In this document: in pieces, positions 1 to 64,000 of the stretch
Layout of the letters: the number at the start of each line of letters is the position of its first letter
How positions within the stretch are numbered: position 1 is the stretch's first letter
IMG/VR virus record: IMGVR_UViG_3300025645_000055
Span: 1 to 64,000 of that record
DNA length: 64,000 bases
DNA from: a virus
Direction: 5' to 3' (one strand)
Made by a program: the position numbers and the translations under genes
Notes under the pieces: generated by a model
Seen by the model: the letters and a program-made list of their open reading frames with translations, nothing else
Told to the model about the DNA's origin: nothing
Database searches by the model: none

Positions 1-51
1 ATCAAAGTAAGATACAAGAGTTGAAGGTGACTCTTAGCAAACTTTAAAATT

Positions 52-123
52 GCCCCATCGTCTATGCGGTCTAGGACGCTGCCCTTTCACGGCAGAAACA
101 CGGGTTCGAATCCCGTTGGGGCA
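52..123 (+). tRNA. tRNA-Glu(TTC)
   Basis: Cloverleaf; anticodon arm CTGCC-CT TTC AC-GGCAG; T-loop GGTTCGAATCC. Confidence 0.92.
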
Positions 124-129
124 ACTAAA

Positions 130-200
130 GGTCTATTGGTGTAATGGTAACATACTTGGCTGTCGCCCAGGTGCCGAGGGTTCGATTCCCTCATAGACCG
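130..200 (+). tRNA. tRNA-Asp(GTC)
   Basis: Acceptor GGTCTAT/ATAGACC; anticodon arm CTTGG-CT GTC GC-CCAGG. Confidence 0.9.
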
Positions 201-205
201 CAATT

Positions 206-278
206 GGTGATGTAGCTCAGTTGGTAGAGCAATGGATTGAAGCTCCATGTGTCGTTGGTTCGAACCCAACTATCACCA
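206..278 (+). tRNA. tRNA-Phe(GAA)
   Basis: Acceptor GGTGATG/TATCACC; ATGGA-TT GAA GC-TCCAT. Confidence 0.92.
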
Positions 279-283
279 CAAAA

Positions 284-356
284 GGTACTGTAACTCAGAG
301 GCGAGAGTGCTAGTCTGAAACGCTAGAAGTCGAGATTTCGAAATTCTCCAGTACCA
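284..356 (+). tRNA. tRNA-Phe(GAA)
   Basis: Acceptor GGTACTG/CAGTACC; CTAGT-CT GAA AC-GCTAG. Confidence 0.88.
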
Positions 357-383
357 CAAGTTATATGTAGTAACATATAAAAC

Positions 384-413
384 TTGACTTTTTGAATATA
401 ATCATTATATTTG
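384..413 (+). promoter_or_regulatory. Bacteroidetes sigma-A-type promoter (TTG ... TATATTTG); representative of many copies in the window
   Basis: TTG at 384-386 and TATATTTG at 406-413 match the -33/-7 (TTTG / TAnnTTTG) consensus; the motif recurs before many genes (e.g. 4708, 7517, 9033, 18670, 18837, 18928). Confidence 0.75.
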
Positions 414-432
414 TATAATAAAACATATAATT

Positions 433-978
433 ATGAAAAATAAAAGATTAATTTATTCGTTATCTTGTCCGTTTACAGATGAGATACATTATATCGGAAA
501 AACTAGTGTTGGGATGAGAAGACCACTTCAACACGCAACTAAAAGTCACTCTAAAAAAGTTGGAGAATGGGTTGATGGTTTGAAAGAAATAGGACATTCA
601 CCAAAAGTGGATATATTGGAACAAGTCTCGTTAAATGATGACTTAGATGGTAGAGAGAGATATTGGATACAGTATCGTTTAAAGAAGGGTGATACATTAC
701 TAAATGATTGTTTAGTGACACCACTATTAATCTCTAATGATTTAGATATAATACTTGGTGATGGTGAAGGTATGGAAATGGAACGAATTAGTAGATTCGT
801 TAAGGAGAGAAGAAAAATGGTTGGGATAACACAAGAGGATTTTGCTGATAGAGCGGGTGTTGCGTTGACAGTATTAAGAAAAATAGAACAAGGAAAATCT
901 AATATTAGGGTTGATGGCTTGTTAACCATCTTAAGTATGTTTGGTTGTACTTTAGATGTGAAAAAAAAGGGGGTATAG
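433..978 (+). CDS. GIY-YIG homing endonuclease-like protein with C-terminal XRE HTH domain
   Basis: N-terminal LIYSL...HYIGKT...R (GIY-YIG) and ERYWI; C-terminal ITQEDFADRAGV...RKIEQGK HTH. Confidence 0.8.
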   Translation: MKNKRLIYSLSCPFTDEIHYIGKTSVGMRRPLQHATKSHSKKVGEWVDGLKEIGHSPKVDILEQVSLNDDLDGRERYWIQYRLKKGDTLLNDCLVTPLLISNDLDIILGDGEGMEMERISRFVKERRKMVGITQEDFADRAGVALTVLRKIEQGKSNIRVDGLLTILSMFGCTLDVKKKGV

Positions 979-1041
979 CAAAGATGGTCTATGCGTGTGG
1001 TTGAAGACCATGAGATGTTGGTTCGATACCAACTGCCCTCA
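969..1041 (+). tRNA. tRNA-Phe(GAA)
   Basis: Acceptor GGGGGTA/TGCCCTC; TGTGG-TT GAA GA-CCATG; overlaps the stop codon of the upstream ORF. Confidence 0.85.
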
Positions 1042-1046
1042 CAAAT

Positions 1047-1118
1047 GCTGCTGTCGTCTAATGGTTAGGACGTGTGGTTTTCAGCCACAAAATGAGAGTT
1101 CGATTCTCTTCAGCAGTA
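1047..1118 (+). tRNA. tRNA-Glu(TTC)
   Basis: Acceptor GCTGCTG/CAGCAGT; TGTGG-TT TTC AG-CCACA. Confidence 0.9.
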
Positions 1119-1136
1119 CAATATAAGACTAAATAT

Positions 1137-1209
1137 AGCTATGAGGTCAAATGGTTAAGATATCGCACTGTCACTGCGTATGGAGCGGGTTCAACTCCCG
1201 TCATAGCTG
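1137..1209 (+). tRNA. tRNA-Asp(GTC)
   Basis: Acceptor AGCTATG/CATAGCT; TCGCA-CT GTC AC-TGCGT. Confidence 0.88.
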
Positions 1210-1260
1210 CAAAAGTAAGGAACGTACAACCTTACATAATCCCAGGTTCGAAACTGGGGA

Positions 1261-1375
1261 GTACTTTTGGTGTAGTGGGCACTCTGCCCTTTAGTACCAA
1301 CTATTGGAGTCCATTGAGGGCTTACGTTGGGAAATGGGGCGGTGGTATGTGGGGTTCGAATCCCCCTTAAGTGGC
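1261..1375 (+). ncRNA. tRNA-like RNA with ~40-nt insertion in the anticodon loop
   Basis: D-arm GTG-TAGTGGG-CAC; anticodon stem CTGCC/GGCGG enclosing a CCAAC/GTTGG hairpin; T-arm GGGG-TTCGAAT-CCCC; weak acceptor stem. Confidence 0.55.
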
Positions 1376-1382
1376 AAAGTAT

Positions 1383-1461
1383 GCTGCGTAATGCAAATGG
1401 GTGAGCAACTGGGCTTTCAACCCAGCCTTTTGGAGAGTGGGTTCGATTCCCACACGCAGTA
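1383..1461 (+). tRNA. tRNA-Glu(TTC)
   Basis: Acceptor GCTGCGT/ACGCAGT; CTGGG-CT TTC AA-CCCAG; slightly long variable region. Confidence 0.85.
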
Positions 1462-1528
1462 CAAAATTATAAAATATGAAACGCTTGGGAGCCATAGATT
1501 AGAAAGAATAAACGAGAAGACCAAAAAC

Positions 1529-1978
1529 ATGGGTTCTCGTAAGGATAGAAAACTGAAGAAGTATTCAAATAACTTTAATAAGATGTTTGATTTCTACTTA
1601 AGTGTTTATCGAAGTGGACTTATCACATTTTGTGGTAATACAGTTAACGTAGATTTTGATGTTGATGGTAGTGATGGTAAGTTAGGCTTTAGGGAATATG
1701 ATAATGGTAGGTTTAAACAAAGGACCCCAGTATCAAGACATCCCAACATACTTAAAGGTGTTATCATCGGTAAGAAAGGTTGGGGACTTTGGTTGAATAA
1801 TTGGTCAGAAGGAATTGTTGAGTGGTCATTTACTAAAGAAGAAATACTGGAAGAGTTCAGTAGTAGAAATATAGTAATTCCAGAATCATTGATGAATGAT
1901 TGGGATAATAGATTAGAGACATTAAAACGAAAACGTAATCATAATATGTATATGGATTACTTAAAAAATAAATCGTGA
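1529..1978 (+). CDS. hypothetical protein
   Basis: Likely ATG at 1529 (the upstream part of the 1304 ORF runs through tRNAs). Confidence 0.7.
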   Translation: MGSRKDRKLKKYSNNFNKMFDFYLSVYRSGLITFCGNTVNVDFDVDGSDGKLGFREYDNGRFKQRTPVSRHPNILKGVIIGKKGWGLWLNNWSEGIVEWSFTKEEILEEFSSRNIVIPESLMNDWDNRLETLKRKRNHNMYMDYLKNKS

Positions 1979-2044
1979 TGTGGTGTAATGGTAACATGCT
2001 TGGTTGTCTCCCAGGTGCTGAGGGTTCGATTCCCTTCTTCACGG
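1974..2044 (+). tRNA. tRNA-Asp(GTC)
   Basis: Acceptor CGTGATG/CTTCACG; CTTGG-TT GTC TC-CCAGG. Confidence 0.85.
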
Positions 2045-2049
2045 CAAAT

Positions 2050-2175
2050 AGTCCTAAGAATAAACCGTAAAATCGGTTGGATTTAAGCTATCTTATTCAA
2101 GTGTATCGATGAAGCTTGGGTAATATAAATTAGATGGTCTAATACTAGTTGGGGGTTCGATTCCCTTTAGGACTG
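2050..2175 (+). ncRNA. enlarged tRNA-like RNA (126 nt)
   Basis: Acceptor AGTCCTA/TAGGACT, T-arm GGGGG-TTCGATT-CCCTT, inner stems AACCG/CGGTT, GCTATCT/AGATGGT, TATTCAAG/CTTGGGTA. Confidence 0.6.
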
Positions 2176-2189
2176 CAAAGGTTGTTAAC

Positions 2190-2278
2190 GGTAACGTCTG
2201 GTAACATCTGGTAATAATAAAAAAGCTAAGTCGTTAGTTTATAGGGGTTTAAAAAACGCCTCTGGTAACGTCTGGTAA
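2190..2278 (+). repeat. short 9-bp-period direct repeats TCTGGTAAC (3+2 copies)
   Basis: GGTAACGTCTGGTAACATCTGGTAA at 2190-2214 and TCTGGTAACGTCTGGTAA at 2261-2278. Confidence 0.75.
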
Positions 2279-2294
2279 TTAAAGTAGGAAAAAT

Positions 2295-2504
2295 ATGACA
2301 AAAAACGACATTAAAAAGGCATTATATAAGCAAAAGCCAGAGGCATCTCTTATATTGGTTAGAGGTGGTATTGTACATTATGAGTGTTCATTAGAAGACG
2401 GAACGGTTCTTTATTTTAATGTACCAATGGAAGATATGGGTGACGCTGGATTTTATCCAATAATGGATGCTAAACATCTTCAAAGGTGGTTACCAGAAGA
2501 ATAA
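2295..2504 (+). CDS. hypothetical protein
   Basis: 69-aa ORF between tRNA genes. Confidence 0.7.
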   Translation: MTKNDIKKALYKQKPEASLILVRGGIVHYECSLEDGTVLYFNVPMEDMGDAGFYPIMDAKHLQRWLPEE

Positions 2505-2512
2505 TTAAGATT

Positions 2513-2588
2513 GGGGGCACATGTACCAAGGCCTTGGCGAGTTTGGCTTGCAACCAGACTGTGGTGGGTTCGATTCCCACTGTCTCCA
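2513..2588 (+). tRNA. tRNA-Ala(TGC)
   Basis: G3:U70 in GGGGGCA/TGTCTCC; TTTGG-CT TGC AA-CCAGA. Confidence 0.88.
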
Positions 2589-2646
2589 CAATCTAACCAC
2601 AGCCAAAAGTGGGTAATAAGTACTCATTTGGCTGCGGTTAAAACAT

Positions 2647-2722
2647 AGTCCAATAAGCCCCGTTGGTTGGGGACCTAGACTGTCACTCTATGCAAATAAG
2701 GGTTCGAAACCCTTTTGGACTG
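2647..2722 (+). tRNA. tRNA-Asp(GTC)
   Basis: Acceptor AGTCCAA/TTGGACT; CTAGA-CT GTC AC-TCTAT; atypical D-arm. Confidence 0.8.
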
Positions 2723-2731
2723 CTAAATTTT

Positions 2732-2807
2732 GGGGATGAAGCTCTACTGGCTGAGCACTTGACTTGCACTCAAGAGGTTGTGGGTTCGACTCCCATCATC
2801 TCCACCA
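2732..2807 (+). tRNA. tRNA-Ala(TGC)
   Basis: G3:U70; CTTGA-CT TGC AC-TCAAG; encoded CCA end. Confidence 0.93.
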
Positions 2808-2896
2808 AAATGTTTTTAAATAAAAATAAATCACTAATTATTTGTGACTTTAAATTATTTGTACTATATTTGCATTATAAAATATAAAACATAATT

Positions 2897-3742
2897 ATGA
2901 AATCAGTAGAAACATTAATATTTGACAACGCAAAAGAATTTAAAAAGTATTTAAAAGGTATTAGTGTGATGCCAGAGTCTTTTAATAGGTCTGTCAAAGA
3001 AACCCACGTTGCTAATATGAAAAAATCAATAGAAAGTATTGGTGTACAACGAGCAATTATTGTGATTGAAACAGATGTGTTCGATGGAATAAATAGATTA
3101 TATACGGCAGATGGACAACACCTTAGAAATGCAATATTATCAACTGATGATGATAAACTAGGGAAACATTTTGTGGTATTTGTTAATACAACCGATTCAC
3201 TTGGTGATATTATTCCATTCATTAGTAGAATGAATAGTACTGCTAAAAATTGGACTAGTGATGATTATTTAACTTCTTGGGCAAGACATGGACTTGAAAA
3301 TTATATATACATTAAGCAAAGAAAAAAAGAAACCCATTTATCAGTTAACATGTTAGTTAGTGAAGTATATGGTAGAAGCGTATCAATCAAACTTATTGAT
3401 GAATTTAAAAATGGTGATTTAGTTATTAATAGAGCACAAGGTACTGATATCCTAAGAACATTTGATGAAGCATGTTCATTAGGTTTAACAAGATGTAATG
3501 CTAGTCTAACAGCAACGGCTAGAATATTAAAAACCAGACCAAACCTTAAGGGTGATTTTTTATCGATGATTCAATCTAATAGAACAACCTTTAGTCATAA
3601 ATTAAATAGGGATGCTTATATTACATTATTTAAAAACTTTTTAAATATTGATGATACTAGAAAACCAAATAAAGTTAAAATAGGTTCTGTCAGTAGTAAA
3701 GTTACAGTTAGTAAGCCAATTAAAGAATTAGAAACAGCATAA
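2897..3742 (+). CDS. ParB/Srx-like N-terminal domain protein
   Basis: NR...HV..MKKSI...IIV...DGQH motif typical of the ParB-like/DGQHR domain. Confidence 0.6.
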   Translation: MKSVETLIFDNAKEFKKYLKGISVMPESFNRSVKETHVANMKKSIESIGVQRAIIVIETDVFDGINRLYTADGQHLRNAILSTDDDKLGKHFVVFVNTTDSLGDIIPFISRMNSTAKNWTSDDYLTSWARHGLENYIYIKQRKKETHLSVNMLVSEVYGRSVSIKLIDEFKNGDLVINRAQGTDILRTFDEACSLGLTRCNASLTATARILKTRPNLKGDFLSMIQSNRTTFSHKLNRDAYITLFKNFLNIDDTRKPNKVKIGSVSSKVTVSKPIKELETA

Positions 3743-3745
3743 GAT

Positions 3746-4147
3746 ATGTTTAAAGTGATAGTCGCAGGTGGTAGAGATTTCAATGACTTTCCAAGGATGG
3801 TCATGGATTTGGATAAACTCCTTAAAAATAAGGATAGTGTCCAAATAGTAAGTGGAACTGCATTAGGTGCAGATAGACTTGGGGAAAGCTATGCCAGAAC
3901 AAGAGGGTTATCACTTAAACAATTTCCAGCTCCGTGGAGAGATATTGAAGGTAAACCAGAATCAGAAATTGGAACAACCAAAGGTGGTGAGAAGTATTGG
4001 AAGTTGGCTGGTCATTTTAGAAATGAACAAATGGCAGACTACGGTGATGCATTAGTTGCTTATTGGGATGAGAAATCTGGTGGTACTGGAAACATGATTA
4101 AATTGGCAAAAAGGAAAAAACTATTGGTAAGGGTTAAAAAATATTAA
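3746..4147 (+). CDS. SLOG family (YspA/DUF2493-like) nucleotide-binding protein
   Basis: VIVAGGRDF, VSGTALGAD, AGHFRNEQM, GGTGNMI motifs. Confidence 0.8.
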   Translation: MFKVIVAGGRDFNDFPRMVMDLDKLLKNKDSVQIVSGTALGADRLGESYARTRGLSLKQFPAPWRDIEGKPESEIGTTKGGEKYWKLAGHFRNEQMADYGDALVAYWDEKSGGTGNMIKLAKRKKLLVRVKKY

Positions 4148-4148
4148 A

Positions 4149-4436
4149 ATGGAAAACAGAACATTATCAGAAGAAGACTTTAAGATTTGGACTAAGTTCA
4201 AGACTCAAAATAAATACCAATATGAAAGGTTTTTAGAGGATTGTGCACACGATGAATTATTAGAGAAACATAAAGATGAAATTGATGATTTCATAGGCAA
4301 GAAATGGCATACAGAAGGAGCCCACGGTTGGGAATGTCATAGTCCAGTTAAGGTTTGTGTATATTCGGTAGATAGTTGGAAAGAATTTGGTGATGAATGT
4401 TGTTCTTATTGTGGTCAACCAGAAGAAAGAAAATAA
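4149..4436 (+). CDS. hypothetical protein (C-terminal Cys cluster)
   Basis: ORF; C..SP...CVY...CCSYCGQPEERK. Confidence 0.65.
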   Translation: MENRTLSEEDFKIWTKFKTQNKYQYERFLEDCAHDELLEKHKDEIDDFIGKKWHTEGAHGWECHSPVKVCVYSVDSWKEFGDECCSYCGQPEERK

Positions 4437-4438
4437 TT

Positions 4439-4672
4439 ATGAATTTTATAAAAAAATACTTTCACAAAACTAGGGTTGAATTAATAGATATTAAGGTTAG
4501 TCAAATCCTTGAATCTATATATCAAGATAATGATAGTTTTACACACCTGGAACAATCAACAATACTAAATAAATTGTTTACCAATTTTAAGATTAGAAAG
4601 GGTGATGATTTAGGTGTCGTGATTAAAGAAAAAGATGATATTAATGAGGCTTTAAAAATTCTTGAAAAATAA
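4439..4672 (+). CDS. hypothetical protein
   Basis: ORF from ATG 4439, operon-like spacing. Confidence 0.65.
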   Translation: MNFIKKYFHKTRVELIDIKVSQILESIYQDNDSFTHLEQSTILNKLFTNFKIRKGDDLGVVIKEKDDINEALKILEK

Positions 4673-4730
4673 TTTAAAAAAGACTTGTTTTATTAAATTA
4701 ATAGAACTATATTTGTACCATAATAAAAAT

Positions 4731-5229
4731 AACCATTAAAAAGGTTACTGGTTAGAGAGTCAAAGCGTAAGTTTTGGCTTGAAAGGTTCAATTCCTTTCG
4801 AAACCCTTCACGGGGTTTTGATTTTACCTTTTCAGATTAATATTTTTATTATAATTGGGTGTATAGCTTAGTGGTAGAGCACGGATATTACTTCGTGTGA
4901 TTTATAAGTGTTTACATTTTATCCATATACTGGAGTTACTGGCCTTTTTAAGCCCGTGGCGGAGGTTCGATTCCTTCTGCACCCACTAAAAATTGAAACC
5001 ATAGTTTGAGTTACTATACGAAAAAAAAAAGATACTCTTTCTGATTTATTCAATTTTTTTAACATAAAAAAATTAACCATTGTTAAGGTTACTAAACTAT
5101 ATTTAAATTGTAAAAACTACCTTAACAGATTTCTAATTTTTTTTTTATATAAATATTAACCATTGAGAGGGTTACTCCAACGGTCTGTCCCGAAAGGGCT
5201 TGCCGTTACCAAAGCCACCTTTTCAGATT
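4731..5229 (+). repeat. array of five structured RNA modules (AACCAT-9nt stem-TACT ... stem-GATT)
   Basis: Units at 4731-4838, 4890-4940 (permuted, inside a tRNA), 4997-5046, 5075-5131 and 5158-5229, with compensatory stem changes. Confidence 0.8.
4857..4985 (+). tRNA. tRNA-Lys(TTT)-like gene interrupted by a ~57-nt insertion in the anticodon stem
   Basis: Acceptor GGGTGTA/TGCACCC, D-arm GCTT-AGTGGTA-GAGC, T-arm GGAGG-TTCGATT-CCTTC; CGG^GC...CTTTTTAA-GCCCG with insert 4885-4941. Confidence 0.7.
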
Positions 5230-5247
5230 TTTAAATTTTATTTTATT

Positions 5248-7266
5248 ATGCAACACTTAATTACACTTATCAAAAGAAAAGGGCTATCAGTAGAAAAAGG
5301 TAGTTCTAACAACCCAGAATTAGTTCACCAAATTAACCATGAGTTAATGAACAATGGGTTTATCCTATCTAAAGACTTATTTGATAGGTTAGCTACAAAA
5401 ACAGTAGACGAATTGACTACAATTATGGATGATTTACTTAAGGGTATTAATCATGTTATTGGTGGTAGTGGTTACGTTGCTACATATAAAGGTTTCCCAC
5501 AATCCGTATTGGCTATTTCATATAACGAATTCGTGATGAATGCAATCCTTTACTACTGGACAAACCAAGCTTGGAGACCACAAGAAACTGTTGGTATCGA
5601 AAGAGAATTTGGTTTTGAATTAGCAAAATTAAAAGAATTATCACTTCTTGAGGTATCTCAAGTTAAATCAGTATTCACTGATATTATATATGCTAACAAT
5701 AGTATTTCTGCTTTTGATAAAGAGATTGTTGATTACTTCATCCAAAATGGTGCAGAATTCAATTTCGGTAACATCAAATTTAAAGAAATTGCAGCTTATG
5801 TTGGTCAAAGATTATTAAACGAAACTAATGTAGAGGTATTACCTACTAAGGATGCAACCAATGTTCTAAGAATTTGGGCTGCTTATTCTGGTGGTGATGA
5901 AGGTCTTAAAACTAATACTAGATTTAAGAACCCAACAAGTAGACAACGTGGTGTACTTTTAAGAACTCTTGAAGGTTGTTATAACCTTGAGGATTCATTT
6001 AAAGGTAGAAGAGAAATGTGGTTAAGATTCCTATTCTTGTTACACCCAGGTACACCTAAAAACGTTAAAAGGTATCCAACATTAGGTGGATATACTAATA
6101 AACTTAGGAATACACCTAAATTACTTAAAACGTTTAATGCTAAAATCGAAGAATTATTAGATGCTAAAGATGTTTCAGTATTTGAACTATTGGCTAAGAG
6201 TCCAGGTGTCTTTACTCGTAGACTTGACCATTTGGTTAGAGTGTTCGGTATTATGGCATTTAATAAGTGGTCAGATAGTAATCCATCAACTAAGAACTTG
6301 ATTCAAGCGTATAACCACTTTACTGATAGAGATAAAGTGAGTGATGGTAGAGGGGCAATCCTTGCAGATGCGTCTCAATCTAAAGTTGTAACGTATAAAG
6401 CGTTAGAGCCATTAGATGCTAAACTTGTTAATACTATTAAGGTAGGTATTATTACTTTACTTAATGACACTGTTAGTGATACACTAGGTGATAAGAAAAT
6501 ATTTATTGACTTACCACTTTATTACAGACCATTAGATGCTAATAATAGAGCTTCTAACTTGAGTCTTAATGGAAACGTTAACGGTACTGTTGAAAGAGCA
6601 GATGTTGAAAAAACCATTAGATTATATGTTCACTGGGAAGGTAGAGATGATATTGATTTATCTGCATTCTCTATCACAAGTAAAAACGATGTGAATAAGA
6701 TTGGTTGGAACAGTCACCATAAAGTTGATGGTATTGTTTATTCTGGTGATAACACTGGACATAACGATAAGAATGCCGAATACATCGATATTACACCAAG
6801 TAAATTGGCTAGTGGTACTGAATGGGTAATTGTAGATGCTAATATCTATAGTGGTAAACACAACTTTAAATCATATGATGGGAGAATCAAAGCTGGTTGG
6901 ATGCTTAGAAGTAAGCCAGAATCAAATACGGCTTGGTTACCTAAAACAGTTGCAAATGCACAAGTATTGGCTTCTGAAGGTAGAATAGCATATTTAATGG
7001 CTTATCACGTACCAACCAAGAGTATTGTATACTTAGATTTAACTAGCGACACAACCAATGTAACAAATGGTGAAGATGCGTTGAAAATGAGAATGTTCTT
7101 AGACAGATTCGTAACTCTTAAGAGTGATGAAGACCTTTCTTGGGATAAAATTAACCAAGGACACTTGTTACATTTATTAGCTGGAGAGGTGGTAGATGAT
7201 GCTAAATTAGCGGATATTCACTTCAGTGAATTGACAACAACCGAAGAGGTTAGTAAATACCTATAG
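5248..7266 (+). CDS. large alpha-helical protein with C-terminal TerD-like domain
   Basis: C-terminal HW..DDIDLSA...YSGD.T...AEYIDI...IYSG TerD motifs; N-terminal ATNVLR...SGGD and PGVF.RRLDHL; likely start ATG 5248. Confidence 0.7.
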   Translation: MQHLITLIKRKGLSVEKGSSNNPELVHQINHELMNNGFILSKDLFDRLATKTVDELTTIMDDLLKGINHVIGGSGYVATYKGFPQSVLAISYNEFVMNAILYYWTNQAWRPQETVGIEREFGFELAKLKELSLLEVSQVKSVFTDIIYANNSISAFDKEIVDYFIQNGAEFNFGNIKFKEIAAYVGQRLLNETNVEVLPTKDATNVLRIWAAYSGGDEGLKTNTRFKNPTSRQRGVLLRTLEGCYNLEDSFKGRREMWLRFLFLLHPGTPKNVKRYPTLGGYTNKLRNTPKLLKTFNAKIEELLDAKDVSVFELLAKSPGVFTRRLDHLVRVFGIMAFNKWSDSNPSTKNLIQAYNHFTDRDKVSDGRGAILADASQSKVVTYKALEPLDAKLVNTIKVGIITLLNDTVSDTLGDKKIFIDLPLYYRPLDANNRASNLSLNGNVNGTVERADVEKTIRLYVHWEGRDDIDLSAFSITSKNDVNKIGWNSHHKVDGIVYSGDNTGHNDKNAEYIDITPSKLASGTEWVIVDANIYSGKHNFKSYDGRIKAGWMLRSKPESNTAWLPKTVANAQVLASEGRIAYLMAYHVPTKSIVYLDLTSDTTNVTNGEDALKMRMFLDRFVTLKSDEDLSWDKINQGHLLHLLAGEVVDDAKLADIHFSELTTTEEVSKYL

Positions 7267-7541
7267 AGGTATTATAAAAATAAATGAAGATAACTATCCC
7301 TTAAGTATTTTAAGGGATATTTATTTGTTCAATAAATAACAATAAATTAAATTTGAAAATGATGGTTGAAACTTTAAACCTTAGAACTAGGTATGCTGAG
7401 AAGAGAAGACATGGTATACATTCTAAAACACCTAGGGTGATTTGGAAAAGCAGAAGTAGACATATTGCTTAATGTTAATAAAACGTTAAAAGCTTTGTTT
7501 ATTTAAACTTAATACTTATATTTGTATATGAGTATTTATAT

Positions 7542-7613
7542 GACTTAGTGGCACTGGGCGTGTCTGGGCGGATTCTAAACCTGCTTATTGGGGTTCGAGT
7601 CCCCACTTCGTCA
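7542..7613 (+). tRNA. amber suppressor-like tRNA (anticodon CTA)
   Basis: D-arm GCAC-TGGGC-GTGT; anticodon arm GGGCGG-A TT CTA AA C-CTGCTT; T-arm TGGGG-TTCGAGT-CCCCA; acceptor with two mismatches; own promoter at 7517-7524. Confidence 0.72.
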
Positions 7614-7635
7614 CTAACATTAAAACAATTATATT

Positions 7636-8520
7636 ATGAAAACAACTGAATTTACTTAGGGCTACGTAGAGAGTCAAATGAAAGAAACCCTTCAAATGGA
7701 AGGTCTAACTGTGTACGAACATGGTGAGAGTGTGTGGGAATACACTAAAAAAATAATCTCTGGTGATTTTGACAAGATGAAATTACCCCTATGGTTCACT
7801 GAAAACCATAGATTTATCGTGAATAACTTACACGATATAAAAGATATCAAACAATACAATATATTTCACGATTGTGGGAAGCCGTTTTGTCTAGAAATAG
7901 ATGAAGATGGTAGACGACACTTTAAAGACCATGCAAAGGTATCCAAAGAAACCTGGATGAAGATTTCGGATAACCAAGTGGTTGGTGATTTAATAGGTTA
8001 TGATATGGCATTACATTCTGATACTGCCGATACCATTAAATCATATGATTGGGATATTAAGACTGCTTTTACCTTAATGGTAACTGCATTCGCAGAAATC
8101 CATTCAAACGCAGAGATGTTTGGTGGTATTGAATCTACATCATTTAAGATGAAGTGGAAGAAATTAGATAGGAGAGGTAAGATGCTCTTAAAGATGTTTG
8201 AGGAAGAAGATATTCATCCTTATTCTTATGTGATTGTAAGGAATGATATTCCAGAGAGTCATAAGACCGTTCAAGGCACACATGCTGCAATCGAACAGTT
8301 TAGAAAAAGTGATATCAATTTTCACCCATCAATTATTTATGTGGTGGTGAAGAACGAGTATAAACTCAAACAAGTTATTAAAAAATTAATTGAATCTGGT
8401 ATTAACGTTTCTATTTTTAGAGAACCGATGGAGCCTTATGATAATAGCATTACTGCTGTTTGTACTGAACCCATTACTGGTGACAAGAGGGAATACCTCA
8501 AAAACTTTATGTTATTATGA
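7636..8520 (+). CDS. HD-domain plus peptidyl-tRNA hydrolase 2 (PTH2)-like fusion; in-frame TAG at 7657-7659 (stop-free ORF 7678-8520)
   Basis: EH...FHDCGKP...HF.DHA (HD); YVIVRNDI...VQGTHAA...IFREP...ITAVCTEP (PTH2-like); ATG 7636 is in frame and follows an AT-rich leader. Confidence 0.7.
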
Positions 8521-9002
8521 AATACAATGAGATATATGGTGATATAGTCACCCTAGGAAAAGAAGGTAAATTTGATGTAATTGCACATGGGTGTAATTGC
8601 TTCTGTAGAATGGGGTCTGGCCTTGCCCCACAAATGGCAGATGCGTTTAAATGTAACGTTTTCCCATTAGAGCGACTAATATATAAAGGAGACATCAATA
8701 AGTTAGGTCAGATTGATTACCAAGAAGTGAAAGTTAATGATGGTAAATCTCTTATTGTTGTTAACGCATACTCACAATACGGATATGGTAACTACCATGG
8801 AAACGTAAACACACACCCAATAGACTATGAGGCTTTAACACTTTGTTTTAGAAAAATGAATCATAGGTTCGAAGGAAAACATATCGGATTACCAATGATA
8901 GGGGCTGGTCTAGCTGGTGGAGATTGGGATAGAATCAAGAATAGTATTCATAATGAGTTCACAAAATGTGACGTTACCGTAGTTATTTACAAGAAAATGT
9001 AA
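8517..9002 (+). CDS. macrodomain (ADP-ribose/Appr-1-p processing) protein
   Basis: GDI...IAHGCNC...MGSGLA...NAYSQ...LPMIGAGLAGGDW. Confidence 0.9.
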   Translation: MKYNEIYGDIVTLGKEGKFDVIAHGCNCFCRMGSGLAPQMADAFKCNVFPLERLIYKGDINKLGQIDYQEVKVNDGKSLIVVNAYSQYGYGNYHGNVNTHPIDYEALTLCFRKMNHRFEGKHIGLPMIGAGLAGGDWDRIKNSIHNEFTKCDVTVVIYKKM

Positions 9003-9054
9003 AAAACATTTGGTAGATTCAAAAATTAATATTATCTTTGTAAAAGAATAACAA

Positions 9055-9260
9055 CGACCCGTAACAGATATAGTTTCATAGACGGTTATAAGATTTCTTA
9101 TCTTATCTGAGTAAACTGTCGTAGTAATACTAAGTATGGAATGGTTATTAGGATGTTAGGTTTGATTTTCGTATTCGCAACAATAGGCTATTTCTACTCA
9201 GATTAGTTGAAGATAGTGATGTGAAAAGAATAATTAGAGGTTCGAATCCTTTAGGGTTGA
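9055..9260 (+). ncRNA. 206-nt tRNA-like RNA with a probable pseudoknot
   Basis: Acceptor-like CGACCC/GGGTTG and T-arm AGAGG-TTCGAAT-CCTTT; promoter TATCTTTG at 9033-9040; inner pairings GACGGTT/AACTGTC and TCTGAGTA/TACTCAGA. Confidence 0.6.
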
Positions 9261-9341
9261 CAAAAAGGATAGATATATTTGTTTTATTCAAAAAAAAGAA
9301 CTATATTTGTCAAAGGTAATATTAATTTAAACATTTAAAAA

Positions 9342-10067
9342 ATGAGTTTTAAAGATTTATTTATCGTAAACGATAATAAACAAACAGAAAAGAAAAAAAC
9401 TTTTGATGGTGGTACTAAAAAGTTTAAAAACAGTTTCCCAACATCTGAAACTGAAAAGGTAGATACTTCTACCACACCAAAGGATTTCTTTAATAACCCT
9501 AAAGATGTTTTTAAACCCACAGAAACACTAACACCAAATAGTGATGTGTGTGAACCACATATGGATAAGATTATGTCTATGTATGAAGAAGGGTTCAATA
9601 AAATGAACCAAGATGGATATGATTTCTTTGAATTTTTCAAGGGTGTTGTTGAAGCCGATGGTGTTGATAACCCAACCGTATATAAAATGGCACTTAGCAT
9701 GGCTAAGAATATGGGTGGTTCGGTAACTAAAGAATCGTTACTTAATCAAGCCGACTACTACTTAAAAGAGATTAATACTGTATACGAACACTACGTAGCA
9801 CTTGGTAAAACCAAGAGAAGTAATACTCTTACCCAAAAAGAAAATGAAGAATCAACATTGAATTCAGATTTAATTAGAATCAATAATGAGATTGCAAGAC
9901 TTAATCTTGAAAAGGGAACTGTTCAAAGGTCTTTAGAAACAATAGATGGTAAGTATACACCACAAGTAACAGACATTGATTGTAAGCTTTTAGCTAACAA
10001 TCTTGCAAAAGAAACACTTGTAAATTCAATTACAAGCGTAGTAAATGGAATCAAAAATAACATTTAA
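9342..10067 (+). CDS. coiled-coil hypothetical protein (first gene of the ABC-transporter-associated operon)
   Basis: ORF with GYDFFEF motif and C-terminal coiled coil. Confidence 0.7.
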   Translation: MSFKDLFIVNDNKQTEKKKTFDGGTKKFKNSFPTSETEKVDTSTTPKDFFNNPKDVFKPTETLTPNSDVCEPHMDKIMSMYEEGFNKMNQDGYDFFEFFKGVVEADGVDNPTVYKMALSMAKNMGGSVTKESLLNQADYYLKEINTVYEHYVALGKTKRSNTLTQKENEESTLNSDLIRINNEIARLNLEKGTVQRSLETIDGKYTPQVTDIDCKLLANNLAKETLVNSITSVVNGIKNNI

Positions 10068-10092
10068 TAACAATCAATTTAAAACAAAAATT

Positions 10093-11202
10093 ATGAGCAA
10101 CGGTAACACGGGTAGTAGATATCCAATTTTAAATCACTTTAATGGTGAGCAAATTAAAGAGTCAGTAGATTCTTTTAGAAAAGGTGAAAAAGGATTATTC
10201 TTTTTCATGAAATTAGCAGCATTAATCTTAGTGGCTGCGGGTCTTTGGGTATATGTTTTACCACCATTATTTATTATGGCTGGTAAAGCCTTAGCAGTAA
10301 TTGGTACATTAGTATTAGTAGGTGCATTTATTATTGCATTACCAGTAATCGTTAAAGGATTACGTAGATTTACAAGGTTTATGCATAAGTCCCTTATCAA
10401 ACATGACCCATTCGGTGAATTGTACGAGCAAAAAGATAAGCTTAAAGCTAATAAGACTAATTTCAACCTATCTCAAGGTAAAATTAATAACCTTAGAGAA
10501 CAAATGGAAGTTAGTGCATCTAAATCTGAAAATGATGCAGCCGATTACCAAGAGAAAATACTTCAATATAATAAGAAAGCATCTAAGATTAAAGCACGTA
10601 TGAATGCTGCTATCGAAAAGTCTGGTGCTGCAGCTAAAGGTGAAGATGAATACATTAATGATAATGTAGAGTTAATGAAAGTAGTTTCACAAGCCAGTAG
10701 AATTGGTCATATGCTTGAACAAGCCAAAGACTTCGTTGTGAAGTATGGTCTTAGGGCAGCAACAATGAAAAGACTTGCACAAAAACTGATTATGGTTGGT
10801 GCAGCTTTAGATATTAAAATCCTTGATTTTGATGCAACAATTGAAATTCTTGAAAAAGATTTTGAATATGCAAGAGAAGCAAGAGAAGCGACTACAGTAG
10901 TTAAAAACTCATTAGAGTTTGAGGATGGATGGGAAGTTAAGTATGCATTAGGTGTAGTAACAACTACAATTGCACAAGATAACGCAATCACAAGTGCTAA
11001 TTTCACAGACATTAATGCATTAACTGCAAACTATGATATGGATTCTGATGTATTATATGACAAGTTAAACATTCTTGCCGATAATATTAACACTGGTAAT
11101 GATATCATACCATCTGCAAACAAATTTAATGCAGTTGATTACAAGCCAACACATGAAGAGAAGATGACTGCTGGTGGTGGGTTTGGAAGTGATATGTTTT
11201 AA
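10093..11202 (+). CDS. membrane-anchored coiled-coil protein (PspA/IM30-like, tentative)
   Basis: Two N-terminal TM helices, then DP motif and long coiled coil. Confidence 0.55.
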   Translation: MSNGNTGSRYPILNHFNGEQIKESVDSFRKGEKGLFFFMKLAALILVAAGLWVYVLPPLFIMAGKALAVIGTLVLVGAFIIALPVIVKGLRRFTRFMHKSLIKHDPFGELYEQKDKLKANKTNFNLSQGKINNLREQMEVSASKSENDAADYQEKILQYNKKASKIKARMNAAIEKSGAAAKGEDEYINDNVELMKVVSQASRIGHMLEQAKDFVVKYGLRAATMKRLAQKLIMVGAALDIKILDFDATIEILEKDFEYAREAREATTVVKNSLEFEDGWEVKYALGVVTTTIAQDNAITSANFTDINALTANYDMDSDVLYDKLNILADNINTGNDIIPSANKFNAVDYKPTHEEKMTAGGGFGSDMF

Positions 11203-11297
11203 AAAATAAAAAAAAAAGGGGTAAATATTTGATTTTTAAATATATTAATCTTATATTTGCCTCATATTAATAATTAAACAATTTAAATAAACGAATT

Positions 11298-13139
11298 ATG
11301 AGTACAGAAAACAATGGATTAATTTCAAGAGACAAAGGAATGTTCTCGAAAATGACACCCTTATTAAAAGTGATATTGGTGGTAGCAGTTTTAGCAATAG
11401 TAGGAGTGGCTGTTTGGTTTGCTGCACCTGGATTAAGGGTTTCGGCTTCTCAATCGTTAGATGAACTAACATTGGATGACACGAAATTAGACAATCAATC
11501 AGATTCAAACTTGATTGTATTACCAACAACAAGACCTTCTAATAAGGTTCAAAGTACACCTCAAGTGACTATTGGAACTTATGCTTGGAATGGTTTAACA
11601 CCTCTTGCGGCTGCAACTGGTGGTCCTTTTACAACAAAAGGTTCTTTAATGGAAACTAATGGTGTAAACTTAAGAATTGTACGTCAAGACTGGTTATCTG
11701 GTTTACGTGAAATGCAAATGAAGTTCATCGAACAATTTGATGCTGGACAAGAATTCCCAGACTCTGATAGAGCTGCAATGGGAATTACAATAATGGGTGA
11801 TGGAGCACCTTTCTATATCTCCACAATGCAAGGAGCATTAGATGCTAAGTTTGGTAAGGGTAAATATCATGTTGAAGTGGTAGGTGCATTTGGAATGTCA
11901 GATGGTGAAGATAAGGTGATTGGTCCACAAGAGTGGAAAACTAATCCTAAATCAATGATTGGGGCATTAATCTCAACAGTACCAGGTGATGGTGACTGGG
12001 TTACATTGTTAAACTATTGTTTTGCAAATGGACTTAAGGTTAATCCAGACTTTAATACTTATGATGCAGATGCAGTAAATATTTTTCCATCTAAGGATGA
12101 TGATTACATCAACTCTGCGAAAGAGTTAATCGCTTCTCAAACAGAAGGATTTACAGTATCACTTAAAGTGGTTAAAGATGGTCAACTTACTGGTGAAACA
12201 ATTCAAAAAGAAATTGATGGTTGTGCAACTTGGACACCTGGAGATAAAATGGTGTTTGATGCATTGGTTGGATATACTGATATTGCATCAACAAGAGACT
12301 TCCCAAATCAAATGGCAACAACACTTATAGTTGTTAAAGAATGGGCATCTACACATCCAGAGATTGTTTCAAATATTCTTAAGTCGGCATTAACGGCTGC
12401 TAATCAAATCAAACAATATGATGAATGGGCAGTTAGAGGTTCAGAAGCTATTGAAGCAACTTTTAAAGTAGAAACACCACAATACTGGTATGATATGTTT
12501 AAAGGTCAAACTGGAACTAAGAATGGTATTACATACAATATGGGTGGTACGAGAGTACTTAACTATGCAGATGTAATGCAATACTACGGTATCACAGATG
12601 GTACTAATAGATATAAAGCAGTTTATAATCAAGTATCGGGTTACTTAGTAAACCTTAATCCTTTTGGATTTAACGAATCGGTTGATGGTATTGTACCTTA
12701 CGCAGATGCAGTTAACTTGTTCTACCTTAAGAACATCAATGATATTGATGCTGGTACAACAGTAGAGGTTGATTATACAACAACAAAAACAGAAGTATTA
12801 GCAGATGGAGATTGGTATATCAACTTCAACACTGGTAGTGCAGAGATATTAGGTTCATCTAATACAGACTTAGCTTCGATATATAATTTGTTAGTTCAAG
12901 CAGAACAAACAAAGATATTAGTTAGTGGTCATACAGATAGTACTGGTAGTGCTAGTGTTAACTTCCCTCTTTCAGAGAGCAGAGCAAACTCTGTTGTTAA
13001 CTACTTAGTTAAACGAGGTATCTCAAGAGATAGAATACAAGAAGTAAGTGGTAAAGGAGATTCTGAACCAATTGCATCTAATGGTACGAATAGTGGTAGA
13101 GCGACTAATCGTAGAGTACAAGTAACATTTGTTCAATAA
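11298..13139 (+). CDS. ABC substrate-binding protein (NMT1/SsuA-like) fused to an OmpA C-terminal peptidoglycan-binding domain
   Basis: N-terminal TM, S.GEDK...ATWTPGD binding-protein fold; C-terminal FNTGSA...GHTDSTG...NFPLSESRA...NRRV. Confidence 0.85.
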   Translation: MSTENNGLISRDKGMFSKMTPLLKVILVVAVLAIVGVAVWFAAPGLRVSASQSLDELTLDDTKLDNQSDSNLIVLPTTRPSNKVQSTPQVTIGTYAWNGLTPLAAATGGPFTTKGSLMETNGVNLRIVRQDWLSGLREMQMKFIEQFDAGQEFPDSDRAAMGITIMGDGAPFYISTMQGALDAKFGKGKYHVEVVGAFGMSDGEDKVIGPQEWKTNPKSMIGALISTVPGDGDWVTLLNYCFANGLKVNPDFNTYDADAVNIFPSKDDDYINSAKELIASQTEGFTVSLKVVKDGQLTGETIQKEIDGCATWTPGDKMVFDALVGYTDIASTRDFPNQMATTLIVVKEWASTHPEIVSNILKSALTAANQIKQYDEWAVRGSEAIEATFKVETPQYWYDMFKGQTGTKNGITYNMGGTRVLNYADVMQYYGITDGTNRYKAVYNQVSGYLVNLNPFGFNESVDGIVPYADAVNLFYLKNINDIDAGTTVEVDYTTTKTEVLADGDWYINFNTGSAEILGSSNTDLASIYNLLVQAEQTKILVSGHTDSTGSASVNFPLSESRANSVVNYLVKRGISRDRIQEVSGKGDSEPIASNGTNSGRATNRRVQVTFVQ

Positions 13140-13155
13140 GAACAAGTAACAAGTT

Positions 13156-13195
13156 AAAGGCAATCCCACTAAAAAACAAATCGGGGTTGCCTTTA
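13156..13195 (+). terminator. rho-independent terminator
   Basis: AAAGGCAATCCC...GGGGTTGCCTTT followed by a T-rich tract. Confidence 0.6.
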
Positions 13196-13233
13196 TTTAT
13201 TAAATAAATGAGTATAATTAATTAAAAACAATT

Positions 13234-13731
13234 ATGAGAAAAACAATTTTATTATTATTAGTGATGTTAATGTCCACAGTGGCATTCTCACAAACGGAAG
13301 TAGAAACTACAGAAGTAGAAACTACAAAAACTAGCTTATGGAATCCTTACATCGCAGTAGGGTTATCTGTAACAGATTCAAATGATTTTGATGCTACATC
13401 TTATGTATCGGCAGAGTTCGGTACTACTATGGATAACTTCTCAGTAGGGGTGGTATTTGGTCGTAATAACCTAGTAGACATTGGAAAAGATGAATCTTTT
13501 AAAGGTGAAAATGGTTATTGGACTGAACTTAAGATTGCAGCTTCAACCCCATTAGGGTTTGTTGATGGATATGCTTTAGTTGGTGTTGGAACATACTTTG
13601 ATGGTGGTGGAACATTCCTTGAATATGGGGCTGGACTATCTAAAAATCTAGGACCAATTGATGTTTTTGTACAAGTATCAAATTGGGATGGCACGACATA
13701 CGTGACACCTGGAATAAGTGTTTCATTATAA
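13234..13731 (+). CDS. secreted outer-membrane beta-barrel-like protein
   Basis: Signal peptide (MRKTILLLL...AFSQ); alternating aromatic/Gly beta strands. Confidence 0.6.
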   Translation: MRKTILLLLVMLMSTVAFSQTEVETTEVETTKTSLWNPYIAVGLSVTDSNDFDATSYVSAEFGTTMDNFSVGVVFGRNNLVDIGKDESFKGENGYWTELKIAASTPLGFVDGYALVGVGTYFDGGGTFLEYGAGLSKNLGPIDVFVQVSNWDGTTYVTPGISVSL

Positions 13732-13752
13732 TATAGTGAACAAATAGAGATT

Positions 13753-13787
13753 AAAAAAAGGGTTAACATATGTTAACCCTTTTTTTT
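13753..13787. terminator. bidirectional terminator (perfect palindrome)
   Basis: AAAAAAAGGGTTAACATATGTTAACCCTTTTTTT. Confidence 0.8.
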
Positions 13788-13855
13788 ATTTAAATTAATT
13801 TGGTAGTCTCATTTATTTAACTTATCTTTGTATTATATAAATAAACAAAAACAAA

Positions 13856-15616
13856 ATGAAATTAAAACAATTATTATTATTCGGAATTTTAACCTTAGTA
13901 ATGGGGTTAACAAATGTTAACGCACAAGACTTTTATCTAAACGCTAATGGTGTCACTTGTATGTGTCCAACGGCAAATATTGGTGATAGTGGTGTTGTTA
14001 ATGGTGTTACCTATACTAAAAGAATCGCAACCGAAATAACCGATGTGAACGCATCTACTACTTGTACGAGTGGTATAACAGATATGTCATATTTGTTTGA
14101 TTCTCATTTTTCTTTTAATGGTGACATTGGAAGTTGGGATGTGAGTGATGTTATAAATATGAGTGGGATGTTTTGGGTTGCAACTGATTTTAACCAAAAT
14201 ATAGGAAGTTGGGATGTAAGTAATGTTATTAATATGGACAATATGTTTCGAGAAACAACTTCATTCAATCAATATTTGGGGGATTGGGATGTAAGTAATG
14301 TGATTAATATGGAGGTTATATTTTATGAATCACAATCTATTAATCAAGATTTTAGTAATTGGCAATTTAATCCTAATGTTAATTTGAATTATTTATTCAG
14401 TAAATCTGGGTTGGATACTGATAATTATGATTCCTTATTACAATCCTTTGTGAATCAGAATCTTTTAAATAAAGAGATGGTTGCTGAAGATTTAACATAT
14501 TGTAATGAAACCCCCAGAAATGAATTACTCAATAATATGGGGTGGATAATTACTGAAGATTTATATCTTCAACCTAATTTAGTAGCACCAATTAATCTAA
14601 ATATTGAACCCAACCCAACGACTTGTGTTGCTACTGGTGTAGACCTTGGCACACCATCCACTACAAATGGGTGTGGTGTTGGTGTTGTGACTAATAACGC
14701 ACCTACTGAGTTCCCAATAGGTGAAACAATAGTTACTTGGACACTTACTGATGGAAATGGTATTACGGATACAGACACACAACTTGTTACAGTTACATTA
14801 TCTGTTGATGTTGCTGAGGTTTGTTATGTGACCAGTGATGATGTTGTGGTAACTAATAATAGAATCTTTCTTTTTAATATCGATGGTCAAAATGTTGACA
14901 ATTACGAAGTATTAAGAGAAACAACAACGGGTGGAGTTTATGAAACAATAGGTTTTATCATACCACCAGCAAATTCATTTTTAGACACTACTTCCAATAA
15001 TAACACTCAAGCATATCGTTACAAAGTTCAAACTTTAGATGTGTGTGGTGCAATGTCAATTGAATCACCTTATCATAAAACAATATTATTACAAAGTAGT
15101 ATTGCAGCAAATCAAACAATAAATCTTAGTTGGACACCATATGTTGGTACTGATTATACCACATATAATATTTTCAAACAGATTAATGGTGGAACGTTTG
15201 AATTATTCACTTCAATAGCTTCAACGAATTTAACATATAATGATATTGATGTGGACATAGCATTAAATGACTATGCATACTTTGTTTCAATTGATGTTGG
15301 TGGTTGTGTCGGAACACCATTTATGTCAGAGTCGATTAAATCAAATCAAGATGGTACATTAATACTTGGTATTAATGATAATGAACAATTGGAAAAATCA
15401 ATTATATTATTTCCAAATCCAACGAGTTCAATAGTTAATATTGAATTACCAGATGATTTAACATTAAATGAAGTTAATATAATAAACAATCTTGGTCAAA
15501 TAGTTGCCCAATATAATAGTAAGTCTTTTAATATCGAAGCATTATCAACTGGATTATATTTTTTAAATATCAATACCAGTAAAGGAAGTTTCGTTAAACG
15601 TTTAATTAAAAACTAA
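13856..15616 (+). CDS. BspA/DUF285 repeat surface protein with HYR-like domain and T9SS (Por) C-terminal sorting domain
   Basis: Signal peptide; FNQ.IGSWDVSNV.NM repeats; NNAP..FPIGET.VTWT.TD; LFPNPTSS...LSTGLYFL.I...KRLIK. Confidence 0.9.
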   Translation: MKLKQLLLFGILTLVMGLTNVNAQDFYLNANGVTCMCPTANIGDSGVVNGVTYTKRIATEITDVNASTTCTSGITDMSYLFDSHFSFNGDIGSWDVSDVINMSGMFWVATDFNQNIGSWDVSNVINMDNMFRETTSFNQYLGDWDVSNVINMEVIFYESQSINQDFSNWQFNPNVNLNYLFSKSGLDTDNYDSLLQSFVNQNLLNKEMVAEDLTYCNETPRNELLNNMGWIITEDLYLQPNLVAPINLNIEPNPTTCVATGVDLGTPSTTNGCGVGVVTNNAPTEFPIGETIVTWTLTDGNGITDTDTQLVTVTLSVDVAEVCYVTSDDVVVTNNRIFLFNIDGQNVDNYEVLRETTTGGVYETIGFIIPPANSFLDTTSNNNTQAYRYKVQTLDVCGAMSIESPYHKTILLQSSIAANQTINLSWTPYVGTDYTTYNIFKQINGGTFELFTSIASTNLTYNDIDVDIALNDYAYFVSIDVGGCVGTPFMSESIKSNQDGTLILGINDNEQLEKSIILFPNPTSSIVNIELPDDLTLNEVNIINNLGQIVAQYNSKSFNIEALSTGLYFLNINTSKGSFVKRLIKN

Positions 15617-15623
15617 AAACATT

Positions 15624-16391
15624 ATGAAAATATTAAAACCTTTTGAGGTTGTAGAAACAAAAACAAAATATGCTATCATATTTGGGTGGTTATTATTGTT
15701 ATTTGGAAGTTGGTTATGGTATGGTTTATCAGAAACCCATATGTTCCCAACACTTCCACAAGTTGGTGATGGATTTGTGGGTCTGTGGAATGAAGGGTTA
15801 GTAACCCACATATTTAGTTCACTAGCACTTTGTGGTAAAGCAGTGGTATTAGCAATCATAGTTGCATTATCATTTGTTTATTTATCACCATTACCATTAA
15901 TTCAACCAATAGCACATATGTTATCTAAATTTAGATATCTACCACTTACTGGTGTTGCTTTTTATATTACAATGGTTATTTCTGGTGGACGAAGTATTCA
16001 AGTATGGATACTTGTGGTATTTATGACAACATATTTAACCACCTCACTTTTATCGATGTTAAAAGACATTAAAGAAGAAGAATTTGACCACGCTAGAGCA
16101 CTTGGGTGTAACAGATGGGAAATACTTTGGGAAGTAGTTGTTAAAGGTAGATTAGATTATGTAATCGAAATGGTTAGACAAAACCTTGCTATCGTATGGA
16201 TGATGCTTGTTACAGTAGAAAGTATTATGGCATCGGCTGGTGGACTTGGATTTCTTATTAAGAATTCAGATAAGTTCATGAATCACGGTAGAATCATTGC
16301 ATTACAAATAGTAATATTAGGTGTAGGACTTAGTATGGATTATTTTCTTACAACAACAAGAAGATTATTATTTAGATATTCAAAAATATAA
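15624..16391 (+). CDS. ABC transporter permease (NitT/TauT type)
   Basis: Multiple TM helices; ARALG EAA-like loop; W..LV..E....GGLG. Confidence 0.88.
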   Translation: MKILKPFEVVETKTKYAIIFGWLLLLFGSWLWYGLSETHMFPTLPQVGDGFVGLWNEGLVTHIFSSLALCGKAVVLAIIVALSFVYLSPLPLIQPIAHMLSKFRYLPLTGVAFYITMVISGGRSIQVWILVVFMTTYLTTSLLSMLKDIKEEEFDHARALGCNRWEILWEVVVKGRLDYVIEMVRQNLAIVWMMLVTVESIMASAGGLGFLIKNSDKFMNHGRIIALQIVILGVGLSMDYFLTTTRRLLFRYSKI

Positions 16392-16394
16392 ATT

Positions 16395-16556
16395 ATGACT
16401 AAAAAAAACCATTTCGGGTTTTGGTTAATAATATTAGGTCTAATACATTTGATGTTAACATTAATATTTGAAGGACAATTTGGTATTGATATGGCGTGGT
16501 ATTGGTTTATCATTAGTTTAACAACGATATTCATTGGAATATATTTATACGAATAA
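16395..16556 (+). CDS. small membrane protein (53 aa)
   Basis: ORF read by eye: MTKKNHFGFWLIILG...; two hydrophobic segments. Confidence 0.55.
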   Translation: MTKKNHFGFWLIILGLIHLMLTLIFEGQFGIDMAWYWFIISLTTIFIGIYLYE

Positions 16557-16558
16557 TT

Positions 16559-16864
16559 ATGAAGTTTACAAGAGAACAATTTGACGAATTAGGACCCCTT
16601 CATGTAGATGATTTTCCTATTGATAGTTCCAACCAAGATATAATGTTTAATCTATTCAATAGTCTAGATGAATATCTTCAAGGAATGGCACTTCAACACG
16701 GTTTTAGTGATAGTGTTTTTAGAGACGATTTATTTGAGTGTTTATGTGATAAACTATTAGGTATGACTTGTGAAGAATACTATAAGAGTGATATTGGTAA
16801 GGATTATTTTGATAATGGTGAAACAATAGAACTTGATTTTACCATTATCAAGGGGTGGATATAA
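16559..16864 (+). CDS. hypothetical protein
   Basis: ORF track. Confidence 0.65.
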   Translation: MKFTREQFDELGPLHVDDFPIDSSNQDIMFNLFNSLDEYLQGMALQHGFSDSVFRDDLFECLCDKLLGMTCEEYYKSDIGKDYFDNGETIELDFTIIKGWI

Positions 16865-16892
16865 AATATTAATAATATAAATAATTAAAAAC

Positions 16893-17723
16893 ATGCAATA
16901 CGAATTAAAAGACACTATATTATATTTAGACAAAGTTGAGTTAGGATATGGTAGTGGTAAAAATTATAAAACAGTCCTTAAGGATGTTAATATAGTTGAA
17001 AAAGATGTGGTTAGAGATGGTCATGTAACGGGTCAAGTGATTGCCGTTGTTGGAAGAAGTGGTAGGGGAAAGTCTACCCTATTTAAAGCCATGACTGGTC
17101 TTGTAAAACCTCATAGTGGGGAAGCATTGATTACTGAGTTGGATAGTCCAGAGGGTGATGATGCAAAGAATGTAGAAGAGGGTGATGTAGGTTTTGTAGA
17201 CCAGAAATATACCTTATTCAGACATAAGACAGTTGAACAAATATTTCGCTACGCACTTAGAAAAAGTGGATTAACCAAGGTTGAGAAAACTGAAAAGGTT
17301 AATCGATATTTAGGTGAGTGGGGATTAGAAAAACAACGTAAGCAATACCCGATTGAATTATCTGGTGGGCAAAGACAACGTACTGCAATCATTGAACAAA
17401 TTCTTTCATCTGGACACTTTATGGTATTAGATGAACCGTTCTCTGGATTGGATGTTGGAAACATTAGAGATGTAAAAAGGTCTATCGAATTAATTAAGAA
17501 AGACCACGAATTAAACACTATCATCTTCTCAACACATGAGTTAAGACTTGCAGTTGAATTGGCAGATAGTATATATGTAGTTGGTTACCCAGAGGGAACA
17601 ACTGATTATGCGACAATCGTTAAACATTACGATTTAAAAGAAATGGGAATAGCTTGGACAGAGTATGGTCAAGCCCACATTGATTTAGTTGCAGATATTG
17701 ATAATACAATGATGAATTCATAA
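16893..17723 (+). CDS. ABC transporter ATP-binding protein
   Basis: Walker A GRSGRGKST, LSGGQ signature, Walker B VLDEPFSGLD, H-loop. Confidence 0.95.
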   Translation: MQYELKDTILYLDKVELGYGSGKNYKTVLKDVNIVEKDVVRDGHVTGQVIAVVGRSGRGKSTLFKAMTGLVKPHSGEALITELDSPEGDDAKNVEEGDVGFVDQKYTLFRHKTVEQIFRYALRKSGLTKVEKTEKVNRYLGEWGLEKQRKQYPIELSGGQRQRTAIIEQILSSGHFMVLDEPFSGLDVGNIRDVKRSIELIKKDHELNTIIFSTHELRLAVELADSIYVVGYPEGTTDYATIVKHYDLKEMGIAWTEYGQAHIDLVADIDNTMMNS

Positions 17724-18440
17724 ATGGCAAGAGAAACCTTACTTAGTGGAAAAGCATATGATAATTGTGAAATGCAATCTATCAATGGTGATTTTTTAGC
17801 TTTTACCAGCTTCAAAAGAATGAATTGGTATGTTAGTAGAGGTTTAGCCGAAGTTATTGATGACAACAAGTATCAATTAAATTTTGTGACCAATGGGGAT
17901 TTCGGTGATAAGAGTGATTACTATCGATTAAAACTAGAGAATAAATGTGTTATATGTGGTGATGAAGATAATTTAACTAAGCACCACATCGTACCATATC
18001 AATTTAGAAAGTTTATTCCAATGAAATATAAAAAGGGGTTATCCCGTGATGTGGTTTGTATATGCCATGGTTGTCATAAAGATTATGAAACAATAGCAGA
18101 CATCTTTAAGGAAGAACTACTAATCAAGTATGATTTGGTTGATGACTTAAATATTAGTAACACCCTTGGTAAGTATTTTAATACACTTAAGAATTATAGT
18201 CACTATCAAACTAAAGAAACAATAGAACGTTTATCTAGTTTTATAACAACACATGTTGGTAGACCAATTGATGAAGTACTTAAAGATGATTGGTTAGAAA
18301 CAGTCGATACTTCTAAAAAATTGGTTGATTTAGTTAATGTTGATGACTTTATTATTTTATGGAGAAACCATTTTATAGAAACAACAGAACCAAAGTACTT
18401 ACCAGAAGAATGGGTTAAGGACATAAATAGAGTAATATAA
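17724..18440 (+). CDS. HNH-type protein resembling the C-terminal domain of eukaryotic EXD2
   Basis: YDNC...WY...GL; ENKCVICG...HHIVPYQFRK...DVVCICHGCH; WRNHF...PKYLP..W. Confidence 0.7.
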   Translation: MARETLLSGKAYDNCEMQSINGDFLAFTSFKRMNWYVSRGLAEVIDDNKYQLNFVTNGDFGDKSDYYRLKLENKCVICGDEDNLTKHHIVPYQFRKFIPMKYKKGLSRDVVCICHGCHKDYETIADIFKEELLIKYDLVDDLNISNTLGKYFNTLKNYSHYQTKETIERLSSFITTHVGRPIDEVLKDDWLETVDTSKKLVDLVNVDDFIILWRNHFIETTEPKYLPEEWVKDINRVI

Positions 18441-18619
18441 TGGCAGAAAGAAAAACAAAGTGTGATGTGTGTGATAGTACTAAATTTATAATTCAACATA
18501 CTATACCCCAAAAAATGTTAGTCAAACAATTACAAATGGTACAAGCTAAATGTATATGTGGTAATATTTTTGAGTTCGTAAGACGCACACCTGGAGTGGG
18601 TAGAGGCAGAATTCTATAA
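18440..18619 (+). CDS. small zinc-ribbon protein (59 aa)
   Basis: MAERKTKCDVCDS...KCICGN read by eye. Confidence 0.55.
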   Translation: MAERKTKCDVCDSTKFIIQHTIPQKMLVKQLQMVQAKCICGNIFEFVRRTPGVGRGRIL

Positions 18620-18646
18620 ATTTTTTAAAAGTTTTTCCAAAAAGAC

Positions 18647-18973
18647 TTGCTTTTTATAAAAAGTTGTCTTATATTTGTACCATAATAATTACAATGACTT
18701 GTAGTCGGGGGCTTCTAATCAAACGGGAGTTATACGTAATCATACTGGAAATGGAAGTGTAAGTCTTCCCAGGTCAACAAAAAAAAATAAATTAAAAGTT
18801 TTTTAAATAAAACTTGCTTTATTAAAATAATAGTTCTATATTTGCACTGTTGTTAATTTGAAAGACAACGAAAAAAAATATATTAAAAGTTTTTTAAAAA
18901 AAACTTGCTTTATTAAAATAATAGTCTTATATTTGCAGAGTCGTTTAGAAATAGATGACACGTTCATTAAAAT
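18647..18973 (+). promoter_or_regulatory. three tandem promoters plus a boxA-like element
   Basis: TATATTTG at 18670, 18837 and 18928, each with upstream CTTGCTTT; ~55-bp direct repeat 18791-18846 / 18882-18937; GTTCATTAAAAT at 18962. Confidence 0.75.
18695..18777 (+). ncRNA. degenerate tRNA-like element
   Basis: TGACTTG/CAGGTCA closing stem; T-like arm GGAAG-TGTAAGT-CTTCC; lies just downstream of a promoter. Confidence 0.4.
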
Positions 18974-18980
18974 ATTGAAA

Positions 18981-19960
18981 ATATGGGGTGCTTATACTCC
19001 AGTCTTCGGACAAGGATAGACCAGCAATGGTTTAAAGTAGTAGATTTAGTGTCTATTGCGTTGCATTAACCCTTCGGGGTTAGACAATCCACGTAAGCAT
19101 GATTACCAAACCGTATCAAGGGCATCTGCTGAGATACGAAACCCACAACTTATGGGGATTGAGTAGAAATACAATAGTAAGGTAGTTAGAATCAGATATC
19201 CTAAAAGGGGGTATTGTTTGACTAAACGGTGTAAAAGCTATTGGTTGGATTCATTAAGAAATTTTATGGGACTTATCTTCGGGTAATAAGTGAAATGATT
19301 AACATGATGGTAAAACATTATATCGAGGCGTTGTATTCTTAACCACTCAAAAGGTGGCACGAATGTCAACCAGCAGACACGTCTTGAAACTTAGAGTGAG
19401 GCTTATACCAGAGTTAAATGGTGCATTTTTTTTTGATAAAAATAAAAAGAGAAAGTTCTGTTGGACTAGAACTGAAAATTAAGTTATGCCGTTGAAATAT
19501 ATGGCTGGTTGATTCCTCTCAAGGGATGAGATTAAATTTGATGAGTACATGTCATAAGGAACGGGGTCGCACTCGTTTATTCTCGCAAGGAACCTGGGCA
19601 AAGAAAGCTAGATTATATAAGTTCTATGTAGCAGAGTTATGGTCACTCTAAGACCAACTTAATGTTATCTACTTGAAGGAAACTGATAGTGTGTGAAAAA
19701 GCTGAAAGGCATATAAATGATAACGGGGGCAACCCACTTGCTGAACACTCAAGCATAAATCTGGGCGTACTACTTCAACTTGTTGGAGGGAGTGCAATAG
19801 GTTCAAATCCTTTTACGCCCACTAAATTATATTTCGAGAGTACTAGATAACAAATTCCAGTCGATGTACTCGTTAAGAACCTATCCGCAAGATAGGAATA
19901 TACCCAAGAGTAATGGATTGTGAGGGAATTGTATAATTTAAACTAAGAATCTCATCATAT
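18981..19960 (+). ncRNA. large structured ncRNA, GOLLD-like candidate
   Basis: ~980 nt with no ORF of 60 aa or more; many UUCG/GNRA hairpins; GCGTTGTATTC...CTCAAAAG (19328-19353) and AATCTCA (19948) recall GOLLD landmarks from memory; next to tRNA cluster; boundaries approximate. Confidence 0.55.
19763..19821 (+). ncRNA. 59-nt D-armless tRNA-like mini-RNA (copy 1)
   Basis: GGGCGTA/TACGCCC acceptor, one central hairpin, T-loop TTCAAAT. Confidence 0.65.
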
Positions 19961-20016
19961 GGATGAATATAAGCTTTGTAATGAAGATTATTTTAAATAA
20001 GTTGAGGTTTTTAAAC

Positions 20017-20085
20017 GGGGATTTCGTCTAAGACAAAGGCAGCACCACACCAGGTGTTAATGAAGTATCGAACCTTCAATCCCCA
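20017..20085 (+). ncRNA. atypical tRNA-like RNA with 6-nt anticodon loop ACACCA
   Basis: GGGGATT/AATCCCC; GCACC-ACACCA-GGTGT; T-arm TGAAG-TATCGAAC-CTTCA. Confidence 0.6.
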
Positions 20086-20165
20086 CAAATATAGTTGGTT
20101 GGACTATAATAGGATTATGGTACCCCTTTGAAGGGTTTAATGTTAGAAACTTAATTTTATAAACT

Positions 20166-20233
20166 GCGAGTTTCGTCTAAGCTAAGACGCTATCCCACCA
20201 GATAGAAATGAAGTATCGAATCTTCGACTTGCA
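20166..20233 (+). ncRNA. atypical tRNA-like RNA with 6-nt anticodon loop CCACCA
   Basis: GCGAGTT/GACTTGC; CTATC-CCACCA-GATAG; T-arm GAAG-TATCGAAT-CTTC. Confidence 0.6.
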
Positions 20234-20238
20234 CAAAT

Positions 20239-20406
20239 TTTGAAGTGGTGAAAGGAAGACACCCTACGGAATATAAAACTGTCCTTTGAGAATGGTGTGT
20301 GGAGCAACTGTGATTAGTACCTCCAACAGTAAAGTAGAGTCTAACCGACTAATAATCAAAAAGTCGGAACAATTAGAATAGTTAGTTTCATGGCTAACCT
20401 TCAAAA
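20239..20406 (+). ncRNA. enlarged Leu-like tRNA-like RNA (168 nt)
   Basis: TTTGAAG/CTTCAAA; D-arm GTG-AAAGGAAGA-CAC; CTAC/GTAG enclosing a long insert; CCGACT/AGTCGG arm; T-like GTTAG/CTAAC. Confidence 0.45.
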
Positions 20407-20408
20407 AT

Positions 20409-20467
20409 GGGCGTACTATCACAAGTTATTGTGAGAAGTGTGTTAGGTTTAAATCCTTTTACGCCCA
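20409..20467 (+). ncRNA. 59-nt D-armless tRNA-like mini-RNA (copy 2)
   Basis: Same acceptor and 3-prime end as copy 1; central hairpin TCACAA-GTTA-TTGTGA. Confidence 0.65.
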
Positions 20468-20497
20468 CTATAGTTTCGAAAACTTAAATTGAGAAAC

Positions 20498-20572
20498 CGA
20501 GAGGTAGCTCAGTTTGCTCAGAGCGTCACCCATTGGGGGTGGAGGTCGTTGGTTCGAATCCAACCCTCTCGA
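20498..20572 (+). tRNA. tRNA with Pro-like body; anticodon ambiguous (loop CATTGGG)
   Basis: C1-G72, A73; TCACC-CATTGGG-GGTGG gives A33 and TTG in standard register, TGG if shifted by one. Confidence 0.7.
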
Positions 20573-20661
20573 CAAAAATTAAAATAAATTAACAAAAAAC
20601 GTAACTTTAATATAGTTACACATATTTAATAGAAAGGGATAAACCCTAAACAATAGAAATT

Positions 20662-20766
20662 ATGATGAATTATACGACAACATATCAAAAGCAGTATCCG
20701 CAAGGGGGGAAACCTAGTGGGCTGGACTTGTCGTGTATTTACTCTAAAGGTAAAACAGGTGTGTAA
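20662..20766 (+). CDS. putative leader peptide (34 aa)
   Basis: MMNYTTTYQKQYPQGGKPSGLDLSCIYSKGKTGV, followed by a terminator. Confidence 0.4.
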   Translation: MMNYTTTYQKQYPQGGKPSGLDLSCIYSKGKTGV

Positions 20767-20793
20767 ATAAATCAATTACATAACTTAAACGGT

Positions 20794-20829
20794 AAGCTCA
20801 GCTATAAAGAAATTTAGTTGGGCTTTTTT
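20794..20829 (+). terminator. rho-independent terminator inside the tRNA cluster
   Basis: AAGCTCAGCTA...TAGTTGGGCTT followed by TTTT. Confidence 0.7.
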
Positions 20830-20845
20830 CATGCCCAAATTTCAA

Positions 20846-20940
20846 CGGGTAATGTGCGAGTGGTTTAAGCAATCGGTCTTGGAAGCCGATGACAATTTCA
20901 AGAAGGTTATTGTCCGTAGGTTCGAATCCTACTTACCCGA
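20846..20940 (+). tRNA. tRNA with TGG (Pro) anticodon and long variable arm
   Basis: CGGGTAA/TTACCCG; TCGGT-CT TGG AA-GCCGA; V-arm GACAAT/ATTGTC. Confidence 0.8.
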
Positions 20941-20948
20941 CTAAACAT

Positions 20949-21021
20949 CGGGATGTATATCAATTGGTAGATTACGTGCTTTGGGAGTACGAGGTTGCTG
21001 GTTCGAGTCCAGTCATCCCGA
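20949..21021 (+). tRNA. tRNA-Pro(TGG)
   Basis: CGGGATG/CATCCCG; CGTGC-TT TGG GA-GTACG. Confidence 0.92.
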
Positions 21022-21031
21022 CAGAATGAAA

Positions 21032-21043
21032 GTTCATTGACAT
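21032..21043 (+). promoter_or_regulatory. boxA-like antitermination element
   Basis: GTTCATTGACAT resembles rRNA-operon boxA sequences. Confidence 0.55.
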
Positions 21044-21117
21044 GTTGGTTAAGTAAAATATAGAAGTCTAGGGAGCCATTGCTCTTAAAACGTCCAACCT
21101 AGAAACTTCTATAATAT

Positions 21118-21190
21118 TGGGATATGGTGTAATTGGTAACACGTCTGTTTTTGGTGCAGAAGAGTATGGGTTCGAGACCCGTTGTCCCAA
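21118..21190 (+). tRNA. tRNA-Gln(TTG)
   Basis: TGGGATA/TGTCCCA; TCTGT-TT TTG GT-GCAGA. Confidence 0.9.
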
Positions 21191-21197
21191 CTAATAT

Positions 21198-21270
21198 TGC
21201 CCTATGGTATAACGGTTAATACGTCTGGTTTTGAACCAGAAGATTGGGGGTTCGAATCCGTCTAGGGTAA
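21198..21270 (+). tRNA. tRNA-Gln(TTG)
   Basis: TGCCCTA/TAGGGTA; TCTGG-TT TTG AA-CCAGA. Confidence 0.88.
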
Positions 21271-21343
21271 CAATAAAGATATTTGGGAGACTGTTATTAA
21301 TTCATAGAACCTATTGCGAGTGGTATCATAGAATTAAAATTAT

Positions 21344-21416
21344 TGGGGTATGGTGTAATGTGTAACATTCAAGATTTTGGTCCTTGAGAGTGTCGGTTCG
21401 AGTCCGTCTACCCCAA
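21344..21416 (+). tRNA. tRNA-Gln(TTG)
   Basis: TGGGGTA/TACCCCA; CAAGA-TT TTG GT-CCTTG. Confidence 0.85.
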
Positions 21417-21417
21417 C

Positions 21418-21563
21418 TATATTGTGTGCGTAACTAAGGTATTTAGGAGTATACATAACAAGTAGTTGACTTAGTACTATCAATGAAAAGTATGTGGAAA
21501 ATGATACAGTTTGAACGGAATCCCATGTTGGGGAGAGATATGAGTGCAAGCCTCATCAATATA
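21418..21563 (+). ncRNA. enlarged tRNA-like element
   Basis: TATATTG/CAATATA closing stem with adjacent T-like arm ATGAG-TGCAAGC-CTCAT. Confidence 0.35.
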
Positions 21564-21567
21564 AATT

Positions 21568-21649
21568 GGGAGTATTGAGCAACTGGTTGCTCAGCAGACT
21601 GTAAATCTGTGGTCTTACGACATTGGGGGTTCGAATCCCTCTACTCCCA
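21568..21649 (+). tRNA. tRNA-Tyr(GTA)
   Basis: GGGAGTA/TACTCCC; GCAGA-CT GTA AA-TCTGT; V-arm. Confidence 0.92.
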
Positions 21650-21654
21650 CAATT

Positions 21655-21735
21655 GGGAACTAAAAGCCATTCGGATATGGCATCGGGACTGTAAATCTCG
21701 TCCTTCGGGGAGTGGTTCGAGTCCACTAGGTCCCA
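21655..21735 (+). tRNA. tRNA-Tyr(GTA), atypical D-arm
   Basis: CGGGA-CT GTA AA-TCTCG; V-arm CC-TTCG-GG; T-arm AGTGG/CCACT. Confidence 0.8.
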
Positions 21736-21808
21736 CAATTGGTCACAGATGAAACGACCAGTCTTCACAGAAAGACTTCCTCATGAGGGGATATAAATAA
21801 AGCTGCAT

Positions 21809-21878
21809 GGGTTGTGAAAGGATACTAGCCGAGGTTGTAACCCTCTAGCTTTGTAGGGTTCGAGTCCCTATCAGCCCA
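21809..21878 (+). tRNA. degenerate tRNA-Tyr(GTA)
   Basis: GGGTTG/CAGCCC; GAGG-TT GTA AC-CCTC; T-arm TAGGG/CCCTA; no clear D-stem. Confidence 0.55.
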
Positions 21879-21883
21879 CAACT

Positions 21884-22016
21884 TGACTATAATTGGTCGG
21901 CAATGTTAATGTAGTGTTTGAGAGCAAACCGTATAATCTCGGCAAACCATCATTAATGAATGAGTTATGTATGTTACATCATAACCTTTTGTGGGGTTCG
22001 ACTCCCCAATGGTCAA
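21884..22016 (+). ncRNA. enlarged tRNA-like RNA (133 nt)
   Basis: TGACTAT/ATGGTCA; T-arm TGGGG-TTCGACT-CCCCA; long arm GTTAATG/CATTAAT, GTTTG/CAAAC; V-arm GTTATG/CATAAC. Confidence 0.6.
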
Positions 22017-22056
22017 CACGCTAGGCTAGTAAGTGTCCAACACGCTAGGCTAATAT

Positions 22057-22128
22057 TCCTTCGTAACTCAGAGGCAGAGTACCGTGCTTTTAACACGGGA
22101 GTCGTGATATCGTAATTCACCGAGGGAA
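22057..22128 (+). tRNA. tRNA-Lys(TTT)
   Basis: TCCTTCG/CGAGGGA; CCGTG-CT TTT AA-CACGG; atypical T-loop. Confidence 0.82.
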
Positions 22129-22207
22129 CAAAAATTAGTAGCATATGCTCGATGAACGACTATGTACATGTAAGTAGGGATACTAGTCATGTTACTAATT
22201 TTAATTT

Positions 22208-22280
22208 GCACCCGAAGCTCAAGTGGACGGGCTTCCCGCTTTTAACGGGAAGGTTACGGGTTCGAGGCCCGTGGGGTGCA
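22208..22280 (+). tRNA. tRNA-Lys(TTT)
   Basis: GCACCC/GGGTGC; TCCCG-CT TTT AA-CGGGA. Confidence 0.88.
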
Positions 22281-22285
22281 CAAAT

Positions 22286-22369
22286 GCGATGTTAGTGTAA
22301 GTCAAAGATTCTAGATTAAACACGCAACCCATAGGGGTTGAGATGGGGGTTCAAGTCCTTTGCATCGCT
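22286..22369 (+). ncRNA. atypical tRNA-like RNA (Gly-like acceptor, enlarged D-loop, 6-nt anticodon loop)
   Basis: GCGATGT/GCATCGC-U73; CAACC-CATAGG-GGTTG. Confidence 0.55.
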
Positions 22370-22374
22370 CAAAT

Positions 22375-22468
22375 GATAGTATAGTGAAATATTCTGTGTA
22401 GACGTACATATAAAAATCACACCTTCTGCTTAGGTTGGAATAATTGGTATGAAATCCAATTACTATCT
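22375..22468 (+). ncRNA. degenerate tRNA-like element
   Basis: GATAGTA/TACTATC; T-like ATTGG-TATGAAAT-CCAAT; enlarged D region. Confidence 0.4.
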
Positions 22469-22473
22469 TAATT

Positions 22474-22544
22474 GCCGATATCGTATAACGGTATTACGTG
22501 CCCTTGGTAGGGGTGAAATCTCAGCTCGTTTCTGAGTATCGGCT
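22474..22544 (+). tRNA. tRNA-Thr(GGT)
   Basis: GCCGATA/TATCGGC; TGCCC-TT GGT AG-GGGTG; atypical T-loop CTCGTTT. Confidence 0.8.
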
Positions 22545-22703
22545 CTAAGTTTATTAATAAGTGGGTAAAACCTTGAGGCATCCCCCTCGGACTATGACGG
22601 CTTATATTTGACGATATAAGTGTTCAAGTTTCTGGTCAAGCAATGCACCAGGTTTGGTGGAATCACCTTACAAAAGCGAGGATTAATATTAATAGACTTA
22701 ACT

Positions 22704-22786
22704 GCGAATATCGTATAATGGAGGGGAAACCCGTATTATAGTGGCCTTCCAAGTCACGGATGAGAGTTCGATTCTCTCTATTCGCT
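22704..22786 (+). tRNA. tRNA-Gly(TCC) with GAAA hairpin in the D-loop
   Basis: GCGAATA/TATTCGC; GTGGC-CT TCC AA-GTCAC; GGG-GAAA-CCC insert. Confidence 0.85.
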
Positions 22787-22794
22787 CAATAATT

Positions 22795-22881
22795 GCCTCT
22801 ATAGCTCAGTTGGTTTGGCGAAAGCCTTAGAGCAGCCCCCTTTTAAGGGGCAGGTCGTAGGTTCGAATCCTACTGGGGGTA
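22795..22881 (+). tRNA. tRNA-Lys(TTT) with GAAA hairpin in the D-loop
   Basis: GCCCC-CT TTT AA-GGGGC; GGC-GAAA-GCC insert. Confidence 0.85.
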
Positions 22882-22940
22882 CTAAGTTAGTTATGACATT
22901 ATGATTTGAGGCTTAATCATCCTCTTTAACTAACTTTATT

Positions 22941-23011
22941 GCGAGATGTAGCTTAATGGCAAAGCATCGGCCTTCCAAGTCGAGGATGCGGTTCGACCCC
23001 GACATTTCGCA
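22941..23011 (+). tRNA. tRNA-Gly(TCC), 8/4-like acceptor/T stems
   Basis: GCGAGATG/CATTTCGC (8 bp); TCGGC-CT TCC AA-GTCGA; short T-stem. Confidence 0.8.
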
Positions 23012-23019
23012 CTAAAAAT

Positions 23020-23102
23020 GCCCCCCTAGTATAATGGAGACGAAAGTCGTATTACCTTGGATTTGTAACCCAAAGATATCAGTTCGATTCTGATGGGGGG
23101 CT
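23020..23102 (+). tRNA. tRNA-Thr(TGT) with GAAA hairpin in the D-loop
   Basis: GCCCCCC/GGGGGGC; TTGGA-TT TGT AA-CCCAA; GAC-GAAA-GTC insert. Confidence 0.85.
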
Positions 23103-23110
23103 CCATACCA

Positions 23111-23195
23111 GCCGATGTCGCATAGTGGTCTATTGCACTTGATTTGTAATCAAGAGAAAGAAATTTCATCGTCAGTTCGAATCTGACCATCGGCT
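23111..23195 (+). tRNA. tRNA-Thr(TGT) with long variable arm
   Basis: GCCGATG/CATCGGC; CTTGA-TT TGT AA-TCAAG; V-arm GAAA-GAAA-TTTC. Confidence 0.85.
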
Positions 23196-23210
23196 CACAT
23201 ATTTATTAGT

Positions 23211-23672
23211 ATGAAAAACTTAATCAACAAAATCTGGGCGTTCATCAAACTAATGCTACCTAATAGCTGGTTTCCAGAAGACGTAATAATTTACGCTATC
23301 GAAGATGATATGAAATCGTGGAAACTTATTGAAGTTCTCATTGTTAGAGAAATAAATAAGTATAGAATCGAAAATGGTCTTAAACCAGTATCTGGTGAGT
23401 TAAACACCAAGCTAGAAACAAAGATAAGAAGCGACTTTATGTCGGATGAAGAAAAACTATCCCACGATGGTTTTGGTGTATCATCAAGAAGACTTAAAGA
23501 TATGGGGTTTAAAAGTGTTGGTGAAATTATAGCCTATGGTTATACAAATGGTGGTGATGTGGTTCATGCTTGGAAAAATAGTCCAAGTCATAATCGTGTA
23601 TTACTTGGAAATTATAAATACCTGGGTGTTAGTAAAACTGATAGATATTATTGTGTAATATTTACCAGATAA
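23211..23672 (+). CDS. CAP (SCP) domain protein
   Basis: INKYR..NGL...LSHDG...GEIIAYG...WKNSPSH..VLL. Confidence 0.9.
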   Translation: MKNLINKIWAFIKLMLPNSWFPEDVIIYAIEDDMKSWKLIEVLIVREINKYRIENGLKPVSGELNTKLETKIRSDFMSDEEKLSHDGFGVSSRRLKDMGFKSVGEIIAYGYTNGGDVVHAWKNSPSHNRVLLGNYKYLGVSKTDRYYCVIFTR

Positions 23673-23674
23673 AT

Positions 23675-23787
23675 GCGAGTGTAGCTCAGTTGGTTAGAGC
23701 GTTATTTAAATCATGCGGGAGTAGCTCAATGGTAGAGCGATACGTTACCAACGTATAGGTTGAGGGTTCGAATCTGATTACTCGCCA
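23675..23787 (+). pseudogene. chimeric tRNA-Gly-like locus: orphan 5-prime half (23675-23701) plus tRNA body with ACC anticodon (23715-23787)
   Basis: ATACG-TT ACC AA-CGTAT; T-stem unpaired; 3-prime TACTCGC pairs better with upstream GCGAGTG. Confidence 0.6.
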
Positions 23788-23791
23788 AATT

Positions 23792-23819
23792 AAGGATGAC
23801 ATAAATGTTATCCTTTTTT
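23792..23819 (+). terminator. terminator closing the tRNA cluster
   Basis: AAGGATGACAT-AA-ATGTTATCCTT followed by a T run. Confidence 0.75.
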
Positions 23820-23947
23820 ATTTGTTTTATTCGATTAATTGAACTATATTTGTTAAATGATAGGAGTATGAGTCCGTACATAAAAATTGGTCGAATAGGA
23901 CATCGCTACCAAAACCTATCATTTTTTAATAAATAAAACAAAGAATT

Positions 23948-24187
23948 ATGATTAGAATTATTAAAGTATTAATGGATTTCGGGATGGATTTTGAATATGA
24001 AAATCGTGGGTCTGAAGGTGAGAAGATTGTTTCCTATGAACTAGGGTTAGATATATCCAACCAAAATGGTAAGATATATTACTCTTGTGGTTGTGAACCA
24101 GAAACAGTTGAAGATGTAGATTTTGAATACATGCGACTTGCTAGTGAAGTACAAGACGAATGTATCGCACAAACAGCATCCTTTTAA
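23948..24187 (+). CDS. hypothetical protein
   Basis: ORF track. Confidence 0.65.
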   Translation: MIRIIKVLMDFGMDFEYENRGSEGEKIVSYELGLDISNQNGKIYYSCGCEPETVEDVDFEYMRLASEVQDECIAQTASF

Positions 24188-24188
24188 T

Positions 24189-24512
24189 ATGAGTGATGAT
24201 GTAGCTTGCCCATATTGTGGCACATACCAAGAGATTAACCACGATGATGGTTATGGGTATGAAGAAGATGGAAATCATGAACAACAATGTTATAATTGTG
24301 AAAAGAATTTTATCTTCACAACCGCAATAATATATCATTATGAAGGTTATAAAGCAGATTGTTTGAATGGTGATGAACACTTATATAAACCAGTGCCAAC
24401 TGCACCTAGGTGTTACGCTAAAATGAGGTGTGAAATGTGTGGTATTGAAAGAGAACCAACGGAAGATGAAAAAGTAACATATAGTATACCAGAAAAACCG
24501 AATTATGATTAA
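24189..24512 (+). CDS. zinc-binding hypothetical phage protein
   Basis: CPYCG...CYNC...C...CEMCG; likely start ATG 24189. Confidence 0.7.
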
Positions 24513-25776
24513 AAACCCAACCATAGCAATAATAGGATTAGGATATGTTGGGCTACCACTTGCCGTTGCTTTTGCAAAAAAGTATAAGGTGATTGGTTTT
24601 GATATTGATAATAAACGAGTATCACAATTACAAGAAGCATTTGATTCAACATTAGAGATGAGTTCACCAGAACTAATAGAGGTGTTACACCCAAATGGTT
24701 TAACTGTTACAACAGACCCATATGTCCTTGGTAAAGCAGATGTTTTTATCATTGCAGTTCCAACACCAACAAATCATAATAATGAGTCTGTATTAACACC
24801 ACTTATTAAGGCATGTGAGAATGTTGCATGTGTACTTGAAAAAAATAAGGTTGTGATTATAGAATCAACTGTATACCCAGGTGTTACAGAAGATATTCTA
24901 GTTCCAATACTTGAAAAAGAATCTGGTCTTAAATTCAATGAAGATTTCTTCGTTGGTTATTCACCAGAAAGAATCAACCCAGGTGATAAGAAACACACAG
25001 TTACAAAGATACTTAAGGTTACATCTGGTTCAACACCAGAGTCTGCCAAATACATAGATGAACTATATGCATCAATCATTACGGCTGGTACATACTTAGC
25101 ACCATCTATTAAAGTGGCAGAAGCAGCGAAGGTAATTGAGAACACCCAAAGAGACATTAACATAGCATTTATGAATGAATTGGCTAAGATATTTAGTCTA
25201 TTGGATATTGATACTAAAGAGGTGTTGGATGCTGCTGCAACCAAGTGGAATTTCTTAAAATTTACACCAGGTCTTGTTGGTGGTCATTGTATTGGGGTTG
25301 ACCCATATTACTTGGCTCAAAAAGCAAGGGCAGAGGGTTATAACCCAGAGTTAATATTAGCAGCTCGTAGACTTAACGATGGTATGGGTGCTTATGTTGG
25401 TAGAGAAGTCATCAAGTTGATGATTAAACACAATAAACAAATAAATGGTGGTAATGTATTGGTTTTGGGAATTACTTTTAAAGAGAATTGTCCAGACATT
25501 AGAAATACCAAGGTGGTTGATATTGTTTCAGAGTTAGAGAAATTCTACGTTAATGTAGATGTATATGACCCTTGGGCAAATCATGATGAGGTTGAAGATG
25601 TGTTTGGTATAGATTTACTACATGTAGAAGACTTAAATATAAAAAAATATGATGGTATAGTATTAGCCGTTGGACATGATGAGTTTAAAACAATTATAAA
25701 TATTAATAACTTTGATGGTGTGGTATATGATGTTAAGTCGTTCCTACCAAAAGAAAATGTAAATGATAGATTATGA
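24505..25776 (+). CDS. nucleotide-sugar dehydrogenase (UDP-GlcNAc/GalNAc C6 dehydrogenase, TviB/WbpO-like)
   Basis: [48 protein letters not shown]. Confidence 0.93.
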
Positions 25777-26220
25777 ATAAAGAAGAATTTGAAGAATGGG
25801 TTGTTGATGTGCACTGTGATTTATTTCACGTGATGCCAACATACATGGATGACGAACATGGTGTTAGGATAGACCAACTAAGGGTTTTAAGTGCTATTAA
25901 CAAACACCCAAAGGTATTACAACATAAAACATTAAAACAACTACTCGAACAATTCGAGGTATTAAATTAAGAGATATGGATGAATGGGAAAGCAGATTGT
26001 TTAAATACAATTACACTTCGTATTGTCAAGGTACGGCAGATAGAGGTGTTGGATATGCACTTTTAAATGTGCCAAGAAGTACTACATTTAATAACAATAG
26101 AAGTGTACTAATGAATAGTAGGCATAACGATAATCATGAGATTGATATTGAAAGTGTTGAGGATTTAACAATTCACTTCTAATATTTGGTTATTAAAAAT
26201 AATTATTATATATTTGTAAA

Positions 26221-26643
26221 ATGAAATTACTTAAAGAATTTAAAGACTTTGCCATTAAGGGTAATATGATGGATATGGCAATCGGTATCATTATCGGTGC
26301 ATCATTTAATGGTATCATCAATATCTTGGTTAAGAAAATAATTCTACCACCAATTGCTTATATATCTAACGGTATCAATTTAAAAGATAAACGTATGGTA
26401 TTACAAGAAGCCACTGGTGATACTACAGAAATAGTAGTTGAATATGGTGAACTAATAGAAGCCTTTATAGACTTCTTTATTATTGGTCTGGTATTGTTTA
26501 TAGTTGTTAAGATTATGAACAAATGGATGGACAGAGCACAAGACCCAAGAGATATTACCGTTAAAACACCTAAAAATATTCAACTATTAAGTGATATTTC
26601 AGATTTACTTGAAAAACAAAATGAATTATTAAAAAACAAATAA
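26221..26643 (+). CDS. mscL: large-conductance mechanosensitive channel MscL
   Basis: EFKDFAIKGN..DMAIGIIIG.SF; YG.....IDF.I; LL.DI.DLL. Confidence 0.93.
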   Translation: MKLLKEFKDFAIKGNMMDMAIGIIIGASFNGIINILVKKIILPPIAYISNGINLKDKRMVLQEATGDTTEIVVEYGELIEAFIDFFIIGLVLFIVVKIMNKWMDRAQDPRDITVKTPKNIQLLSDISDLLEKQNELLKNK

Positions 26644-26648
26644 ATATT

Positions 26649-27593
26649 ATGGGAAGCTTCTATTCAACATGTTCGATATCGGATATGACATTAACAAATC
26701 AAAAAACAAGTATTCAATTACTAGTACCAACCTTTTCTAAAGATTTTTCAGAACATAAGGGTATGATAGTATCTAACGATGGGGCAATGTGTTTCTTTGC
26801 ACCATTTGGGTTTCCAATCCATGGTAGATATTATGACTATGGGCAAATTGAAGATATAGAAAGAGATGCAAACGTTGAAATGCTTGAGGATTTCTTCAAC
26901 CTATCAATAGAACAAATACTAGAGAATGTTGGTGATGACCGTTGGCATAAATATGGTGAAAAAAGAGATGGTGATTCAACTGATAACCACTGGAAAATCA
27001 CTGGTAAAGATGGTGGTGCTGTTAAGAATCAAGATGTGTTCCTTGAATTGGGGATGACATATTTTAGAACTGAGGTTTTAGAATACCTAGAAGAAGGTTG
27101 GAAAGATTTAATACCTGGGGCTAAAGAACATGGTCAATACACAATTGGTGGTAGAATAGGACAATACTTTGATGAATTAAAAAAATTAAGAAAAGAAGAT
27201 AAATCAATATTTGGTTCAAAATATGAATCAAAATATGGTACTAGTTTATATCTACCAAGTTTGATTGAAATTAGTATGTGGGATTTATTACCAATCACTC
27301 AAGAAACATCTGGTGATGAAATGCTTAAGCAAGTTACGTTCTTATACAATCTTGGATATCGTAAACTAGGTAAAATGTTATTACCATCAGTTTATGGTTC
27401 ACAACAAGACAATTGGTTTGAAACACTTAAGTTTAATAAATTCACCAATGATTTATTGGTTAAAGATATTAACGAATATAATAGTTGGATGATTGAAGAT
27501 TATACCACTGATGGTGTTTTTGATAAAGAAGGTTTTATTGAAGACTATGGTGAAAAATATCTTGAACAAATAGAAATGATTCAAAATGGGTAA
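26649..27593 (+). CDS. hypothetical phage protein
   Basis: 314-aa ORF (MGSFYSTCSIS...PIHGRYYDYG). Confidence 0.75.
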   Translation: MGSFYSTCSISDMTLTNQKTSIQLLVPTFSKDFSEHKGMIVSNDGAMCFFAPFGFPIHGRYYDYGQIEDIERDANVEMLEDFFNLSIEQILENVGDDRWHKYGEKRDGDSTDNHWKITGKDGGAVKNQDVFLELGMTYFRTEVLEYLEEGWKDLIPGAKEHGQYTIGGRIGQYFDELKKLRKEDKSIFGSKYESKYGTSLYLPSLIEISMWDLLPITQETSGDEMLKQVTFLYNLGYRKLGKMLLPSVYGSQQDNWFETLKFNKFTNDLLVKDINEYNSWMIEDYTTDGVFDKEGFIEDYGEKYLEQIEMIQNG

Positions 27594-28128
27594 AAAAGAT
27601 GTAAGTAGATTTTTAAGTCTTGTATTAAGACATAAACCAGAGACGATTGGAATTACCCTAGATGAAAATGGGTGGGTAGATGTTGATGTGTTATTATCTT
27701 CACTAAAATCTCATAATAGAGAAATTACTTTTGGTGAACTTAAAGAATCGGTCATCACCAATAATAAGCAACGATTTACCTTTAACGATGATGAAACCCA
27801 AATTAGGGCTAATCAAGGACATAGTGTTGATGTTGATTTACAATTAAAACCTTCTAAACCACCAAGTAAATTATACCATGGGACTGTTGAGAAAGCAATT
27901 CAAGGTATAAAAGAGACTGGTTTAAAGAAAATGAATCGTCACGCACTACATTTAAGTGAAGATGTGGCTACGGCTACTAATGTGGGTTCTAGACGTGGTG
28001 ATGCAATCATACTAGAAATTGATTCTGGTGCAATGGACATAGATGGATTTGAATTCTGTCAATCAAAAAATGGTGTGTGGCTTATTGATATAGTACCACA
28101 TAGATATATTAACTTTGAAAACTATTAA
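27586..28128 (+). CDS. kptA: RNA 2-prime-phosphotransferase Tpt1/KptA
   Basis: SRFLSLVLRH, KQRF, IRANQGHS, LYHGT, HLS, NGVWL. Confidence 0.95.
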   Translation: MGKKDVSRFLSLVLRHKPETIGITLDENGWVDVDVLLSSLKSHNREITFGELKESVITNNKQRFTFNDDETQIRANQGHSVDVDLQLKPSKPPSKLYHGTVEKAIQGIKETGLKKMNRHALHLSEDVATATNVGSRRGDAIILEIDSGAMDIDGFEFCQSKNGVWLIDIVPHRYINFENY

Positions 28129-28800
28129 ATAATGAAAGGACTTATTGATAGATATATGAGCAGTTACCTTAGATTGGTGGTACTCATAGTTATTAGTATT
28201 ATGGCTGGACTATCATTATTATTAAGCCCAGAAAACGTTAGCCATTTGGTTATTAGATTTGTTGGGGTTATATGGGTAATAGATGGTATTAATTATATTG
28301 GGTTGTATAAACTTAAACGACTTAAAGATAAATCAGATACAGAAGAATGGGTGAAATAGATAAAAAATTAGACGAACTAATAGACTTAGTGGTAAAGGAA
28401 AAGGACTATAGTAGTGGGACTGTTCTTTATGCTCTAAAGGGTGCAAAGTGCATACCACATCACCATAGGGTGTTTGCTTTAGAGGTTTGTAGGTTGGTTA
28501 AAGATAAGATGAGACCAATGCTTGAAGCAGAAAAAGCATCATGGAACTAATGAAAAAATTAAGATATAATATTAAGAAGTGGTTTTTAAAGAGAAAATTA
28601 AAAAAGTTCTTTAAAAAACTTAATTGGTCACATGATGATATCATGGGGATGACTAGTCATTGTGGTTCATTAGATGATGCCACGAAACACCTTACATATA
28701 GATTATTACAAAAATTCTTATGTGATGAAAGGGAAGAGAAAATTTTACACATGACGGCTAAAGTATTGGTTAGAGATGGGTTTATTAGGGGTTGGAAATA

Positions 28801-29187
28801 ATGTATAAAGTTAGATTCAATTTAGGTAGGGGTCCTCGGTATATGACCTGGAAGATAGAAAACCCAGATGGTACTGTAGAGTATTTAGAACCAAATGACA
28901 TATCTTTATCAATGTATGGTTGTGAACTTAAAAACAACCCTAAAGCTGCTAAAAGAATATTTGATGGTGCAAACAAATATGTGTGTGCATTTATTAAGTG
29001 TAAAACGTTAATTATTAGTGAACCATTAACCGAAGACAAAGATATTAGTATGTCTTTAATGTATAACCCAAGGGTTAAACCTTATTGGGTTAATAATAAT
29101 GGTGATAACTTAGATGGTAAAAAGATTGATTGGGTGATAACCAATGGTCGTAAATTATGGTTTAAAAACCTTGACTATTTCAAATAA
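28801..29187 (+). CDS. hypothetical phage protein
   Basis: ORF; YKVRFNLGRG...YNPR..P.W. Confidence 0.7.
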   Translation: MYKVRFNLGRGPRYMTWKIENPDGTVEYLEPNDISLSMYGCELKNNPKAAKRIFDGANKYVCAFIKCKTLIISEPLTEDKDISMSLMYNPRVKPYWVNNNGDNLDGKKIDWVITNGRKLWFKNLDYFK

Positions 29188-29457
29188 TGTTATTATATTG
29201 GTGCTATGAAAAACAAAATATTTATAGACCTAGATAGTGAACGAGATGAAACCATCTTAATAACCAAACCAGAGAACATTGTTGAAGAAATATCTGATGA
29301 AGAATCTGCAAAGAAGATGATTCTTGAGGATATAACAACGGTATGTCAAGCATTGGGTACACTAATCAAAGTAGGTAACGACAGTGAGTATTTCGATGGT
29401 GAAAAATCTGCAAAGATTTGTATCAAATACTTAGAAGATAACTTTATAAAATAAAGG

Positions 29458-29727
29458 ATGATAAATTGTGAATTATGTAATAGAGAAAAAGAGCTAACCT
29501 CACATCATCTAATACCAAAACAAGTACACGCTAAGAGTTATACCATGGGTCTTTACACTAAAGAGGAAATGAGGTCTAATAGAGCAATGCTTTGTCGTTT
29601 ATGTCATCGAGAGATACATAAGTTTTTCACCCATAAAGAATTAGCAACTATTTATTATACAGTAGAGTTGTTAAAAAATAATGAGACCGTAAAGAAGTTC
29701 TTGGTCTGGGCTAGAAAACAAAAGTAA
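29458..29727 (+). CDS. small HNH endonuclease
   Basis: CELC...LTSHHLIP...LCRLCHREIH. Confidence 0.85.
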   Translation: MINCELCNREKELTSHHLIPKQVHAKSYTMGLYTKEEMRSNRAMLCRLCHREIHKFFTHKELATIYYTVELLKNNETVKKFLVWARKQK

Positions 29728-29729
29728 TT

Positions 29730-30293
29730 ATGAAACTAACCAAAATTTACAAAAAACTAATCACCGAAGCAAGTAATTCACATTCATACGGATGTGTCAT
29801 GCTTTATTTTGATGCTAAAGAACCATTGTTCAAACAAGCACAAAAAATAATAGAAAAAGATGACCTATACTTAGGTACTGAAGATGACCCAGGTTATGGT
29901 TTAGAAACAGAACCACATGTTACTGTATTATATGGTATTCATGGTGATGTTCCAGATGAAGATGTTGAAGCTAAAATAGATAACTTCACCCAACCAGAAA
30001 TAAACTTGAAGGATATATCAATATTTGATAATGCAGCCAAGGGGTTTGATGTGGTTAAATTTGATATCACCAATAAGGAACTGAATAAGATGAATAAGGA
30101 TGTATCTAAATTACCCCACACAACAGATTACCCAGATTATCATGCACATATTACAATTGCATATGTTAAAGCTGGTAAAGGTGAGAAATATGTTCAAACA
30201 TTATCAGAGGATAAACAAATTAACATTAAACCCAATAAGATAGTCTACAGTAAACCAGATGATTCCAAAAAAACTTATGATTTTAACGGATAA
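29730..30293 (+). CDS. 2H phosphoesterase, Acb1 (T4 gp57B)-like
   Basis: Two HxT motifs: PHVTVLYG and DYPDYHAHITIAY. Confidence 0.8.
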   Translation: MKLTKIYKKLITEASNSHSYGCVMLYFDAKEPLFKQAQKIIEKDDLYLGTEDDPGYGLETEPHVTVLYGIHGDVPDEDVEAKIDNFTQPEINLKDISIFDNAAKGFDVVKFDITNKELNKMNKDVSKLPHTTDYPDYHAHITIAYVKAGKGEKYVQTLSEDKQINIKPNKIVYSKPDDSKKTYDFNG

Positions 30294-30330
30294 ATAACTA
30301 GGTTTGTTGATAGGTTTAATATTTATTAAT

Positions 30331-31089
30331 ATGACAACATTTAATATAATAATTTATTCAACACTACCAACATTCTTATATATATTCTTTATATATTCGG
30401 TTTTACCATATAACACATTTAAGATAAGAAAGTCTTTATTGTACTGGGGTTTTGGTGCACTTTCTATTTTACTTGTCATGGGTTTTTATAAGTTATTCCC
30501 AAATTGGAGTAACCTACCAAGCATTCTTACTAATATGTATACCGATAAACTTGGTTATTTACACATTAGGAACTTCATACAGATAGGTTTATTAGAAGAA
30601 TTGAGTAAGATGATTATGTTCTTATTGTTGGGTGTACTTGGAAGTAGGTTACCAATGTTTAAGGCGTTATCACCAATTGAAACTATGCTTTATTGTGGTT
30701 TTCTAGCACTTGGATTTGCGGGTGTTGAAAACATATACTATGGTCAAAATGTTAATAACCCAGAATTTGTTTTAAAACTTCGTTCAATTACTTCAGTACC
30801 AGCTCATCTTATATTTGGGTTATATATGGGGTATTTTATAGCTAAGGGTAAATTAATTTTGCGTATTAAAAATAAATCATATATCGATTTATTACTAAGT
30901 AACAATAAATTTAGAAAGGTAATATTTGGATTATTTGGGTTGTTTGTTGCCATGGTTCTTCATGGTATTTATAACCTACACATAGCTTTAAACACCTATT
31001 CATTTATAAGTGGAACGTATATATTTTTATTTGCAGCCACATTTGGATTATATTGGTGTTACAACGACATCCGAAAAATAACTTCATAA
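30331..31089 (+). CDS. PrsW-family intramembrane glutamic protease
   Basis: GLLEELSK, GFAGVENI.Y, R.....PAH, LHG.YN. Confidence 0.88.
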   Translation: MTTFNIIIYSTLPTFLYIFFIYSVLPYNTFKIRKSLLYWGFGALSILLVMGFYKLFPNWSNLPSILTNMYTDKLGYLHIRNFIQIGLLEELSKMIMFLLLGVLGSRLPMFKALSPIETMLYCGFLALGFAGVENIYYGQNVNNPEFVLKLRSITSVPAHLIFGLYMGYFIAKGKLILRIKNKSYIDLLLSNNKFRKVIFGLFGLFVAMVLHGIYNLHIALNTYSFISGTYIFLFAATFGLYWCYNDIRKITS

Positions 31090-31183
31090 TCCCTTGTTTT
31101 TATAGAAAATTAGAACTATATTTGTACTATAATAATATTTCAAACCATTGATTTATTATTAAAAAATAGTATATTAGTTACCT

Positions 31184-31582
31184 ATGGCAAAGAAAAGGGT
31201 AATTAAAAAGGTAACACCTAAGAAACCAGCACCTAAAAAAAAGACGGTGGTGACAAAAAAGGCAGTACCTAAGAAAAGGGTTACAAAGAAAACTGTAACT
31301 AAAAAAAATGTAGTGGCGAAGAAGGTTGTTATTAAAAAGAAAACAACATCTTCACGTAGACCAGTTAAGAAAACTAGTGTAACAGAAGCTAAACACGATA
31401 AAGTACCAGTTAAAACGGTTAAGAAACCTAAAAACGTTAAAAACTTTGTTAAGATTAGTACCACATCCAAACATAGTAAGTTTGTTGATGCTGGTAAAAG
31501 AGTTCAAGCTGGTGAGTTACAATGGTCAAGATATGTGGTAGAGGGTAATGTCTCATATCACTATTATTTAATATTAAAATAA
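31184..31582 (+). CDS. Lys/Val/Thr-rich histone H1-like basic protein
   Basis: KK-repeat low-complexity N-terminal two thirds; small C-terminal domain. Confidence 0.65.
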   Translation: MAKKRVIKKVTPKKPAPKKKTVVTKKAVPKKRVTKKTVTKKNVVAKKVVIKKKTTSSRRPVKKTSVTEAKHDKVPVKTVKKPKNVKNFVKISTTSKHSKFVDAGKRVQAGELQWSRYVVEGNVSYHYYLILK

Positions 31583-31588
31583 AAGATA

Positions 31589-31972
31589 ATGACAATTTTT
31601 GAAAAAATGTGTGCGGATTTCTTAGCGGCTTATAAGGCCAAAGAAATGGAAAAGAAAGATTTTTTAGGTTTCCTTAAATCGGAAATTCTTAGAGAGGGTA
31701 AACCCACAGATGATGCTTATGTGATTCTTAAACTTAAATCTATGTTTAATAAATTAGAGGATTCTGATTCAATCACTGAAATGGAGTTTAATGTGTTTCA
31801 TTCATATATTCCAAAACAAATGAGTGAAGAAGAATTAACTGTTATTATTGGTTTAGTGGTTCAAGAATCGTTAAACGCAAATATGGGTACAATCATGAAA
31901 CATTTGATTAAAACATACCCAGGTCAATATGATGGTAAAATGGCATCAATAATTGCTAAAAAATTATTATAA
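31589..31972 (+). CDS. GatB/YqeY domain protein
   Basis: AYKAKE...L..LKSEI...YIPKQMSEEEL...MG.IMK...DGK. Confidence 0.85.
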   Translation: MTIFEKMCADFLAAYKAKEMEKKDFLGFLKSEILREGKPTDDAYVILKLKSMFNKLEDSDSITEMEFNVFHSYIPKQMSEEELTVIIGLVVQESLNANMGTIMKHLIKTYPGQYDGKMASIIAKKLL

Positions 31973-31974
31973 AA

Positions 31975-32170
31975 AATAAGTCAGAGAACGTATCGCACTA
32001 CGGTGAGAAACCTCCAGACATCACAGTTTAAGGTAGGAGACGAAAGTCGATTGCACTACCGAGGATGCAACTCAAACAGACCGAGGGGATGAACTGCCCG
32101 TTGAGGTCGGGTTAGAGGCAAATAGGTAAATGATACGATAAAGCAGAATTTGGGGTAAGCTCAACTTATT
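31975..32170 (+). ncRNA. rnpB: minimal RNase P RNA
   Basis: P1 AATAAGT/ACTTATT; P2 CGTATC/GATACG; P4 ACC(T)CCAGA/TTTGGGGT with bulged U; GAGAAA, TGCAAC, AGGTAAATG and CAGAA conserved blocks. Confidence 0.82.
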
Positions 32171-32188
32171 ATTAAAAAAAACAATTAA

Positions 32189-32755
32189 ATGAATAGAGAA
32201 AAAATCTTTGATAACTTAGATAACTTACTTGCTAATAAGCATGGTAAGAATTTCATAAACCATCTAGTGATGGCTTATGTACCAGTGAATAAAGTTGATA
32301 AGGTTTTTATCAGACCACAGAAGGTTAAATTTAAATGTGCAATCATTGATGAACAATTAATATCTGTTAATGAAATACTTAAGGGTGTTACAGAAGATGC
32401 GTTTAAAGATGATGTATTCAAGTATCTTCACACAATGTTTGATACTAAAAGTGAACCAGAAACACCAATTAAGAAATTAATGGGTGATAAGAAGCTTGGT
32501 ATCCAAGGTACTAAAACCGATACCTTTATGTCTATTGATGGTTATTTCCTTTTCTATGATTGGCTTTCAACTAAAATTATGTTGGGTGATAAACATATCA
32601 CCTGGTTAATGAGAAAGGCTAAGGAAACCCTTACTGATAGCACTGGTAATAGGGTTAAAAAAGAGGTGGAGAAAAAAGAGGTTAGAGCAACCTTTGCCCT
32701 TGGTGACCTACCAGCACTACAAGCCCTTAAGGATAAATTAGATGGGAAAAAATAA
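32189..32755 (+). CDS. hypothetical protein
   Basis: 188-aa ORF. Confidence 0.75.
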   Translation: MNREKIFDNLDNLLANKHGKNFINHLVMAYVPVNKVDKVFIRPQKVKFKCAIIDEQLISVNEILKGVTEDAFKDDVFKYLHTMFDTKSEPETPIKKLMGDKKLGIQGTKTDTFMSIDGYFLFYDWLSTKIMLGDKHITWLMRKAKETLTDSTGNRVKKEVEKKEVRATFALGDLPALQALKDKLDGKK

Positions 32756-32938
32756 ACATGTTAAGAGTGGGTGGAATAAGGGTAACTATTGTGGTTGCCA
32801 CTATTGTACTGGTACTACTTATGAAGATTGGTTGGAGTTAAAACATAATCTAAAACCTAAACATAAAAATACTCTATAAATGTTTGCTTATTAAATATAT
32901 TATACTTATCTTTGTCCTATAATTGTAAAACAATATAT

Positions 32939-33922
32939 ATGGATATTAAGAAAACAGTAAACCCAGAAGATTATAGTGTTGGTGTGATAGTTGCACGGTT
33001 TCAAACCCACGAATTACATGACCCACACAAAGAGATGATTGATATCGTCTGTGATAATCATAAAAAGGTACTTATTTTCCTTGGAATATCTACAATTCCA
33101 AATACCAAAAGAAACCCATTAGATTTTGCCACTAGAATGGTGATGATACAAGAATATGCACCAAAAGCGGTGATTATACCAATTAAGGATAATCGTTCTA
33201 ATTTAGTATGGAGTAAATATTTAGATTCACAAATATCATTAATATTTGGTGATGCTAATGTTAAACCATTACTATATGGTAGTAGAGATTCTTTTATCCC
33301 ATTCTATGAGGGTAGATTTGATACTGCTGAATTAACAAGCGATGTTATGATTAGTGGTACTGAAATAAGAAATAACGTTTCCAAAGAAATCCTAATGTCT
33401 CAAGACTTCCGAGCTGGGGTTATACACGCAAATTACGCACAAAGAGCAGTATCATATCCAACGGTTGATGTTGTTGCATATAATGATAAAGGTCAAATCT
33501 TAATGGCTAAGAAACCAAACGAAGACAAGTATAGATTTGTTGGTGGATTTGTTGACACAAGTGATAATAGACTTGAACATTCTGCTAGACGAGAGTTTAT
33601 GGAAGAAACTGGTGGTAGTGGTGAAATAGGTGAATTAAAATATGTTTGTTCACAAGCCATTGATGATTGGAGATATAAGAAAGAAGACTCTGGTATTATG
33701 ACCACACTCTTTATTGGTTATTTCAGATGGGGTTATGTAAGACCCTCAGATGATATTAGTGAACTTAAATGGATGGACTTCTCTAGATTCTTAGATATGG
33801 GTTATATTAAACATAATATGATGCCAGAACACGAAACCTTAATGATTACCCTTGTTAATAAAATTAAAGATGGTACATTAGGTATTAAAACACTTGAAGA
33901 ACAAAATACAGAAAAACTATAA
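32939..33922 (+). CDS. bifunctional NMN adenylyltransferase / Nudix ADP-ribose pyrophosphatase (NadM-Nudix)
   Basis: VARFQ..LH..H, RNPL.F..R, SGTEIR; Nudix box GGFVD......SARREFMEETG. Confidence 0.9.
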   Translation: MDIKKTVNPEDYSVGVIVARFQTHELHDPHKEMIDIVCDNHKKVLIFLGISTIPNTKRNPLDFATRMVMIQEYAPKAVIIPIKDNRSNLVWSKYLDSQISLIFGDANVKPLLYGSRDSFIPFYEGRFDTAELTSDVMISGTEIRNNVSKEILMSQDFRAGVIHANYAQRAVSYPTVDVVAYNDKGQILMAKKPNEDKYRFVGGFVDTSDNRLEHSARREFMEETGGSGEIGELKYVCSQAIDDWRYKKEDSGIMTTLFIGYFRWGYVRPSDDISELKWMDFSRFLDMGYIKHNMMPEHETLMITLVNKIKDGTLGIKTLEEQNTEKL

Positions 33923-33923
33923 T

Positions 33924-35585
33924 ATGGAAACATTAGAACTAAATAAACAAGGGGTTAAGACAGTTACCTTACCCAAGCGTAAGATAGCAGACGTACCTAG
34001 ACTATTATGGGCAGATGCCTATACTGCTGGGTCAAATAAGTTTCAATCGGCTAAAGCTAAACAAGAATCTGTTTACTATGTCACATTCCGTAGACAACTA
34101 TCTACTGTTAATCCACTCTTATATAATGTGGGTGATGATAGAATTATCTTCGGTGGTCTACAACGACTATTAGAGAAGATTTTCTATGAACCAGTAACAC
34201 ATAAAGAGATTGATGATGCTAAGGAATTTCTTTCTACATTCAAAGCCACAACATTAGGTTATGCAGAATATGAGTTTCCAGAGGAAATGTGGAGAACAGT
34301 TGTAGACGAATATAACGGTAGACCACCAATCCTTATTAAAGGGATGCCAGAGGGTTCTGTTGTATATCCTAATGAACCAGTTGTACAAGTTACATCAATG
34401 GTTGATGGTATGGGTGAATTAGCAGCTTGGTTTGAATCTACCATCCTTAAGGTATGGGCAGTTTCAGAACGTATCACACAGAACGAACATTGGATTACAA
34501 AACTTAAAGGTATGATTCATGGAATTGAACCAGATTTAGATGATGAATCTGTTCACTTTCAAGCATCACTTATGCTTACCGATTTCGGTGACAGAGGTGG
34601 TATAACACCAGAAGAATCAGAAGAATTAGGTATGGCTCACTTATATACGTTCCCAGGTACAGACACATGTTCTGGGGCATATCAAGCTTGGTATAATGCT
34701 AATAAAACACCAGTGGGTAGTAGTGTTAATGCACTTGCCCATAGAAACGTACAAGCATATAAATTAGAAAATGATGTTTATGAAGCGATTTATAACTCAT
34801 GTAAAGATAACGAAATCATTTCGATGGTTGCCGATTGTTACGATTTCTACTATGCAGTAAGAGAATACTTATTACCACTAGCACTCCGTAGTATCAAAGA
34901 AGAAAATGGAAAGGTTGTAGTGGGTAGACCAGACTCTGGAAATGCAGTAGAACAAGTCCTATGGCTTTGTAGACTAGCTAAGAGATATGGTTTATATACC
35001 ACAAAGGTAATTGATGGTGTTGAGTGGTACTTCGGTACAACACTTAAGTTCATCGAGGGTGATGGAATGAAATATGATACAATGTGGGAAATCATTCAAG
35101 CATTAGAAAAAGAAGGATTTGCACCACACGGTTGGGGATTATTTGGCGTAGGTGGTGGACTAAGAAATGGTATCAAAAGAGATAACCTTTCTGCTAAATA
35201 CGCACTATGTTCAATGGGTTACGACCACGTTGGTGTTACAAAGTTCTCTGAAACACTAGGTAAAACTACTTTACCTGGACCTTTCAAAGTTTTAAGAAGT
35301 GCCGAAGCATTACATAATAAAGAAACCATAGTGTTTGATACTGAAAAAGGAGAAGATGCAATGGTGGTTTACTATGATGGTTCTAATATATACAAACCAT
35401 TTGGTGAGGGTCAAGATGATGACTTCTTAGTTATTAGAGCAAGGATTAGAGAACAGTGGGATAGTATGCCACTTAATCTAACATCTGATACTAATCATAA
35501 TTATCCAGCTAGTAAAGCAATACTTGCAAAACGTATTGAATTACTTAAGGAATATGCACCTAATAAACACGCTAAAAACTACTAA
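33924..35585 (+). CDS. nicotinamide phosphoribosyltransferase (NAMPT/NadV)
   Basis: DAY, GLQ..L, P..IKG.PEGS, DFG.RG, GTD, S.V.D.YD, RPDSG, GDG, G.GG.L. Confidence 0.88.
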   Translation: METLELNKQGVKTVTLPKRKIADVPRLLWADAYTAGSNKFQSAKAKQESVYYVTFRRQLSTVNPLLYNVGDDRIIFGGLQRLLEKIFYEPVTHKEIDDAKEFLSTFKATTLGYAEYEFPEEMWRTVVDEYNGRPPILIKGMPEGSVVYPNEPVVQVTSMVDGMGELAAWFESTILKVWAVSERITQNEHWITKLKGMIHGIEPDLDDESVHFQASLMLTDFGDRGGITPEESEELGMAHLYTFPGTDTCSGAYQAWYNANKTPVGSSVNALAHRNVQAYKLENDVYEAIYNSCKDNEIISMVADCYDFYYAVREYLLPLALRSIKEENGKVVVGRPDSGNAVEQVLWLCRLAKRYGLYTTKVIDGVEWYFGTTLKFIEGDGMKYDTMWEIIQALEKEGFAPHGWGLFGVGGGLRNGIKRDNLSAKYALCSMGYDHVGVTKFSETLGKTTLPGPFKVLRSAEALHNKETIVFDTEKGEDAMVVYYDGSNIYKPFGEGQDDDFLVIRARIREQWDSMPLNLTSDTNHNYPASKAILAKRIELLKEYAPNKHAKNY

Positions 35586-35586
35586 G

Positions 35587-35826
35587 ATGAATTTAACAGA
35601 TTTATTAAAAGATAAGGTCGTATTGTATATGACCGATGCGTTGGTTGAGGTAGAACTCACCATTAAAACGGCTGAGGAAGTAAAACACTCAAGAGACTTA
35701 GAACCCTCAACAAGAGAGAACGATTGGTGGCCTGCCTCTGAGTCTTGGAGAACAGTAAGTGTTGTATTTACTAATGGATTTAGGAAGTCTTATGGTAGCC
35801 TATCAGAAATTAAATTAAAAGAGTAA
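35587..35826 (+). CDS. hypothetical protein
   Basis: ORF from ATG 35587. Confidence 0.65.
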   Translation: MNLTDLLKDKVVLYMTDALVEVELTIKTAEEVKHSRDLEPSTRENDWWPASESWRTVSVVFTNGFRKSYGSLSEIKLKE

Positions 35827-35830
35827 AATT

Positions 35831-36157
35831 ATGGAAAGAAAGATAAGTGAAACACCCAACAAGTGGGTTATATTAGGATTACCAGATAACCATTATAAAG
35901 TTTATGGAACTTGGGCTGGTGGTTATTTGGATGGTGATAGATGGAAATTAAATTCTGGAATAAAAGAGGTTGAACAAGATGATGACTTCTATTATTTTAT
36001 TGGATATAGTGGAAGTTGTTATAAATGCGATAAAAAAGGATATGGTGTGATGACATCCTTTGGTCATGATGTTTTAGATAAGATGATAGGATTAGCAAAA
36101 GGACAAGTTGAAGTACTTGATGATGTTGATGATTGGGCAGAACACATAAAAGAATAG
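35831..36157 (+). CDS. hypothetical phage protein
   Basis: PNKWVI...W.GGYLDGD.W.LNSGI...G.SGS.Y.C. Confidence 0.75.
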   Translation: MERKISETPNKWVILGLPDNHYKVYGTWAGGYLDGDRWKLNSGIKEVEQDDDFYYFIGYSGSCYKCDKKGYGVMTSFGHDVLDKMIGLAKGQVEVLDDVDDWAEHIKE

Positions 36158-37095
36158 TCGAAAAAGGGTTAACAGTAGACTTTAAAGACACAAACCAGTA
36201 ACCTTGCGGGGCATATGTCCCCAATACACCAAACCCTAAGCATATGTAGTGGGTGAGAAAGCTGTTAGGTGTCATTTTTAAATAAAAAATTATGGAAATT
36301 AAACCACTAGATTTAACATTACAACAATGGGTTAAAGACCATATAGAGTTTAGAGAATTCCTAGAGAAAAAGATGCGTGAGTATTGTATGTCTGAATTAA
36401 AGATAGATAAGTCTAGGTTTGGTGAAAAATAATTAGTATCTTTGTATTATGGAAACAGAAGAAATTTATAAAAAAGCATATAGTAGATATATCTCACCAT
36501 CTATGTATGATAAGATGTTTAGTAATGGGTGGCGTTTTCAAGAGTTCCCATTCGGTGGAGGAAATAAAGATATTATACTTGCTAGAATTGAAGAATTATT
36601 GATAACTAAACAAGTTAAATGTGGTTATATGGCTACGTCAATACGAGGATATCATAACTACTATTATATATACAAAAAGAAATAAAATATGGAAATAATA
36701 GGTTATATAATCAATTTCATTGTTTTTGGGGTATTAATCCTTGCATGGATTGCTATGTGGACACATGATGATTCACGAATGACCGATGAACAACTCTATG
36801 GTATGAGTGCCGAAGAGTACTCCCGTAAGATGATGGGTGATGAAACCTATGAAAAATATTTAAATCAAGGTAAAGATGAAAAGAGTTTGGAGAAACCTAA
36901 GTCGGAGTAAACCACCAGTAAATGAAGAGGTCGAACTACAACATATGATTGTGGGTATCGGTGCACCAGAACGTGAGGGTTGGTTTAGCACTGGTAGGAT
37001 GAGAGAGAGTGGTACATATAGTATATTACAAAATAAAAGTGGAACTGTAGATTACAGACCACCAACCCATTGGAGAGCAATTAAAACAGATTAAG

Positions 37096-37878
37096 ATGAA
37101 AAACGATTTAGGAAAACGAATGAAAGAGAACTACGAGTATAGGACTAAATCCTATATTCCTAGACGAACATATACAATAATTAGATTAGATGGTAAAGCT
37201 TTTCACACCTTTACAAAAGGGTTTGAAAGACCATATGATACTAAGTTAATGGATGCAATGAATTATGCAACCAAGATGCTTTGTGAGAATGTACAAGGTT
37301 GTAAGTTGGGTTATACACAGTCTGATGAAATTAGTTTATTATTAACTGATTTTGATAAGATTGGTACTGATGCTTATTTAGATGGTGCTATTCAAAAGAT
37401 AGTATCAATTACTGCATCTATGGCTACGGCATACTTCAATAGATACATGCTTGAAAATGATATTACTGCTAAATTGGCTTTCTTCGATAGTCGAGTGTTT
37501 AGTATTCCAGAAGCAACTGAAGTTGAAAACTATTTCATTTGGCGACAAGAGGATTGTGTTAGAAACTCAATTAGTATGACTGCACAGTCACTTTATAGTC
37601 ACAAAGAACTACACGGTGTTAACACATCTGGTATGCAAGATTTATGTATGGAGAAGGGTGTTAATTGGAACGACCAACCCGATGGGTTTAAAAGGGGTCG
37701 TATGATTGTTAAAGAGCAATATGAAATCCAAGCATTTGACCTGGAGACTAGTGGTTTAGATAACAACCATAGACCAATTAATGTTGGTACTGCAATCAGA
37801 AATAGGTGGGCTATCAAACCAGCTACTTGGATTCTAAGAGATAGAGAAGAGTTTAGCGATTTAATACCAAAACGATAA
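37096..37878 (+). CDS. tRNA(His) guanylyltransferase Thg1-like protein
   Basis: IRLDGKAFHTFT, YTQSDEISL, FDSR, WRQ.DC.RN. Confidence 0.93.
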   Translation: MKNDLGKRMKENYEYRTKSYIPRRTYTIIRLDGKAFHTFTKGFERPYDTKLMDAMNYATKMLCENVQGCKLGYTQSDEISLLLTDFDKIGTDAYLDGAIQKIVSITASMATAYFNRYMLENDITAKLAFFDSRVFSIPEATEVENYFIWRQEDCVRNSISMTAQSLYSHKELHGVNTSGMQDLCMEKGVNWNDQPDGFKRGRMIVKEQYEIQAFDLETSGLDNNHRPINVGTAIRNRWAIKPATWILRDREEFSDLIPKR

Positions 37879-38765
37879 TGAATGTATTATCACTTTTCGA
37901 TGGATTATCTGGTGGACAGATAGCATTACGTAACTTGGGTATTACACCCACTAATTACTATGCATCTGAAATAGACAAGTTCGCTATCAAGGTTACCCAA
38001 CATAATTTTCCAAATACTATACAGCTTGGTGACATCACAAATATAGGTGTTGCCAAGCCTTTTATGGATTCTTGGATATATGATAAAACCACCATGGAAA
38101 AACTTCATAATATAGGTGGTGGTATCGATTTACTAATGGGTGGAAGCCCTTGCCAATCATTTAGTAAGGCTGGTGATGGCACTGGTTTTGATGGTAAGAG
38201 TAAGTTATTCTGGGAATACCTAAGAATACTTAAAGAGGTGAAACCTAAATACTTCTTACTAGAGAATGTAGTAATGAAAAAGGAGTGGGAAGATGTTATA
38301 ACAGAGGCAATGGGTGTTGAACCCATCATGATTAACTCTAATCTTGTAAGTGCTCAAAATAGAAAACGATTATTCTGGACTAATATACCAAATGTAGAAC
38401 AACCAGAAGATAGGGGTATCCTACTTAAAGACATTCTTGAGGACGATGCAGACCCTAAGTATGCTATTAGTGATTCTAAGATAGATAGAGTACTAAACTC
38501 TCAATGGGGTAAAGGTTTCTTCTATGATAAGTCACATGATAAGATTGGAACTGCAATTGCTGGTTATCATAAACTACCAACAGATGGTACATACATTGAC
38601 CTGGGTTACCCAAGGAAGATAACACCAACAGAATTTGAAAAATTACAGACTGTACCAGTGGGATATACTGATTGTGTGAGTGATACACAACGCTATGCTA
38701 TGGTGGGTAATGGGTGGACAATTGATGTTATAAGTCATATCTTAAAAAATATGGAATTGGGTTGA
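37878..38765 (+). CDS. DNA (cytosine-5) methyltransferase
   Basis: SLFDG, GGSPCQ, LLENV, Q.RKR, GNGW. Confidence 0.93.
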   Translation: MNVLSLFDGLSGGQIALRNLGITPTNYYASEIDKFAIKVTQHNFPNTIQLGDITNIGVAKPFMDSWIYDKTTMEKLHNIGGGIDLLMGGSPCQSFSKAGDGTGFDGKSKLFWEYLRILKEVKPKYFLLENVVMKKEWEDVITEAMGVEPIMINSNLVSAQNRKRLFWTNIPNVEQPEDRGILLKDILEDDADPKYAISDSKIDRVLNSQWGKGFFYDKSHDKIGTAIAGYHKLPTDGTYIDLGYPRKITPTEFEKLQTVPVGYTDCVSDTQRYAMVGNGWTIDVISHILKNMELG

Positions 38766-38807
38766 TTAATTCAATTAATAGAACTATATTTGTTTAAACA
38801 ACAAAAT

Positions 38808-39722
38808 ATGAATGTATTATCACTATTTGATGGGATGTCTTGTGGACAGATTGCGTTAGAAAGAATAGGAGTAAAAGTAGACAATTATTATTCAAGTGAG
38901 ATTGATAAGCATGCTTTGAAAGTTACCGAAAAGAATTACCCAAATACAATACAAGTGGGTGATGTAAAAGAATTAAAGGGTAGTGATTTACCTAAGATTG
39001 ATTTAATGATGGGTGGAAGCCCATGTCAAGGGTTTAGCTTTAGTGGTAAACAATTGAATTTCGATGACCCAAGGAGTAAGTTGTTCTTTGAATTTGTTAG
39101 ATTAATAGATGAAATCAAACCTAAATACTTCTTACTAGAGAATGTGGTGATGAAGCAAGAGTTTCAAGATGTGATAACAGAAGCATTAGGTGTTGAACCT
39201 ATTATGATTAATTCTCAATTGGTAAGTGCTCATCATAGAAAGAGGTTGTATTGGACTAACATTCCAAATATAGAGCAACCAGAAGATAAGGGTATTGGTT
39301 TAATAGATATACTTGAGGATGATGAAATGATAGGACCCTCAGCGATTAGAGGTCGAAGACTTAACAAGGCAACAATACTTGGTAGAAGACTAAATGAACG
39401 TGGTAAGAGGGATGATTATAATAAAGAGATACCTATTACCCAATGTCTTGAAGTAAGGGCATCAAATAGGACTAAATCAAACTGTTTAACAACAGTTGCC
39501 AAAGATAATGTATTAACAACAATGCCGATTGGGAGACACCCAGATGCGTTTAAAAAGGGTTTACCCTTTAGATATTATACAATAAAAGAATATTGCAGAC
39601 TACAAACAGTGCCAGATGATTATTTTGAAGGTGTTGCAAGTGAAAATCAAGCCAGAAAAATGATTGGTAATGGTTGGACTGTAGATGTAATAGGACACAT
39701 ATTAAAAAACATGGAATTATGA
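38808..39722 (+). CDS. DNA (cytosine-5) methyltransferase, second copy
   Basis: Same motifs with a different variable (target recognition) region; start ATG 38808. Confidence 0.93.
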   Translation: MNVLSLFDGMSCGQIALERIGVKVDNYYSSEIDKHALKVTEKNYPNTIQVGDVKELKGSDLPKIDLMMGGSPCQGFSFSGKQLNFDDPRSKLFFEFVRLIDEIKPKYFLLENVVMKQEFQDVITEALGVEPIMINSQLVSAHHRKRLYWTNIPNIEQPEDKGIGLIDILEDDEMIGPSAIRGRRLNKATILGRRLNERGKRDDYNKEIPITQCLEVRASNRTKSNCLTTVAKDNVLTTMPIGRHPDAFKKGLPFRYYTIKEYCRLQTVPDDYFEGVASENQARKMIGNGWTVDVIGHILKNMEL

Positions 39723-40201
39723 TTAATGATAAATCAGTATTTTTCTGGGGTGGTATCTGTAGCCAATGGTATCCTTCGGATTTTGAAATAAACGAAGAAA
39801 AATTTACATCTGCTGAACAGTATATGATGTATAAGAAAGCATTACTATTTGAAGATGAAGAAGTAGCCAATGCAATAATGAGAACCAACAACCCTAAAGA
39901 CCAAAAAGCTTTAGGTAGAAAAGTGAGGGGATTTGATAAAGATGTATGGGAAGAAGTATGTCGTGAGTATGTTTACGAAGGTAATTATGCTAAATTCACA
40001 CAAAACCCAGAGTTACTTGAAGAATTACTTAGCTATGGCGATAGAGAGATAGTAGAAGCTAGTCCAGAAGACCCAATTTGGGGTATTGGACTACATGAAA
40101 ACGATAAAAGAGTCCTTGATAAAGAACAATGGTTAGGAACTAACTGGTTGGGTGAGGCAATAATGAGAGTGAGAGACGAATTAAACGCACATAAACCATA
40201 A
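39719..40201 (+). CDS. NADAR (YbiA-like) family protein
   Basis: SQWY, SAEQYMM..KA..F.D, KALGR.V, KF.QN..L, VEASP.D.IWGIG, N.LG. Confidence 0.92.
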   Translation: MINDKSVFFWGGICSQWYPSDFEINEEKFTSAEQYMMYKKALLFEDEEVANAIMRTNNPKDQKALGRKVRGFDKDVWEEVCREYVYEGNYAKFTQNPELLEELLSYGDREIVEASPEDPIWGIGLHENDKRVLDKEQWLGTNWLGEAIMRVRDELNAHKP

Positions 40202-40204
40202 GAT

Positions 40205-40561
40205 ATGAAACCAATACCATTTAAAGAACAAACAAACGTAGCAGCCGAAACACAAGATGAATATGGTGACTTACCATTTCTTGATATGAAGGGTAAAACG
40301 GGTACAATAGTATCTTGTTGGGGATTATCCGAAGAAGAAATAGCAGAGGTTGTTAAGACTGGTAAGATATGGGTTGGGTTAATGTGTTTTGGTAACCCAT
40401 TAACACCAAGCCTTTTGACCGTTAATAAAACGGATTTATTTGAAACAACAACCATACCATGTACCTCTTGTGGTATTAACGATGTTGAAGGAATTGTTAA
40501 TATGGTTGAGGATAACCTGGTTAATGAAAAAGAATGTAAAGATTGTGATAGTGTAAAATAA
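40205..40561 (+). CDS. hypothetical phage protein
   Basis: QDEY..LP...SCW.LS.EE...GKIW. Confidence 0.7.
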   Translation: MKPIPFKEQTNVAAETQDEYGDLPFLDMKGKTGTIVSCWGLSEEEIAEVVKTGKIWVGLMCFGNPLTPSLLTVNKTDLFETTTIPCTSCGINDVEGIVNMVEDNLVNEKECKDCDSVK

Positions 40562-40566
40562 AGATT

Positions 40567-41235
40567 ATGGAACAAAAACCTAAAGACAACTTCAGATTTA
40601 ACTTTGGTGGGTTACCACCAAACAAGATATGGTTCACATCAGACCCACACTTTTTTCATACTAACATCATTAAATATACCGATAGACCATTTGATAATGT
40701 TGGTGAAATGAATATGGCGTTGGTTAGAAATTGGAATAATACGGTTAAAGATGATGACCTTATATTTTGCCTTGGGGATTTTGCCTTGGGGAAGAATCAA
40801 GAATGTAACGACCTACTTCAAGTATTAAATGGTCAGAAGGTTTTAATCATTGGTAATCATGAAAGAACGATTATGAAACACCCAGCAAATAGAGATATGT
40901 TTGATGGTGGTATCTATGAAAGACTAGAGATTAAGGTTAATGATGATGAGGTTTCAGATAACTTTCAACACTTAACACTTTCACATTACCCAATGATTAC
41001 TTGGAATCATTCACATAGGGGTTCTTGGCAACTATTTGGACACGTACATGGTGTTTTGGATGGTAACCCTAAGTTATCACCAAACCAATTAGATGTAGGT
41101 GTTGATTCACATAACTTCACCCCCATTTCTTATCAAACAGTTAAGGAATTAATAACCATAGAAAATATAAATAGGGTTAAAATAACAAGAGTGAATAACC
41201 ACAATAAAGATGATAATAGTAACAGTAACCGATGA
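40567..41235 (+). CDS. calcineurin-like metallophosphoesterase
   Basis: SD.HF.H, LGD, GNHE, SHYP, GHVH, VGVD. Confidence 0.9.
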   Translation: MEQKPKDNFRFNFGGLPPNKIWFTSDPHFFHTNIIKYTDRPFDNVGEMNMALVRNWNNTVKDDDLIFCLGDFALGKNQECNDLLQVLNGQKVLIIGNHERTIMKHPANRDMFDGGIYERLEIKVNDDEVSDNFQHLTLSHYPMITWNHSHRGSWQLFGHVHGVLDGNPKLSPNQLDVGVDSHNFTPISYQTVKELITIENINRVKITRVNNHNKDDNSNSNR

Positions 41236-41710
41236 ACAAAGAGAAAGGGCGAGTAAGCTTTATGATTTTGAAGCATTAAATAATAGTATTACAAAGGGAG
41301 AGGGCAACGTTGTCGGCTCAATAGGTGAAATAGTCGTTTGTGATTATTTTGATGGTACACAAGCCAACACATATGATTATGATATAATCTTAAATAATAA
41401 AAAGATAGATGTTAAAACTAAAAAATATCAGAGTCATTTAGTACCACATATGGGTTGGAACTTAAACATACCAGTGTTTAACACAACTCAAGAGTGTGAC
41501 CACTATTGTTTTGTTGTTGTATCTGATGACTTAAAAAAGGCTTGTATATTTGGTTTCATTAAAAAAGAAAACTTTTATAAAAGGGCAGTGTTAGGTAAGA
41601 AAGGTGAAGTAGACCCAAATGGTAATGGTGTGTGGAAGTTTAGGTCAGACTGTTATAATCTATCACCAAAAGAATTAAAGTTACCTAAAAAAATTGAACA
41701 AAATGGATAA
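41210..41710 (+). CDS. PD-(D/E)XK nuclease-like protein
   Basis: G.IGE...YDYDI......IDVKTK. Confidence 0.55.
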   Translation: MIIVTVTDEQRERASKLYDFEALNNSITKGEGNVVGSIGEIVVCDYFDGTQANTYDYDIILNNKKIDVKTKKYQSHLVPHMGWNLNIPVFNTTQECDHYCFVVVSDDLKKACIFGFIKKENFYKRAVLGKKGEVDPNGNGVWKFRSDCYNLSPKELKLPKKIEQNG

Positions 41711-42149
41711 TTTAACAAAATGGGATAAGAAGTTTATTAGTCTGGTGGCGGAAGTAGCCTCTTGGTCTAAGGACACTAATAGGCAAGTAGGGTGTGTTAT
41801 CGTAAATGATGATAAAGATGTACTTACACAAGGTTATAATGGTTTCCCAAGGGGTTCAGATGACGACAAAGACCCTAGACGTTATGAGAAACCAGCGAAA
41901 TACATGTGGACTGAACACGCAGAACGAAATGCGATATATAATGCAGCTAGGTCTGGGACAATATTAAAGGGTGGAACACTCTATTGTAGTTTCTTCCCTT
42001 GTGTTGATTGTTGTAGGGCTACGATTCAAGTAGGGATAAAAAAAGTATATGCACCTAAACCAGATTTAAATCATAAAACATGGGGTGATGGGTGGATAGA
42101 AGGTATCATCATGTTAAAAGAATGTGGTGTTGAAATAATTTGGATATAA
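41703..42149 (+). CDS. dCMP deaminase
   Basis: SKD...VGCVI, GYNGFPRG, HAERNAI, PCVDC. Confidence 0.93.
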   Translation: MDNLTKWDKKFISLVAEVASWSKDTNRQVGCVIVNDDKDVLTQGYNGFPRGSDDDKDPRRYEKPAKYMWTEHAERNAIYNAARSGTILKGGTLYCSFFPCVDCCRATIQVGIKKVYAPKPDLNHKTWGDGWIEGIIMLKECGVEIIWI

Positions 42150-42346
42150 AAAATTAATTATGAGTGAAAAAAAAATGATATTATTAGGTGTTGCCAATGA
42201 AGGGGAACAGAACTTTGAATTAGCACTTGTTAAAGAGTGGGTAATCAATAAAACTACCTTGGTTGGTAATACTGTGTTCTTCGAAGTAGATGGCACATAT
42301 TTTTCAGTAGATAGACAAAAATTTGATAACATAATAACAAAATAAT

Positions 42347-42766
42347 ATGGTATTACGAGCAATTAAAAACGCCTTTAAATTAAAGGAAAACAGAGGTTGG
42401 GATAGAATATACTTTGCAATTGATTTACATAGTACGGTGGTTAAACCAAACTACAGTACTGATTCAATTCCAACAGAGTTCTACCCACACTCAAAAGAGG
42501 TGTTACAAGCACTAACTAAGCGTGATGATATCGCACTTATTATGTGGACTTGTTCACACCCACACGAAATAGTTAAATACGTTAAGTTCTTCAAGGACAT
42601 GGATATTGTATTTGACCATATAAATAAAAATCCAGAAGTTAAAACCGATGTTAATGGTTATGGTAACTATGATGATAAGCCTTATATGAGTGCAATCATT
42701 GATGATAAAGCTGGGTTTGATGCCGACACCGAATGGGAAGGTATAAAAGAATATTTTGAATTATGA
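42347..42766 (+). CDS. HAD-superfamily phosphatase-like protein
   Basis: AIDLHSTV, IMWT, K.....IDDKAGF. Confidence 0.65.
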   Translation: MVLRAIKNAFKLKENRGWDRIYFAIDLHSTVVKPNYSTDSIPTEFYPHSKEVLQALTKRDDIALIMWTCSHPHEIVKYVKFFKDMDIVFDHINKNPEVKTDVNGYGNYDDKPYMSAIIDDKAGFDADTEWEGIKEYFEL

Positions 42767-42956
42767 AAAAATTTGTATTAACAACAAAGAGTGAAAGTGG
42801 TGACGATTATATTTATTTAATCGAACACAAAAAACAACCCACTATGAAAGAATTAGATAAATTCTTAATGATTAACGGTTGTGATATGGATGAAGAAAGG
42901 ACATATGAAGATGTCGTACATCTAGAAGAAATAAAAGAATTTGAAACAATACCATC

Positions 42957-43667
42957 ATGAAAAAAATAGTAGTATTTACGGGAGCTGGTGTATCAGCCGA
43001 ATCGGATATCTCAACATATAGAGACATCACAGATGGTCTTTGGTATAACTATAAGGTTGAAGAAGTTGCAACCATTGAAGGTTGGAAGGCCGATAAAGAA
43101 AAGGTGTTGGAATTTCATAACATGCTTAGGGGTAAATTACATGATAAGAAACCTAACTTAGCACATACCTTAATTGGTGACCTGGAAGATGATTTTGAGG
43201 TAACAGTCATCACCCAAAATGTAGATGAACTACATGAAAAGGGTGGTTCTAAAAATGTACTTCATATCCACGGTGAGTTAATGAAGTGTAAAAGTAGTGT
43301 TGACCCAAGCTTATTTTATGATGCTAGGGGAAGTATCAATATAGGTGATAAGTGTGTTAAGGGGTCACAGTTAAGACCCGCCACTGTATTATTTGGTGAG
43401 TTCCCATACTTTATGCCAGAATCAATAAAAGCTTTAAAGAGATGTGATATCTTGATTATTGTTGGTACTGGGTTTGACATTCAATATACCACTGGTATGA
43501 TTACTGAGGTTAAACAAAGTTGTAAAATATACTACGTAGACCCACAACCAGCTAAGTTTTTGGAGTCATATCCAAATTTGGGTGGTCGAATTAACTATGT
43601 TGAAAAACCAGCAACCACGGGGGTTCAAGAGGTGTTTGATGAAATATATGAAAAATTTGTAGGATAA
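42957..43667 (+). CDS. Sir2/CobB NAD-dependent deacylase
   Basis: TGAGVSAES, PN.AH, ITQNVDELHE.GG, HIHG, LRP..V.FGE. Confidence 0.93.
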   Translation: MKKIVVFTGAGVSAESDISTYRDITDGLWYNYKVEEVATIEGWKADKEKVLEFHNMLRGKLHDKKPNLAHTLIGDLEDDFEVTVITQNVDELHEKGGSKNVLHIHGELMKCKSSVDPSLFYDARGSINIGDKCVKGSQLRPATVLFGEFPYFMPESIKALKRCDILIIVGTGFDIQYTTGMITEVKQSCKIYYVDPQPAKFLESYPNLGGRINYVEKPATTGVQEVFDEIYEKFVG

Positions 43668-43716
43668 TAGAATTATTATTTGTATATTTGTAATCAACAA
43701 TTTAAAATATAGTATT

Positions 43717-44250
43717 ATGAAGCGATTAATTTTTATTATGGTGATGCTTATCACCTTTACAAGTCAAGCACAATTTAACTGGTTCGAGTGGAATCAAGAT
43801 GAAGAATTTCTTTTAAATGTTTGGGTTGACCCCACATTTACAGATAAGGGTGAACAGTATGGTATTGGAGTCACCAAAGAACTTGGTGGTGGATGGGTAT
43901 CTGCTGAAATCTCTTATTATGGAGCATTAGAACCTTATTACTTAGATTTGGTTGGTAGTGGTGGTGCAAACTTTCATTTATTTAGAAATGATGCAGTTAA
44001 ATACTATGTAGGTGGTAGACTTGGTTGGATACATCGTGGAGATGGATATTCACCACACGCACTTATGGGTGTTACTGGTGGGTTTGATATAAAGATTAAT
44101 GATATTATACGTGGCTTTCCCGATGTACGACTTGGGTTGAGGTATTGGGGTGATTTTAGAACCGACCAACACGAAGATTTCTTAGGTGGTACAGATGATA
44201 ACCAATGGCGAGATAACGTTGGTGGTGTGGTAACATTTCCACTCAATTAA
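43717..44250 (+). CDS. secreted outer-membrane beta-barrel-like protein
   Basis: Signal peptide ending SQAQ; Gly/aromatic beta strands. Confidence 0.55.
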   Translation: MKRLIFIMVMLITFTSQAQFNWFEWNQDEEFLLNVWVDPTFTDKGEQYGIGVTKELGGGWVSAEISYYGALEPYYLDLVGSGGANFHLFRNDAVKYYVGGRLGWIHRGDGYSPHALMGVTGGFDIKINDIIRGFPDVRLGLRYWGDFRTDQHEDFLGGTDDNQWRDNVGGVVTFPLN

Positions 44251-44364
44251 GATGAGAGATACAACAGATGGTAAAGTAATTATAAACAGTGATGATTGCT
44301 TTGGTCAATTAGGTACATTAACACACCTTAAAGATGGTGAAAAATTCACATTAAGACAATAGTT

Positions 44365-44871
44365 ATGGGATGGATTAAAACATTTAAACGTGGTGATGGT
44401 GGTTACGATAGTTTCGATTGGAAAATATCTGATTCAATTGCCGTAGATTTTATTACAGTATTATTTGGAATCATCTTAGGTTTCATTCTTGGTATTATCA
44501 TACCAATATTAATGTTATTCTTTTATGCTTGGAGTATTGATAGTCACCGTAGAAAACAATCCATAGTTGGGTTGGTGTGTTGTATACTTTGGGTATTGGA
44601 TTTCATATTTGGTGGTCTTGCTTATAGTATGTGGGCACATGAGTATCCAAACTTCTTTTTATCTCTAGCTACCCTATTTTTAAGTATGGGAACTATATTT
44701 GTTGTGTTATTGAGGTTTGATGATTTCTTATTTGATATGTTTCAGTCTTTTAACTATCCAGTACTAACATCGTTGGTTTGGTTTGGTGCTATAATATTTT
44801 TCACCCACCCAATATTTAAGATATTATTAGAGTTTATTGGTGTAGCTAGTAAACCATTTATAACATTTTAA
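44365..44871 (+). CDS. membrane protein
   Basis: Four hydrophobic segments. Confidence 0.7.
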   Translation: MGWIKTFKRGDGGYDSFDWKISDSIAVDFITVLFGIILGFILGIIIPILMLFFYAWSIDSHRRKQSIVGLVCCILWVLDFIFGGLAYSMWAHEYPNFFLSLATLFLSMGTIFVVLLRFDDFLFDMFQSFNYPVLTSLVWFGAIIFFTHPIFKILLEFIGVASKPFITF

Positions 44872-44873
44872 TA

Positions 44874-45749
44874 CTAGTTAAAGCTAAACATATTTGATTC
44901 TTTTTCTCTTCTTGAGGCGTGTCCACTATATGATACGGCTGTAGTTTTAATCTTTTCTTTTGCTTTGGTTAATTCATTATTTTTAACCAATTGAATGAAC
45001 TTAGACTTTCTGAAGTTACCAATCCCCATATTATAAATCATTGATACCATTGCATCATACATTCCTTGGGTAATTTTAACATCCAATTTCTTAGTATCCC
45101 ATTTATGTAGTATTCTATTAAGGGCATCACTGGCAACCTTAATATCTTTTGCTAATAAGGTTTCTGCTTGTTTATCATTTATTTTAGTCTCACCACTAAC
45201 CATTTTTGTTTTACTTTTACGTTCCGAATGTCCCCAACCAATGGTGATTCTACCATCACCAATATCATATGCGGTTAAAACTGGTTCACCTTTTTTTCTG
45301 GCAGAACCTTCTTCATCTTTAATAAATTCAATAAGACTTTCACTAACATTTCTAATTTGTAAATTAGATTTAGGTGTTGTTGTTTCATCCTTTATTTTAT
45401 TAATAACTTGGTTATCAAGTTCGATAACACTTGCTTTCACATCTGGTGGTAATTTGTTTAAAACCTTTTTAGTTTCACCAACATTAGAAAGCATTATAAC
45501 CCCTAATCCTACGATAGCCATACTCAATACTTTTTTCTTAGTGTTTGTTGGAAGACCCTTAATTTTCTTATGTAACATAATTAAATAGTTTTTAGCTTTA
45601 TCAAGCGTATTAACGCCCTCAATTGATTTATCTATGGTAACACCTATGTCATCCCAATTAACCTCGTTAGGGGTATCTGGATTAACCTTACCAGAGAAAT
45701 CCTCAAGTAGTGTGTTTAGTTTATGAATATGATATGCGTTAACTAACAT
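44874..45749 (-). CDS. GH24 (phage/T4-type) lysozyme with N-terminal extension
   Basis: IK.EEG...AYD.....TIGWGH...DA.VS..YN.G...RR..E. Confidence 0.88.
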   Translation of the reverse strand: MLVNAYHIHKLNTLLEDFSGKVNPDTPNEVNWDDIGVTIDKSIEGVNTLDKAKNYLIMLHKKIKGLPTNTKKKVLSMAIVGLGVIMLSNVGETKKVLNKLPPDVKASVIELDNQVINKIKDETTTPKSNLQIRNVSESLIEFIKDEEGSARKKGEPVLTAYDIGDGRITIGWGHSERKSKTKMVSGETKINDKQAETLLAKDIKVASDALNRILHKWDTKKLDVKITQGMYDAMVSMIYNMGIGNFRKSKFIQLVKNNELTKAKEKIKTTAVSYSGHASRREKESNMFSFN

Positions 45750-45853
45750 ATGTTTGTTTTTAATATAAATATACGGGATTTATTCAAAAATATATCAGAT
45801 AAGTTGATTTTTAAATTCTTTTGAACTATATTTGTTTAAACTAAATACAAACC

Positions 45854-46357
45854 ATGGTAATAAACCACATTAAACCACCAAAAACCATTTGTACTATAAC
45901 CGATGAGGGACATAGAGTCTTTCTAGCTGGTAGTATTGAAATGGGTAAAGCCGAAGACTGGCAACAAAAAATAACAGATACCTTACATAAGGATAAGTAT
46001 AGACCATTTATAATATACAACCCAAGACGAGATGATTGGGACTCATCTTGGAAACAAGGTATGGAAGAACCACAATTTTATCAACAAGTAAATTGGGAGA
46101 TGAACGCATTAGACAAATGTGATACCATCTTTATGTACTTTGATAAGAATACCAAATCACCAATCTCATTACTTGAATTAGGACTCTATGCGTCATCTAA
46201 AAAGATGGTAGTATGTTGTCCAGACGGTTTTTGGAGAAAGGGCAACGTGGTAGCTGTATGTGAGAAATACGGCATCCCAATGTATAATGACTTTGATGAA
46301 GCTACAGAAAGTTTAATCAAAAAGGTTAAAACGAGTGGTAAGCAATTATTAACCTAA
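45854..46357 (+). CDS. nucleoside 2-deoxyribosyltransferase-like protein
   Basis: VFLAGSI, NPRR, QV.WE, SPISLLELG. Confidence 0.85.
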   Translation: MVINHIKPPKTICTITDEGHRVFLAGSIEMGKAEDWQQKITDTLHKDKYRPFIIYNPRRDDWDSSWKQGMEEPQFYQQVNWEMNALDKCDTIFMYFDKNTKSPISLLELGLYASSKKMVVCCPDGFWRKGNVVAVCEKYGIPMYNDFDEATESLIKKVKTSGKQLLT

Positions 46358-46414
46358 GTTGCTTTATTGAAAAATTAGAACTATATTTGTTCAAACCAAA
46401 ACCAAAAACTAAAC

Positions 46415-46774
46415 ATGAGCATATTAAAATTTGAATTAAAAAAAGAACACATTGAGTTGGTGAAGTACCTTAATTGGGATAATCTAAAGGATGGTACAAT
46501 TAGTACAGAACCTTCAGAACCATTTGGTAGTAATAACTCGTATGATGATATGGGTATCATTTTATATGGTAAACCAGAAGATTTTGACCCATTTAATTAT
46601 GATGGTGATGAAATAGGTAATCCATTTAAATGGTCTTTAGAGCAATTAGAAGAAATGGAAACGTTATTAAGTGAATTACCACAAGCCATCGAAGTGATAT
46701 TAAATGCACAAACATTCGAACCTGGTATGTATAAAACCAGATATAACGATAAGTCTTGGAAAAAGATTAAATAG
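46415..46774 (+). CDS. hypothetical protein
   Basis: ORF track. Confidence 0.7.
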   Translation: MSILKFELKKEHIELVKYLNWDNLKDGTISTEPSEPFGSNNSYDDMGIILYGKPEDFDPFNYDGDEIGNPFKWSLEQLEEMETLLSELPQAIEVILNAQTFEPGMYKTRYNDKSWKKIK

Positions 46775-47319
46775 TGGGTTTTTTAACAACACTTAAGGCT
46801 GCTGTAGATGGTAATGAACCTGCGTTGGAAAAAATTCATGATAAAATATTTAATGTCGTAGATTTTAACTGTATGAGATTTAGCACATCCAAATTGGATG
46901 GTGAAGATAATATACAAGAATGCTACATTAAGATTATGAATAAACTTCACACCTTTAATGGTAGAAGTTATAAGTCATTAAACACATGGGTTAAACATAT
47001 ATGTGTTAACTATTCGATAGACCAGTATCGTAAGAAGAATAATATTATTTCTGGAGAAGATATTTCTGAATATATAAACCACTATTCAGATGAAGAAGAA
47101 ACCGAAGCTAAAACATATTCTATTGATGATTTTATAGATGTTATTGATAGATTAGGTGATAAACAACGTATGATATTTAACCTATTCGTACTTGATGGTT
47201 TTAGTCATAAAGAAATAAGTGTGGAACTTAACATAAGTATTGATGCATCCAAAAGTGGTCTTTACTTAGCTAAAAAAAACCTAAGAAAGTTCTCAAAAAC
47301 AAAACAACAAAAACTATGA
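46774..47319 (+). CDS. ECF-type RNA polymerase sigma factor
   Basis: ED.IQE..IK...W...I.VN..ID.YRK; L...QR.IFNL...DGFSHKEI...L.IS. Confidence 0.9.
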   Translation: MGFLTTLKAAVDGNEPALEKIHDKIFNVVDFNCMRFSTSKLDGEDNIQECYIKIMNKLHTFNGRSYKSLNTWVKHICVNYSIDQYRKKNNIISGEDISEYINHYSDEEETEAKTYSIDDFIDVIDRLGDKQRMIFNLFVLDGFSHKEISVELNISIDASKSGLYLAKKNLRKFSKTKQQKL

Positions 47320-49019
47320 AATTTAAACAATTAACAAGGGAAAACAAAAACTTTATTGCAAACACTTATCGTGATAATAATCTAAGTTGGCAAGAGAGAA
47401 TTCGTTTATTAGAAGATTATTGTGGGGTAAATGAACGAACTGTTAGAAATTGGGTTAAGAAATTAAACCTTAAATTAACAGAAGTGGTGGATTCACCAGA
47501 ACTTAAAAAGGCAAAGGATAAAAACTTTAATAAGGATGCAACCAGATTTATTGTTACTTGGGCACAAAATGATACACCAGTACATCTTAAATTCTTAAAT
47601 AACATAGAACACTATGCTAAAGAAATAAATGCAGATATACATGTGATAGCTGGAAGGTATAAAAACCCAACATCTGTATTCACAGATTCGACACATGATA
47701 AATGGTCAGATGATGTGGTAGAATATTTAGATGCTGCTAGACATGATATTCATAAGTATGTTAGTATAATGTCTGATGTAAAGGTACAACCAACGGCAAT
47801 AAACCCAATGACTGGATTACAAGGTATGTCTGGTGTTAATTCTTGTATTTTTGGCTCACCAAAGGTTCAATTAGAGATGATACCAGTGTTGGAAAAGGCA
47901 AAACCAAAGATGATGGTTACAACTGGTGCTTGTACTGTTTCAAACTATACAGATTCTAAGGCTGGTAAGAAGGGTGAATTCCACCACCAACTTGGTTTTG
48001 TTATTGTTGAGATAAAGGATGATAACATATTCTATATGCGACAAGTAACCGCAGATGATGATGGTAACTTTACTGATTTATATTACAATGTACAGTTTAA
48101 AGGTATAAGAGCACCTATAGAGTTTAGTGGTGAAACATTAATAGAGCAATTATTAAATAAAAGTGATTGGATTAAAAACCATTGTGGTTCTGAACCACTT
48201 ATGTTATTAGGTAAGACTAAAATTAAAAAGGTTAAGAAGATAGCAGCTTGTATTCTTGGTGATATACATTATGGTCATCACGATAAAAAGGTGTTAAAGA
48301 AAACATATGAATTATTAGATAGGGTAATGCCAGAGCACGTTGTACTTCATGATGTATTTGATGGTGATTCAATATCACACCATGCAATGAAGGACCCCTT
48401 TATCCAATATGGTAAAGAAATGAACAATACCAACAACTTAGCTAACGAGGTTAACTTCATGATGAAGAAACTTAAAAAGTTTAAGAAATATGATAATGTG
48501 GTTATTGTTAGAAGTAATCATGATGATTTCTTGGATAGATGGCTTAAGTTGGGTGATTGGAAGAAACAACCAACCTATAAGAACTCACCATTATATATGG
48601 AATACAGTGGTATTCTACTTAAACAATATGCCGAAACACCAGAGGATGTTAAAGGTGTTATTCCAGAATTAATTAATAGAAAATTCCCTAAGTTTATAAC
48701 ACTTGGTAGGAGAGATTCATATAGGGTTAATGATTGGGAGTTAGGACAACATGGTGACTACGGTTCAAACGGTTCTAGAGGTTCATTAGTACAAATGAGA
48801 AAACTTAACACAAAAATTGTGGTAGGTCATTATCATAGTCCAGGTCGTAAAGATGGTGCATTAGCCGTTGGAACATCAACCAAATTAAGGGTTGGTTATA
48901 ACCAAGGTCCAAGTTCTTGGGCACAATCACACGTAATTATACATGAAGATGGTAAAGCACAACATATCGTGTTTGTATCAGATGATGATGGTAATGTGAA
49001 TTATACAACCTTTGAATGA
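47316..49019 (+). CDS. T5 A1-like protein (HTH plus metallophosphoesterase nuclease)
   Basis: RF.VT.AQN.TPVH; TTGACT..NY...KAG.K.EFHH; GDIH, HD.FD, SNHD, HGD.G.NG.RG, GH.HS. Confidence 0.75.
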   Translation: MKFKQLTRENKNFIANTYRDNNLSWQERIRLLEDYCGVNERTVRNWVKKLNLKLTEVVDSPELKKAKDKNFNKDATRFIVTWAQNDTPVHLKFLNNIEHYAKEINADIHVIAGRYKNPTSVFTDSTHDKWSDDVVEYLDAARHDIHKYVSIMSDVKVQPTAINPMTGLQGMSGVNSCIFGSPKVQLEMIPVLEKAKPKMMVTTGACTVSNYTDSKAGKKGEFHHQLGFVIVEIKDDNIFYMRQVTADDDGNFTDLYYNVQFKGIRAPIEFSGETLIEQLLNKSDWIKNHCGSEPLMLLGKTKIKKVKKIAACILGDIHYGHHDKKVLKKTYELLDRVMPEHVVLHDVFDGDSISHHAMKDPFIQYGKEMNNTNNLANEVNFMMKKLKKFKKYDNVVIVRSNHDDFLDRWLKLGDWKKQPTYKNSPLYMEYSGILLKQYAETPEDVKGVIPELINRKFPKFITLGRRDSYRVNDWELGQHGDYGSNGSRGSLVQMRKLNTKIVVGHYHSPGRKDGALAVGTSTKLRVGYNQGPSSWAQSHVIIHEDGKAQHIVFVSDDDGNVNYTTFE

Positions 49020-49444
49020 AAATATTTAAAAAGGGTAGAATTGAATTAGGTGAAGGTCATATAATCCAATACACCTTATTCGAATGGAAACCATTGGGTG
49101 GTATTTGGTTTTACCACTGGAAGACAATAGACCAAAATAGATTTCACACACACGCCTTTAATAGTATAGCTACCACACTTAGTGGTGGTTATACTCAAGA
49201 GGTTATAAAGGATGGTGTAGTAACAAAAGAATATGTTAGTAAACTATTTAGACCAAGATTCTTACCAAGGAATTACTGTCATAGAATATTAGAAGCAAAA
49301 CCAAATACCTGGACAATGGTAATGTTTGGTAGATGGATACCATATTGGTGGGAATATTTCTCTGATACAAAAACTTGGGTGAAATATACTTGGGGTCGAA
49401 AAGTGGTGGATAAACGAAATGGTGATGAAACAACAATACTTTAG
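49016..49444 (+). CDS. cupin-like protein
   Basis: FHTHAF...LSGGY..E...HRI...WT. Confidence 0.6.
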   Translation: MKIFKKGRIELGEGHIIQYTLFEWKPLGGIWFYHWKTIDQNRFHTHAFNSIATTLSGGYTQEVIKDGVVTKEYVSKLFRPRFLPRNYCHRILEAKPNTWTMVMFGRWIPYWWEYFSDTKTWVKYTWGRKVVDKRNGDETTIL

Positions 49445-50356
49445 ACTATGAAATTTAAAACCAGAAAAGAAAGATTAAAACATAGACTAGAAAATGAAAC
49501 CAATGGTGAAAATATTGATAAGTTGATGGAAATCTTTGAGTATTATGAACGTAACAATTTAAATACTATAGAAAAATTAAACAGACGAAAGAAGATATAT
49601 ACCAATGGTATTAATGGAGCATTGAGGGGTGCAATAACAGCTCATGGTCCTATTACTAAGTTACTTATAGGTAGTGCATCCAAACGAATATATGGTAGTC
49701 TTCTTAAAAGTGAGACTGAAGCCAAATACAGATTTTCACTTATTTCCTACATTTTAGGTATATTTTCTTTGTTAGTTGGATTATTTGTAGTATATTTGCT
49801 GTATTAATATGATAAAACAACAACAATTACATGAGGCAATTTTAAATGATACAGTTTTAAAGGATATGTATCAATACATAAATCATATCTACTCTGTCTC
49901 ATTCCCAACAATTATTTATGAAATTGGTAGTAACACCATTACGTATAAATACAGTGAGGTGGTTGAATCGTTAGTTGGTAATGTTAAACATGTAATAAAA
50001 CATAGAGAAAATCAAATAATAGGATATTATGAACGGTAAAGACTTAAAAAAGGATTCTTATGTAAAATGGGAAGCTAGAAGAATGTTAAAGGGGTGGAAT
50101 ACATTTGGGAAAGTAACCAACTTAACCAAGAAGGAAGTTACAATACTTACCTTTGATGATTTTAAAGAAACAACAATATCAAGAACTGGTGAAGCAGTTG
50201 ATGATGAGATATATCTTGTTACTAAACAAGATGTTGAAGATAATCTATTGTTATCTCGTATCGAACTAGATGCCCAAATAGGTAAAGTAGAACTTGAAGC
50301 ATTAAAAGAGGTGCGTGAGTTACAAAAAATAAAAAGAAAAATAACAGAATATATAG

Positions 50357-50890
50357 ATGGAGAAGATAACTAAAATAACATACTTTGATTTTGATGGAAC
50401 ATCCGTTAAAACACAAATGCCAGACTCTGGTAAAATAATTTGGGAAAATGTTACTGGTAATGTTTGGCCTCACATTGGGTGGTGGTCTAAACCAGAATCA
50501 CTAGATATTGAGGTATTTGAACACCCAGTTAATCCATTGGTAAAAGAGGCTAATGACATCCACAATGGTTGTGATGAAACCCTTACTGTTATGCTTACTG
50601 GTCGTAGAAAACACCTAGCAACGTTGGTTGAAGATTTATTGGATAAGTATGAATACAAATTCGATAGACACCAGTATAACTACGGTGGTTCTACAGAACA
50701 AAATAAGATAGACCAAATGAACAATGCACTTGAAGAATTTAAAAATGTTAAAACCATAACATTCTTTGATGATAGGTTAGAACACCTACCAATCTTTAAG
50801 GACTACTTAACATCATTGGTTGACAACGGTAGATTAGACACATTTAACCTTTACCATGTAGATGGTCAAGGTGAAATCAACGTATACTAA
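50357..50890 (+). CDS. HAD phosphatase (Swiss-Army-knife RNA repair type)
   Basis: FDFDGT, WW, VMLTGR, FFDDR..H. Confidence 0.72.
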   Translation: MEKITKITYFDFDGTSVKTQMPDSGKIIWENVTGNVWPHIGWWSKPESLDIEVFEHPVNPLVKEANDIHNGCDETLTVMLTGRRKHLATLVEDLLDKYEYKFDRHQYNYGGSTEQNKIDQMNNALEEFKNVKTITFFDDRLEHLPIFKDYLTSLVDNGRLDTFNLYHVDGQGEINVY

Positions 50891-51126
50891 TGGATACTAA
50901 AGAAAACTTAGTTAAACAACTCTTATCAGAGTGTAAGATATACACGGACAAACCAACGACAAAACTCGGTGGTCAAAGTGCTGGTATGACTTATTACCCA
51001 ACAATCGTTGAGCATGAGAGTCTGGAAATTAAGTTTAGTATCAATTACCATAAGTCTATGTACAAGAATAGGGAATTGGGCTTAACTCTTATGGAGTTAG
51101 CCCTTTCTGAGATTATAAAATAAAAT

Positions 51127-53046
51127 ATGAATAAAATAGAAATAGGAGACATACTAGAAGGAACAATACATTTTAACAAATTTGGTTCTGCATATCTAGT
51201 AAGTAATAAATTAAAAAAAGACATCTACATACATAAAAATAACACTAATAAATCTATTCATTTAGATACTATTAGTCTTAGGGTTGTGAAAGGAGTAAAT
51301 CGTTCAATAGAAGGTGTCGTTGAAGAAGTAATAGAACGGTTTAAAACAACATTCGTTGGTACAATACAAATTAATAATGGGTTTGGGTTTCTGGTTGCAG
51401 ATTCCGATAAAATGCCATTTGATTTGTTTATTCCACAAATTAAATTAATGGGTGCAACCAACGGTCAAAAGGTGGTTGGTAGATTGGTTGATTGGCTTGA
51501 TGGTATGAAAACACCAAACGGTGAAATCATTGAGATACTTGGTGATATTAACGATAACGATGTTCAAACAAATGCTATCGTTCACCAGTATGAATTACCA
51601 GGTGTGTTCGATGAAGATGTTAAAGCAGAGTCTGAAATGATATCTGATGTGATTACTGATGAAGATATTTCAAATAGGTTAGACCTAAGAGAGATATTAA
51701 CATTTACAATTGACCCAGATACCGCAAAAGACTTTGATGATGCACTATCATACGAAGACTTACCAAATGGTGATATAAAGATTGGAATACATATAGCAGA
51801 TGTTAGTCATTATGTGAGACCTGGAACTGCATTAGATAAAGAAGCATACGAAAGAGGAACATCCATCTATTTAACCGACACGGTTATTCCGATGCTCCCA
51901 GAGAGACTTTCTAATGGGATATGTTCACTAAGACCTAATGAAGATAAACTAACGTTCTCAGCCATCTTTACGTTCAATAAGAACTATGAGGTTATTGATG
52001 AATGGTTTGGTAGAACGGTAATACATTCTAACCATAGACTTACATATGGTGAGGCAGAAAATCTTATATTATTAAGTAAACCCACTAGTGATGATGAAAT
52101 GGAAAGTGTGTTACCAGTAATAAATGATATTGCAAAGGAATTAAGGAGTATTAGAGATGATGATGGTGCAATTACATTTCAACGTGATGAATTAAAGTTC
52201 TTCACCAATGGAGCTGGTGAGTTGGATATAATGGTGAAACCAACATTAAGTTCTAATATTCTTATTGAAGAATTCATGCTACTAGCCAACAGAAGGGTTG
52301 GTAGATTATTAAAGAGTAAGAAGATTCCGACTGTTAATAGAATACACGAAGAACCTAATCCAGAGAAGCTTGGTGATGTTCAAAAATCACTTAAAGAGTT
52401 TGGATATAATGTTGATTTATTAAGTCCTAAAAACTTAAGGAGAAACATTAACAACTTATTAAGAGAAGTACATGGTAAGGATGATGAGCATTTGGTGAAT
52501 AACCTATTGCTTAGGTCGATGCAAAAGGCAGTATATTCAACAGAACACGCAGGTCACTTTGGTTTGTCGTTTGATGATTATACACACTTTACATCACCAA
52601 TTAGACGTTACCCAGATATCATGGTTCATAGAATACTTAATCGAGTGTTGGAAGGTAAAAGCCAACATAAGGAGAGTAAACTATCCACAAGATGTAATCA
52701 CTTATCCAATATGGAAGTTAGAGCACAAAAAGCATCTAGGGAGTCTATCAAGTATAAGCAATGTGAGTACATGAAAGAAAGGGTTGGTAAACTATTTACT
52801 GGTGTTGTTTCATCAATAAACACACATGGGATATATGTTGAAATAGTAGGTGCAAACTGTGATGGTTTCATCAATACTTCATCATATTCTAAAGATGAAT
52901 CATATACCATTAATTCAAATAAAGTATCTACAATTGGAAACGATAGTGGAAAGACAATTACATTAGGTGATAAGATACCAATTCTAATTAAAAGTGTAGA
53001 CTTTGTAAGTAAAACTATCAACGTTAAGCATTTTAATTTAAAATAA
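51127..53046 (+). CDS. rnr: ribonuclease R (RNB family)
   Basis: TIDP.TAKDFDDA, HIADVSHYV, LIEEFMLLAN, HFGL..Y.HFTSPIRRYPD, C-terminal S1. Confidence 0.93.
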   Translation: MNKIEIGDILEGTIHFNKFGSAYLVSNKLKKDIYIHKNNTNKSIHLDTISLRVVKGVNRSIEGVVEEVIERFKTTFVGTIQINNGFGFLVADSDKMPFDLFIPQIKLMGATNGQKVVGRLVDWLDGMKTPNGEIIEILGDINDNDVQTNAIVHQYELPGVFDEDVKAESEMISDVITDEDISNRLDLREILTFTIDPDTAKDFDDALSYEDLPNGDIKIGIHIADVSHYVRPGTALDKEAYERGTSIYLTDTVIPMLPERLSNGICSLRPNEDKLTFSAIFTFNKNYEVIDEWFGRTVIHSNHRLTYGEAENLILLSKPTSDDEMESVLPVINDIAKELRSIRDDDGAITFQRDELKFFTNGAGELDIMVKPTLSSNILIEEFMLLANRRVGRLLKSKKIPTVNRIHEEPNPEKLGDVQKSLKEFGYNVDLLSPKNLRRNINNLLREVHGKDDEHLVNNLLLRSMQKAVYSTEHAGHFGLSFDDYTHFTSPIRRYPDIMVHRILNRVLEGKSQHKESKLSTRCNHLSNMEVRAQKASRESIKYKQCEYMKERVGKLFTGVVSSINTHGIYVEIVGANCDGFINTSSYSKDESYTINSNKVSTIGNDSGKTITLGDKIPILIKSVDFVSKTINVKHFNLK

Positions 53047-53125
53047 TACCAAATATAGTTGAAACTCTATTTTAATAGAACTATCTTTGTCATCAATAAT
53101 AACTATAATAACATCCTTAACCTAT

Positions 53126-54001
53126 ATGAGAGTACTAAAAATCGGTAGTGGCTACACTATAAAAGAATCTGAAAGTTTAAAACAATATTTAAAGGATGTA
53201 TCAAAAATACCTTTATTCGCATCATCTGATGCTGAAGCTGAATGTGCTCAAAGAGCATTTGGGGGTGATAAAAGGGCTATTGATGAATTAGTAAGTAGAA
53301 ACCTAAGATTTGTTATTAGTGTTGCAAAACAACACAAGACCACCAACGTACTATTAGATGATTTAATCAACGAGGGTAATATAGGTTTGCTTGAAGCTGC
53401 TACCAAGTTTGACCCAAGTCATGGTAATAAATTTATATCCTTTGCCGTTTGGTATATTAGGAAAGATATCATGAAGTATGTATACACCCATGAAAGGGTT
53501 GTAAGGGTACCTCTCAACAAGTTAAACGCATTAAATATGCTTAATAATGAAATCTGTGCTGCCGAACAAGAAACTGGTGGTAAGGTATCTATGAGTGAAA
53601 TTCAAGAAAGAGAAAATTTAAACCATTTAACAACATCTAAAATGTCAGATTTATTGGCATTAAGCACTAGTAATACCATGTCAATTGACACACCATTAAC
53701 TGGTGGTGAATCAACAAGATATTCTGATGTGATGGAATCTAAGGAGTTTGATGATACTGATGGAAAGTTAATTAATGAACAACAATTAGATAGATTAAAC
53801 CTATTGTTAGATAGGCTTGATTATGATACTGCTTTTGTTGTTAAGATGTACTATGGTATTGATTGTTTTTATCCTTTAAAACTAGAAGAAATAGGTGAAA
53901 TCCTAGGTTTATGTAGTGAACGTGTTAGACAAATTAAAATCAGTGGACTTAAAAAACTTAAAGAATTAGGTAATGTGGTTGAGTTTAGAGATATGCTTTA
54001 G
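53126..54001 (+). CDS. RpoD/SigA-type sigma factor (short, Bacteroidetes-like)
   Basis: YL.DV.K.PL, NLRFVISVAK, DLINEGNIGL, FISFAVW.IR, LEEIG...ERVRQI. Confidence 0.92.
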   Translation: MRVLKIGSGYTIKESESLKQYLKDVSKIPLFASSDAEAECAQRAFGGDKRAIDELVSRNLRFVISVAKQHKTTNVLLDDLINEGNIGLLEAATKFDPSHGNKFISFAVWYIRKDIMKYVYTHERVVRVPLNKLNALNMLNNEICAAEQETGGKVSMSEIQERENLNHLTTSKMSDLLALSTSNTMSIDTPLTGGESTRYSDVMESKEFDDTDGKLINEQQLDRLNLLLDRLDYDTAFVVKMYYGIDCFYPLKLEEIGEILGLCSERVRQIKISGLKKLKELGNVVEFRDML

Positions 54002-54048
54002 TGTTTTCTATAATTTTATAATATTTATTACTATAAAAGATATTTAAA

Positions 54049-54423
54049 ATGGCAAAAAATACAATAAAAAGACTGGTTAGAGAATCACTATTTGGTGAGG
54101 TAGCAAAGAAGAAAGAAAAGAATCAATCCAAACTTAAGGGTAGTCAAGATAATAATGACAAAGAAAAGGGTAACGAAGTTAATCATGAGAAGAACACCAA
54201 AAAGGATTATACAGATGTTCAACACGCATTAGATAAGGATAGAAACCCTACGGGTCCTTCAAATGTTGGGATAATGAAAGCTATGGGTATTGAAGATGAT
54301 GCTGGTGGTATCGCTAGGTCTTTATTTGGTAAGAAATTAAACCAAGATAAAAATGACCAAGGTGGTTTATATCAATTTGATGATACAGAATTGGCAACAA
54401 TTAGAGGTCTTATACCAAAATAA
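54049..54423 (+). CDS. hypothetical protein (possible virion-associated)
   Basis: N-terminal IKRLVRESL motif; ATATTTAT upstream; terminator downstream. Confidence 0.65.
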   Translation: MAKNTIKRLVRESLFGEVAKKKEKNQSKLKGSQDNNDKEKGNEVNHEKNTKKDYTDVQHALDKDRNPTGPSNVGIMKAMGIEDDAGGIARSLFGKKLNQDKNDQGGLYQFDDTELATIRGLIPK

Positions 54424-54444
54424 AATACATAACATATATAATTA

Positions 54445-54470
54445 AATCACCTATCCAGGTGATTTTTTTT
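54445..54470 (+). terminator. rho-independent terminator
   Basis: AATCACCT-ATCC-AGGTGATT followed by a T run. Confidence 0.75.
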
Positions 54471-54516
54471 GTTTAAAAACTTGTATAACCCAATTATTAG
54501 TCTTATATTTGTGGTG

Positions 54517-54783
54517 ATGAAAAAATTAGGTAAATATTTAATCGTTATCGGTCTGTTGTTTGGGTGTGAAGAATTCCCATCAACCTATACCAAAAAAACT
54601 ATCAAAGAATATAATAAGATGGATAAACCAATCACCCTATTAGCCAAGGCTAAGGATGGAAATGGTTATTACTCTGTTACACTTCTTGATGGTAGTGGCG
54701 AAGCACACCAATTCAGTAGTATGAGTAGGTTCGCCAATGATATAGGTCAAACATACAAGAAAGGTGACACAATAAAACAATAA
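54517..54783 (+). CDS. putative lipoprotein
   Basis: MKKLGKYLIVIGLLFGC lipobox-like. Confidence 0.6.
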   Translation: MKKLGKYLIVIGLLFGCEEFPSTYTKKTIKEYNKMDKPITLLAKAKDGNGYYSVTLLDGSGEAHQFSSMSRFANDIGQTYKKGDTIKQ

Positions 54784-54786
54784 ATT

Positions 54787-55269
54787 ATGGGAATTAGTGT
54801 ATGTCCTAGGATTATCCTAGGTGTTAATATGAGTTACTTAATCAGAACAAGGATTGAGAAAGAAGAGTTTGAAATCCACGATGAGCGAGGACAAAAAACT
54901 GGTAATATTGGTGTAGATAAAAAAACCTTCTACGATATTGATTATAAAGGTGGAACTTTAACCACTGGTGATGCTACTGGTGAAGGTCTATATACTGATG
55001 AAATCTGTGATTTAATTAATGTACCAGAAGAACCAAATGAAAACAAATTAGGTGTCTTCCAAACTGATTACGAAGAAGAAAATACACCAGATAATTTAAT
55101 ATTAGGTGTTAAATTAATAGAAGGAGACGATGCCATGTATGGTAGCACTACTGATATTCTAAATACTGATAAATTAGCTAGGGACATTGAACAGTTAAAG
55201 AAAACACTTAAAGATGACTTTAATTGTGATATCATACCTTCATTATATCTTAATACAAATGTTGGATAA
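54787..55269 (+). CDS. hypothetical protein
   Basis: ORF track. Confidence 0.7.
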   Translation: MGISVCPRIILGVNMSYLIRTRIEKEEFEIHDERGQKTGNIGVDKKTFYDIDYKGGTLTTGDATGEGLYTDEICDLINVPEEPNENKLGVFQTDYEEENTPDNLILGVKLIEGDDAMYGSTTDILNTDKLARDIEQLKKTLKDDFNCDIIPSLYLNTNVG

Positions 55270-56468
55270 TGGAAACATTAAAATTTCATAACCCACAACT
55301 AAGTAACTTCTTAATTGAAGCGAAAGAAAATGAGTACCCAATGTCTAAAACGGATATTGGGCATAACTCAATAACATTTGTTATGAATGAATACACCCAA
55401 TTCACCTTCACATATTATGATAATAAGGTGGCTAGGGATGAAGACTTTGAACAATTTAAAAATTACTCATTAACATGACACAATTACCAGCTTTAATAGC
55501 AATTGGTACATTACTATATATGACCATTGTAAATAAGGAGATTAAAATACTATATTTAATCTCTGCAATATGTGGTGGAATCGTTGCTATTGGTAGTACC
55601 ATTAAAGTTTTTAGTGGTGGTATGGTTATATTCTACGTTATTGGTAGTATATTCTGGATAATTTTTACATATTTTATATTTAAACAATGGAAGAAATCCG
55701 TTTAAGTGTAACAAAACATAGATAAAGAGTACAATTTTAATAAAAAATATGTTAAAATATTATGGAATTAATAACTTTTTGGTTATAACATAGTTTTAAG
55801 ATATTTATAACAATATAGTATTATGGATATAATGAACATATTAATAGTGATAATCATAATATTGGTGGTTGCGTTAATAGTTATTCCACCAATAGTTAAG
55901 AATAACATAACCTTAAATACAACACTTAGCTTATCGTTGGTTGTTGCTTGTGGGTCGTTATCGGTTCTATTAGCAACTAGGGGTAATTGGTTTGGTTGTG
56001 CATTATGGGCTGTTTATTCGGTCTTATTTGTTACCAGAATGGTTAATCATAGGTCATGTAGATTAAAAACTAAAGATATTGAAAAACGATTAGAGAAACT
56101 AATTGAAAAAGAGAATCTAGATAAAAAATAACATATTATGTATAGTCTTATTTTATTCATCACCATCACGGTGATTGAAACAATTTTTGTTTTATGGAAA
56201 TGGTCCGACATTAGAGACTACCAAAACATCGCAACAGATGTTGCCTCGGTTACCAACTTAGATAAACAAACTAAGTATAAGAAGATAACTAAAATCTTCG
56301 GTAACCTATTAAACAACTTCAGAAAATTTCTTATTATACCAATAATTTTAATCCTATTGGTTAACTTTATTGCCTCAACAATCGTTGGGTCATTGATTCA
56401 TTTGGTGGTTTATTTAATTTCTTTGATTTAAATTAGGTAGTGTCATTTATTTTTTATATCTTTGTAAT

Positions 56469-57227
56469 ATGAAAAACATAACTAGAAATACAATTAAGGT
56501 AAACGTTCCACTTCCAAGGAAAGATTTTTTAAAGTGGGAAGATGAACAACAAACCCTTAGTGTTCAAACTGAATTTAATGGTGACACTAATAACTTCACA
56601 TTTAGATTAACAATACCTAAATTCGTTTACGATAAGGTTAAGGACACAGATTCTGGTTACTACACAAACCCACTAAAGGTTGAAGCTTGGGAAACCAAAG
56701 AAAAGAAATTTACAAAAACAATGTCATATAGTCAATTGGGTTATTTACTAACACAACTAACAGACTTATGTGTCTATGCTATGTCATTAGCAGAGAGAGA
56801 AGAAGCTAAGACTGAAAAGTATATTGCTATTAACTTCGTTCATGGTAATCTACAAAGAAAGGATGATTTTAACTTTGCATCGATGGGAAAACAAACCCAA
56901 AACAGTTTTCAATTCTTTACAGTATATAAGATAATTAAATCCCCACATTCACTTGATAGATACAATTACAAATCTGATGTTAGAATCGGAAGTAAGATGG
57001 AAACCAATAAAAATGCTAATAATAAGAAATGGCATTACTATGGTGTGGGTACAGTTGAACGATTTAAACTAGTTAGATGGACTCAAGAAAGAGAAGACTT
57101 CTTAACTAAGGTTCAAACTAAGTTTGTAGATATGAATGATTCACTAGATGTGTTTCTTGGTAATATCACAGATGATAAAATAGAAGAACTAATGACTAAT
57201 AGTCCAAAATTTTTACTAGAAAACTAA
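56469..57227 (+). CDS. hypothetical protein
   Basis: 252-aa ORF behind a TATCTTTG promoter. Confidence 0.75.
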   Translation: MKNITRNTIKVNVPLPRKDFLKWEDEQQTLSVQTEFNGDTNNFTFRLTIPKFVYDKVKDTDSGYYTNPLKVEAWETKEKKFTKTMSYSQLGYLLTQLTDLCVYAMSLAEREEAKTEKYIAINFVHGNLQRKDDFNFASMGKQTQNSFQFFTVYKIIKSPHSLDRYNYKSDVRIGSKMETNKNANNKKWHYYGVGTVERFKLVRWTQEREDFLTKVQTKFVDMNDSLDVFLGNITDDKIEELMTNSPKFLLEN

Positions 57228-57535
57228 TGGAAAAAACGACAACACAAAGAGGTTTTGATATCACAAATTTCAAAGACCTATACGACAATGACTGTTCACT
57301 ACAAGAGTCTAGCCTAGCAACACAAGCTGCTATTTGGTTAGGTATCAGTCGTCCAACCCCAAAGATTATGGCCTCACAAGCTAAACAATTTGGTGTTGAA
57401 ACAGATGAAACAACTGGTTGGGTAGAATATCCAATTCCAGAAGAGGTTTTAATATCCACTAGGATGCATTTATCTGTTGACCTGGCTAAAGAACTTATAA
57501 CAGAATTAGAAACCTTTGTAAAAGAAAACGAATAA
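57227..57535 (+). CDS. hypothetical phage protein
   Basis: T.RGF...F.D.Y...CSLQESSLA...IWLG...TRMHL. Confidence 0.75.
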   Translation: MEKTTTQRGFDITNFKDLYDNDCSLQESSLATQAAIWLGISRPTPKIMASQAKQFGVETDETTGWVEYPIPEEVLISTRMHLSVDLAKELITELETFVKENE

Positions 57536-58546
57536 TGACAGAAGAAGATATTAAATTACAATACGAAGACTTTAAGTTGAATAATAAACTTACCTATGAG
57601 ACATTGGGGAAGCTATTATTTGATGCTAAGGTTGTTAGAATAGACAATGACTATGTTGAAAGTTATAACTATGCTGGTAAACACCCAACGGTAGATAACT
57701 ACTCTATGTTGGTAAAAACTAATGATGTTGAACGAATTCAAGTGGTTTATAAGTCATTTAAAGGTGAGTACTATGTATGTACTGAACCACTACATGATTT
57801 GTTCATTGATAAGATAATCATTGAAAATAGAATAGCCAAAGCTGAGCACATACATAATGGGGTTAAAGAAAAGTTGGTACAATATATAGAAAACCAATAA
57901 AAAACTTGTGAGTAACAATTAAAAGAACTATATTTGCTAAACAATAACGAACTTTAATATAATAATTATGAATGAAATAGGTGGTAGTATAATTTTTTTT
58001 CTTGGGGCATTCGGTCTCATGTGGGTAATCAGTGCTGGTCTTAGAAGCACATATCAAATTACAGATTACAATGCAAAAACACAAATAGAACGAGTTGTGG
58101 GTACTAAAGAGTATAAAATACTTGATAGAAGTAACAATTCAATATGGGTTGGGTCACCTGGTGATGTAACTTACAATCTTGAACTACCAAGTGGTGAAGT
58201 AGTATCTTGTCGATGTACAGATAGTTTCTTCCAACCATTAATTTGTAGAAAATATCAATAATTATGGGAAAATATGTAAATGTAATTGGTGGAGAAGTAA
58301 TTGGTGCATCCTTTAGAGATAAAGTACAAGCATTAATTGGGGGTGGTGCAAAAGAAACCACGGGTGATAAATTTGAAGAAAACTTGGTTTGTGTCGTAGA
58401 TAATGGATTCTTCGCTGCAGCAGGTTATGCTTATAACGAATCAGAGTATGAAGAATTTAGTGACCCAGATGACCCAAGACCAAAAAGATGGTTCACACTT
58501 GATGATGTTGAAAACATAGCCAAATAATAACATAAAAAAATAAAAC

Positions 58547-59635
58547 ATGAGTCATTTTGCAGTATTAGTAATAGGAGAAAATATTGAGGGTCAATTAGCA
58601 CCATACCAAGAGAGTATGGATGATAACTCCAATGAAGAATATTTTGAATTTCATGACCTTACACCAGAGTATAAAGAAGATTATGAAACTGGAACATCTA
58701 GTGAGTTTTATTGTTCTAGTAATTCTTCTTGGGGTCAAGAAATTACCGAAGACTTATTTAAAACACTTGAAGATGCCGTAGTTGGTAGACGAATAATCCA
58801 TACGGTTGAAAAATCAATGGGTTTAGGTAGTTACTATAAACTTAATGGAAACTACAGAGGTTATTACCCATTACCCGAAAACAAAAGATGTGAGGGTGAT
58901 GTATGGTTTAAGGTAACCAAAATCATAGAATCTACACACCCAACTGAAGGTGTGTGTTTTGATGGTGTAATTCAAGTTCAAAAGATTGACCCACCAAAAG
59001 AACTTCCCAATAAAGATGCATATACAACATTTGAAGAGTTTTGTCTTGACTACTGTGGTAGTGAACCAGAAGAAGATGGTAGATATGGTTATATGACAAA
59101 CCCAAATGCTAAATGGGATTGGTTTCAAATTGGTGGTAGATACAGAGATAGACTTAAAATGAAACAACCAGAGTTAGCCTTGAAAGGTGGGGGTATGGAG
59201 GCATTCCCGACACTTTATCGTGAATCAACAGATGGTTATGGGGATGTGGGTTTAAAATCCGACATTGATTTCGATGCAATGCATGGTAACCAAAAAGACT
59301 ATGATGAAGCAATTCGTTTCTGGGAAATGAAAATAGATGGTTCTGAACCAACTACACCAGAAGAAGAAGAACAAATGAAATTTTCTTACTATAAAGATGC
59401 TTACTACACTGATAGATACAAAACCAAAGAGGTTTACGCTAAGTGTATGGCTAATTTCACGATGTGGGCTATTTTAAAAGATGGTAAATGGTATGAGAAA
59501 GGTGAGATGGGTATGTTTGGTATGTCTGGTGAGTCTGGTGATGAAGCATTAGAATGGGAACTTAACTTCTATGATACATTCATAGCACCATTAGACGATA
59601 ATACATTAATAACAGTTGTAGACTGTCACATATAA
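58547..59635 (+). CDS. hypothetical phage protein
   Basis: MSHFAVLVIG...NPNAKWDW.QIGGR...GKW.EKGEMG.FG...VVDCHI. Confidence 0.8.
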   Translation: MSHFAVLVIGENIEGQLAPYQESMDDNSNEEYFEFHDLTPEYKEDYETGTSSEFYCSSNSSWGQEITEDLFKTLEDAVVGRRIIHTVEKSMGLGSYYKLNGNYRGYYPLPENKRCEGDVWFKVTKIIESTHPTEGVCFDGVIQVQKIDPPKELPNKDAYTTFEEFCLDYCGSEPEEDGRYGYMTNPNAKWDWFQIGGRYRDRLKMKQPELALKGGGMEAFPTLYRESTDGYGDVGLKSDIDFDAMHGNQKDYDEAIRFWEMKIDGSEPTTPEEEEQMKFSYYKDAYYTDRYKTKEVYAKCMANFTMWAILKDGKWYEKGEMGMFGMSGESGDEALEWELNFYDTFIAPLDDNTLITVVDCHI

Positions 59636-60106
59636 ATGGATATACCCAAAGTAAATCAAAGAATAAGAAATGTTGAGGAAGAAATAGAAAATCAATATGT
59701 GTATGATATATACAGAACTGAAATCTATGAAACCTTTAGCGATAAAGCCCATACTAATGGGTGGAAACTATCCTTACAAGGTCATACAACCAAAGATGGT
59801 CTATTCCTATATCATAGGCTTATAGACTTCTTAGATGAGACCCAAACGGCTTATAAATTAGCAACAGTTAGAAGGTATAATCATACGAAGGACTTTAAAC
59901 CAACGGAACAATCCAAAAAGGGTATGACCATCTATATCAGAAATGATTGGGATACAATGCTCTTCGCAGAAGAGATATACAAACGAATTAAAGACTATAA
60001 AGGTTGGCAAGATATTCCAACCCCAACGTCTTATGAGCACTACGCAGGTGCTGTCTATATTAGAAATGATAGAGACGAAAATGGCGAATATATAAGAGCA
60101 AATTAA
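59636..60106 (+). CDS. hypothetical protein
   Basis: GWKL...Q..KG.TIY motif. Confidence 0.7.
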   Translation: MDIPKVNQRIRNVEEEIENQYVYDIYRTEIYETFSDKAHTNGWKLSLQGHTTKDGLFLYHRLIDFLDETQTAYKLATVRRYNHTKDFKPTEQSKKGMTIYIRNDWDTMLFAEEIYKRIKDYKGWQDIPTPTSYEHYAGAVYIRNDRDENGEYIRAN

Positions 60107-60125
60107 TAATAAAAAACAAGAAATT

Positions 60126-60527
60126 ATGAGTGGAACAAAAATTACGGTAATAGCAGTAATAGGGGTGGTTGGAATAATTCTATCACTAATGTTTGGGATT
60201 CCCAAATATAATGTATGGCAATCTAAAATAGCAATTGAAACTGCCCAAAACAATGGTAAGGCTCAAATGGCTCAAGCCGAAGAAAACCGTAAGATTGCAG
60301 TGTTAGAAGCACAAGCAAACCTGGAAGTGGAAACACTTAATGGTCAAGCCGAAGTTGAAAGAGCAACCTATATGGCACAAGCTATTGAAATAGAGAATGG
60401 TAAACTTACCACTAAATATATTCAATATCTATGGGTTAGAAATATCGATAAAATGGATGGTGATGTAATCTATATCCCAACCGAAGCTAATCTTCCAATA
60501 TTGGAAGCAACAAAGAAAAACCAATAG
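60126..60527 (+). CDS. membrane-anchored coiled-coil protein (band-7/SPFH-like tail)
   Basis: TM helix, P.YNVW, AEVERA, YIQYLW, IYIPTEANLPILEA. Confidence 0.65.
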   Translation: MSGTKITVIAVIGVVGIILSLMFGIPKYNVWQSKIAIETAQNNGKAQMAQAEENRKIAVLEAQANLEVETLNGQAEVERATYMAQAIEIENGKLTTKYIQYLWVRNIDKMDGDVIYIPTEANLPILEATKKNQ

Positions 60528-60935
60528 TCATGAGAGGTATATTAGGACTAGTATTAATGGTAGTGGGGTTGATTGGGGCTGGATACATCGCAATTTGGTG
60601 GGGTATCGTACAACCAATAATGACAATAGCAGAAGCTATTGATACAGACACAGTTTCGGCAACGTTGATTGGAAAAGAAGTGATTAAGTTCTTCTTAAAA
60701 GAGGTGGTAGCTGGAATATGGTTTTATGTATTTGTTATCTGGGGATATACAAGATTATTAAAATAATGAAGTATTTACCATTTTTAATACCATCAATACT
60801 ACTTGCTCTAGGGACTGTGTGGTTAGCCTATAATGGGATAAATGGATGGGGTTGGTTACTATTTGGAGCAATAATACTGTTCCCAACAATTAAAAGTGAT
60901 TCAGATGATGAATAATATATAAAAAAAAAACAATT

Positions 60936-61856
60936 ATGGATACAACAATAACAGAAAGAGAAATTATCATAAACGAAGATTTAGAGTTTGGTGATATTAG
61001 TACGTGGGGAGACCCAATAGAAAATTTAGTTAAGACTTTTAGAGGGTCTAACATCGTTAGAACGGTAGTAAGTGGTAAATATACCCACTATACCTTTATT
61101 GAGTACCTAAAGATGGCTTATGATAACCATAAGGGTTTGATTATTAAGCCAGATTTCATTTGGCATACGGTTCTTTATGAATTGTCTCAACTAATCATTG
61201 CAGACCCAGAAAAATATCGTGATTTCTTTACAACCACAGAGGGTAAACAAAAAATTACTGTACCAACTAATGACCCACAATTAATTGATTTACAACTAAT
61301 CATAGATATTCTACACGAACTAGTGCCAACAGACACACGTGATTATTTATTAGATTTTTCAACAACAGATGAATTATCTAAGATGGCGATTAATGCAGCT
61401 TTTTGTGAAGCAGTATCACCGTTTTATGATTATGGTATGTTCATGTGTGGTATCCCCAAGATGAAGATACTTGGTACTGAAGAAGATTGGGACAAGATAA
61501 AAACTTCATGTGAAAACCTAAAAGAAACATTCAGTGACCATACATCATATTTTGATGGTGTAATTAATTTGGTTGATAAGTTTAATGATGGTACAGATAT
61601 AGAATATTTGGGTCAAATATTTAATAGCCAACGAGAAGGTTCTGGAAGTAAATTACACATTGATGGTTGGGTTAAAGATTTGTTCGCAGATAAAACCCAC
61701 ACCAAGTATAAAGAAATGCCAAGGCAATTGTCTAGTGTTAAGTATGAATTTCTTAATACTGGTCAAAACTTTAAACTACATTGTGGTCTGTTTTCTTCTA
61801 ACTTAGAAGATGACTATTTAGTACCAGAATACGGATATCTAATAGAAGAATTATAA
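60936..61856 (+). CDS. DUF4419-like protein
   Basis: AY..H..L.I.PD.IW...FSTT...CGIP...ILGT.EDW...IDGW. Confidence 0.75.
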   Translation: MDTTITEREIIINEDLEFGDISTWGDPIENLVKTFRGSNIVRTVVSGKYTHYTFIEYLKMAYDNHKGLIIKPDFIWHTVLYELSQLIIADPEKYRDFFTTTEGKQKITVPTNDPQLIDLQLIIDILHELVPTDTRDYLLDFSTTDELSKMAINAAFCEAVSPFYDYGMFMCGIPKMKILGTEEDWDKIKTSCENLKETFSDHTSYFDGVINLVDKFNDGTDIEYLGQIFNSQREGSGSKLHIDGWVKDLFADKTHTKYKEMPRQLSSVKYEFLNTGQNFKLHCGLFSSNLEDDYLVPEYGYLIEEL

Positions 61857-62767
61857 TAATTTAAAAAACATTTAATTATGAAAACACAAGAGGAAAAAGA
61901 TTTAATGATTCAAAGACTAAGTGATGAACGAGATTCAACACCAGAGTATAGTTTTTTCAATGAGAATAATTGGATAAAACTTGATGCCAAGATTGATATA
62001 ATTAGTGGTGATATGTCCTTAGAGGATTTTGATGAGGGTGATTGGGAAGAAATGGATGATGTTAACATGGCGTTTCGAGCAGCAGAAGAAGCTGAAGATT
62101 GGTTAAATGGGGACTTAGATGATGAAGACCTATAGTCATGGGTTTTTTCACTAAGAGAAGTAAAGAGAAAATATGCAGTGAAACCAAGAAACACCGATAT
62201 AATTCGGAAGCACAAGCTGTAAGGGCTATCAATAATTATGACAAACTAAAAAGGTCATACTATTGTGAACATTGTGATGGATTCCATAACACCAGTGCAT
62301 CGATAACAGATGTACTTGAACATGGTCAATTATCACTTGAAGAAGAAAATAGACTATTAAAAATTAAGGTTAATGAAATCGTTAAACGTAATGATATGTT
62401 AATCGAGAAAAGTCGTAATCAAAAACATGCATTGGCAACTGCCAATCTTAAGATTAAATCAATGAATGCTGGGTTTAAACCTGGTGATAAGTGTTAAAAT
62501 AAACAATATGAAAGGATTATTTAACGTAGACGATTATAATGACTGGTTTAATGACAAAGGTAAAAAAACCGAATCATACGCAAACCCAGGTATCTTCCTA
62601 AGATTAGATAAGTTATCTGATGACCTAATATTTGATTACTTTAGAGAATGTAGGGTTGATGATGTTGAGAACCTAATGTATGGTCAATATAAAGAAGAAT
62701 TTAATAAATTCCGAACTGACATAAGAGCAGATTGGAGAGATAAACTAGATAAAAAAGAATAGAAATT

Positions 62768-63124
62768 ATGAGTGGAACAAAAATTACAGTAAAGAAAAAA
62801 GACCTTATCACTAAGATTAAGGAGAACAAAGCATTACATGTTGAAGAATTCAATCAAGCAGTTGTTGATTATAAAGTAGAAGCATTAAGACAACTTAATG
62901 AACAAATCAGTGAGGTTGCAAATGGTGGGCTTGAGGCAAAATTAGACTTGGTAACACCAATTGATAACTCTTCAGAGTATGATGACCTTATCGATATGTT
63001 TGGTTGGACAACCAAAAAAGAGATTGAGTTAGAAAAGCATGAGTATAATCAATATATTAAGGATGATACCCAATCATCTATTCATGCTAAATTTCAAAAC
63101 ACCTTTTATTCTTCAACACACTAA
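62768..63124 (+). CDS. hypothetical phage protein
   Basis: ORF track. Confidence 0.7.
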   Translation: MSGTKITVKKKDLITKIKENKALHVEEFNQAVVDYKVEALRQLNEQISEVANGGLEAKLDLVTPIDNSSEYDDLIDMFGWTTKKEIELEKHEYNQYIKDDTQSSIHAKFQNTFYSSTH

Positions 63125-63437
63125 GACATGGAAAAGTTTTTAGAAATTAAAGAAGCAACCACCAAACTCCTTACTACTAAGTTAAAGGAACTGATGGTTC
63201 AAGATATTAAATACCTAATGGTTGGTAAGTTAACCAGTGTTAAGGTAATAGGTGTAAGCCTAGGTGATGTTGTTACCCACTTAGAAGAACTGGGTTTTAC
63301 AGAGTCTAGAGACCTTGAATCAAATGGTTGGCAAATGGACTTCTGGATGCAATTCACCAATGGTGATGTAACATATGACCTGGGTGGTAGTGGTTACTAC
63401 GGTAACGCTATATCAATCGAACTTAATACTGATAAAG

Positions 63438-63782
63438 ATGAGTGAGACCGTACATTATAGGGGAACACTAACTAAGGTTGATACCAAAGGTAAGACCGTT
63501 AACGAGTACGCTACAGAGTTTATAGACTCAAAAGGTATTGGTGTGGATGATTATTATGATAGTCCAGTAGAACATCTGGTAGACGATTTCTATGAAATAT
63601 TCTATTATCATAAACCATCAAAGACCTTGTATCTGATTAAAAGACAAAGGGTTGAAATTGATGAAGACATCATCAAAGCTGAACGATTAGATAGTGGTGT
63701 CATTGAATTTGAACTAAAGTATTATAACGGTGGAGCTGGGTTTGAAGAATGCCTAGATGAAGCAATAGAAAATATGCAATAA
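63438..63782 (+). CDS. hypothetical phage protein
   Basis: MSETVHYRG...YYNGG..F.E. Confidence 0.7.
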   Translation: MSETVHYRGTLTKVDTKGKTVNEYATEFIDSKGIGVDDYYDSPVEHLVDDFYEIFYYHKPSKTLYLIKRQRVEIDEDIIKAERLDSGVIEFELKYYNGGAGFEECLDEAIENMQ

Positions 63783-64000
63783 TGGATAAAGAGAAACTAT
63801 TTCAAGACGTTAAATTCCCATTACATTGGGGTTGTGAAGAATATAAAATGTATATATTTGATGCCGATGATGAAATGGTTGCAATGACCTATTATGATGT
63901 ATTAGATGCAACAGCTACGTATCACCCATTTGAGAAATTGATTGGTGAATACAAGGATGTGGAAGAACCACCAAATGCCAAATATGCACATACCAAAGGG
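63782..64000 (+). CDS. hypothetical protein, truncated by the window end
   Basis: ATG overlapping the previous stop, open to the end of the window. Confidence 0.55.
   Translation, partial: MDKEKLFQDVKFPLHWGCEEYKMYIFDADDEMVAMTYYDVLDATATYHPFEKLIGEYKDVEEPPNAKYAHTKG

Follow-up and report, generated by a model that had tools for sequence, protein, structure and literature searches.

Early in-frame stops matched by phage suppressor tRNAs in HD- and PTH2-fold phage genes: a candidate suppressor-gated module

Early stops and suppressor tRNAs in described systems

Two described systems lie close to the arrangement analysed here, namely prfB, in which an early in-frame UGA senses RF2 activity and is autoregulatory, and the lambda bar minigenes, ORFs of two codons that load the cell with peptidyl-tRNA when expressed. 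We compare them with a candidate phage module that would consist of a suppressor tRNA together with HD-fold and PTH2-fold genes, fused or separate, each of whose ORFs would run from its start codon through a few sense codons into a stop matching the module tRNA. In the module as in prfB, the stop is early and in frame and product synthesis would depend on competition at that stop; in prfB, however, escape is by +1 frameshifting and the product itself reads the stop, whereas escape in the module would be by a dedicated suppressor tRNA. The likeness to the bar minigenes is that a 2–3-codon ORF ends in a stop and is tied to peptidyl-tRNA hydrolase biology, but the bar minigenes stand on their own and are toxic to hosts in which Pth is limiting, whereas the mini-ORF of the module continues in frame into the coding sequence of a PTH2-like protein and ends in a stop for which the phage has a matching suppressor.

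Phages that recode stops through their own suppressor tRNAs, with TAG read as Gln (code 15) or TGA as Trp (code 4), have been described, and it has been suggested that the stop is regulatory in them (10.1101/2021.08.26.457843; PMC9523058; PMC7886860). They resemble the module in that a phage tRNA(CUA) or tRNA(UCA) reads an in-frame stop, the host uses the standard code and Gln is the likely residue, but their stops are scattered over Gln or Trp positions in many, mostly late, genes and their coding density under code 11 collapses. The module, in contrast, has a single stop at codons 2–13 in two families (HD and PTH2-like) within otherwise standard-code regions, often with the tRNA adjacent.

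‘Orphan’ suppressor tRNAs are also reported from jumbo phages such as Atu_ph07, which has a UCA suppressor (PMC6102473). Another case is XacN1, whose authors report two CUA tRNAs, could not identify the genes targeted by them and found no other targets (PMC5852040). Phage and tRNA kind are the same as in our comparison, but those authors looked past terminal stops, whereas the candidate target here is the 5′ end of ORF364. Suppressor tRNAs have also been used synthetically in feed-forward gating of leaky genes (PMC7969014), where, as would hold for the module, a stop-bearing gene is expressed only when the suppressor tRNA is co-expressed, though by engineering. Full-text searches of the literature returned no account that connects suppressor tRNAs with a stop lying early and in frame in phage genes of the HD or PTH2-like kind.

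The locus and its tRNA in the window

The window is the whole stretch of DNA that was analysed, 64,000 nucleotides forming positions 1 to 64,000 of IMG/VR record IMGVR_UViG_3300025645_000055, and it lies on a 73 kb contig that represents about 20% of the estimated genome. An earlier sequence-only reading had placed a promoter, a CTA tRNA, an ATG at 7636, a TAG at codon 8 and an ORF running to 8520 at this locus, and all of its coordinates agree with the window sequence (Table 1).

Table 1. Features of the locus, in window coordinates.
Feature	Position	Strand	Remarks
Terminator-like hairpin	7295..7319	+	11-pair stem, then T-rich tail; follows the upstream gene (stop at 7266)
Promoter-like TATATTTG	7517..7524	+	18 nt upstream of the tRNA
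tRNA-like gene, anticodon CTA at 7575-7577	7542..7614	+	amber-suppressor type, degenerate copy
Gate: ATG, six sense codons, in-frame TAG 7657-7659 (codon 8)	7636..7659	+	from the sequence; identical in L081
Full ORF if TAG is read, HD + PTH2-fold	7636..8520	+	294 residues
HD-fold domain	7678..8202	+	residues 1-175 of the 280-aa form; conserved His/Asp including HDCGKP motif
PTH2-fold domain	8209..8517	+	residues 178-280 of the 280-aa form
Macrodomain gene	8517..9002	+	ATGA, start overlaps the HD-PTH2 stop; 2afc and 2fg1 at E 2e-8

The hairpin, in a region where 4 terminator-like sites were observed and 0.6 expected, likely marks the start of a new transcription unit. The element TATATTTG occurs 25 times on the + strand of the window and 5 times on the − strand, the window genes all being on +, while the generic pattern TANNTTTG showed no enrichment (102 found, 96.8 expected). 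TATATTTG may resemble the Bacteroidota −7 element TAnnTTTG, and the copy before the tRNA is identical in L081, a locus from a close relative with which we compared the window locus. The leader that follows reads ATG AAA ACA ACT GAA TTT ACT TAG, with ATG 7678 six codons later, and both ATGs and the TAG are in frame with the ORF ending at 8520. Gene callers put the HD-PTH2 start at the internal ATG 7678 (280 aa), and a protein of that length could be made from it without readthrough. The overlapping macrodomain gene, which also matches 5e3b ‘Macrodomain protein’ and phrog_335, was considered as a part of the module and rejected, since of 160 loci only L081 has it beside the HD-PTH2 gene.

Evaluating the tRNA itself, we found that ARAGORN at default settings lists 27 tRNAs in the window, 7542-7614 not among them, and at -ps95 returns this interval as a 73-nt tRNA(cta) whose D-loop has 5 nt and whose acceptor stem has two mismatches next to each other. 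Against Rfam RF00005, where the gathering score is 29, it reaches only 21.1 bits (E 0.07), and its minimum-free-energy fold is no better than that of shuffled sequences (z −1.17). The G+C content is nevertheless 56% in a 34% region, the 7-nt anticodon loop TTCTAAA has T33 and a purine at 37, and the T-arm, TGGGG-TTCGAGT-CCCCA, has a canonical T-loop and a 5-bp T-stem. In L081 a tRNA(cta) stands in the same place, 65 nt upstream; it scores 54.5 bits, above the gathering score, and is found by default ARAGORN. The 42-nt leader with its TAG is the same in L081 and the HD-PTH2 protein is 86% identical to that of the window; the two loci have nearly identical leaders and flanks, while the tRNA body has diverged. 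Read by eye, the alignment of the two tRNAs has paired changes at 2:71, 28:42 and 50:64 and anticodon loops that are identical except at position 38, with a D-loop of 9 nt in L081. Even at relaxed thresholds no second CUA tRNA was found on the contig. The window copy is degenerate, and it may be weak in this phage.

The atypical shape of tRNA-Pyl combines a short D-loop and a 6-bp anticodon stem with the lack of a canonical T-loop. A loose likeness to it, seen in the sequence-only reading, is not supported, the short D-loop being absent from the ortholog and the T-loop canonical; ARAGORN's label ‘tRNA-Pyl’ is its name for any cta anticodon, and PylS (TIGR02367, C-terminal domain) had no match in the 73-kb contig, ~20% of the genome. 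A ribozyme or other structured RNA near 7300-7800 was also considered and rejected, as the six Rfam matches there at E <= 10 include no ribozyme family (besides tRNA: SCARNA7, CRISPR repeat, AsxR, mascRNA and Bacilli-1).

The combination of an HD domain and a PTH2 fold, already proposed from the sequence, is supported by structure comparison, with Pfam below threshold for both. For the HD domain, no Pfam HD family matched the window protein at E <= 0.01, and the sole family match was phrog_14850 (E 2e-61; function unassigned). The HD metal-ligand pattern His...His-Asp...Asp is nonetheless present, H15, H64-D65, H85, D109, H113, E140 and H142 are invariant in 29 sequences, and 35 distant sequences all keep H78-D79, H99, D123 and H127 in the extended numbering. 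VIA compared the HD domain with 3wfo_A residues 256-448 at Z 11.9, with GppA at 10.2 (about 10 GppA/PPX), with PgpH at 9.1 and with the GlyRS HD domain at 8.3-9.0, values in a range that the tool itself describes as only moderately specific for helical domains. For the second domain, Pfam PTH2 PF01981 scored 16.6 bits (cut-off 23, E 0.009) and the domain profile reached 2zv3 among PDB sequences at E 0.037, whereas structure comparison gave Z 12.4 and rmsd 2.5 over 103 residues to 1wn2 (VIA) and E 1.4e-4 and TM 0.68 to 3erj (Foldseek, with 2zv3, 1q7s and 1xty also matched), such that the predicted PTH2 fold is clear despite the sub-threshold Pfam score. The 294-residue model has a pLDDT of 92.7, and a high-confidence helix at residues 8-17 begins at the TAG-encoded residue. 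From these models we infer that one fold is like the HD domain found in enzymes of the tRNA nucleotidyltransferase type and the other like a peptidyl-tRNA hydrolase. Because both are folds of tRNA 3′-end enzymes, the products probably act on tRNA 3′ ends, possibly on those of the suppressor itself.

Conservation of the early stop across homologous loci

A search of IMG/VR with the single protein returned no close relatives and a nucleotide search of the phage collection gave short weak matches only, but alignment-based scans did find homologs. We deduplicated 161 loci at 95% nucleotide identity to 133 clusters, of which 128 were testable. Going upstream from the conserved start, the nearest stop in frame was TAG in 105 of these, TGA in 12 and TAA in 11, and a TAG with an ATG at most 12 codons before it was present in 102/128 loci, compared with 28/831 other ORFs of the same loci; the remaining 26/128 lacked this gate pattern in the HD gene. 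The TAG occurs once, at codons 2-13, in 102/105 loci (mostly codon 3), and only 4 of the 102 HD ORFs meet a second one. Separately encoded PTH2-like genes have an early TAG of their own in 63 of 70 cases, and 9 PTH2-HD fusions have it at the PTH2 end. In both families, as in sensors of the prfB type, the early in-frame stop is conserved. It is these homologous loci, rather than the window alone, that make the arrangement more than chance.

The pattern was borne by 223 ORFs of the homologous loci, 165 of which are HD, PTH2 or both. A third gated family was sought among the 58 ‘other’ ORFs that fit and was rejected, no recurrent family being recognised. Four of the ‘other’ gated ORFs (in L029, L058, L060 and L126) look by eye like canonical-type PTH2.

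An SD-like motif precedes the first ATG in 56/102 loci and the first internal ATG in 6/102 (random background 12%), and codon-position entropies between the TAG and the conserved Met follow a coding pattern (1.32/0.89/1.57, n=32; 1.35/0.81/1.52, n=22). The base 3′ of the gate TAG is A in 73/105 loci. In close relatives that lack the TAG, its place is taken by Gln and the start is not shifted: P0005, P0012, P0017 and P0026 all carry Q there (4/4 among 16 N-termini). The inserted residue is probably Gln, as judged from the Q of these sense-codon relatives.

Anticodon and stop also go together, though not at every locus. The anticodon CTA belongs to 58 unique tRNAs of related loci; tRNA(cta) makes up 48/245 tRNAs within 4 kb of the gene and is present in 39/80 IMG/VR loci. 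Among the 63 TAG-gated loci with full flanks, 33 have no tRNA(cta) within 4 kb, and no CUA tRNA was seen in three fragmentary gated records (behind L018, L022 and L037). Where the gate is TGA, the two records behind L013 and L073 carry two tRNA(tca) each, with no tRNA(cta) among the 38/51 and 34/44 tRNAs inspected. Sequence comparison thus shows that the stop is conserved early in the gene and in frame, that it matches the anticodon of the suppressor, that the ribosome-binding motifs keep their position and that evolution after the stop is of the coding type. The sequence-only reading had pointed to homologous phage loci as the place where a conserved CUA tRNA and an early TAG should recur, and both recur there. 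Its notion of a self-contained pair of CUA tRNA and early TAG is strongly supported by this comparative evidence, but in the window itself the tRNA half of the pair is a degenerate copy. The same reading suggested, more speculatively, that the pair might sense termination stress or that the enzyme might mature or recycle the tRNA.

The arrangement turns up in many large phages that are not related to each other, and is common to the cultured phages XacN1, Bxz1, Myrna, ME3, Arash, GAP32 and pT24. XacN1 ORF364 is homologous to the window protein (43% identity), and its 5′ end has ATG AAG TAG in frame with AGAGGA 8 nt before the gate ATG. In the GenBank records examined, the homologs are annotated as beginning downstream of the stop or else appear as split or truncated genes.

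Competing readings and the proposed mechanism

We interpret the window as probably holding one copy of a conserved phage module whose HD and PTH2-like genes would depend for their translation on the suppressor tRNA that the phage itself encodes, and weigh this against three alternatives. The leader could instead be a mini upstream ORF, the protein beginning at the codon behind the TAG or at the internal Met, whether ribosomes re-initiate there or initiate independently, and the suppressor irrelevant. This agrees with where gene callers and GenBank annotators place the starts, with a conserved Met 6-10 codons downstream in most loci, and with the codon after the TAG, which is NTN in 68/105 loci (sum of the codon table; ATT alone 38), some NTN being able to initiate. 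In the mycobacteriophages Bxz1 and Myrna, moreover, the first start comes only 1 nt behind the SD whereas the GTG directly following the TAG comes 7 nt behind it, a spacing that favours a start after the TAG. Elsewhere the codon following the TAG is unable to start translation (37/105; AAC, AAT, GGC, AGC and others), the SD-like motifs sit at the first and not the internal ATG, and the residues between TAG and Met are conserved as protein. The stop of a mini upstream ORF would also have to be in frame in as many loci as it is, to be TAG though the genes around it end most often in TAA (n=831: TAA 426, TGA 306, TAG 99), and to become TGA where the phage has tRNA(tca). We regard such an upstream ORF as quite unlikely.

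A general TAG-to-Gln recoding (code 15) of part of the genome, which would turn the gate TAG into an ordinary recoded Gln, we consider very unlikely. It would account for the Q of the relatives, and L019, L030 and L035 do have several in-frame TAGs; L003 rises from 0.43 to 0.87 in ORF coverage when TAG is read, the one locus to stand out in a test that is weakly discriminating on 8-kb loci. The contig, moreover, covers only ~20% of the estimated genome, and TAA is strongly preferred as its stop (77 of 101 long ORFs, with TGA 13 and TAG 11), a preference reported for relatives of recoded phages in a preprint (10.1101/2021.08.26.457843). Yet TAG does end those 11 ORFs, which counts against recoding, and the genes at 978, 7266, 46774 and 54001, from which the sequence-only reading had taken it that the genome is not globally recoded, do end in TAG. 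No other contig ORF convincingly needs TAG readthrough, ORF coverage moves from 0.78 to 0.83 with TAG read and to the same 0.83 with TGA read, the TAG of the family is single and early, and the absence of other CUA tRNA targets in the XacN1 paper (PMC5852040) points the same way. Gate-like patterns on the + strand of the contig number 4 for TAG, 8 for TAA and 2 for TGA; no further gated gene in the contig was accepted, the TAG pattern being no commoner than that of TAA. Decay of the module in this phage, leaving a tRNA pseudogene, an unread TAG and a gene either dead or expressed only as the 280-aa form, is in our view unlikely. The gap in score between the window tRNA and its ortholog, the two adjacent acceptor mismatches with a shortened D-loop and the lack of a second CUA tRNA on the contig all favour decay. 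Set against this are a tRNA that is still G+C-rich, with its anticodon loop and T-arm kept and differences from L081 that are partly paired changes (by-eye alignment reading), an ORF that is intact, close to that of L081 and in possession of all invariant family residues, and the 80% of the genome that is unseen.

In the suppressor-gated module that we favour, ribosomes would initiate at the first ATG (7636), and at the UAG of codon 8 release factor 1 would compete with charged phage tRNA(CUA), the 294-residue enzyme being made only if the tRNA wins. Since readthrough would be needed for the enzyme, the amount of enzyme would track the activity of the phage suppressor tRNA. If the products act on the suppressor, a feedback circuit of either sign, like that of the prfB in-frame UGA, would result. 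More tentatively, and with some doubt on our part, the circuit could be a closed autoregulatory one in which the enzymes deacylate, recycle or repair the 3′ end of the suppressor and are themselves made only through it. With such a circuit the phage would keep stop-codon suppression at a fixed level or turn it on like a switch. The circuit would be the machinery, already in place, out of which full TAG or TGA recoding has evolved time and again in phage genomes, and would explain the ‘orphan’ suppressor tRNAs kept by standard-code jumbo phages and cluster C mycobacteriophages.

The module is present in cultured phages and hence directly testable, Bxz1 and Myrna growing on M. smegmatis, and its pairs of tRNA and leader could be compact natural parts for suppressor-gated expression. 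If the gated reading is right, engineered suppressor gating would have in the module a counterpart that is natural and conserved over many phages, with a virus-encoded suppressor tRNA exerting gene-specific control, and the module would link two uncharacterised phage families with the folds of tRNA-end enzymes to the decoding of stop codons. It would also give the suppressor tRNAs carried by large phages with the standard code a target that is concrete and conserved, and suggests a stepping stone towards genome-wide stop-codon reassignment.

The early stop of the window's HD-PTH2 gene and its closest relative

Evaluating the locus in its record (73,385 bp, its first 64 kb being the window; an estimated ~20% of a genome by CheckV), we found 7517-8520 to be as the sequence-only reading had described it, with the promoter-like motif, the CTA, the leader and the in-frame TAG all confirmed. 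Here we use "gate" for a start codon, a few sense codons and an in-frame stop opening an HD or PTH2-like ORF. The window is AT-rich and every long ORF lies on the + strand.

Features of the gated locus in the window
Feature	Position	Strand	Remarks
TATATTTG, promoter-like	7517-7524	+	read from sequence
tRNA-like stretch	7542-7614	+	CTA at 7575-7577
Gate	ATG 7636; TAG 7657-7659	+	six sense codons between ATG and TAG
Internal start	ATG 7678	+	six codons after TAG; ATG 7636, TAG and ATG 7678 in frame with the ORF ending at 8520

The closest relative, L081, is a metagenomic scaffold encoding a protein 86% identical to the window's. Its 42-nt leader, TAG included, is exactly identical and lies behind a CUA tRNA (65 nt upstream, called by default ARAGORN, 54.5 Rfam bits), so sequencing error and recent nonsense mutation are both excluded for the TAG, and the site of the tRNA is conserved. 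The two loci are almost identical in the promoter-like motif, tRNA 3' trailer, leader and first codons. Divergence is much greater in the tRNA body (~45/73 positions identical by eye), with some changes paired (2:71, 28:42 and 50:64, by eye in the alignment).

Other features of the neighborhood were also recorded. TATATTTG has 25 copies on the + strand (e.g., 406, 2865, 9302, 11252, 26209, 31117, 43683, 45827, 46382, 49791, 54504) against 5 on the - strand, and it frequently stands some tens of bases 5' of a start codon, where a promoter element would be expected. A small basic ORF (7361-7474, 37 codons by eye) between a terminator-like hairpin and the tRNA has a counterpart with similar residues at the same place in L081. 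The 3' neighbor, common at this position only to the window and L081, is a macrodomain gene (8517-9002) whose start (ATG) overlaps the HD-PTH2 stop (TGA) and whose product matches PDB 2afc and 2fg1 (E 2e-8), OARD1/C6orf130 weakly, and phrog_335 "phosphatase". Two tRNA arrays (51-2807 and 20498-23786) with repeated isoacceptors total 27 genes by default ARAGORN, including 4 Gln(ttg), 4 Asp(gtc), 3 Phe(gaa), 3 Glu(ttc), 3 Gly and 2 each of Tyr, Lys, Pro and Ala, and relaxed thresholds add further odd tRNA-like calls. A Pro call at 20846-20941 has a length of 96 nt.

Gates and suppressor tRNAs across the family

Loci encoding relatives were drawn from confirmed matches in IMG/VR (best 80 of 128) and metagenomes (best 80 of 239), and with the window these 161 loci formed 133 clusters at 95% nucleotide identity, of which 128 were tested after leaving out three partial matches, one without flank and one without an upstream stop. 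The first in-frame stop upstream of the conserved start motif was TAG in 105, TGA in 12 and TAA in 11, as compared with TAG in 163 of 831 other ORFs (>=100 aa) from the same loci. Homologous loci had been proposed as the place to look for a conserved CUA tRNA plus early TAG, and both recur: a TAG with an ATG at most 12 codons before it opens the HD gene in 102/128 (28/831 control ORFs), most commonly as ATG, one codon, TAG (47 loci), and CUA tRNAs occur within 4 kb of the gene in 39 of the 80 IMG/VR loci. The base 3' of the TAG is A in 73/105, and an A after TAG favors amber suppression.

The gate goes with the ORF rather than the domain. In nine fusions with an N-terminal PTH2-like domain the TAG is at the PTH2 end, and 63 of 70 separate PTH2-like genes have their own ATG, 1-8 codons and TAG, including at loci whose HD gene is ungated. 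The pattern with 90 or more codons following its TAG is shown by 223 ORFs in these loci, counting either strand; HD, PTH2-like or combined ORFs make up 165 of them, and 4 of the other 58 are canonical-type PTH2 by eye. One relative seems generally TAG-recoded (L003/L084, an IMG/VR and metagenome twin): its HD ORF ends in TAG at ~4492 and continues in frame into a PTH2-like domain, and ORF coverage rises from 0.43 to 0.87 with TAG read.

CUA tRNAs are by far the commonest of the tRNAs within 4 kb of the gene in the IMG/VR loci (48/245), with all listed copies on the gene's strand. Many phages carry two different ones side by side (e.g., L006 5035-5189, L014 4847-5001, L031 5455-5611, L118 5323-5610, L141 5451-5775): the first type begins with T and finishes in ...A-G ahead of the CCA position, which we take to recall the U1-A72/G73 identity set of tRNA-Gln, and the second begins with G and carries A as its discriminator.

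Among cultured phages, HD relatives were found in 30 records and the separate PTH2-like protein in 236, of which 206 are mycobacteriophages. XacN1 ORF364 has an in-frame ATG AAG TAG, and AGAGGA stands 8 nt upstream of its first ATG. This gate is a candidate target of the phage's two tRNA-Sup genes, which are located in the terminal repeat, at a long distance from ORF364, and whose target genes the XacN1 authors reported being unable to identify (PMC5852040). Tenacibaculum phage pT24 has a PTH2-HD fusion gated at its PTH2 end, Ralstonia phage RsoM2USA has gates on both genes, and the PTH2-like gene is gated in Acinetobacter ME3 (annotated CTA tRNA ~450 nt upstream), Salmonella phage Arash (CUA tRNA nearby) and Cronobacter GAP32. 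The GAP32 HD homolog (L193, JN882285.1 ~290500-291027) lacks the early gate, has its in-frame TAG around codon 43 and is annotated in GenBank as several small ORFs; the other phages of its group (BF, CBB, fHe-Yen9-03/04, pEa_SNUABM_x) likewise have two or three ORFs under the HD match. Mycobacteriophages Bxz1 and Myrna read start-TAG-GTG, with a CUA tRNA 130-300 nt downstream. ARAGORN gives anticodon cta for the Arash (L199 2464-2538), Myrna (L196 1666-1737) and Bxz1 (L195 1869-1941) tRNAs, labeled tRNA-Phe, tRNA-Ser and "tRNA-OTHER" in GenBank.

Readthrough and its rivals

Most database relatives are called at 280 aa, from the internal Met (295 relatives at E <= 0.001 among 493 candidates). 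Four of them (P0005, P0012, P0017, P0026) are called 12-14 residues longer, and their extra N-termini align with the window leader, with Gln at its TAG position. Four observations favor initiation at the first ATG with readthrough, the rival being a mini-ORF with the protein starting after the stop. Of 102 loci, 56 have a Shine-Dalgarno-like 4-mer 4-18 nt upstream of the first ATG and 6 have one upstream of the first internal ATG (random background 12%, other ORFs 27%). The stretch between TAG and internal Met varies as coding sequence does, with mean entropies at codon positions 1/2/3 of 1.32/0.89/1.57 (n=32) and 1.35/0.81/1.52 (n=22) and with Leu, Ile and Asp retained via many synonymous codons. 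A model of the window protein that starts at ATG 7636 and has Gln at the TAG, built with 34 relatives read likewise, has a pLDDT of 92.7 and a confident helix at residues 8-17, the first being the TAG-encoded one. Finally, the gate stop matches the phage's suppressor tRNA: CUA tRNAs are the commonest tRNAs near the gene, and the records behind two TGA-gated loci (L013, L073) hold two tRNA(tca) each and no CUA tRNA among the tRNAs listed (38/51 and 34/44). A third non-TAG gate, L090, is built with TAA on a contig too short for this comparison. Counting against this match, CUA tRNAs are absent within 4 kb in 33 of 63 full-flank TAG-gated loci and from three fragmentary gated records. For Bxz1 and Myrna, a start after the TAG is at least as plausible as the first start, since the Shine-Dalgarno is 1 nt upstream of the first start codon as against 7 nt for the GTG.

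A second rival, ordinary code-15 recoding, would make the early TAG one sense codon among many. TAG is a working stop in the window's contig, where 101 long ORFs end in TAA (77), TGA (13) or TAG (11), the last including the four genes that the earlier reading had named; the gate TAG is the single TAG in the HD ORFs, and the gated ones terminate in TAA (70), TGA (27) or TAG (4), with one off the contig end. The third rival is decay of the module in the window's phage, whose tRNA copy is marginal or degenerate: 7542-7614 is not among the default ARAGORN calls in the window, a slightly relaxed threshold gives a 73-nt CUA tRNA with two adjacent acceptor-stem mismatches, the Rfam tRNA model scores 21.1 bits (E 0.07; gathering score 29), and its free-energy fold is no better than those of shuffles. 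The window's gate may work weakly, rely on a further copy of the tRNA within the 80% of the genome outside the record, or have lapsed.

Predicted products and a possible feedback circuit

The model of the 280-aa form (pLDDT 90.4) has two domains, both falling in PHROGs families of unknown function. Residues 178-280 adopt a PTH2 fold: VIA aligns 103 residues to 1wn2 (Z 12.4, rmsd 2.5), and Foldseek matches 3erj, an archaeal peptidyl-tRNA hydrolase, at E 1.4e-4, with Pfam PTH2 below cut-off. Residues 1-175 adopt an HD fold with conserved His/Asp ligands, the top match being 3wfo residues 256-448 (Z 11.9; title "tRNA processing enzyme", molecule name poly A polymerase), followed by GppA/PPX (Z ~10), the HD domain of bacterial GlyRS (Z 8.3-9.0) and additional HD phosphodiesterases, Z values that are only moderately specific since the domain is helical. 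As the best fold match of each domain is an enzyme working on tRNA, the products may act on tRNA 3' ends.

While stop-codon readthrough by phage suppressor tRNAs is already known, our searches of article full text turned up no account of an early in-frame stop in HD/PTH2-like phage genes coupled to such tRNAs. What is new is that the readthrough is confined to two protein families, that the stop has a fixed 5' position, that tRNA and gene are adjacent, and that the arrangement is spread over phages whose named hosts differ widely (Mycobacterium, Tenacibaculum, several proteobacterial genera).

By comparison across loci, the conserved set comprises a suppressor tRNA plus one ORF or two, each opening with the stop read by that tRNA, in frame and with coding sequence after it. 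Translation most likely begins at the first ATG, and at the gate stop a release factor would compete with the charged suppressor tRNA, such that enzyme yield would strictly follow suppressor activity; the early stop would make failure cheap because only a di- to octapeptide is released. Alternatively, the gate could be a timing or containment lock on an enzyme wanted only once phage tRNAs are expressed, or the sensor of termination failure that the sequence-only reading suggested. A gene carrying a signal that its own product influences is usually autoregulated, as in prfB, and on this analogy we favor a feedback circuit, of either sign, with the suppressor tRNA or UAG decoding as its probable target.

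Follow-up and report, generated by a model that had tools for sequence, protein, structure and literature searches.

A divergent GOLLD-family RNA followed by tRNA look-alikes in a fragment of a very large phage

Introduction

GOLLD RNAs have been described as phage and prophage RNAs that lie near tRNA islands, combine a conserved 3' region with a variable 5' region and form cages, and their linker sometimes holds tRNAs (PMC12286853). The same account describes ROOL as a phage-borne RNA that is also found near tRNA islands (PMC12286853). Mycobacterial GOLLDs are reported to contain a pseudo-tRNA and to share their tRNA clusters with an HNH endonuclease (PMC6582537). The cages solved so far are described as a 14-mer for the env-38 RNA and a 12-mer for the RNA of Streptococcus agalactiae, whose 3' domain alone gives a 10-mer; the latter RNA is presented as lacking P21b and several 5' helices, and differences in the peripheral helices are linked there to the number of chains per cage (PMC12990946). 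As for very large phages, Bacteroidetes are given as the predicted replication hosts of the Mahaphage clade (PMC7162821). Our literature search, which was not exhaustive, found no paper linking GOLLD with huge phages or with Bacteroidota.

Here we analyze a stretch of phage DNA of 64,000 nucleotides (hereafter, the window) and conclude with high confidence that positions 18941-19754 of its plus strand specify a strongly diverged GOLLD-family RNA, with a putative promoter, a candidate RNase P-made end and predicted shell-forming parts. The assignment is carried by homology to GOLLD, by a conserved and covarying fold of 0.8 kb, in which a 5' domain is followed by a first 3'-domain hairpin, a variable A/U-rich linker and a 3' core of several helices, and by the presence of the RNA in many RNA libraries, on contigs of very high depth: this RNA is a divergent GOLLD branch that the curated threshold misses. 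As canonical GOLLDs we have taken those of the phage records LR745206.1 and LR756502.1 (634-642 kb) and of 12 huge-phage contigs from IMG/VR, and the window RNA has their two-domain layout. Common to both are a 5' junction closed by GCUUAU/GUAAGC, a GNRA hairpin, the motifs UAAAGU and UGCG, a first 3' hairpin with a UCAAAAG loop, an A/U-rich variable linker, a long-range closing helix, CGCAA-type hairpins and a terminal hairpin with a conserved loop (GAACACUCA in the window, GUAAUCUCA in the canonical RNAs), as well as the location, in a phage tRNA array and immediately before a tRNA look-alike. The differences lie in the score given by the GOLLD model (57 bits against 265-294 bits), with no similarity detected by sequence-only profiles; in a 5' domain that is ~60-100 nt shorter and has an extra UUCG hairpin; in one 3'-domain hairpin lost and another gained; and in what appears to be a promoter of its own where canonical loci have an upstream tRNA-Met. 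Like the S. agalactiae GOLLD as it has been described (PMC12990946), the window RNA lacks some consensus peripheral helices.

Results

Setting and extent of the RNA

The window comprises the first 64 kb of a viral record of 73,385 bases that CheckV rates as 20% complete; at 73 kb, the record is thus a fragment of a very large phage. The surroundings are those of a GOLLD, with a viral record, phage genes (a T5 A1-like DNA transfer protein, a nuclease, a sigma factor and methyltransferases) and, nearby, the 27 tRNA genes that ARAGORN places in two arrays in the window. Host-like genes include one with a type IX secretion sorting domain, besides an OmpA-family protein, and these genes, together with promoter boxes of the TAnnTTTG type, indicate that the carrier phage probably infects a member of the Bacteroidota. 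The records that best match the nuclease, of 639 aa, come from uncultured phages, at 42-43% identity; they have 634,780 and 642,428 bases, and both carry a canonical GOLLD (287.3 and 275.3 bits, respectively). A third phage record, of 636,363 bases, has no GOLLD, and no close relatives of the nuclease were found among viral contigs.

A preliminary description of this DNA had drawn an ORF-free RNA of about 1 kb (18981-19960), richer in G+C than its flanks, with five capped hairpins and a mini tRNA inside. All five hairpins are in the sequence at their places, and no ORF overlapping 18900-20000 on either strand exceeds 53 aa; in the wider interval 18511-23211, all ORFs are shorter than 80 aa. 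The G+C content, 0.34-0.41 over 18900-19950, does exceed the 0.25-0.31 of the 600 bases upstream, but not that of the tRNA array downstream, which is equally rich. On the plus strand, the region folds with -219.4 kcal/mol (z -1.75), a value that none of 20 shuffles equals, while the fold of the minus strand is not better than shuffles (z +0.20, 8/20 as good). A large structured RNA is upheld, with a corrected span of ~18941-19754, about 0.8 kb: positions 19824-19960 fall outside both the covarying structure and the high-depth RNA contigs, and the tRNA-like element is real but follows the 3' end of the RNA, in its 3' flank. Measured from ATGGGG to the last loop, the RNA has 772-872 nt in the six members of the clade, in line with the ~800 nt of a GOLLD. 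The features of the locus are collected in Table 1.

Upstream of the RNA, a promoter block is present in three direct copies (18608-18687, 18775-18854 and 18866-18945). We take TTG and TATATTTG in the third copy to be a Bacteroidota-type -33/-7 layout, with boxes of the TAnnTTTG type. In all five clade members for which upstream sequence is available (5/5), a TATATTTGCA box lies 47-56 nt 5' of ATGGGGTGC (conserved ATGGGGUGC). From this arrangement, the third copy would likely start the RNA near 18941; the 5' end is uncertain, ~18850 being the alternative if the second copy is active. Regarding the canonical loci, 8/12 have an ARAGORN tRNA-Met upstream of the 5' domain.

Table 1. Positions of the RNA, its parts and the neighbouring elements in the window.
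Feature	Position	Strand	Details and basis
Promoter block, third copy	18866-18945	+	TTG at 18905-18907, TATATTTG at 18928-18935
Divergent GOLLD-family RNA	18941-19754	+	~814 nt; Rfam match, covarying structure, RNA-library contigs
5' domain	18983-19322	+	Motifs and hairpins collinear with 12 canonical GOLLDs
Junction	18988-19100	+	Closing helix GUGCUUAU (18988-18995) / GUAAGCAU (19093-19100); alifold, 6 sequences
Hairpins inside junction	19002-19013; 19021-19032; 19037-19059; 19060-19088	+	UUCG; GCAA; third hairpin; UUCG; alifold, 6 sequences
3' domain	19323-19755	+	RF02032 end to end
A/U-rich variable linker	19388-19462	+	Aligned to Rfam model positions ~70-137
Linker segment CUUAGAGUGA	19389-19398	+	Perfect complement of loop 19644-19653
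Clade-specific extra hairpin	19560-19577	+	Inserted relative to the Rfam model in both the window and the TARA relative; 3 compensatory pairs
CGCAA-capped hairpin	19581-19590	+	Adjoins extra hairpin 19560-19577
Hairpin with loop UCACUCUAAG (19644-19653)	19639-19657	+	Helix 19639-19644/19652-19657, 3 compensatory pairs
Mini tRNA-like element 1	19763-19823	+	Acceptor GGGCGUA/UACGCCC, hairpin CUUCAA-CUUG-UUGGAG, T-arm-like AGG-UUCAAAU-CCU, then ACU
Cloverleaf look-alike A	20017-20085	+	6-nt 'anticodon' loop ACACCA, T loop UAUCGAAC; fold
Cloverleaf look-alike B	20166-20233	+	6-nt loop CCACCA; 3' half 77% identical to that of A (repeat family D3)
Conserved non-coding stretch 'X'	20243-20402	+	Begins AAGUGGUGAAA right after look-alike; contains UAGAGUCUAACC
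Mini tRNA-like element 2	20409-20469	+	78% identical to element 1; inner hairpin changed on both sides, UCACAA/UUGUGA

Search for relatives of the RNA

A motif pattern of the 5' domain, drawn from the window and the GOLLDs of the two nearest phages, matched 16 viral contigs. Twelve of these carry a canonical GOLLD (265-294 bits), mostly on contigs of 175-483 kb, and the other four are chance matches in coding sequence, without GOLLD. With a C-variant of the pattern, we obtained 43 hits among metagenome contigs, of which 39 had no GOLLD and were taken as chance; the 4 real ones are L064 and three TARA contigs that carry a single sequence, L055. The relative L095, equal to L097 over the 1,100-nt stretch compared, came from a pattern with 25 hits, 2 of which were real (the other 23 had no GOLLD and were taken as chance), and a further pattern, with 5 hits, gave L104 and L105; L103 resembles L104 and ends after 47 nt of the RNA. 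Over 991 nt, L064 and the window are 97.9% identical, and L055 is ~65-82% identical to the window in blocks. The window thus has five distinct relatives, from lake, marine and viral contigs.

Two scans of genome collections (species-representative genomes) revealed no copy: the first had 0 hits, and all three genome pattern hits (3/3) lacked a GOLLD and were taken as chance. Among viral contigs, there were 0 hits to the exact 3' half of the mini tRNA and 0 to a fixed-spacing linker/junction pattern made from the window and the Rfam consensus, though the window itself matches it. A blastn search of 18600-20500 against GenBank phages gave no match.

RNA libraries and the 3' end

The stretch is present in 22 of the 24 listed runs, which come from 19 studies, and 12 of them are RNA libraries, mostly from fresh water. 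Contigs from three RNA runs and from a single DNA run were mapped over 16001-24000. RNA contigs cover 18862-19696 with a word depth of 381, 19040-19657 with 1218 and 19038-19726 with 1235, and one more RNA-library contig covers 19698-19753. Each depth is a single mean for its contig and reflects expression only crudely, and contigs do not reveal where an RNA ends. Elsewhere in these RNA runs, contigs on the neighbouring genes and the downstream region have depths of 2-7, with no or few differences, and the depth in the DNA run stays at about 4-7 throughout. No contig of the RNA runs X6 and X8 lies on 18938-19037, which is covered in X3; such holes prove nothing. Taken with caution, these data indicate that a very abundant RNA extends over about 18860-19753 and that read-through occurs at a far lower steady-state level. 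The read-through is visible in an RNA contig of depth 30.5 that bridges 19698-20112, so transcription continues through the mini tRNA.

The bin that holds the mini tRNA has a depth of 0-30, against 464-1490 in the preceding bin. Past 19753 in one RNA contig and past 19726 in another, the letters look like adapter, and we take them to be so. The mini tRNA itself has a 7-bp acceptor stem, with neither a D arm nor a 7-nt anticodon loop, and it does not qualify as a tRNA (17.3 bits with the Rfam tRNA model, RF00005, against a cut-off of 29; no ARAGORN call). Its acceptor helix (helix 33) shows 4 compensatory pairs across the clade.

A tRNA or look-alike starts 5-10 nt past the 3' end of the GOLLD in 6/6 clade members and in 9/12 canonical loci, the remaining 3/12 having a terminator past the GOLLD end. 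In L105, the 3' element passes the Rfam tRNA cut-off with 44.6 bits and has no ARAGORN call; in L055 and L095, it folds into a cloverleaf with a tetraloop-like 'anticodon' arm; and in L104, where it was read by eye only, the acceptor pairing is partial. Because of this flank geometry and of the points where the abundant contigs stop, we propose that RNase P would cut at the 5' side of the mini tRNA, at 19762/19763, and that trimming back to the last hairpin would then yield the stable RNA.

One could argue that the tRNA-like element is no processing signal and serves as a working part of the mature RNA, as an attached cargo or a handle. Published accounts do describe tRNAs embedded in some GOLLDs (PMC12286853; PMC12990946; PMC6582537), and the position of the element is conserved in all six members of the clade. 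Nevertheless, the embedded tRNAs of those accounts lie in the linker, not at the 3' end, and in the window all the high-depth RNA contigs end before the element (at 19696, 19657, 19726 and 19753), with the drop in bin depth given above. We therefore consider a role in the mature RNA unlikely and keep to a processing signal.

Downstream of the mini tRNA, neither ARAGORN nor Rfam calls look-alike A, and Rfam has no match for stretch 'X'. The letters WAGTGGTKAA are found directly 3' of the tRNA-like element in 8/12 canonical GOLLD loci and in the TARA relative. A tRNA-Gln, at 20498, comes after the second mini tRNA.

Assignment to the GOLLD family

With curated thresholds, Rfam reports only tRNAs in the window, and no GOLLD. 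With E-value thresholds over 18400-20600, the GOLLD model (RF02032) matches 19323-19755 of the plus strand from end to end (model 1-416/416) with 57.1 bits and an E-value of 1.1e-13, at a mean posterior of 0.75 and a bias of 5.7 bits; across the whole 73 kb record, the E-value of the match is 8.5e-16. ROOL and OLE, which are likewise large ornate RNAs, have no match in 18400-20600 at E-values up to 10, and the same holds for the other large-RNA families in Rfam. The preliminary description had wavered between a GOLLD relative and a new large RNA, to be settled with the GOLLD, ROOL and OLE models, and the outcome speaks for the former, with a GOLLD match that is significant but below the cut-off. 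This cut-off, the curated gathering threshold of RF02032, is 150 bits; at 93 bits under it, the window RNA is by that rule a non-member and, with a score so low, we looked for independent evidence.

The relatives behave alike with RF02032: L055 (72.7 bits), L095 (65.9 bits) and L064 (55.4 bits) are matched at full length, L105 has a partial match of 32.1 bits and L104 has none at E-values up to 1e-3. The partial and absent matches show that the model is at its detection limit for this branch. In the four clade members matched at full length, the E-values range from 1e-13 to 1e-17 and the helix assignment is identical. One of 14 control genomes also had a match, at E-values up to 1. Sequence-only profiles made from the 12 canonical GOLLDs (5' part, 3' part and whole) found nothing in the window with nhmmer, and the 3' profile of the clade found no match in the canonical loci. 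When the window and two canonical GOLLDs were aligned three ways with MAFFT, the result was misaligned and we left it out.

RF02032 covers the 3' domain, and homology of the 5' domain was sought in both directions. Using nhmmer, the 5' profile of the clade finds canonical 5' domains, the lowest E-value being 0.0021, and eight of its ten top hits fall where expected. In the opposite direction, a covariance model (R1) built only from the 5' blocks of 12 canonical huge-phage GOLLDs has as its best four hits the 5' starts of L104, L105, L055 and L095, with 29.1, 26.1, 22.6 and 20.6 bits across hits. On these four sisters, the hits are at the expected place and have E-values from 1.3e-4 to 9.6e-3. 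R1 gives no significant hit on the window (5.8 bits, E 2.6, rank 5 among 13 weak hits) and none at the expected place in L064, so a 5' homology of the window would come through its sisters and not directly. The order of parts is common to both groups: the GCUUAU/GUAAGC helix that closes the junction, a GNRA hairpin, UAAAGU, a hairpin, UGCG and another hairpin. The GCUUAU...GUAAGC letters pair in the canonical model structure too, and the distance from the GCUUAU motif to the 3' domain is 333 nt in the window, against 385-435 nt in the canonical huge-phage GOLLDs.

Covarying structure

Applied to an alignment of all six sequences, alifold predicts 166 pairs in 33 helices, with 95.8% of cells paired, 59 pairs changed on both sides and a covariation score of 0.438, counts that are inflated, because prediction and counting used one alignment and because about four lineages stand behind the six sequences. 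In controls where the partners were slid by 1-3 columns, pairing drops to 38-44%, with 6-9 such pairs and scores of 0.07-0.09. Out of 500 shuffles, none reached the observed value in four measures (0/500); a fifth measure, further pair types, was not exceptional (133/500). An alifold run on four sequences gave 155 pairs, 48 of them compensatory.

The helices found by alifold on the clade alone rebuild, independently, most of the GOLLD 3'-domain helices. They coincide with the Rfam placement at 19323-19387, 19466-19472/19621-19627, 19488-19505, 19506-19534, 19581-19590, 19639-19657 and 19663-19725, with 1-4 compensatory pairs each. The 3' half accordingly comprises the long first hairpin with its UCAAAAG loop, the closing helix 19466-19472/19621-19627 and the nested set 19663-19725. 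The terminal hairpin covaries across the clade (GCU/AGC, CGC/GCG and GGC/GCC). The window and L055 have in common the absence of a consensus hairpin (Rfam model ~251-266) and the gain of hairpin 19560-19577. On the 5' side, the hairpins of the junction covary, and the helix that closes it (18988-19100) is invariant, so that covariation speaks neither for nor against it.

The linker is the most variable part, holding most of the positions at which the window departs from L064, its 98% relative. It contains no tRNA between 19388 and 19462, and it corresponds to the disordered linker in the cage interior of the solved GOLLD. Linker segment 19389-19398 and loop 19644-19653 form 10 Watson-Crick pairs, a match that was reached by 0/2000 linker shuffles. 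This complement is found in the window and L064 only, being absent from the other four members, and may be a counterpart of the loop-to-linker kissing contact between chains of the solved RNA.

According to these results, a new large RNA family that resembles GOLLD by convergence or composition, its match arising from the A-rich linker and generic capped hairpins, seems very unlikely. The 57 bits under a cut-off of 150, the posterior and the bias would fit such a family, as would a 3' domain invisible to sequence-only profiles in either direction and the one match among the 14 control genomes. Against this, the four full-length members reach their low E-values with one and the same helix assignment, the assigned helices covary, a 5' model built on canonical RNAs only matches four sisters, the gene context is equal and the nearest phages carry canonical GOLLDs. 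Relatives, covariation, context and nearest phages all agree with membership of the GOLLD family. Finally, that the region is a leader or spacer of the tRNA operon, processed away with no functional RNA of its own, is extremely improbable: it does lie upstream of a tRNA array, the triplicated promoter suggests that control of the operon matters and the contig bridging 19698-20112 argues for co-transcription with the downstream elements, but the 59 compensatory pairs extend over ~800 nt in lake and marine relatives, and, within a given RNA run, contig depth here exceeds that of the downstream part 40-300-fold, the opposite of the unstable spacer that the preliminary description had named as its counter-reading.

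Discussion

We propose that the window RNA would be transcribed from its own Bacteroidota-type promoter, with a longer transcript continuing into the tRNA look-alikes and the tRNAs, from which the RNase P cut and trimming described above may release the stable RNA. By analogy with the two solved GOLLDs, loop-loop and A-minor contacts could then join the chains into a closed homo-oligomeric shell that encloses the linker. The number of chains may differ from that of the solved GOLLDs, because the peripheral helices differ. Such a shell, we guess, serves during lytic growth to hold or shield ribosomes or RNA related to translation.

In animals, the 3' end of a long stable RNA, MALAT1, is made by RNase P at a downstream tRNA-like structure, mascRNA. 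End formation at the window locus would follow a similar logic, with a non-decoding tRNA-like flank, a predicted cleavage and no evolutionary relation. The locus thus suggests a testable route by which the 3' end of a GOLLD may be formed.

The clade is a natural variant with a shortened 5' cap domain, a swapped hairpin, which falls in the region joining the half-shells of the solved GOLLD, and a 10-nt match between loop and linker; with these three traits, it offers a direct test of how cage geometry is set. It also means that the Rfam cut-off overlooks a whole lake and marine GOLLD branch. Besides, the very high depth in natural samples is evidence for a GOLLD-family RNA in situ.

The elements downstream invite a more speculative scheme, which we think rather unlikely: a module of huge phages in which GOLLD is followed by an anticodon-less tRNA mimic, the small RNA 'X' and another tRNA mimic. 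The mimics would act as RNase P punctuation and be released as small RNAs that act on the tRNA-directed machinery of the host, while the shell would store or shield phage tRNA transcripts. If this were so, the mimics could be, for instance, decoys for anticodon nucleases, or substrates of CCA-adding or modification enzymes. In L064, it is the version of the second mini tRNA that sits directly 3' of the GOLLD.

A second conserved non-coding element downstream of GOLLD

Besides GOLLD, we identified a second conserved non-coding element, element 'X', which is present in the window, in its TARA relative and in eight of the twelve canonical GOLLD loci from huge-phage contigs. The motif WAGUGGUKAA marks its 5' start, with a tRNA look-alike immediately preceding it. 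Pairing in the hairpins of element 'X' is kept despite sequence differences from locus to locus, and the element gave no match in Rfam.

Positions of the features discussed (window coordinates unless a contig is named)
Feature	Position	Remarks
tRNA array	1-2807	
Rfam tRNA match	4857-4985	129 nt
OmpA-family protein	11298-13139	host-like; farther upstream
DUF285 protein with type IX secretion sorting tail	within 13856-17723	host-like
ABC permease and ATPase	within 13856-17723	host-like
238-aa ORF	17724-18440	directly upstream of promoter blocks; weak similarity to an HNH endonuclease in PHROG (E 1.9e-4)
Cloverleaf tRNA look-alike	20017-20085	6-nt 'anticodon' loop ACACCA; T loop UAUCGAAY
Cloverleaf tRNA look-alike	20166-20233	6-nt 'anticodon' loop CCACCA; T loop UAUCGAAY
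Element 'X'	20243-20402	start motif WAGUGGUKAA
tRNA array	20498-23786	
Rfam tRNA match	20846-20940	95 nt
Element 'X' counterpart	L055, 971-1140	TARA relative
Element 'X' counterpart	L005, 2025-2100	example from canonical loci

Unusual tRNAs and tRNA-like elements

Neither of the two cloverleaf look-alikes was called by ARAGORN or Rfam, and their unusual T loop recurs in the post-GOLLD element of the relatives L095 and L104. In L064, a relative ~98% identical to the window, the mini tRNA adjoining GOLLD (2847-2907) has the sequence of the second window copy (20409-20469), not that of the first (19763-19823), so sequence comparison suggests exchange between the two copies. In another relative, L105, the tRNA 3' of GOLLD (8664-8735) scores above the Rfam cut-off (44.6 bits) and received no ARAGORN call; visual inspection suggests an 8-nt anticodon loop that includes UCA. 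Two Rfam tRNA matches in the window, at 4857-4985 and 20846-20940, far exceed the length of a tRNA, and may for this reason contain insertions or introns; the longer one was not called by ARAGORN. The window arrays carry several copies each of Phe, Glu, Asp, Gln, Pro, Tyr, Lys and Gly isoacceptors, and a largely similar set (Pro, Gln, Tyr, Lys, Thr, Gly) is present in the arrays 3' of GOLLD in L095 and L104.

Region upstream of GOLLD

Three copies of a promoter block lie at 18608-18945. Copy 1 is followed by ~90 nt without annotation (18688-18774) and copy 2 by no more than a short stem-loop plus a run of A residues. A single contig from the RNA library run X3 begins at 18862, upstream of copy 3. 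The 238-aa ORF directly upstream of these blocks weakly matches an HNH endonuclease, and an HNH gene is likewise reported for mycobacterial GOLLD/tRNA clusters (PMC6582537). Upstream of this ORF lie phage-borne genes of host-like type, with envelope and transport roles.

Follow-up and report, generated by a model that had tools for sequence, protein, structure and literature searches.

A putative leader-peptide attenuator in front of a phage tRNA array encodes the amino acids of the tRNAs behind it

What controls the entry of RNA polymerase into a phage tRNA array that is preceded by a short ORF and a terminator? We addressed this question for a locus in the first 64 kb (here, the window) of a 73,385-base IMG/VR virus record, for which CheckV gives a completeness of ~20%. 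An initial annotation, made from the letters alone, had proposed a translation-coupled attenuator that turns on the downstream tRNA genes when host tRNAs for the same amino acids are depleted. That proposal is supported here by sequence anatomy, run statistics, conservation, covariation and the same design at other arrays, and we consider it probable (roughly 0.8) that a ribosome-mediated (leader-peptide) transcription attenuator gates the phage tRNA array at this locus.

Almost all long ORFs of the window are on the + strand, and the gene content fits a large phage with a Bacteroidota host: it includes genes for a phrog_1745 protein, a sigma factor and DNA methyltransferases as well as a T9SS sorting-domain protein, an OmpA-domain protein and parts of ABC transporters. 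A gene for a 238-aa protein lies just upstream of the tRNA region (17724-18440). Between this gene and the leader, we identified the following features:

18646-77, 18813-44 and 18904-35, + strand: three tandem promoter-like sites of the Bacteroidota type (pattern matches to CTTGC..TAnnTTTG)
19323-19755: GOLLD-like RNA (RF02032; 57.1 bits, E 3e-13, short of the gathering score of 150)
20498-20573, + strand: tRNA-Gln (UUG), directly 5' of the leader

Three CTTGC..TAnnTTTG sites were found compared to 0.33 expected, and 0 of 100 shuffles reached three. The sites are followed, in order, by the GOLLD-like RNA, two tRNA-like elements, tRNA-Gln, the leader and the tRNA array, and the transcription unit that enters the leader likely starts at these sites (18646-18935). 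The leader interval is not part of the GOLLD match, which is confined to 19323-19755, and RNA-library contigs of the GOLLD-like RNA stop at 19726-19753. The initial annotation had placed the element in the middle of a tRNA operon. The leader in fact heads its array, with a single tRNA-Gln and noncoding RNAs upstream.

The leader and the array behind it comprise the following:

20662-20766, + strand: leader ORF of 34 codons plus TAA, with the product MMNYTTTYQKQYPQGGKPSGLDLSCIYSKGKTGV
20671-20715 (codons 4-18), + strand: regulatory run YTTTYQKQYPQGGKP, encoding Y T T T Y Q K Q Y P Q G G K P
20846-23786, + strand: tRNA array with Pro x2, Gln x3, Tyr x2 (plus one), Lys x2 (plus one), Thr, Gly x2, Thr (plus one) and Gly
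23211-23672: CAP-domain ORF inside the tRNA array
23792-23825, + strand: terminator-like hairpin with a T-run that closes the array

ARAGORN predicts 14 tRNAs at 20846-23786, and all 14 are of the Pro, Gln, Tyr, Lys, Thr or Gly type, in line with the set named in the initial annotation. With relaxed settings, ARAGORN adds a third tRNA-Tyr at 21800-21879. Rfam adds tRNAs at 22823-22881 and 23020-23102, which, as read by eye only, have the anticodons Lys UUU and Thr UGU, respectively. Relaxed ARAGORN called 23020-23105 Asn (att) in one run and, with a question mark, Tyr or Ile in another, and therefore the element at 23020-23102 may lie outside the six amino acids. A tRNA-like element at 22286-22370 has no clear anticodon, and several degenerate tRNA-like pieces are present within the array. 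The rest of the record beyond the window contains no tRNAs. For the first tRNA array of the window, no E/D/F/A leader was seen, which is uninformative because the record begins 50 nt before the first tRNA of that array.

The initial annotation had noted that the 34-codon ORF is rich in Tyr, Thr, Gln, Pro, Gly and Lys, and this richness proved to be concentrated in 15 consecutive codons that all specify P, Q, Y, K, T or G. For this count, the amino acid set was taken from the ARAGORN types of the 14 downstream tRNAs and not fitted to the ORF. Across the six frames of the window, runs of six such codons occur 42 times, runs of 7 occur 14 times, and a run of 15 occurs once; there are none of 8-14 codons, so that the 15-codon run is unique and the next-longest run has a length of 7. 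Because these six amino acids account for 31% of the codons in the long ORFs of the phage, base composition does not explain the run. The anticodons of the array can read 14 of the 15 run codons. The codon usage of the run is unlike that of the phage's genes, and rare G-ending codons make up 6 of the 15 codons compared to 1.4 expected. These codons may reflect tuning of sensor sensitivity or a plain RNA-structure constraint; the odd codon usage of the leader fits sensor tuning and equally fits noncoding sequence. The start context of the ORF, aatagaaattATG, is common to relatives and resembles that of the phage's other genes; it has no Shine-Dalgarno sequence, as is the case at gene starts throughout this phage. 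A search with the leader peptide against 1.84 billion protein representatives returned only the peptide itself and one spurious repeat protein.

We then considered whether the RNA of this region can adopt the alternative structures of an attenuator. Four strands are defined as follows:

20671-20680, + strand: strand 1, the anti-antiterminator 5' arm, within the regulatory codons
20719-20737, + strand: strand 2, which is predicted to pair with strand 1 (20728-37 plus inner helices to 20713-24) or with strand 3 (via 20720-34) and includes the copy of the terminator 3' arm
20789-20804, + strand: strand 3, the terminator 5' arm (20794-20804) plus the 5 nt 5' of it, the predicted antiterminator partner of strand 2
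20815-20829, + strand: strand 4, the terminator 3' arm (20815-25) plus the T-run (20824-29)

The spacer between tRNA-Gln and tRNA-Pro (20574-20845; 272 nt) folds better than 200 of 200 shuffles (z = -3.87), and its minimum-energy fold contains a long 1:2 hairpin, two small hairpins and an 11-bp terminator stem. The hairpin ATACGACAA/TTGTCGTGT, which had been reported to overlap the ORF, was recovered in the folds: its outer stem pairs 20671-20680 with 20728-20737 and encloses three short helices, with the inner helices extending to 20692-20705 / 20713-20724 (-21.9 kcal/mol). The terminator that had been placed after the ORF is likewise predicted, with AAGCUCAGCUA (20794-20804), a 10-nt loop, UAGUUGGGCUU (20815-20825) and the T-run at 20824-29, at -13.0 to -13.3 kcal/mol in silico. 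Its stem ends 20 nt 5' of tRNA-Pro, and its tail has just four U beyond the stem. A simple hairpin scan did not return this terminator because the 10-nt loop exceeds the 8-nt limit of the scan. The ORF segment described earlier as mimicking the terminator 3' arm is TAGTGGGCT at 20714-22, a copy of TAGTTGGGCT. The antiterminator (2:3) duplex, formed by 20720-34 and 20789-20803, has a predicted energy of -15.9 kcal/mol, and pairing with strand 3 of this quality was found in 0.6% of 1560 genomic 41-mers and in 3.5% of 2000 dinucleotide shuffles of strand 2. Thus, folding the alternatives gives -21.9 (1:2), -15.9 (2:3) and -13.3 (terminator) kcal/mol.

In folds of the nascent transcript, in which the RNA ends before strand 4 and the ribosome footprint is masked, strand 2 captures the terminator 5' arm when the ribosome is masked at codons 20671-20701, and the arm is free when the ribosome is at the stop codon. 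Full-length minimum-energy folds retain the terminator under every ribosome mask; antitermination must therefore be kinetic, and the full-length masked folds are uninformative on such a switch. Classical attenuators are kinetic switches. A leader ORF, clustered codons, a terminator, an antiterminator and a 1:2 helix over the codons, the parts that define ribosome-mediated attenuators, were all found in silico, while the downstream genes are tRNAs and not the amino acid biosynthesis, transport or synthetase genes regulated by that class. The tRNA output is the point of novelty and leaves the mechanism unaffected.

In the proposed mechanism, transcription would arrive from upstream, and a ribosome would begin on the 34-codon leader. 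With plentiful aminoacyl-tRNAs for Pro, Gln, Tyr, Lys, Thr and Gly, the ribosome would pass codons 4-18 and strand 2 (20719-37); the 1:2 hairpin would re-form behind it, the 3:4 terminator would fold, and polymerase would stop at 20829 before tRNA-Pro. If any of the six tRNAs were scarce, the ribosome would stall in the run, covering strand 1 and leaving strand 2 free to capture strand 3 once made; no terminator would form, and polymerase would enter the array. The outcome would be a negative feedback in which the phage supply of the six tRNAs follows translational demand. We infer leader translation, stalling and the choice between termination and readthrough. In this scheme, stalling could result from codon demand late in infection, from the loss of host tRNAs or from defence nucleases, and the depletion of host tRNAs by anticodon nucleases, the example given in the initial annotation, is one possible candidate among them.

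Metatranscriptome data bear on whether the leader and the array are found on one RNA. In 3 of 3 runs, the leader is covered by contigs, and every run includes a contig that spans the junction between the terminator and tRNA-Pro (20609-20902; 20755-20902, plus 20605-20753 over the ORF; and 20648-20862), with few or no differences from the window. These contigs show that RNA libraries contain the leader, terminator and tRNA as one continuous sequence; their depth is low (2.4-4.6), DNA carry-over is possible, and they give neither ends nor levels. The stretch of the array at 21858-22762 has no RNA-contig cover, which is not evidence in either direction because mature tRNAs are poorly captured and contigs are silent on levels.

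To identify relatives, we used the 238-aa protein encoded upstream of the tRNA region, starting from homologues with ~30-45% identity and a profile of nine, which retrieved 80 metagenome and 78 viral loci (158 in total); at least three tRNAs are present in 30 of the 158. Two further contigs were found with a degenerate pattern, whereas an exact pattern from the tRNA-like repeat gave 0 matches. A blastn search of 19800-23900 against GenBank phages gave tRNA-level matches only, and scanning viral contigs with either the 238-aa protein or the CAP protein alone yielded no relatives. Two other groups were rejected as sources of related leaders, i.e., the UDP-glucose dehydrogenase relatives (L002-L008), which have tRNAs in 0 of 7 cases, and a relative of the phrog_1745 protein (L010), a 63-kb record without a tRNA.

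In this way, we recovered six more distinct leader sequences (from L016, L025, L171, L092, L170 and L022, the last being identical to L094), giving seven with that of the window. All six keep a homologous ORF of 31-33 codons, e.g., MTTYTTYTKQYQPNGGKPQGQLSMRC.., a terminator and a Pro-Gln-Tyr-Lys-Thr-Gly array. ORFs such as MTTYTTYTKQYQPNGGKPQGQLSMRCNNDEDWN are clearly homologous to the leader ORF of the window, with peptide order as well as composition conserved, and most have the start context tagaaattATG. In L016, L022, L025, L092 and L094 (11-21 kb; four different leader sequences), the longest run of P/Q/Y/K/T/G codons anywhere in the locus is located 206-222 nt 5' of the first tRNA-Pro on the same strand; L170 and L171, read directly, have a matching layout. 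Behind each relative leader ORF is a strong terminator, AAACCCAGTTGA..TCAACTGGGTTTTTT, and the spacer from the terminator to tRNA-Pro is 57-69 nt (57 nt in L170). This spacer contains a 22-nt motif in five of the six relatives and a diverged form of it in L170. The motif could hide a promoter; by eye, no TAnnTTTG was seen in the spacers of the six relatives.

Among the six relatives, 98.5% of the terminator and 88.9% of the proposed antiterminator are paired. The terminator 5' arm has a C>T change in L092 and a T>C change in L170, and each is balanced by matching changes in the 3' arm as well as in the ORF strand. Such three-way compensation would be expected if one strand takes part in two helices that exclude each other; the covariation sample is small, with 12 of 500 and 41 of 500 shuffles reaching the observed values. 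In the window, both arms of the terminator, AAGCTCAGCTA / TAGTTGGGCTT, have diverged from the relatives, and the ORF segment at the corresponding codons, TAGTGGGCTGG, shows concerted changes. RNAalifold on the six relatives predicts the same long 1:2 hairpin, with the regulatory codons as the 5' half and the antiterminator strand inside the 3' half. The position of the regulatory codons in this 5' half accounts for their conservation as nucleotide sequence.

If the composition of the leader reflects that of the array, other arrays should have leaders of their own. For each tRNA cluster in the 158 loci, we therefore located the longest run of the cluster's own amino acids. Own-amino-acid leaders were found before DEFA, SRW, RS, KNT, VAGQ, ADGMPY, GIAQ and L/V/P arrays, as follows:

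L023: run FEFDFFAAEADF, 143 nt upstream of Asp-Glu-Phe-Phe-Ala-Glu-Ala-Asp
L023, second array: Leu/Val-rich leader upstream of Val/Pro/Leu
L137: run WSSRRRSSSR, 119 nt upstream of Ser-Ser-Ser-Arg-Arg-Trp-Arg
L167: run VVGQQGAAAV, 123 nt upstream of Val-Ala-Gly-Gly-Gln-Gln
L103: run SSSRSSR, 128 nt upstream of Arg-Ser x4
L026 and L035: runs KTTTNKNK and TKNTNKT upstream of Lys-Lys-Asn-Asn-Thr, with 8 nt from the terminator to the first tRNA
L115: run RWSWRSSSSSS, 593 nt upstream of Ser/Trp/Arg, with an ORF in between
L143: run in MGGYPSAIDADYGCGTGM.. upstream of Asp/Gly/Ala/Tyr/Met/Pro
L164: run in ..ILNIQAVIGQAG.. upstream of Gly-Ile-Ala-Gln

These leaders are ATG ORFs of 23-34 codons, and the terminator 5' arm begins 20-33 nt past the stop codon. 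In the window and most of the other cases, 6-34 nt separate the end of the T-run from the first tRNA, too short a distance for a promoter. By contrast with the window, 12 of 17 leaders have a TAnnTTTG box 5' of the ATG, at 49-61 nt in 10 and at 106-118 nt in 2; the window leader lacks it because tRNA-Gln occupies the slot that holds the leader's own promoter in the relatives. L026 and L035 have a TTGACA-type promoter-like sequence before the leader by eye, where the pattern match gave none.

To assess specificity, we analyzed the 350 nt upstream of 28 testable, nonredundant arrays and compared the true amino acid set with random sets of equal size. The true set outperformed the random sets in 10 of the 28 arrays at p<=0.006 and in 14 at p<=0.05; the 14 include one false lead (L134, LLELE), which has no short ORF. 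At the same two thresholds, control regions gave 0 and 1 of 28 (antisense), 0 and 3 of 27 (downstream), and 1 and 1 of 23 (1000-1350 nt upstream). No matching run at p<=0.05 was present in the other 14 of the 28 arrays, some of which may start outside the locus or have interrupted runs; L029 has the same leader as L026 and fell below the run threshold because one substitution splits its run. Of 202 leader codons that specify an amino acid of the respective array, 186 can be decoded by an anticodon present in that array. Where the array supplies Arg(UCU/CCU), the leader uses AGA/AGG, and where it supplies Arg(ACG), the leader uses CGU/CGC. The initial annotation had suggested asking whether leader codons track tRNA content in relatives, and they do so in three respects: homologous leaders precede P/Q/Y/K/T/G arrays, unrelated arrays have leaders of their own amino acids, and the agreement reaches the level of codons and anticodons.

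The structural features also extend to the wider set of leaders. For 14 leaders, duplexes between the ORF and the terminator 5' arm have a mean of -12.6 kcal/mol for cognate pairs versus -7.7 kcal/mol (sd 2.4) for noncognate pairs, and 0 of 20000 permutations reached the cognate mean; the antiterminator ORF strand lies between codons 16 and 29, mostly soon after the run. In masked nascent folds of 13 leaders, most form antiterminator pairs with the A site in or before the run and few or none with the A site beyond it. This step is clearest in L016, L023, L137, L167 and L103, and L092 has no clear step. In 5 of the 13 (L022, L171, L170, L115 and L035), at least 8 antiterminator pairs are already present in the fold without a ribosome, which counts against the simple model.

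Cultured phages provide further examples of this design. Cellulophaga phage phi4:1 (NC_021788.1) has two adjacent sub-arrays, with leader units at about 87,060-87,195 and 87,989-88,170, each with a promoter-like site, a leader that names its own amino acids and a terminator:

phi4:1 unit 1: TTTG..TAtgTTTG promoter-like site, ORF MKIQRLHLQELEQPIISGGTGV and terminator before Pro-Glu-Gln-His-Leu-Leu-Arg
phi4:1 unit 2: same promoter-like sequence, annotated hypothetical gp075 (..TKTGITVIDKTKGARAYLGDTVIG) and terminator before Ala-Lys-Ile-Gly-Met-Asp-Thr-Val-Arg-Met-Tyr

Of the 29 residues scored in gp075, 26 are from the second set, compared to 4 from the first. The first leader discriminates less well between the sets, with 11 of 22 residues in each, and its signal is a contiguous stretch of 11 residues, QRLHLQELEQP, from the first set only. 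We also considered gp076, which precedes Ser/Trp/Phe, as a leader and set it aside as ambiguous, since neither its run nor its terminator is clear. Phage phi17:2 shares the layout of phi4:1. Because the design is shared by these two cultured phages, the idea is testable at the bench.

Several other explanations for these observations can be weighed against an attenuator. Leader translation might sense tRNA supply and act on another step, e.g., processing or stability of the precursor RNA or access of Rho. tRNA precursors are heavily processed, two RNA contigs from different runs both end at 20902 inside tRNA-Pro, and the terminator is always retained in the full-length minimum-energy fold, all of which would agree with such a step; yet a canonical GC-rich hairpin with a T-run follows every leader at a fixed 20-33 nt past the stop codon, and the strand that competes for the terminator 5' arm covaries with it, and we rate this possibility as unlikely. 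A slightly smaller chance goes to an ordinary small protein gene with its own terminator, followed by an independently transcribed array, so that the match in composition would have no regulatory meaning. The nucleotide conservation of the leader far exceeds what the neighboring protein (~40% identity) predicts, which points to an RNA constraint, and the covariation of the ORF strand with the terminator 5' arm also argues against an ordinary gene, as do leaders of unrelated sequence that match unrelated arrays and the 6-34 nt between terminator and first tRNA in the window and most cases, with no room for a promoter. It is among the P/Q/Y/K/T/G relatives that an ordinary gene finds its support, since peptide order and composition are conserved there, and the gap of 57-69 nt to tRNA-Pro contains a motif conserved in five of six.

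That the RNA senses tRNAs directly by codon-anticodon contact, in a ribosome-free and T-box-like manner, would account for leader codons that match the array anticodons, but we consider it very improbable: no T-box was among the Rfam matches up to E 5 in 18300-24300, and 10-18 consecutive specifiers would be without precedent. Moreover, in 16 of 16 leaders, the run is in one frame between start and stop (ATG in 15; phi4:1 gp075 is without an in-frame start), and ORF length is narrow, at 22-34 codons where the start is clear. Finally, short ORFs are common in A+T-rich DNA and the array has degenerate tRNA-like pieces, as would be expected if the leader ORF had arisen by chance within a structured spacer or a decayed tRNA. 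The uniqueness of the 15-codon run in the window, its conservation in six further distinct leader sequences and the lack of such a signal in the control regions leave this explanation with next to no weight. We therefore favor the leader-peptide transcription attenuator.

Leader-peptide attenuators are well known from amino acid operons, e.g., trpL, hisL, leuL and pheL and the multivalent thrL and ilvL/ivbL. The phage element resembles them in its short leader ORF with clustered regulatory codons, its 1:2, 2:3 and 3:4 helices, a terminator ahead of the genes and, as proposed here, readthrough upon stalling; the thr and ilv leaders, which read several amino acids, are the nearest analogue of the composite run. 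It differs from them in that its output is tRNA genes instead of biosynthetic enzymes, that the leader lists up to six (window) or ten (phi4:1 gp075) amino acids, and that it is borne by a phage with a Bacteroidota type of host and without Shine-Dalgarno sequences. In E. coli, the pheM leader peptide attenuates the phenylalanyl-tRNA synthetase genes pheST. As in that system, the attenuator would act on a part of the translation machinery that serves the amino acids it senses, whereas pheM-pheST controls a synthetase, involves one amino acid and resides in a cellular genome. T-box elements similarly sense tRNA status and choose between terminator and antiterminator ahead of translation-related genes; they do so by directly binding one uncharged tRNA through a single specifier codon and the T-box sequence, independently of a ribosome, in contrast to an ORF as the sensor here.

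The tRNA arrays of phages such as T4, T5 and vibriophages have been treated as compensation for codon usage or for host tRNA loss. Our analysis concerns the same genes and the same question, i.e., the reason that phages carry tRNAs; as judged from full-text searches, the earlier studies regard the tRNA genes as simply expressed, whereas the array described here would have its own demand sensor. Among cellular tRNA genes, we examined pheV of E. coli K-12 and found no Phe-rich leader upstream of it. Leaders of 3-4 nt have been described for pheU/pheV (PMC7049720). A full-text literature search, with thin coverage of subscription journals, returned no description of leader-peptide or attenuator control of tRNA genes in phage or cell, and an older report is possible. 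The mechanism is classical; what is new are the regulated genes, the composite leaders and the phage setting.

Beyond this locus, we find it fairly likely that leader-peptide attenuators before tRNA arrays form a widespread and so far undescribed class of phage regulators, in which one ORF per array or sub-array lists the amino acids, and largely the codons, of its tRNAs. With such an ORF, a phage would measure the decoding speed of those tRNAs and supplement the supply on demand, e.g., when host tRNAs are depleted by infection or cut by defence nucleases. The class would span large phages with Bacteroidota-type promoters and others, including the cultured Cellulophaga phages. Leader composition that equals array content, together with a terminator, provides a sequence signature for annotating phage tRNA operons. 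When and why phages use tRNA genes is a long-standing question, and the usual answers are codon matching and replacement of host tRNAs lost to shutoff or defence. If the present reading is true, tRNA genes would join the targets of attenuation, its leaders could be composites that list as many as ten amino acids, and a sensor that turns an array on only when its own codons are decoded slowly would mean that demand actively regulates tRNA supply.

Upstream of the leader, the window contains the following features:

Window 17724-18440: 238-aa protein with an invariant C..C....KHH.VP motif
Window 19323-19755: GOLLD-like RNA (RF02032; 57.1 bits against a gathering score of 150, E 3e-13)
Window 19762-19825 and 20407-20470: two tRNA-like elements with the common sequence GGTTYAAATCCTTTTACGCCCACT

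The GOLLD-like RNA is preceded by three tandem promoter-like sites, and weaker GOLLD-like matches are located upstream of the leaders in the related phage contigs L016 (39 bits) and L025 (32 bits). Among contigs from three metatranscriptome runs that match the window, those on 18862/19038-19726 had a word depth of 381-1235 compared with 2-7 elsewhere in the window, contig depth being a poor measure of expression. Two contigs of the GOLLD-like region run into the sequencing adapter, at 19726 and 19753, suggesting that an RNA 3' end lies just 5' of the tRNA-like element at 19762. The sequence GGTTYAAATCCTTTTACGCCCACT comprises acceptor-like and T-arm-like parts, and neither ARAGORN nor Rfam called a tRNA at either element. 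Within the ~580 nt separating the two elements, the segments at about 20018-20080 and 20168-20228 resemble each other, and one metatranscriptome contig (19698-20112, depth 30) represents a variant with 10 differences.

The 238-aa protein had no match in Pfam and is widely carried by large phage contigs; tblastn confirmed it in 424 stretches of metagenome contigs and 79 of viral contigs. We also note auxiliary genes at 32912-35585, 51127-53046, and 53087-54001. They encode a cytidylyltransferase-like/NUDIX fusion and, likewise for NAD salvage, a NAPRTase/NAMPT-like protein; an RNB protein of the RNase R/II type that has S1 and cold-shock domains; and a factor of the sigma-70 family.

Several tRNAs of the window contain insertions (20846-20941, 4857-4985, 22795-22882, 23020-23102, and 23111-23196), the Lys-like and Thr-like genes of the array following the leader have enlarged D-loops, and gaps in this array are filled by degenerate tRNA-like pieces. 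Individual cases are:

Window 4857-4985: Rfam tRNA match of 129 nt
Window 20846-20941: tRNA-Pro of 96 nt, whose variable region contains a hairpin
Window 21800-21879: degenerate piece, Tyr-like
Window 22286-22370: degenerate piece without a clear anticodon
Window 23673-23700: degenerate piece, tRNA 5' half

Two metatranscriptome contigs, each from a different run, end at 20902 within the tRNA-Pro insertion.

In a first tRNA array (51-2807), Glu, Asp, Phe, and Ala tRNAs are each present in several copies. As the array begins 50 nt from the end of the record, any leader of this array is cut off; in the related locus L023, a matching FEFDFFAAEADF leader precedes an Asp/Glu/Phe/Ala array. The first array also contains an ORF (433-978) whose product carries an HTH_3 domain at the C-terminus (E 5e-11); the N-terminus appeared GIY-YIG-like by eye, which Pfam did not confirm.

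In five relatives (L016, 17246-17297; L025; L022; L171; and L092), the interval from the leader terminator to the first tRNA-Pro holds a small hairpin and the conserved 22-nt motif TTCTTTGAAATATTGTATTTTT, while L170 has a diverged form of the motif. The corresponding gap in the window is only 20 nt long and lacks the motif. The motif does not match the Bacteroidota-type promoter box TAnnTTTG and could serve as a second promoter or as a signal for processing. L092 additionally has a RAGATH-1 hammerhead-like match (14520-14601; E 2e-5; 50.4 bits against a gathering score of 56.3) with a tRNA (14625-14708) directly 3' and the leader ~350 nt downstream of the match.

In Cellulophaga phage phi4:1 (NC_021788.1; positions are those of the locus L175), two features are relevant:

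9063-9131: first leader, MKIQRLHLQELEQPIISGGTGV, not annotated
9990-10109: gp075, annotated as a hypothetical gene with a TTG start

The annotated start of gp075 lies inside a promoter-like sequence, and the gene lacks an in-frame ATG; gp075 is probably a leader ORF that starts later than annotated.

What the first reader, a model, noticed from the sequence alone, without database searches (positions are those of the whole stretch)
31975..32170. Phage-encoded, highly reduced RNase P RNA with a sequence-altered P4 helix
Seen: ~196 nt with P1, P2 (CGTATC/GATACG), a tiny P3, and P4 ACC-U-CCAGA/TTTGGGGT, which keeps the pairing and bulged U but differs from the usual AGUCCGGG/CCCGGCU. The specificity domain is largely missing. 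Established: typical bacterial RNase P RNAs are about 350-400 nt. Inference: a minimal ribozyme that may process the atypical tRNA-like RNAs here, whose T and D loops deviate from the canonical elbow.
Basis: partly seen in the sequence, partly recalled or inferred. Interest (0 to 1): 0.78.

Follow-up and report, generated by a model that had tools for sequence, protein, structure and literature searches.

The report
Minimal RNase P RNA of huge phages
A large freshwater phage carries a gene for a half-sized version of RNase P RNA, the ribozyme that trims transfer RNAs; it belongs to an undescribed family found in many huge phages, a few of which also encode the enzyme's protein partner.

Summary
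They also form P5, the P6 pseudoknot and P15-P16-P17 with a conserved GGT loop. Only 41 nt stand where the specificity domain should be.

Rfam finds nothing in the window itself. I collected 52 distinct relatives from huge-phage and metagenome contigs. Across them 91.4% of pair cells are standard pairs, against 32-40% when the partners are slid. P4 and P6 were not in the model that made the alignment; they show compensatory changes at 6 of 8 and 5 of 5 pairs. Three relatives hit Rfam RNase P models end to end (E 3.6e-11 to 2.9e-6), all below the gathering scores.

Three RNA-bearing huge phages also encode RnpA with its RNR motif. Nine of 52 copies sit flush against a tRNA gene.

Most likely this is the catalytic RNA of a phage-borne, bacterial-type RNase P that matures the phage's many tRNAs without reading the tRNA elbow. 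Activity is untested. The link to atypical tRNAs is weak: 25 of 27 tRNAs here have ordinary T loops. I found no published description.

The parts
31975..32170 (+). Whole RNA gene (196 nt), from the first to the last base of P1
   Evidence: R1 match 31970-32172 at 197.5 bits (the window was in the training set); no ORF of 40 aa or more
31975..31986 (+). P1 5' strand (31975-31981) and inner 3-bp extension (31984-31986); partners are 32164-32170 and 32160-32162
   Evidence: P1 96.2% and the extension 98.5% of cells paired, and all 10 pairs have changes on both sides
31989..31994 (+). P2 5' strand; partner 32132-32137
   Evidence: 98.7% paired, 4 of 6 pairs with changes on both sides
31996..32005 (+). 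P3, the minimal form: 3 bp and a 4-nt loop (longer in relatives)
   Evidence: outer 3 pairs 99.3% paired
32005..32018 (+). CR-I-like GAGRAA (32005-32010) running into the P4 5' strand (32010-32018), with bulged T at 32013
   Evidence: Bulged T in 50 of 50 sequences with a letter; G-A-G-R-A-A nearly invariant; this stretch aligns to the conserved consensus of Rfam RNaseP_arch in relatives
32019..32022 (+). P5 5' strand; partner 32064-32067
   Evidence: 96-99% paired, all 4 pairs with changes on both sides
32025..32028 (+). P6 pseudoknot 5' strand; partner 32092-32095 in the P17 loop
   Evidence: 5 of 5 family pairs have changes on both sides, 93.5% paired; P6 was not part of the CM
32023..32063 (+). 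Vestigial specificity domain (41 nt): stem 32032-32036 with 32056-32060 enclosing hairpin 32039-32048 and conserved GGAG / CGNT / AC / GAG residues
   Evidence: family range 38-126 nt; the Rfam alignments replace 117 model positions with 31-38 nt
32068..32117 (+). J5/15, P15 (32071-73 with 32115-17), P16 (32079-82 with 32105-08), P17 (32085-87 with 32097-99), and J16/15 GGGTTA (32109-32114) holding the conserved GGT
   Evidence: RNAalifold on an unfitted MAFFT alignment of 43 segments predicts all three helices, 8 of 9 pairs with changes on both sides; GGT columns G 51, G 47, T 49 of 51
32120..32137 (+). CR-IV-like AATAG..ATGA stretch running into the P2 3' strand; there is no P18 between P15 and this stretch
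   Evidence: aligns to the conserved J15/2 consensus of RNaseP_arch in relatives. Its conservation is partly forced by the search pattern
32143..32156 (+). CR-V-like GCAGAA (32143-32148) and the P4 3' strand (32149-32156)
   Evidence: P4 96.3% paired, 6 of 8 pairs with changes on both sides
32160..32170 (+). 3' strands of the inner extension and of P1

Best explanation
Window 31975-32170 encodes the RNA subunit of a phage-borne RNase P of bacterial (type A-like) ancestry.

What it keeps and what it lacks:
- It keeps the whole catalytic domain: P1-P5, the P4 and P6 pseudoknots, P15-P17 with a GGT loop, and CR-I, CR-IV and CR-V.
- It has lost P18.
- It has lost almost all of the specificity domain.

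Inferred mechanism:
1. The RNA folds around the P4 core.
2. It binds an RnpA protein, either the phage's own (where one is encoded) or the host's.
3. It cuts the 5' leaders and short inter-tRNA spacers of the phage's tRNA arrays.
4. It recognises the acceptor end rather than the T/D-loop elbow.

In some relatives the gene lies inside a tRNA array, so cleavage at the next tRNA's 5' end would also make the ribozyme's own 3' end.

Shown: the structure, its homology to RNase P RNA, its spread among huge phages, and its co-occurrence with RnpA and tRNA arrays. Inferred: catalysis, substrates and protein partner.
For: 1. Structure with covariation.
- 56 pairs, 91.4% of 2719 cells paired, against 32-40% when partners are slid; 47 pairs have changes on both sides; 0 of 500 shuffles reach the observed values (52 distinct sequences).
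- The earlier test on 15 distinct sequences gave 93.3%.
- P4 and P6 were not in the CM, so the alignment was not fitted to them. P4: 96.3% paired, 6 of 8 pairs with changes on both sides. P6: 93.5% paired, 5 of 5.
- P15-P17 were predicted independently by RNAalifold.

2. Rfam RNase P models align three relatives end to end.
- L047: RNaseP_bact_a, 45.1 bits, E 3.6e-11.
- L053: RNaseP_arch, 35.8 bits, E 5e-7.
- L002: RNaseP_arch, 32.4 bits, E 2.9e-6.
- L047 and L053 were not used to build R1, yet R1 finds them at E 1e-25 to 1e-33.

3. Hallmark residues that the search patterns did not select for.
- The bulged T of P4 is present in 50 of 50 sequences.
- GAGRAA is nearly invariant.
- GGT sits on the 3' side of the P15/P16 loop in 47-51 of 51. 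Genuine type A RNAs fetched here have GGT in the same place.

4. RnpA (PF00825).
- It scores above the curated cut-off in 3 of 5 RNA-bearing phage records, confirmed at E 6e-14 to 5e-12.
- The RNR motif is visible.
- None of these 5 records holds a full-size rnpB.
- The mini RNA is single-copy in 5 of 5 records.

5. Link to tRNAs.
- The window holds 27 tRNA genes, several only 4-8 nt apart.
- 9 of 52 distinct family members lie 0-10 nt upstream of a same-strand tRNA, and 24 of 52 have a tRNA within 3 kb.

6. A weak hint of expression: a metatranscriptome run holds a 166-nt contig, 31989-32154, with no differences, wholly inside the gene.
Against: - The window itself has no Rfam hit, either at gathering score or at E up to 10. 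L001, L006, L011 and L117 have none either.
- All Rfam hits of relatives are far below the gathering scores (24-45 bits against 84-100).
- The phage model R1 does not find four genuine type A rnpB genes, even with filters off.
- No cleavage data exist.
- Without the specificity domain the RNA may be weak or inactive on its own.
- RnpA was not found in the window's own 73-kb record, which is rated about 20% complete.
- RnpA was not found in 7 of 10 other RNA-bearing records. Among these are G007 (97% complete) and G011 and G012 (both rated 100%).
- Only 1 of 27 tRNA genes here encodes CCA, so what the conserved GGT loop pairs with is unclear.
- In the window the nearest tRNA is 8.2 kb away.
- The RNA-library contig could come from carried-over DNA.
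- CR-IV and CR-V conservation is partly circular, because the relatives were fished with a pattern from that stretch.
Confidence: 0.78

Rival explanations
1. The RNA is an RNase P-derived ribozyme that no longer works mainly on ordinary pre-tRNAs. With the elbow-reading domain gone, it may cut other substrates: phage polycistronic mRNAs, tRNA-like elements with deviant elbows, or host RNAs.
For: - The specificity domain is reduced to 38-126 nt across the family.
- 2 of 27 tRNAs here have deviant T loops, and further tRNA-like Rfam hits are not called by ARAGORN.
- In the window the gene sits among protein genes, 8.2 kb from the nearest tRNA.
Against: - 25 of 27 tRNAs are ordinary.
- 9 of 52 copies are flush with tRNA genes.
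- The acceptor-end elements (the GGT loop and J5/15) are conserved.
- Archaeal type T RNAs, which lack the same domain, are reported as catalytically active (passage in PMC7191817).
Confidence: 0.12
2. The RNA is a catalytically dead RNase P look-alike. It acts as a decoy that soaks up host RnpA or pre-tRNAs and so shuts down host tRNA maturation. [quoted passage not shown]
For: - There is a precedent: a viral RNase P-like RNA without activity (passages in PMC3001073).
- Most RNA-bearing phage records show no RnpA of their own.
Against: - Residues with no obvious use in a decoy are conserved: the bulged T, GAGRAA, CARAA and the GGT loop.
- The largest phages add their own RnpA.
- These phages carry many tRNA genes that themselves need 5' processing.
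Confidence: 0.07
3. The RNA is unrelated to RNase P: another structured RNA, or a chance resemblance in a GC-rich intergenic patch.
For: No Rfam hit in the window; single-sequence folding is unremarkable (z = -1.24).
Against: - Two pseudoknots and eight nested helices lie in the RNase P order, and all covary.
- Three relatives hit RNase P models end to end, and no other family competes at comparable E-values.
- RnpA co-occurs.
Confidence: 0.03

Closest known systems
Bacterial type A RNase P RNA (Rfam RF00010)
   Same: - The order of P1-P2-P3-CR-I-P4-P5 is the same.
- J5/15-P15-P16-P17 is present, with GGT on the 3' side of the internal loop.
- The P6 pseudoknot joins J5/7 to the P17 loop.
- CR-IV precedes the P2 3' strand, and CR-V precedes the P4 3' strand.
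- These points come from comparison with four genuine RNAs fetched here.
- L047 aligns to the model over positions 1-367.
- The partner protein RnpA is present in three phages.
   Different: - The length is about 181-282 nt (window: 196 nt), against 337-417 nt for the four genuine RNAs.
- The specificity domain (P7-P14 with CR-II and CR-III) is replaced by a stub of median about 44 nt.
- There is no P18.
- The P4 sequence is variable.
- Scores fall far below the gathering threshold.
- The gene is carried by phages, not cells. A pattern scan of 185,579 species' genomes found only one copy, on a 425-kb contig of the same length and score as a viral record.
Archaeal type T (minimal) RNase P RNA of Thermoproteaceae (Pyrobaculum)
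   Same: It is a natural RNase P RNA that keeps the catalytic domain and lacks nearly all of the specificity domain (P11, J11/12, J12/13, P12, CR-II and CR-III), and it is reported as still active (passage in PMC7191817). It is of similar small size (recalled: about 200 nt).
   Different: - Type T is archaeal, works with several archaeal proteins and is reported as confined to one archaeal lineage.
- The phage RNA has bacterial-type features (the GGT loop, an RnpA partner).
- The loss looks independent; this is an inference.
- The original paper (PMC3012483) is not held.
Strongly reduced mitochondrial RNase P RNAs of yeasts (recalled, not checked here)
   Same: They show extreme natural reduction of a bacterial-type RNase P RNA around P1 and P4.
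   Different: As I recall them, they lose much of the catalytic domain as well and depend on a large protein. The phage RNAs keep a complete catalytic domain.
Camelpox/orthopoxvirus RNase P-like RNA
   Same: [quoted passage not shown]
   Different: That RNA showed no pre-tRNA processing in vitro, and its likeness is loose. The phage family keeps the conserved core motifs and covarying pseudoknots, and in some genomes it comes with RnpA.

Membership tests
RNase P RNA (clan CL00002) | Long-range P4 helix with a bulged U, flanked by CR-I and CR-V | tested here: met
   Window pairs. Family: 96.3% paired, 6 of 8 pairs with changes on both sides, bulged T in 50 of 50
RNase P RNA (clan CL00002) | Catalytic-domain helices P1, P2, P3, P5 and P15 in the canonical order | tested here: met
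   end-to-end alignments of relatives to Rfam models
RNase P RNA (clan CL00002) | Score at or above Rfam's gathering threshold for any RNase P model | tested here: not met
   Window: no hit even at E up to 10. Relatives: 24-45 bits against 84-100. 3 of 8 sequences tested (window, L001, L002, L006, L011, L047, L053, L117) hit at E below 1e-5
RNase P RNA (clan CL00002) | Specificity domain with CR-II and CR-III (the T-loop reading module) | tested here: not met
   41 nt between the P5 strands in the window, 38-126 nt in the family; the Rfam alignments skip 117 model positions
RNase P RNA (clan CL00002) | Site-specific 5' cleavage of pre-tRNA | not testable with these tools
   Needs a bench assay
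Bacterial type A RNase P RNA | P6 pseudoknot between J5/7 and the P17 loop | tested here: met
   Window 32025-28 with 32092-95; 5 of 5 pairs with changes on both sides
Bacterial type A RNase P RNA | GGU in the P15/P16 internal loop (its role as 3'-CCA binding site is recalled) | tested here: met
   G 51, G 47, T 49 of 51; same position in genuine type A L148. Function not tested; only 1 of 27 tRNA genes here encodes CCA
Bacterial type A RNase P RNA | P18 between P15 and J18/2 | tested here: not met
   Two nt (32118-32119) separate the P15 3' strand from the CR-IV stretch in the window
Bacterial type A RNase P RNA | Works with the RnpA protein (PF00825) | tested here: inconclusive
   An RnpA gene is present in 3 of 10 other RNA-bearing records and absent from the window's own 20%-complete record. 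Binding was not tested
Archaeal type T RNase P RNA | Catalytic domain only, in Thermoproteaceae archaea | tested here: not met
   The architecture is analogous, but the carrier is a phage and the features are bacterial-type. No match to the type T model survived in any cmscan (within a clan only the best match is shown)

The most novel reading that the evidence does not exclude
Huge phages carry their own complete RNase P. Its RNA is the smallest natural bacterial-type RNase P ribozyme, a catalytic domain with a roughly 40-nt stub in place of the specificity domain. In the largest genomes it is paired with a phage RnpA. This enzyme would make maturation of the phage's dozens of tRNAs independent of the host and of tRNA-elbow recognition. 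Where the gene lies inside a tRNA array, the enzyme would cut itself out of the transcript.
Probability: 0.6. Interest if true: 0.9.

Novelty: new variant of a known kind. Interest (0 to 1): 0.85.

Why it matters
As far as my searches show, RNase P has been treated as a purely cellular and organellar enzyme, and phages with tRNA genes are assumed to rely on the host's.

A phage-borne family would matter in three ways:
1. It adds tRNA 5' maturation to the translation functions that huge phages bring along.
2. It offers dozens of natural, covarying examples of a bacterial-type catalytic domain working without the specificity domain. That bears on a long-standing question in the ribozyme field: how much of RNase P RNA is needed, and how substrates are chosen without the elbow contact.
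3. It offers compact ribozymes of about 190-230 nt, with a matching small protein, for structural and engineering work.

It also shows that current covariance models miss this class, so annotation pipelines are blind to it.

Tried and rejected
- Rfam on the window: no RNase P hit. The only matches were two chance-level ones, SAM-II at E 2.3 and sR22 at E 7.7.
- Rfam at gathering score on eight bacterial loci from the genome-wide pattern scan: nothing. Those pattern matches were chance, and the search was wasted.
- L137 (R1 20.3 bits): read by eye, it is a repeat-like stretch, not an RNase P RNA.
- Reverse search of genuine type A rnpB loci with the phage model R1: no hit with default filters, and only noise (best 8.9 bits) with filters off.
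Only 4 of the 113 new loci held a family member.
P15/P16 therefore score only 62-65% paired. I tested them instead on a separate MAFFT alignment of the segment.
- Looking for more phage RnpA genes:
  - The search for related loci with one protein and then with a 3-protein alignment returned only two near-identical loci.
  - A back-translated RNR-motif pattern gave 5 contigs.
  - The four new or fragmentary records held no mini RNA. They are rated 3-89% complete, so this says nothing.
- PF01743 (CCA-adding enzyme) in the window's own record: none. The record is a 20% fragment.
- Promoter and terminator scan: 2 promoter-like sites against 5.2 expected, and no terminator. The transcript ends are unknown.
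- RNA-run cover outside 31989-32154, and the absence of cover elsewhere, carry no weight because these are contigs.
- The type T paper PMC3012483 is not held.
- Supplements of papers were not consulted. Gene tables in the supplements of the huge-phage papers might list RnpA.
- Not in print, as far as I could search. Six searches and a seventh gave no paper on a phage RNase P. Term look-ups in the main texts of PMC7162821, PMC13282480 and PMC7824862 found no occurrence of RNase P, and PMC7191817 has no occurrence of 'phage', 'virus' or 'viral'.

Full report
THE OBSERVATION

The stretch 31973-32188 is a gap between two + strand ORFs, 31589-31972 and 32189-32755. The upstream ORF is a YqeY-like protein. 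No ORF of 40 aa or more overlaps the gap on either strand. The gap is richer in G+C (about 0.40-0.44) than its flanks (about 0.29-0.32).

- P1: 31975-81 with 32164-70.
- P2: 31989-94 with 32132-37.
- P3: 3 bp with a 4-nt loop, 31996-32005.
- P4: 8 bp, 32010-18 with 32149-56, T32013 bulged.

- a 3-bp inner extension of P1;
- P5 (32019-22 with 32064-67);
- a 4-bp P6 pseudoknot (32025-28 with 32092-95);
- P15, P16 and P17 (32071-32117), with GGGTTA on the 3' side of the P15/P16 loop;
- an AATAG..ATGA stretch running into the 3' strand of P2;
- GCAGAA directly before the 3' strand of P4.

Only 41 nt separate the two P5 strands. There is no P18.

IS IT MORE THAN CHANCE?

On its own the sequence does not stand out. 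The minimum-free-energy fold has z = -1.24. Rfam finds no RNase P in the window at gathering score or at E up to 10. The evidence comes from relatives.
- blastn against phage records found partial matches in two uncultured huge phages, LR745206 (634,780 bp) and LR756502 (642,428 bp).
- Read side by side, their P4 strands differ from the window's by compensatory changes, while the bulged T and the flanking motifs stay.
- Motif patterns taken from the conserved 3' part then retrieved more copies from viral contigs and metagenome contigs.
- A covariance model, R1, built from 11 sequences sorted true copies from chance pattern matches. In the last search, 52 of 70 metagenome loci held a copy.
- Together with the earlier loci this gives 69 matches and 52 distinct sequences.
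- Full-length matches span 188-289 nt including 7 flanking model positions.
- The carriers include contigs of 163-483 kb. The window's own record is a 73-kb virus fragment rated about 20% complete.
- A scan of one genome per species for 185,579 species found a single copy. It lies on a 425,361-bp contig filed as an archaeal MAG. Its length and R1 score equal those of an IMG/VR viral record, so it is most likely a misbinned phage.

COVARIATION

On the alignment of 52 distinct sequences, the full structure of 56 pairs has 91.4% of 2719 cells as standard pairs. When the 3' partners are slid by 1-3 columns the figure is 32-40%. Forty-seven pairs show changes on both sides, and 0 of 500 column shuffles reach any observed measure. 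The first, smaller set of 15 distinct sequences gave 93.3%.

The alignment was fitted to the nested helices by the model, which favours them. P4 and P6 are pseudoknots that the model does not contain, so their counts are free of that bias:
- P4: 96.3% paired, 6 of 8 pairs with changes on both sides.
- P6: 93.5% paired, 5 of 5 pairs with changes on both sides.

P15 and P16 score poorly in that alignment (62-65%). On a separate, unfitted MAFFT alignment of that segment from 43 sequences, RNAalifold predicts P15, P16 and P17 by itself, with 8 of 9 pairs showing changes on both sides.

IS IT RNase P RNA?

Four lines of evidence say yes.

1. Rfam's own models align three relatives from end to end, with the specificity domain skipped.
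- L047: RNaseP_bact_a, 45.1 bits, E 3.6e-11.
- L053: RNaseP_arch, 35.8 bits, E 5e-7.
- L002: RNaseP_arch, 32.4 bits, E 2.9e-6.
- The printed alignments put GAGGAA..TC, the J5/15 GCAA, the AATG stretch and ACAGAA on the conserved consensus letters. They replace 117 model positions with 31-38 nt.
- L047 and L053 were not used to build R1, yet R1 finds them.

2. Columns that my search patterns did not select are nearly invariant: the bulged T (50 of 50), G-A-G-R-A-A before P4, and GGT in the J16/15 loop (G 51, G 47, T 49 of 51).

3. I fetched four genuine type A RNAs of 337-417 nt and read them. The order of elements is the same, including GGT on the 3' side of the P15/P16 loop. That this loop binds the tRNA 3'-CCA is recalled knowledge, not tested here.

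4. Three of five RNA-bearing phage records encode an RnpA protein above Pfam's cut-off: LR756502, LR745206 and a 483-kb contig. Pfam confirmed them at E 6e-14 to 5e-12. The RNR motif is visible. None of the five records has a full-size rnpB, and each has exactly one mini RNA.

Results that count against this reading:
- All Rfam scores are well below the gathering thresholds.
- Five of the eight sequences tested gave no RNase P hit: the window, L001, L006, L011 and L117.
- R1 does not recognise genuine rnpB genes.
- RnpA is missing from the window's fragment and from 7 of 10 other records. Among these are G007 (97% complete) and G011 and G012 (both rated 100%).
- One of the seven, a 313-kb contig, comes from the same sample series as a 242-kb contig that does carry RnpA. 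The two may be pieces of one genome.

HOW IT MOST LIKELY WORKS

The window holds 27 tRNA genes, some separated by only 4-8 nt. Such arrays need an endonuclease to free each 5' end.

Nine of 52 distinct family members lie 0-10 nt upstream of a same-strand tRNA gene, and 24 of 52 have a tRNA within 3 kb. In L047, L053 and L117 the RNA sits between tRNAs. In those genomes the ribozyme would be transcribed with its substrates, and cleavage at the next tRNA would form its own 3' end. This is an inference.

In the window the gene lies among protein genes, 8.2 kb from the nearest tRNA. No terminator was found, and there is only a weak promoter-like site.

I infer that the RNA, with RnpA from the phage or the host, cuts pre-tRNAs by recognising the acceptor end alone. 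Archaeal type T RNAs lack the same domain and are reported as active (PMC7191817, passage seen).

Only two of 27 tRNAs have unusual T loops (22057-22129 and 22474-22545).

A point that no explanation here covers: the GGT loop is conserved, yet only one of 27 tRNA genes encodes CCA, while all 27 have C after the discriminator base.

EXPRESSION

The stretch occurs in freshwater metagenomes of several studies. One metatranscriptome run holds a 166-nt contig, 31989-32154, identical to the window and wholly inside the gene. Another RNA run holds contigs in neighbouring ORFs. This is a weak hint only, because DNA carry-over is not excluded and contigs show no transcript ends.

COMPARISON WITH WHAT IS KNOWN, AND NOVELTY

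The RNA works like, and descends from, bacterial type A RNase P RNA. It fails two of that family's features, the specificity domain and P18, and it fails Rfam's thresholds. I therefore file it as a new variant, not a plain member.

The nearest analogue in architecture is the archaeal type T RNA, which is reported only from Thermoproteaceae. The only viral precedent I found is the camelpox RNase P-like RNA, which was inactive in vitro.

Seven literature searches and term look-ups in the main texts of four papers turned up no description of a phage RNase P RNA or phage RnpA. Supplements were closed and subscription journals are not covered, so an earlier mention cannot be excluded.

VERDICT

I put the identification as an RNase P RNA homologue at about 0.95, and a role as the catalytic subunit for phage tRNA 5' maturation at 0.78. 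It is a new variant of a known kind and of high interest.

Noticed in passing
L153 1435-1803, L154 1465-1812, L155 1462-1806 (LR756502, LR745206 and a 483-kb IMG/VR contig): Huge phages encode RnpA, the RNase P protein (PF00825, 46-52 bits), with the RNR motif. The gene lies far from the RNA gene: about 76 kb against 502 kb in LR745206. I found no mention of this in the papers searched.
   Followed up: partly
window 51-2807 and 20498-23786: There are 27 tRNA genes with many repeated anticodons (Asp x4, Gln x4, Phe x3, Glu x3, Gly x3). Several are only 4-8 nt apart. All 27 have C after the discriminator base, but only one (2732-2807) encodes CCA.
   Followed up: partly
window 22057-22129 and 22474-22545: Two tRNA genes (Lys-ttt, Thr-ggt) have T loops that depart from the usual TTCRA pattern. 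Rfam also reports tRNA-like matches that ARAGORN does not call: 4857-4985 (129 nt), 22823-22881 and 23020-23102.
   Followed up: no
window 29730-30293, 30304-31089, 32912-33922, 33894-35585: The neighbours of the RNA gene are an Acb1-like / 2H phosphoesterase (31.7 bits), a PrsW-family protease, a NUDIX protein with a weak cytidylyltransferase-like N-terminus, and a NAMPT-like phosphoribosyltransferase. The last two suggest an NAD salvage pair.
   Followed up: no
L218 44-234 and 854-1020: A 1043-nt metagenome contig carries two copies of the mini RNase P RNA on one strand. Both score low (57 and 72 bits) and appear partly deleted.
   Followed up: no
L147 (JBBACR010000001.1, 425,361 bp): A contig filed as a Pacearchaeota MAG has the same length and the same RNA score as IMG/VR viral contig 3300035208_004923 (L011). 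It is most likely a huge phage binned as an archaeon.
   Followed up: partly
L047 929-1353: A phage contig carrying the mini RNase P RNA inside a long tRNA array also encodes a tmRNA (81.5 bits).
   Followed up: no
window 32037-32055 and the equivalent columns in relatives: Inside the vestigial specificity domain, a few residues (GGAG, CGNT, AC, and a closing GAG) are nearly invariant, while the enclosed hairpin varies from 3 bp to inserts of about 80 nt. Their role is unexplained.
   Followed up: partly
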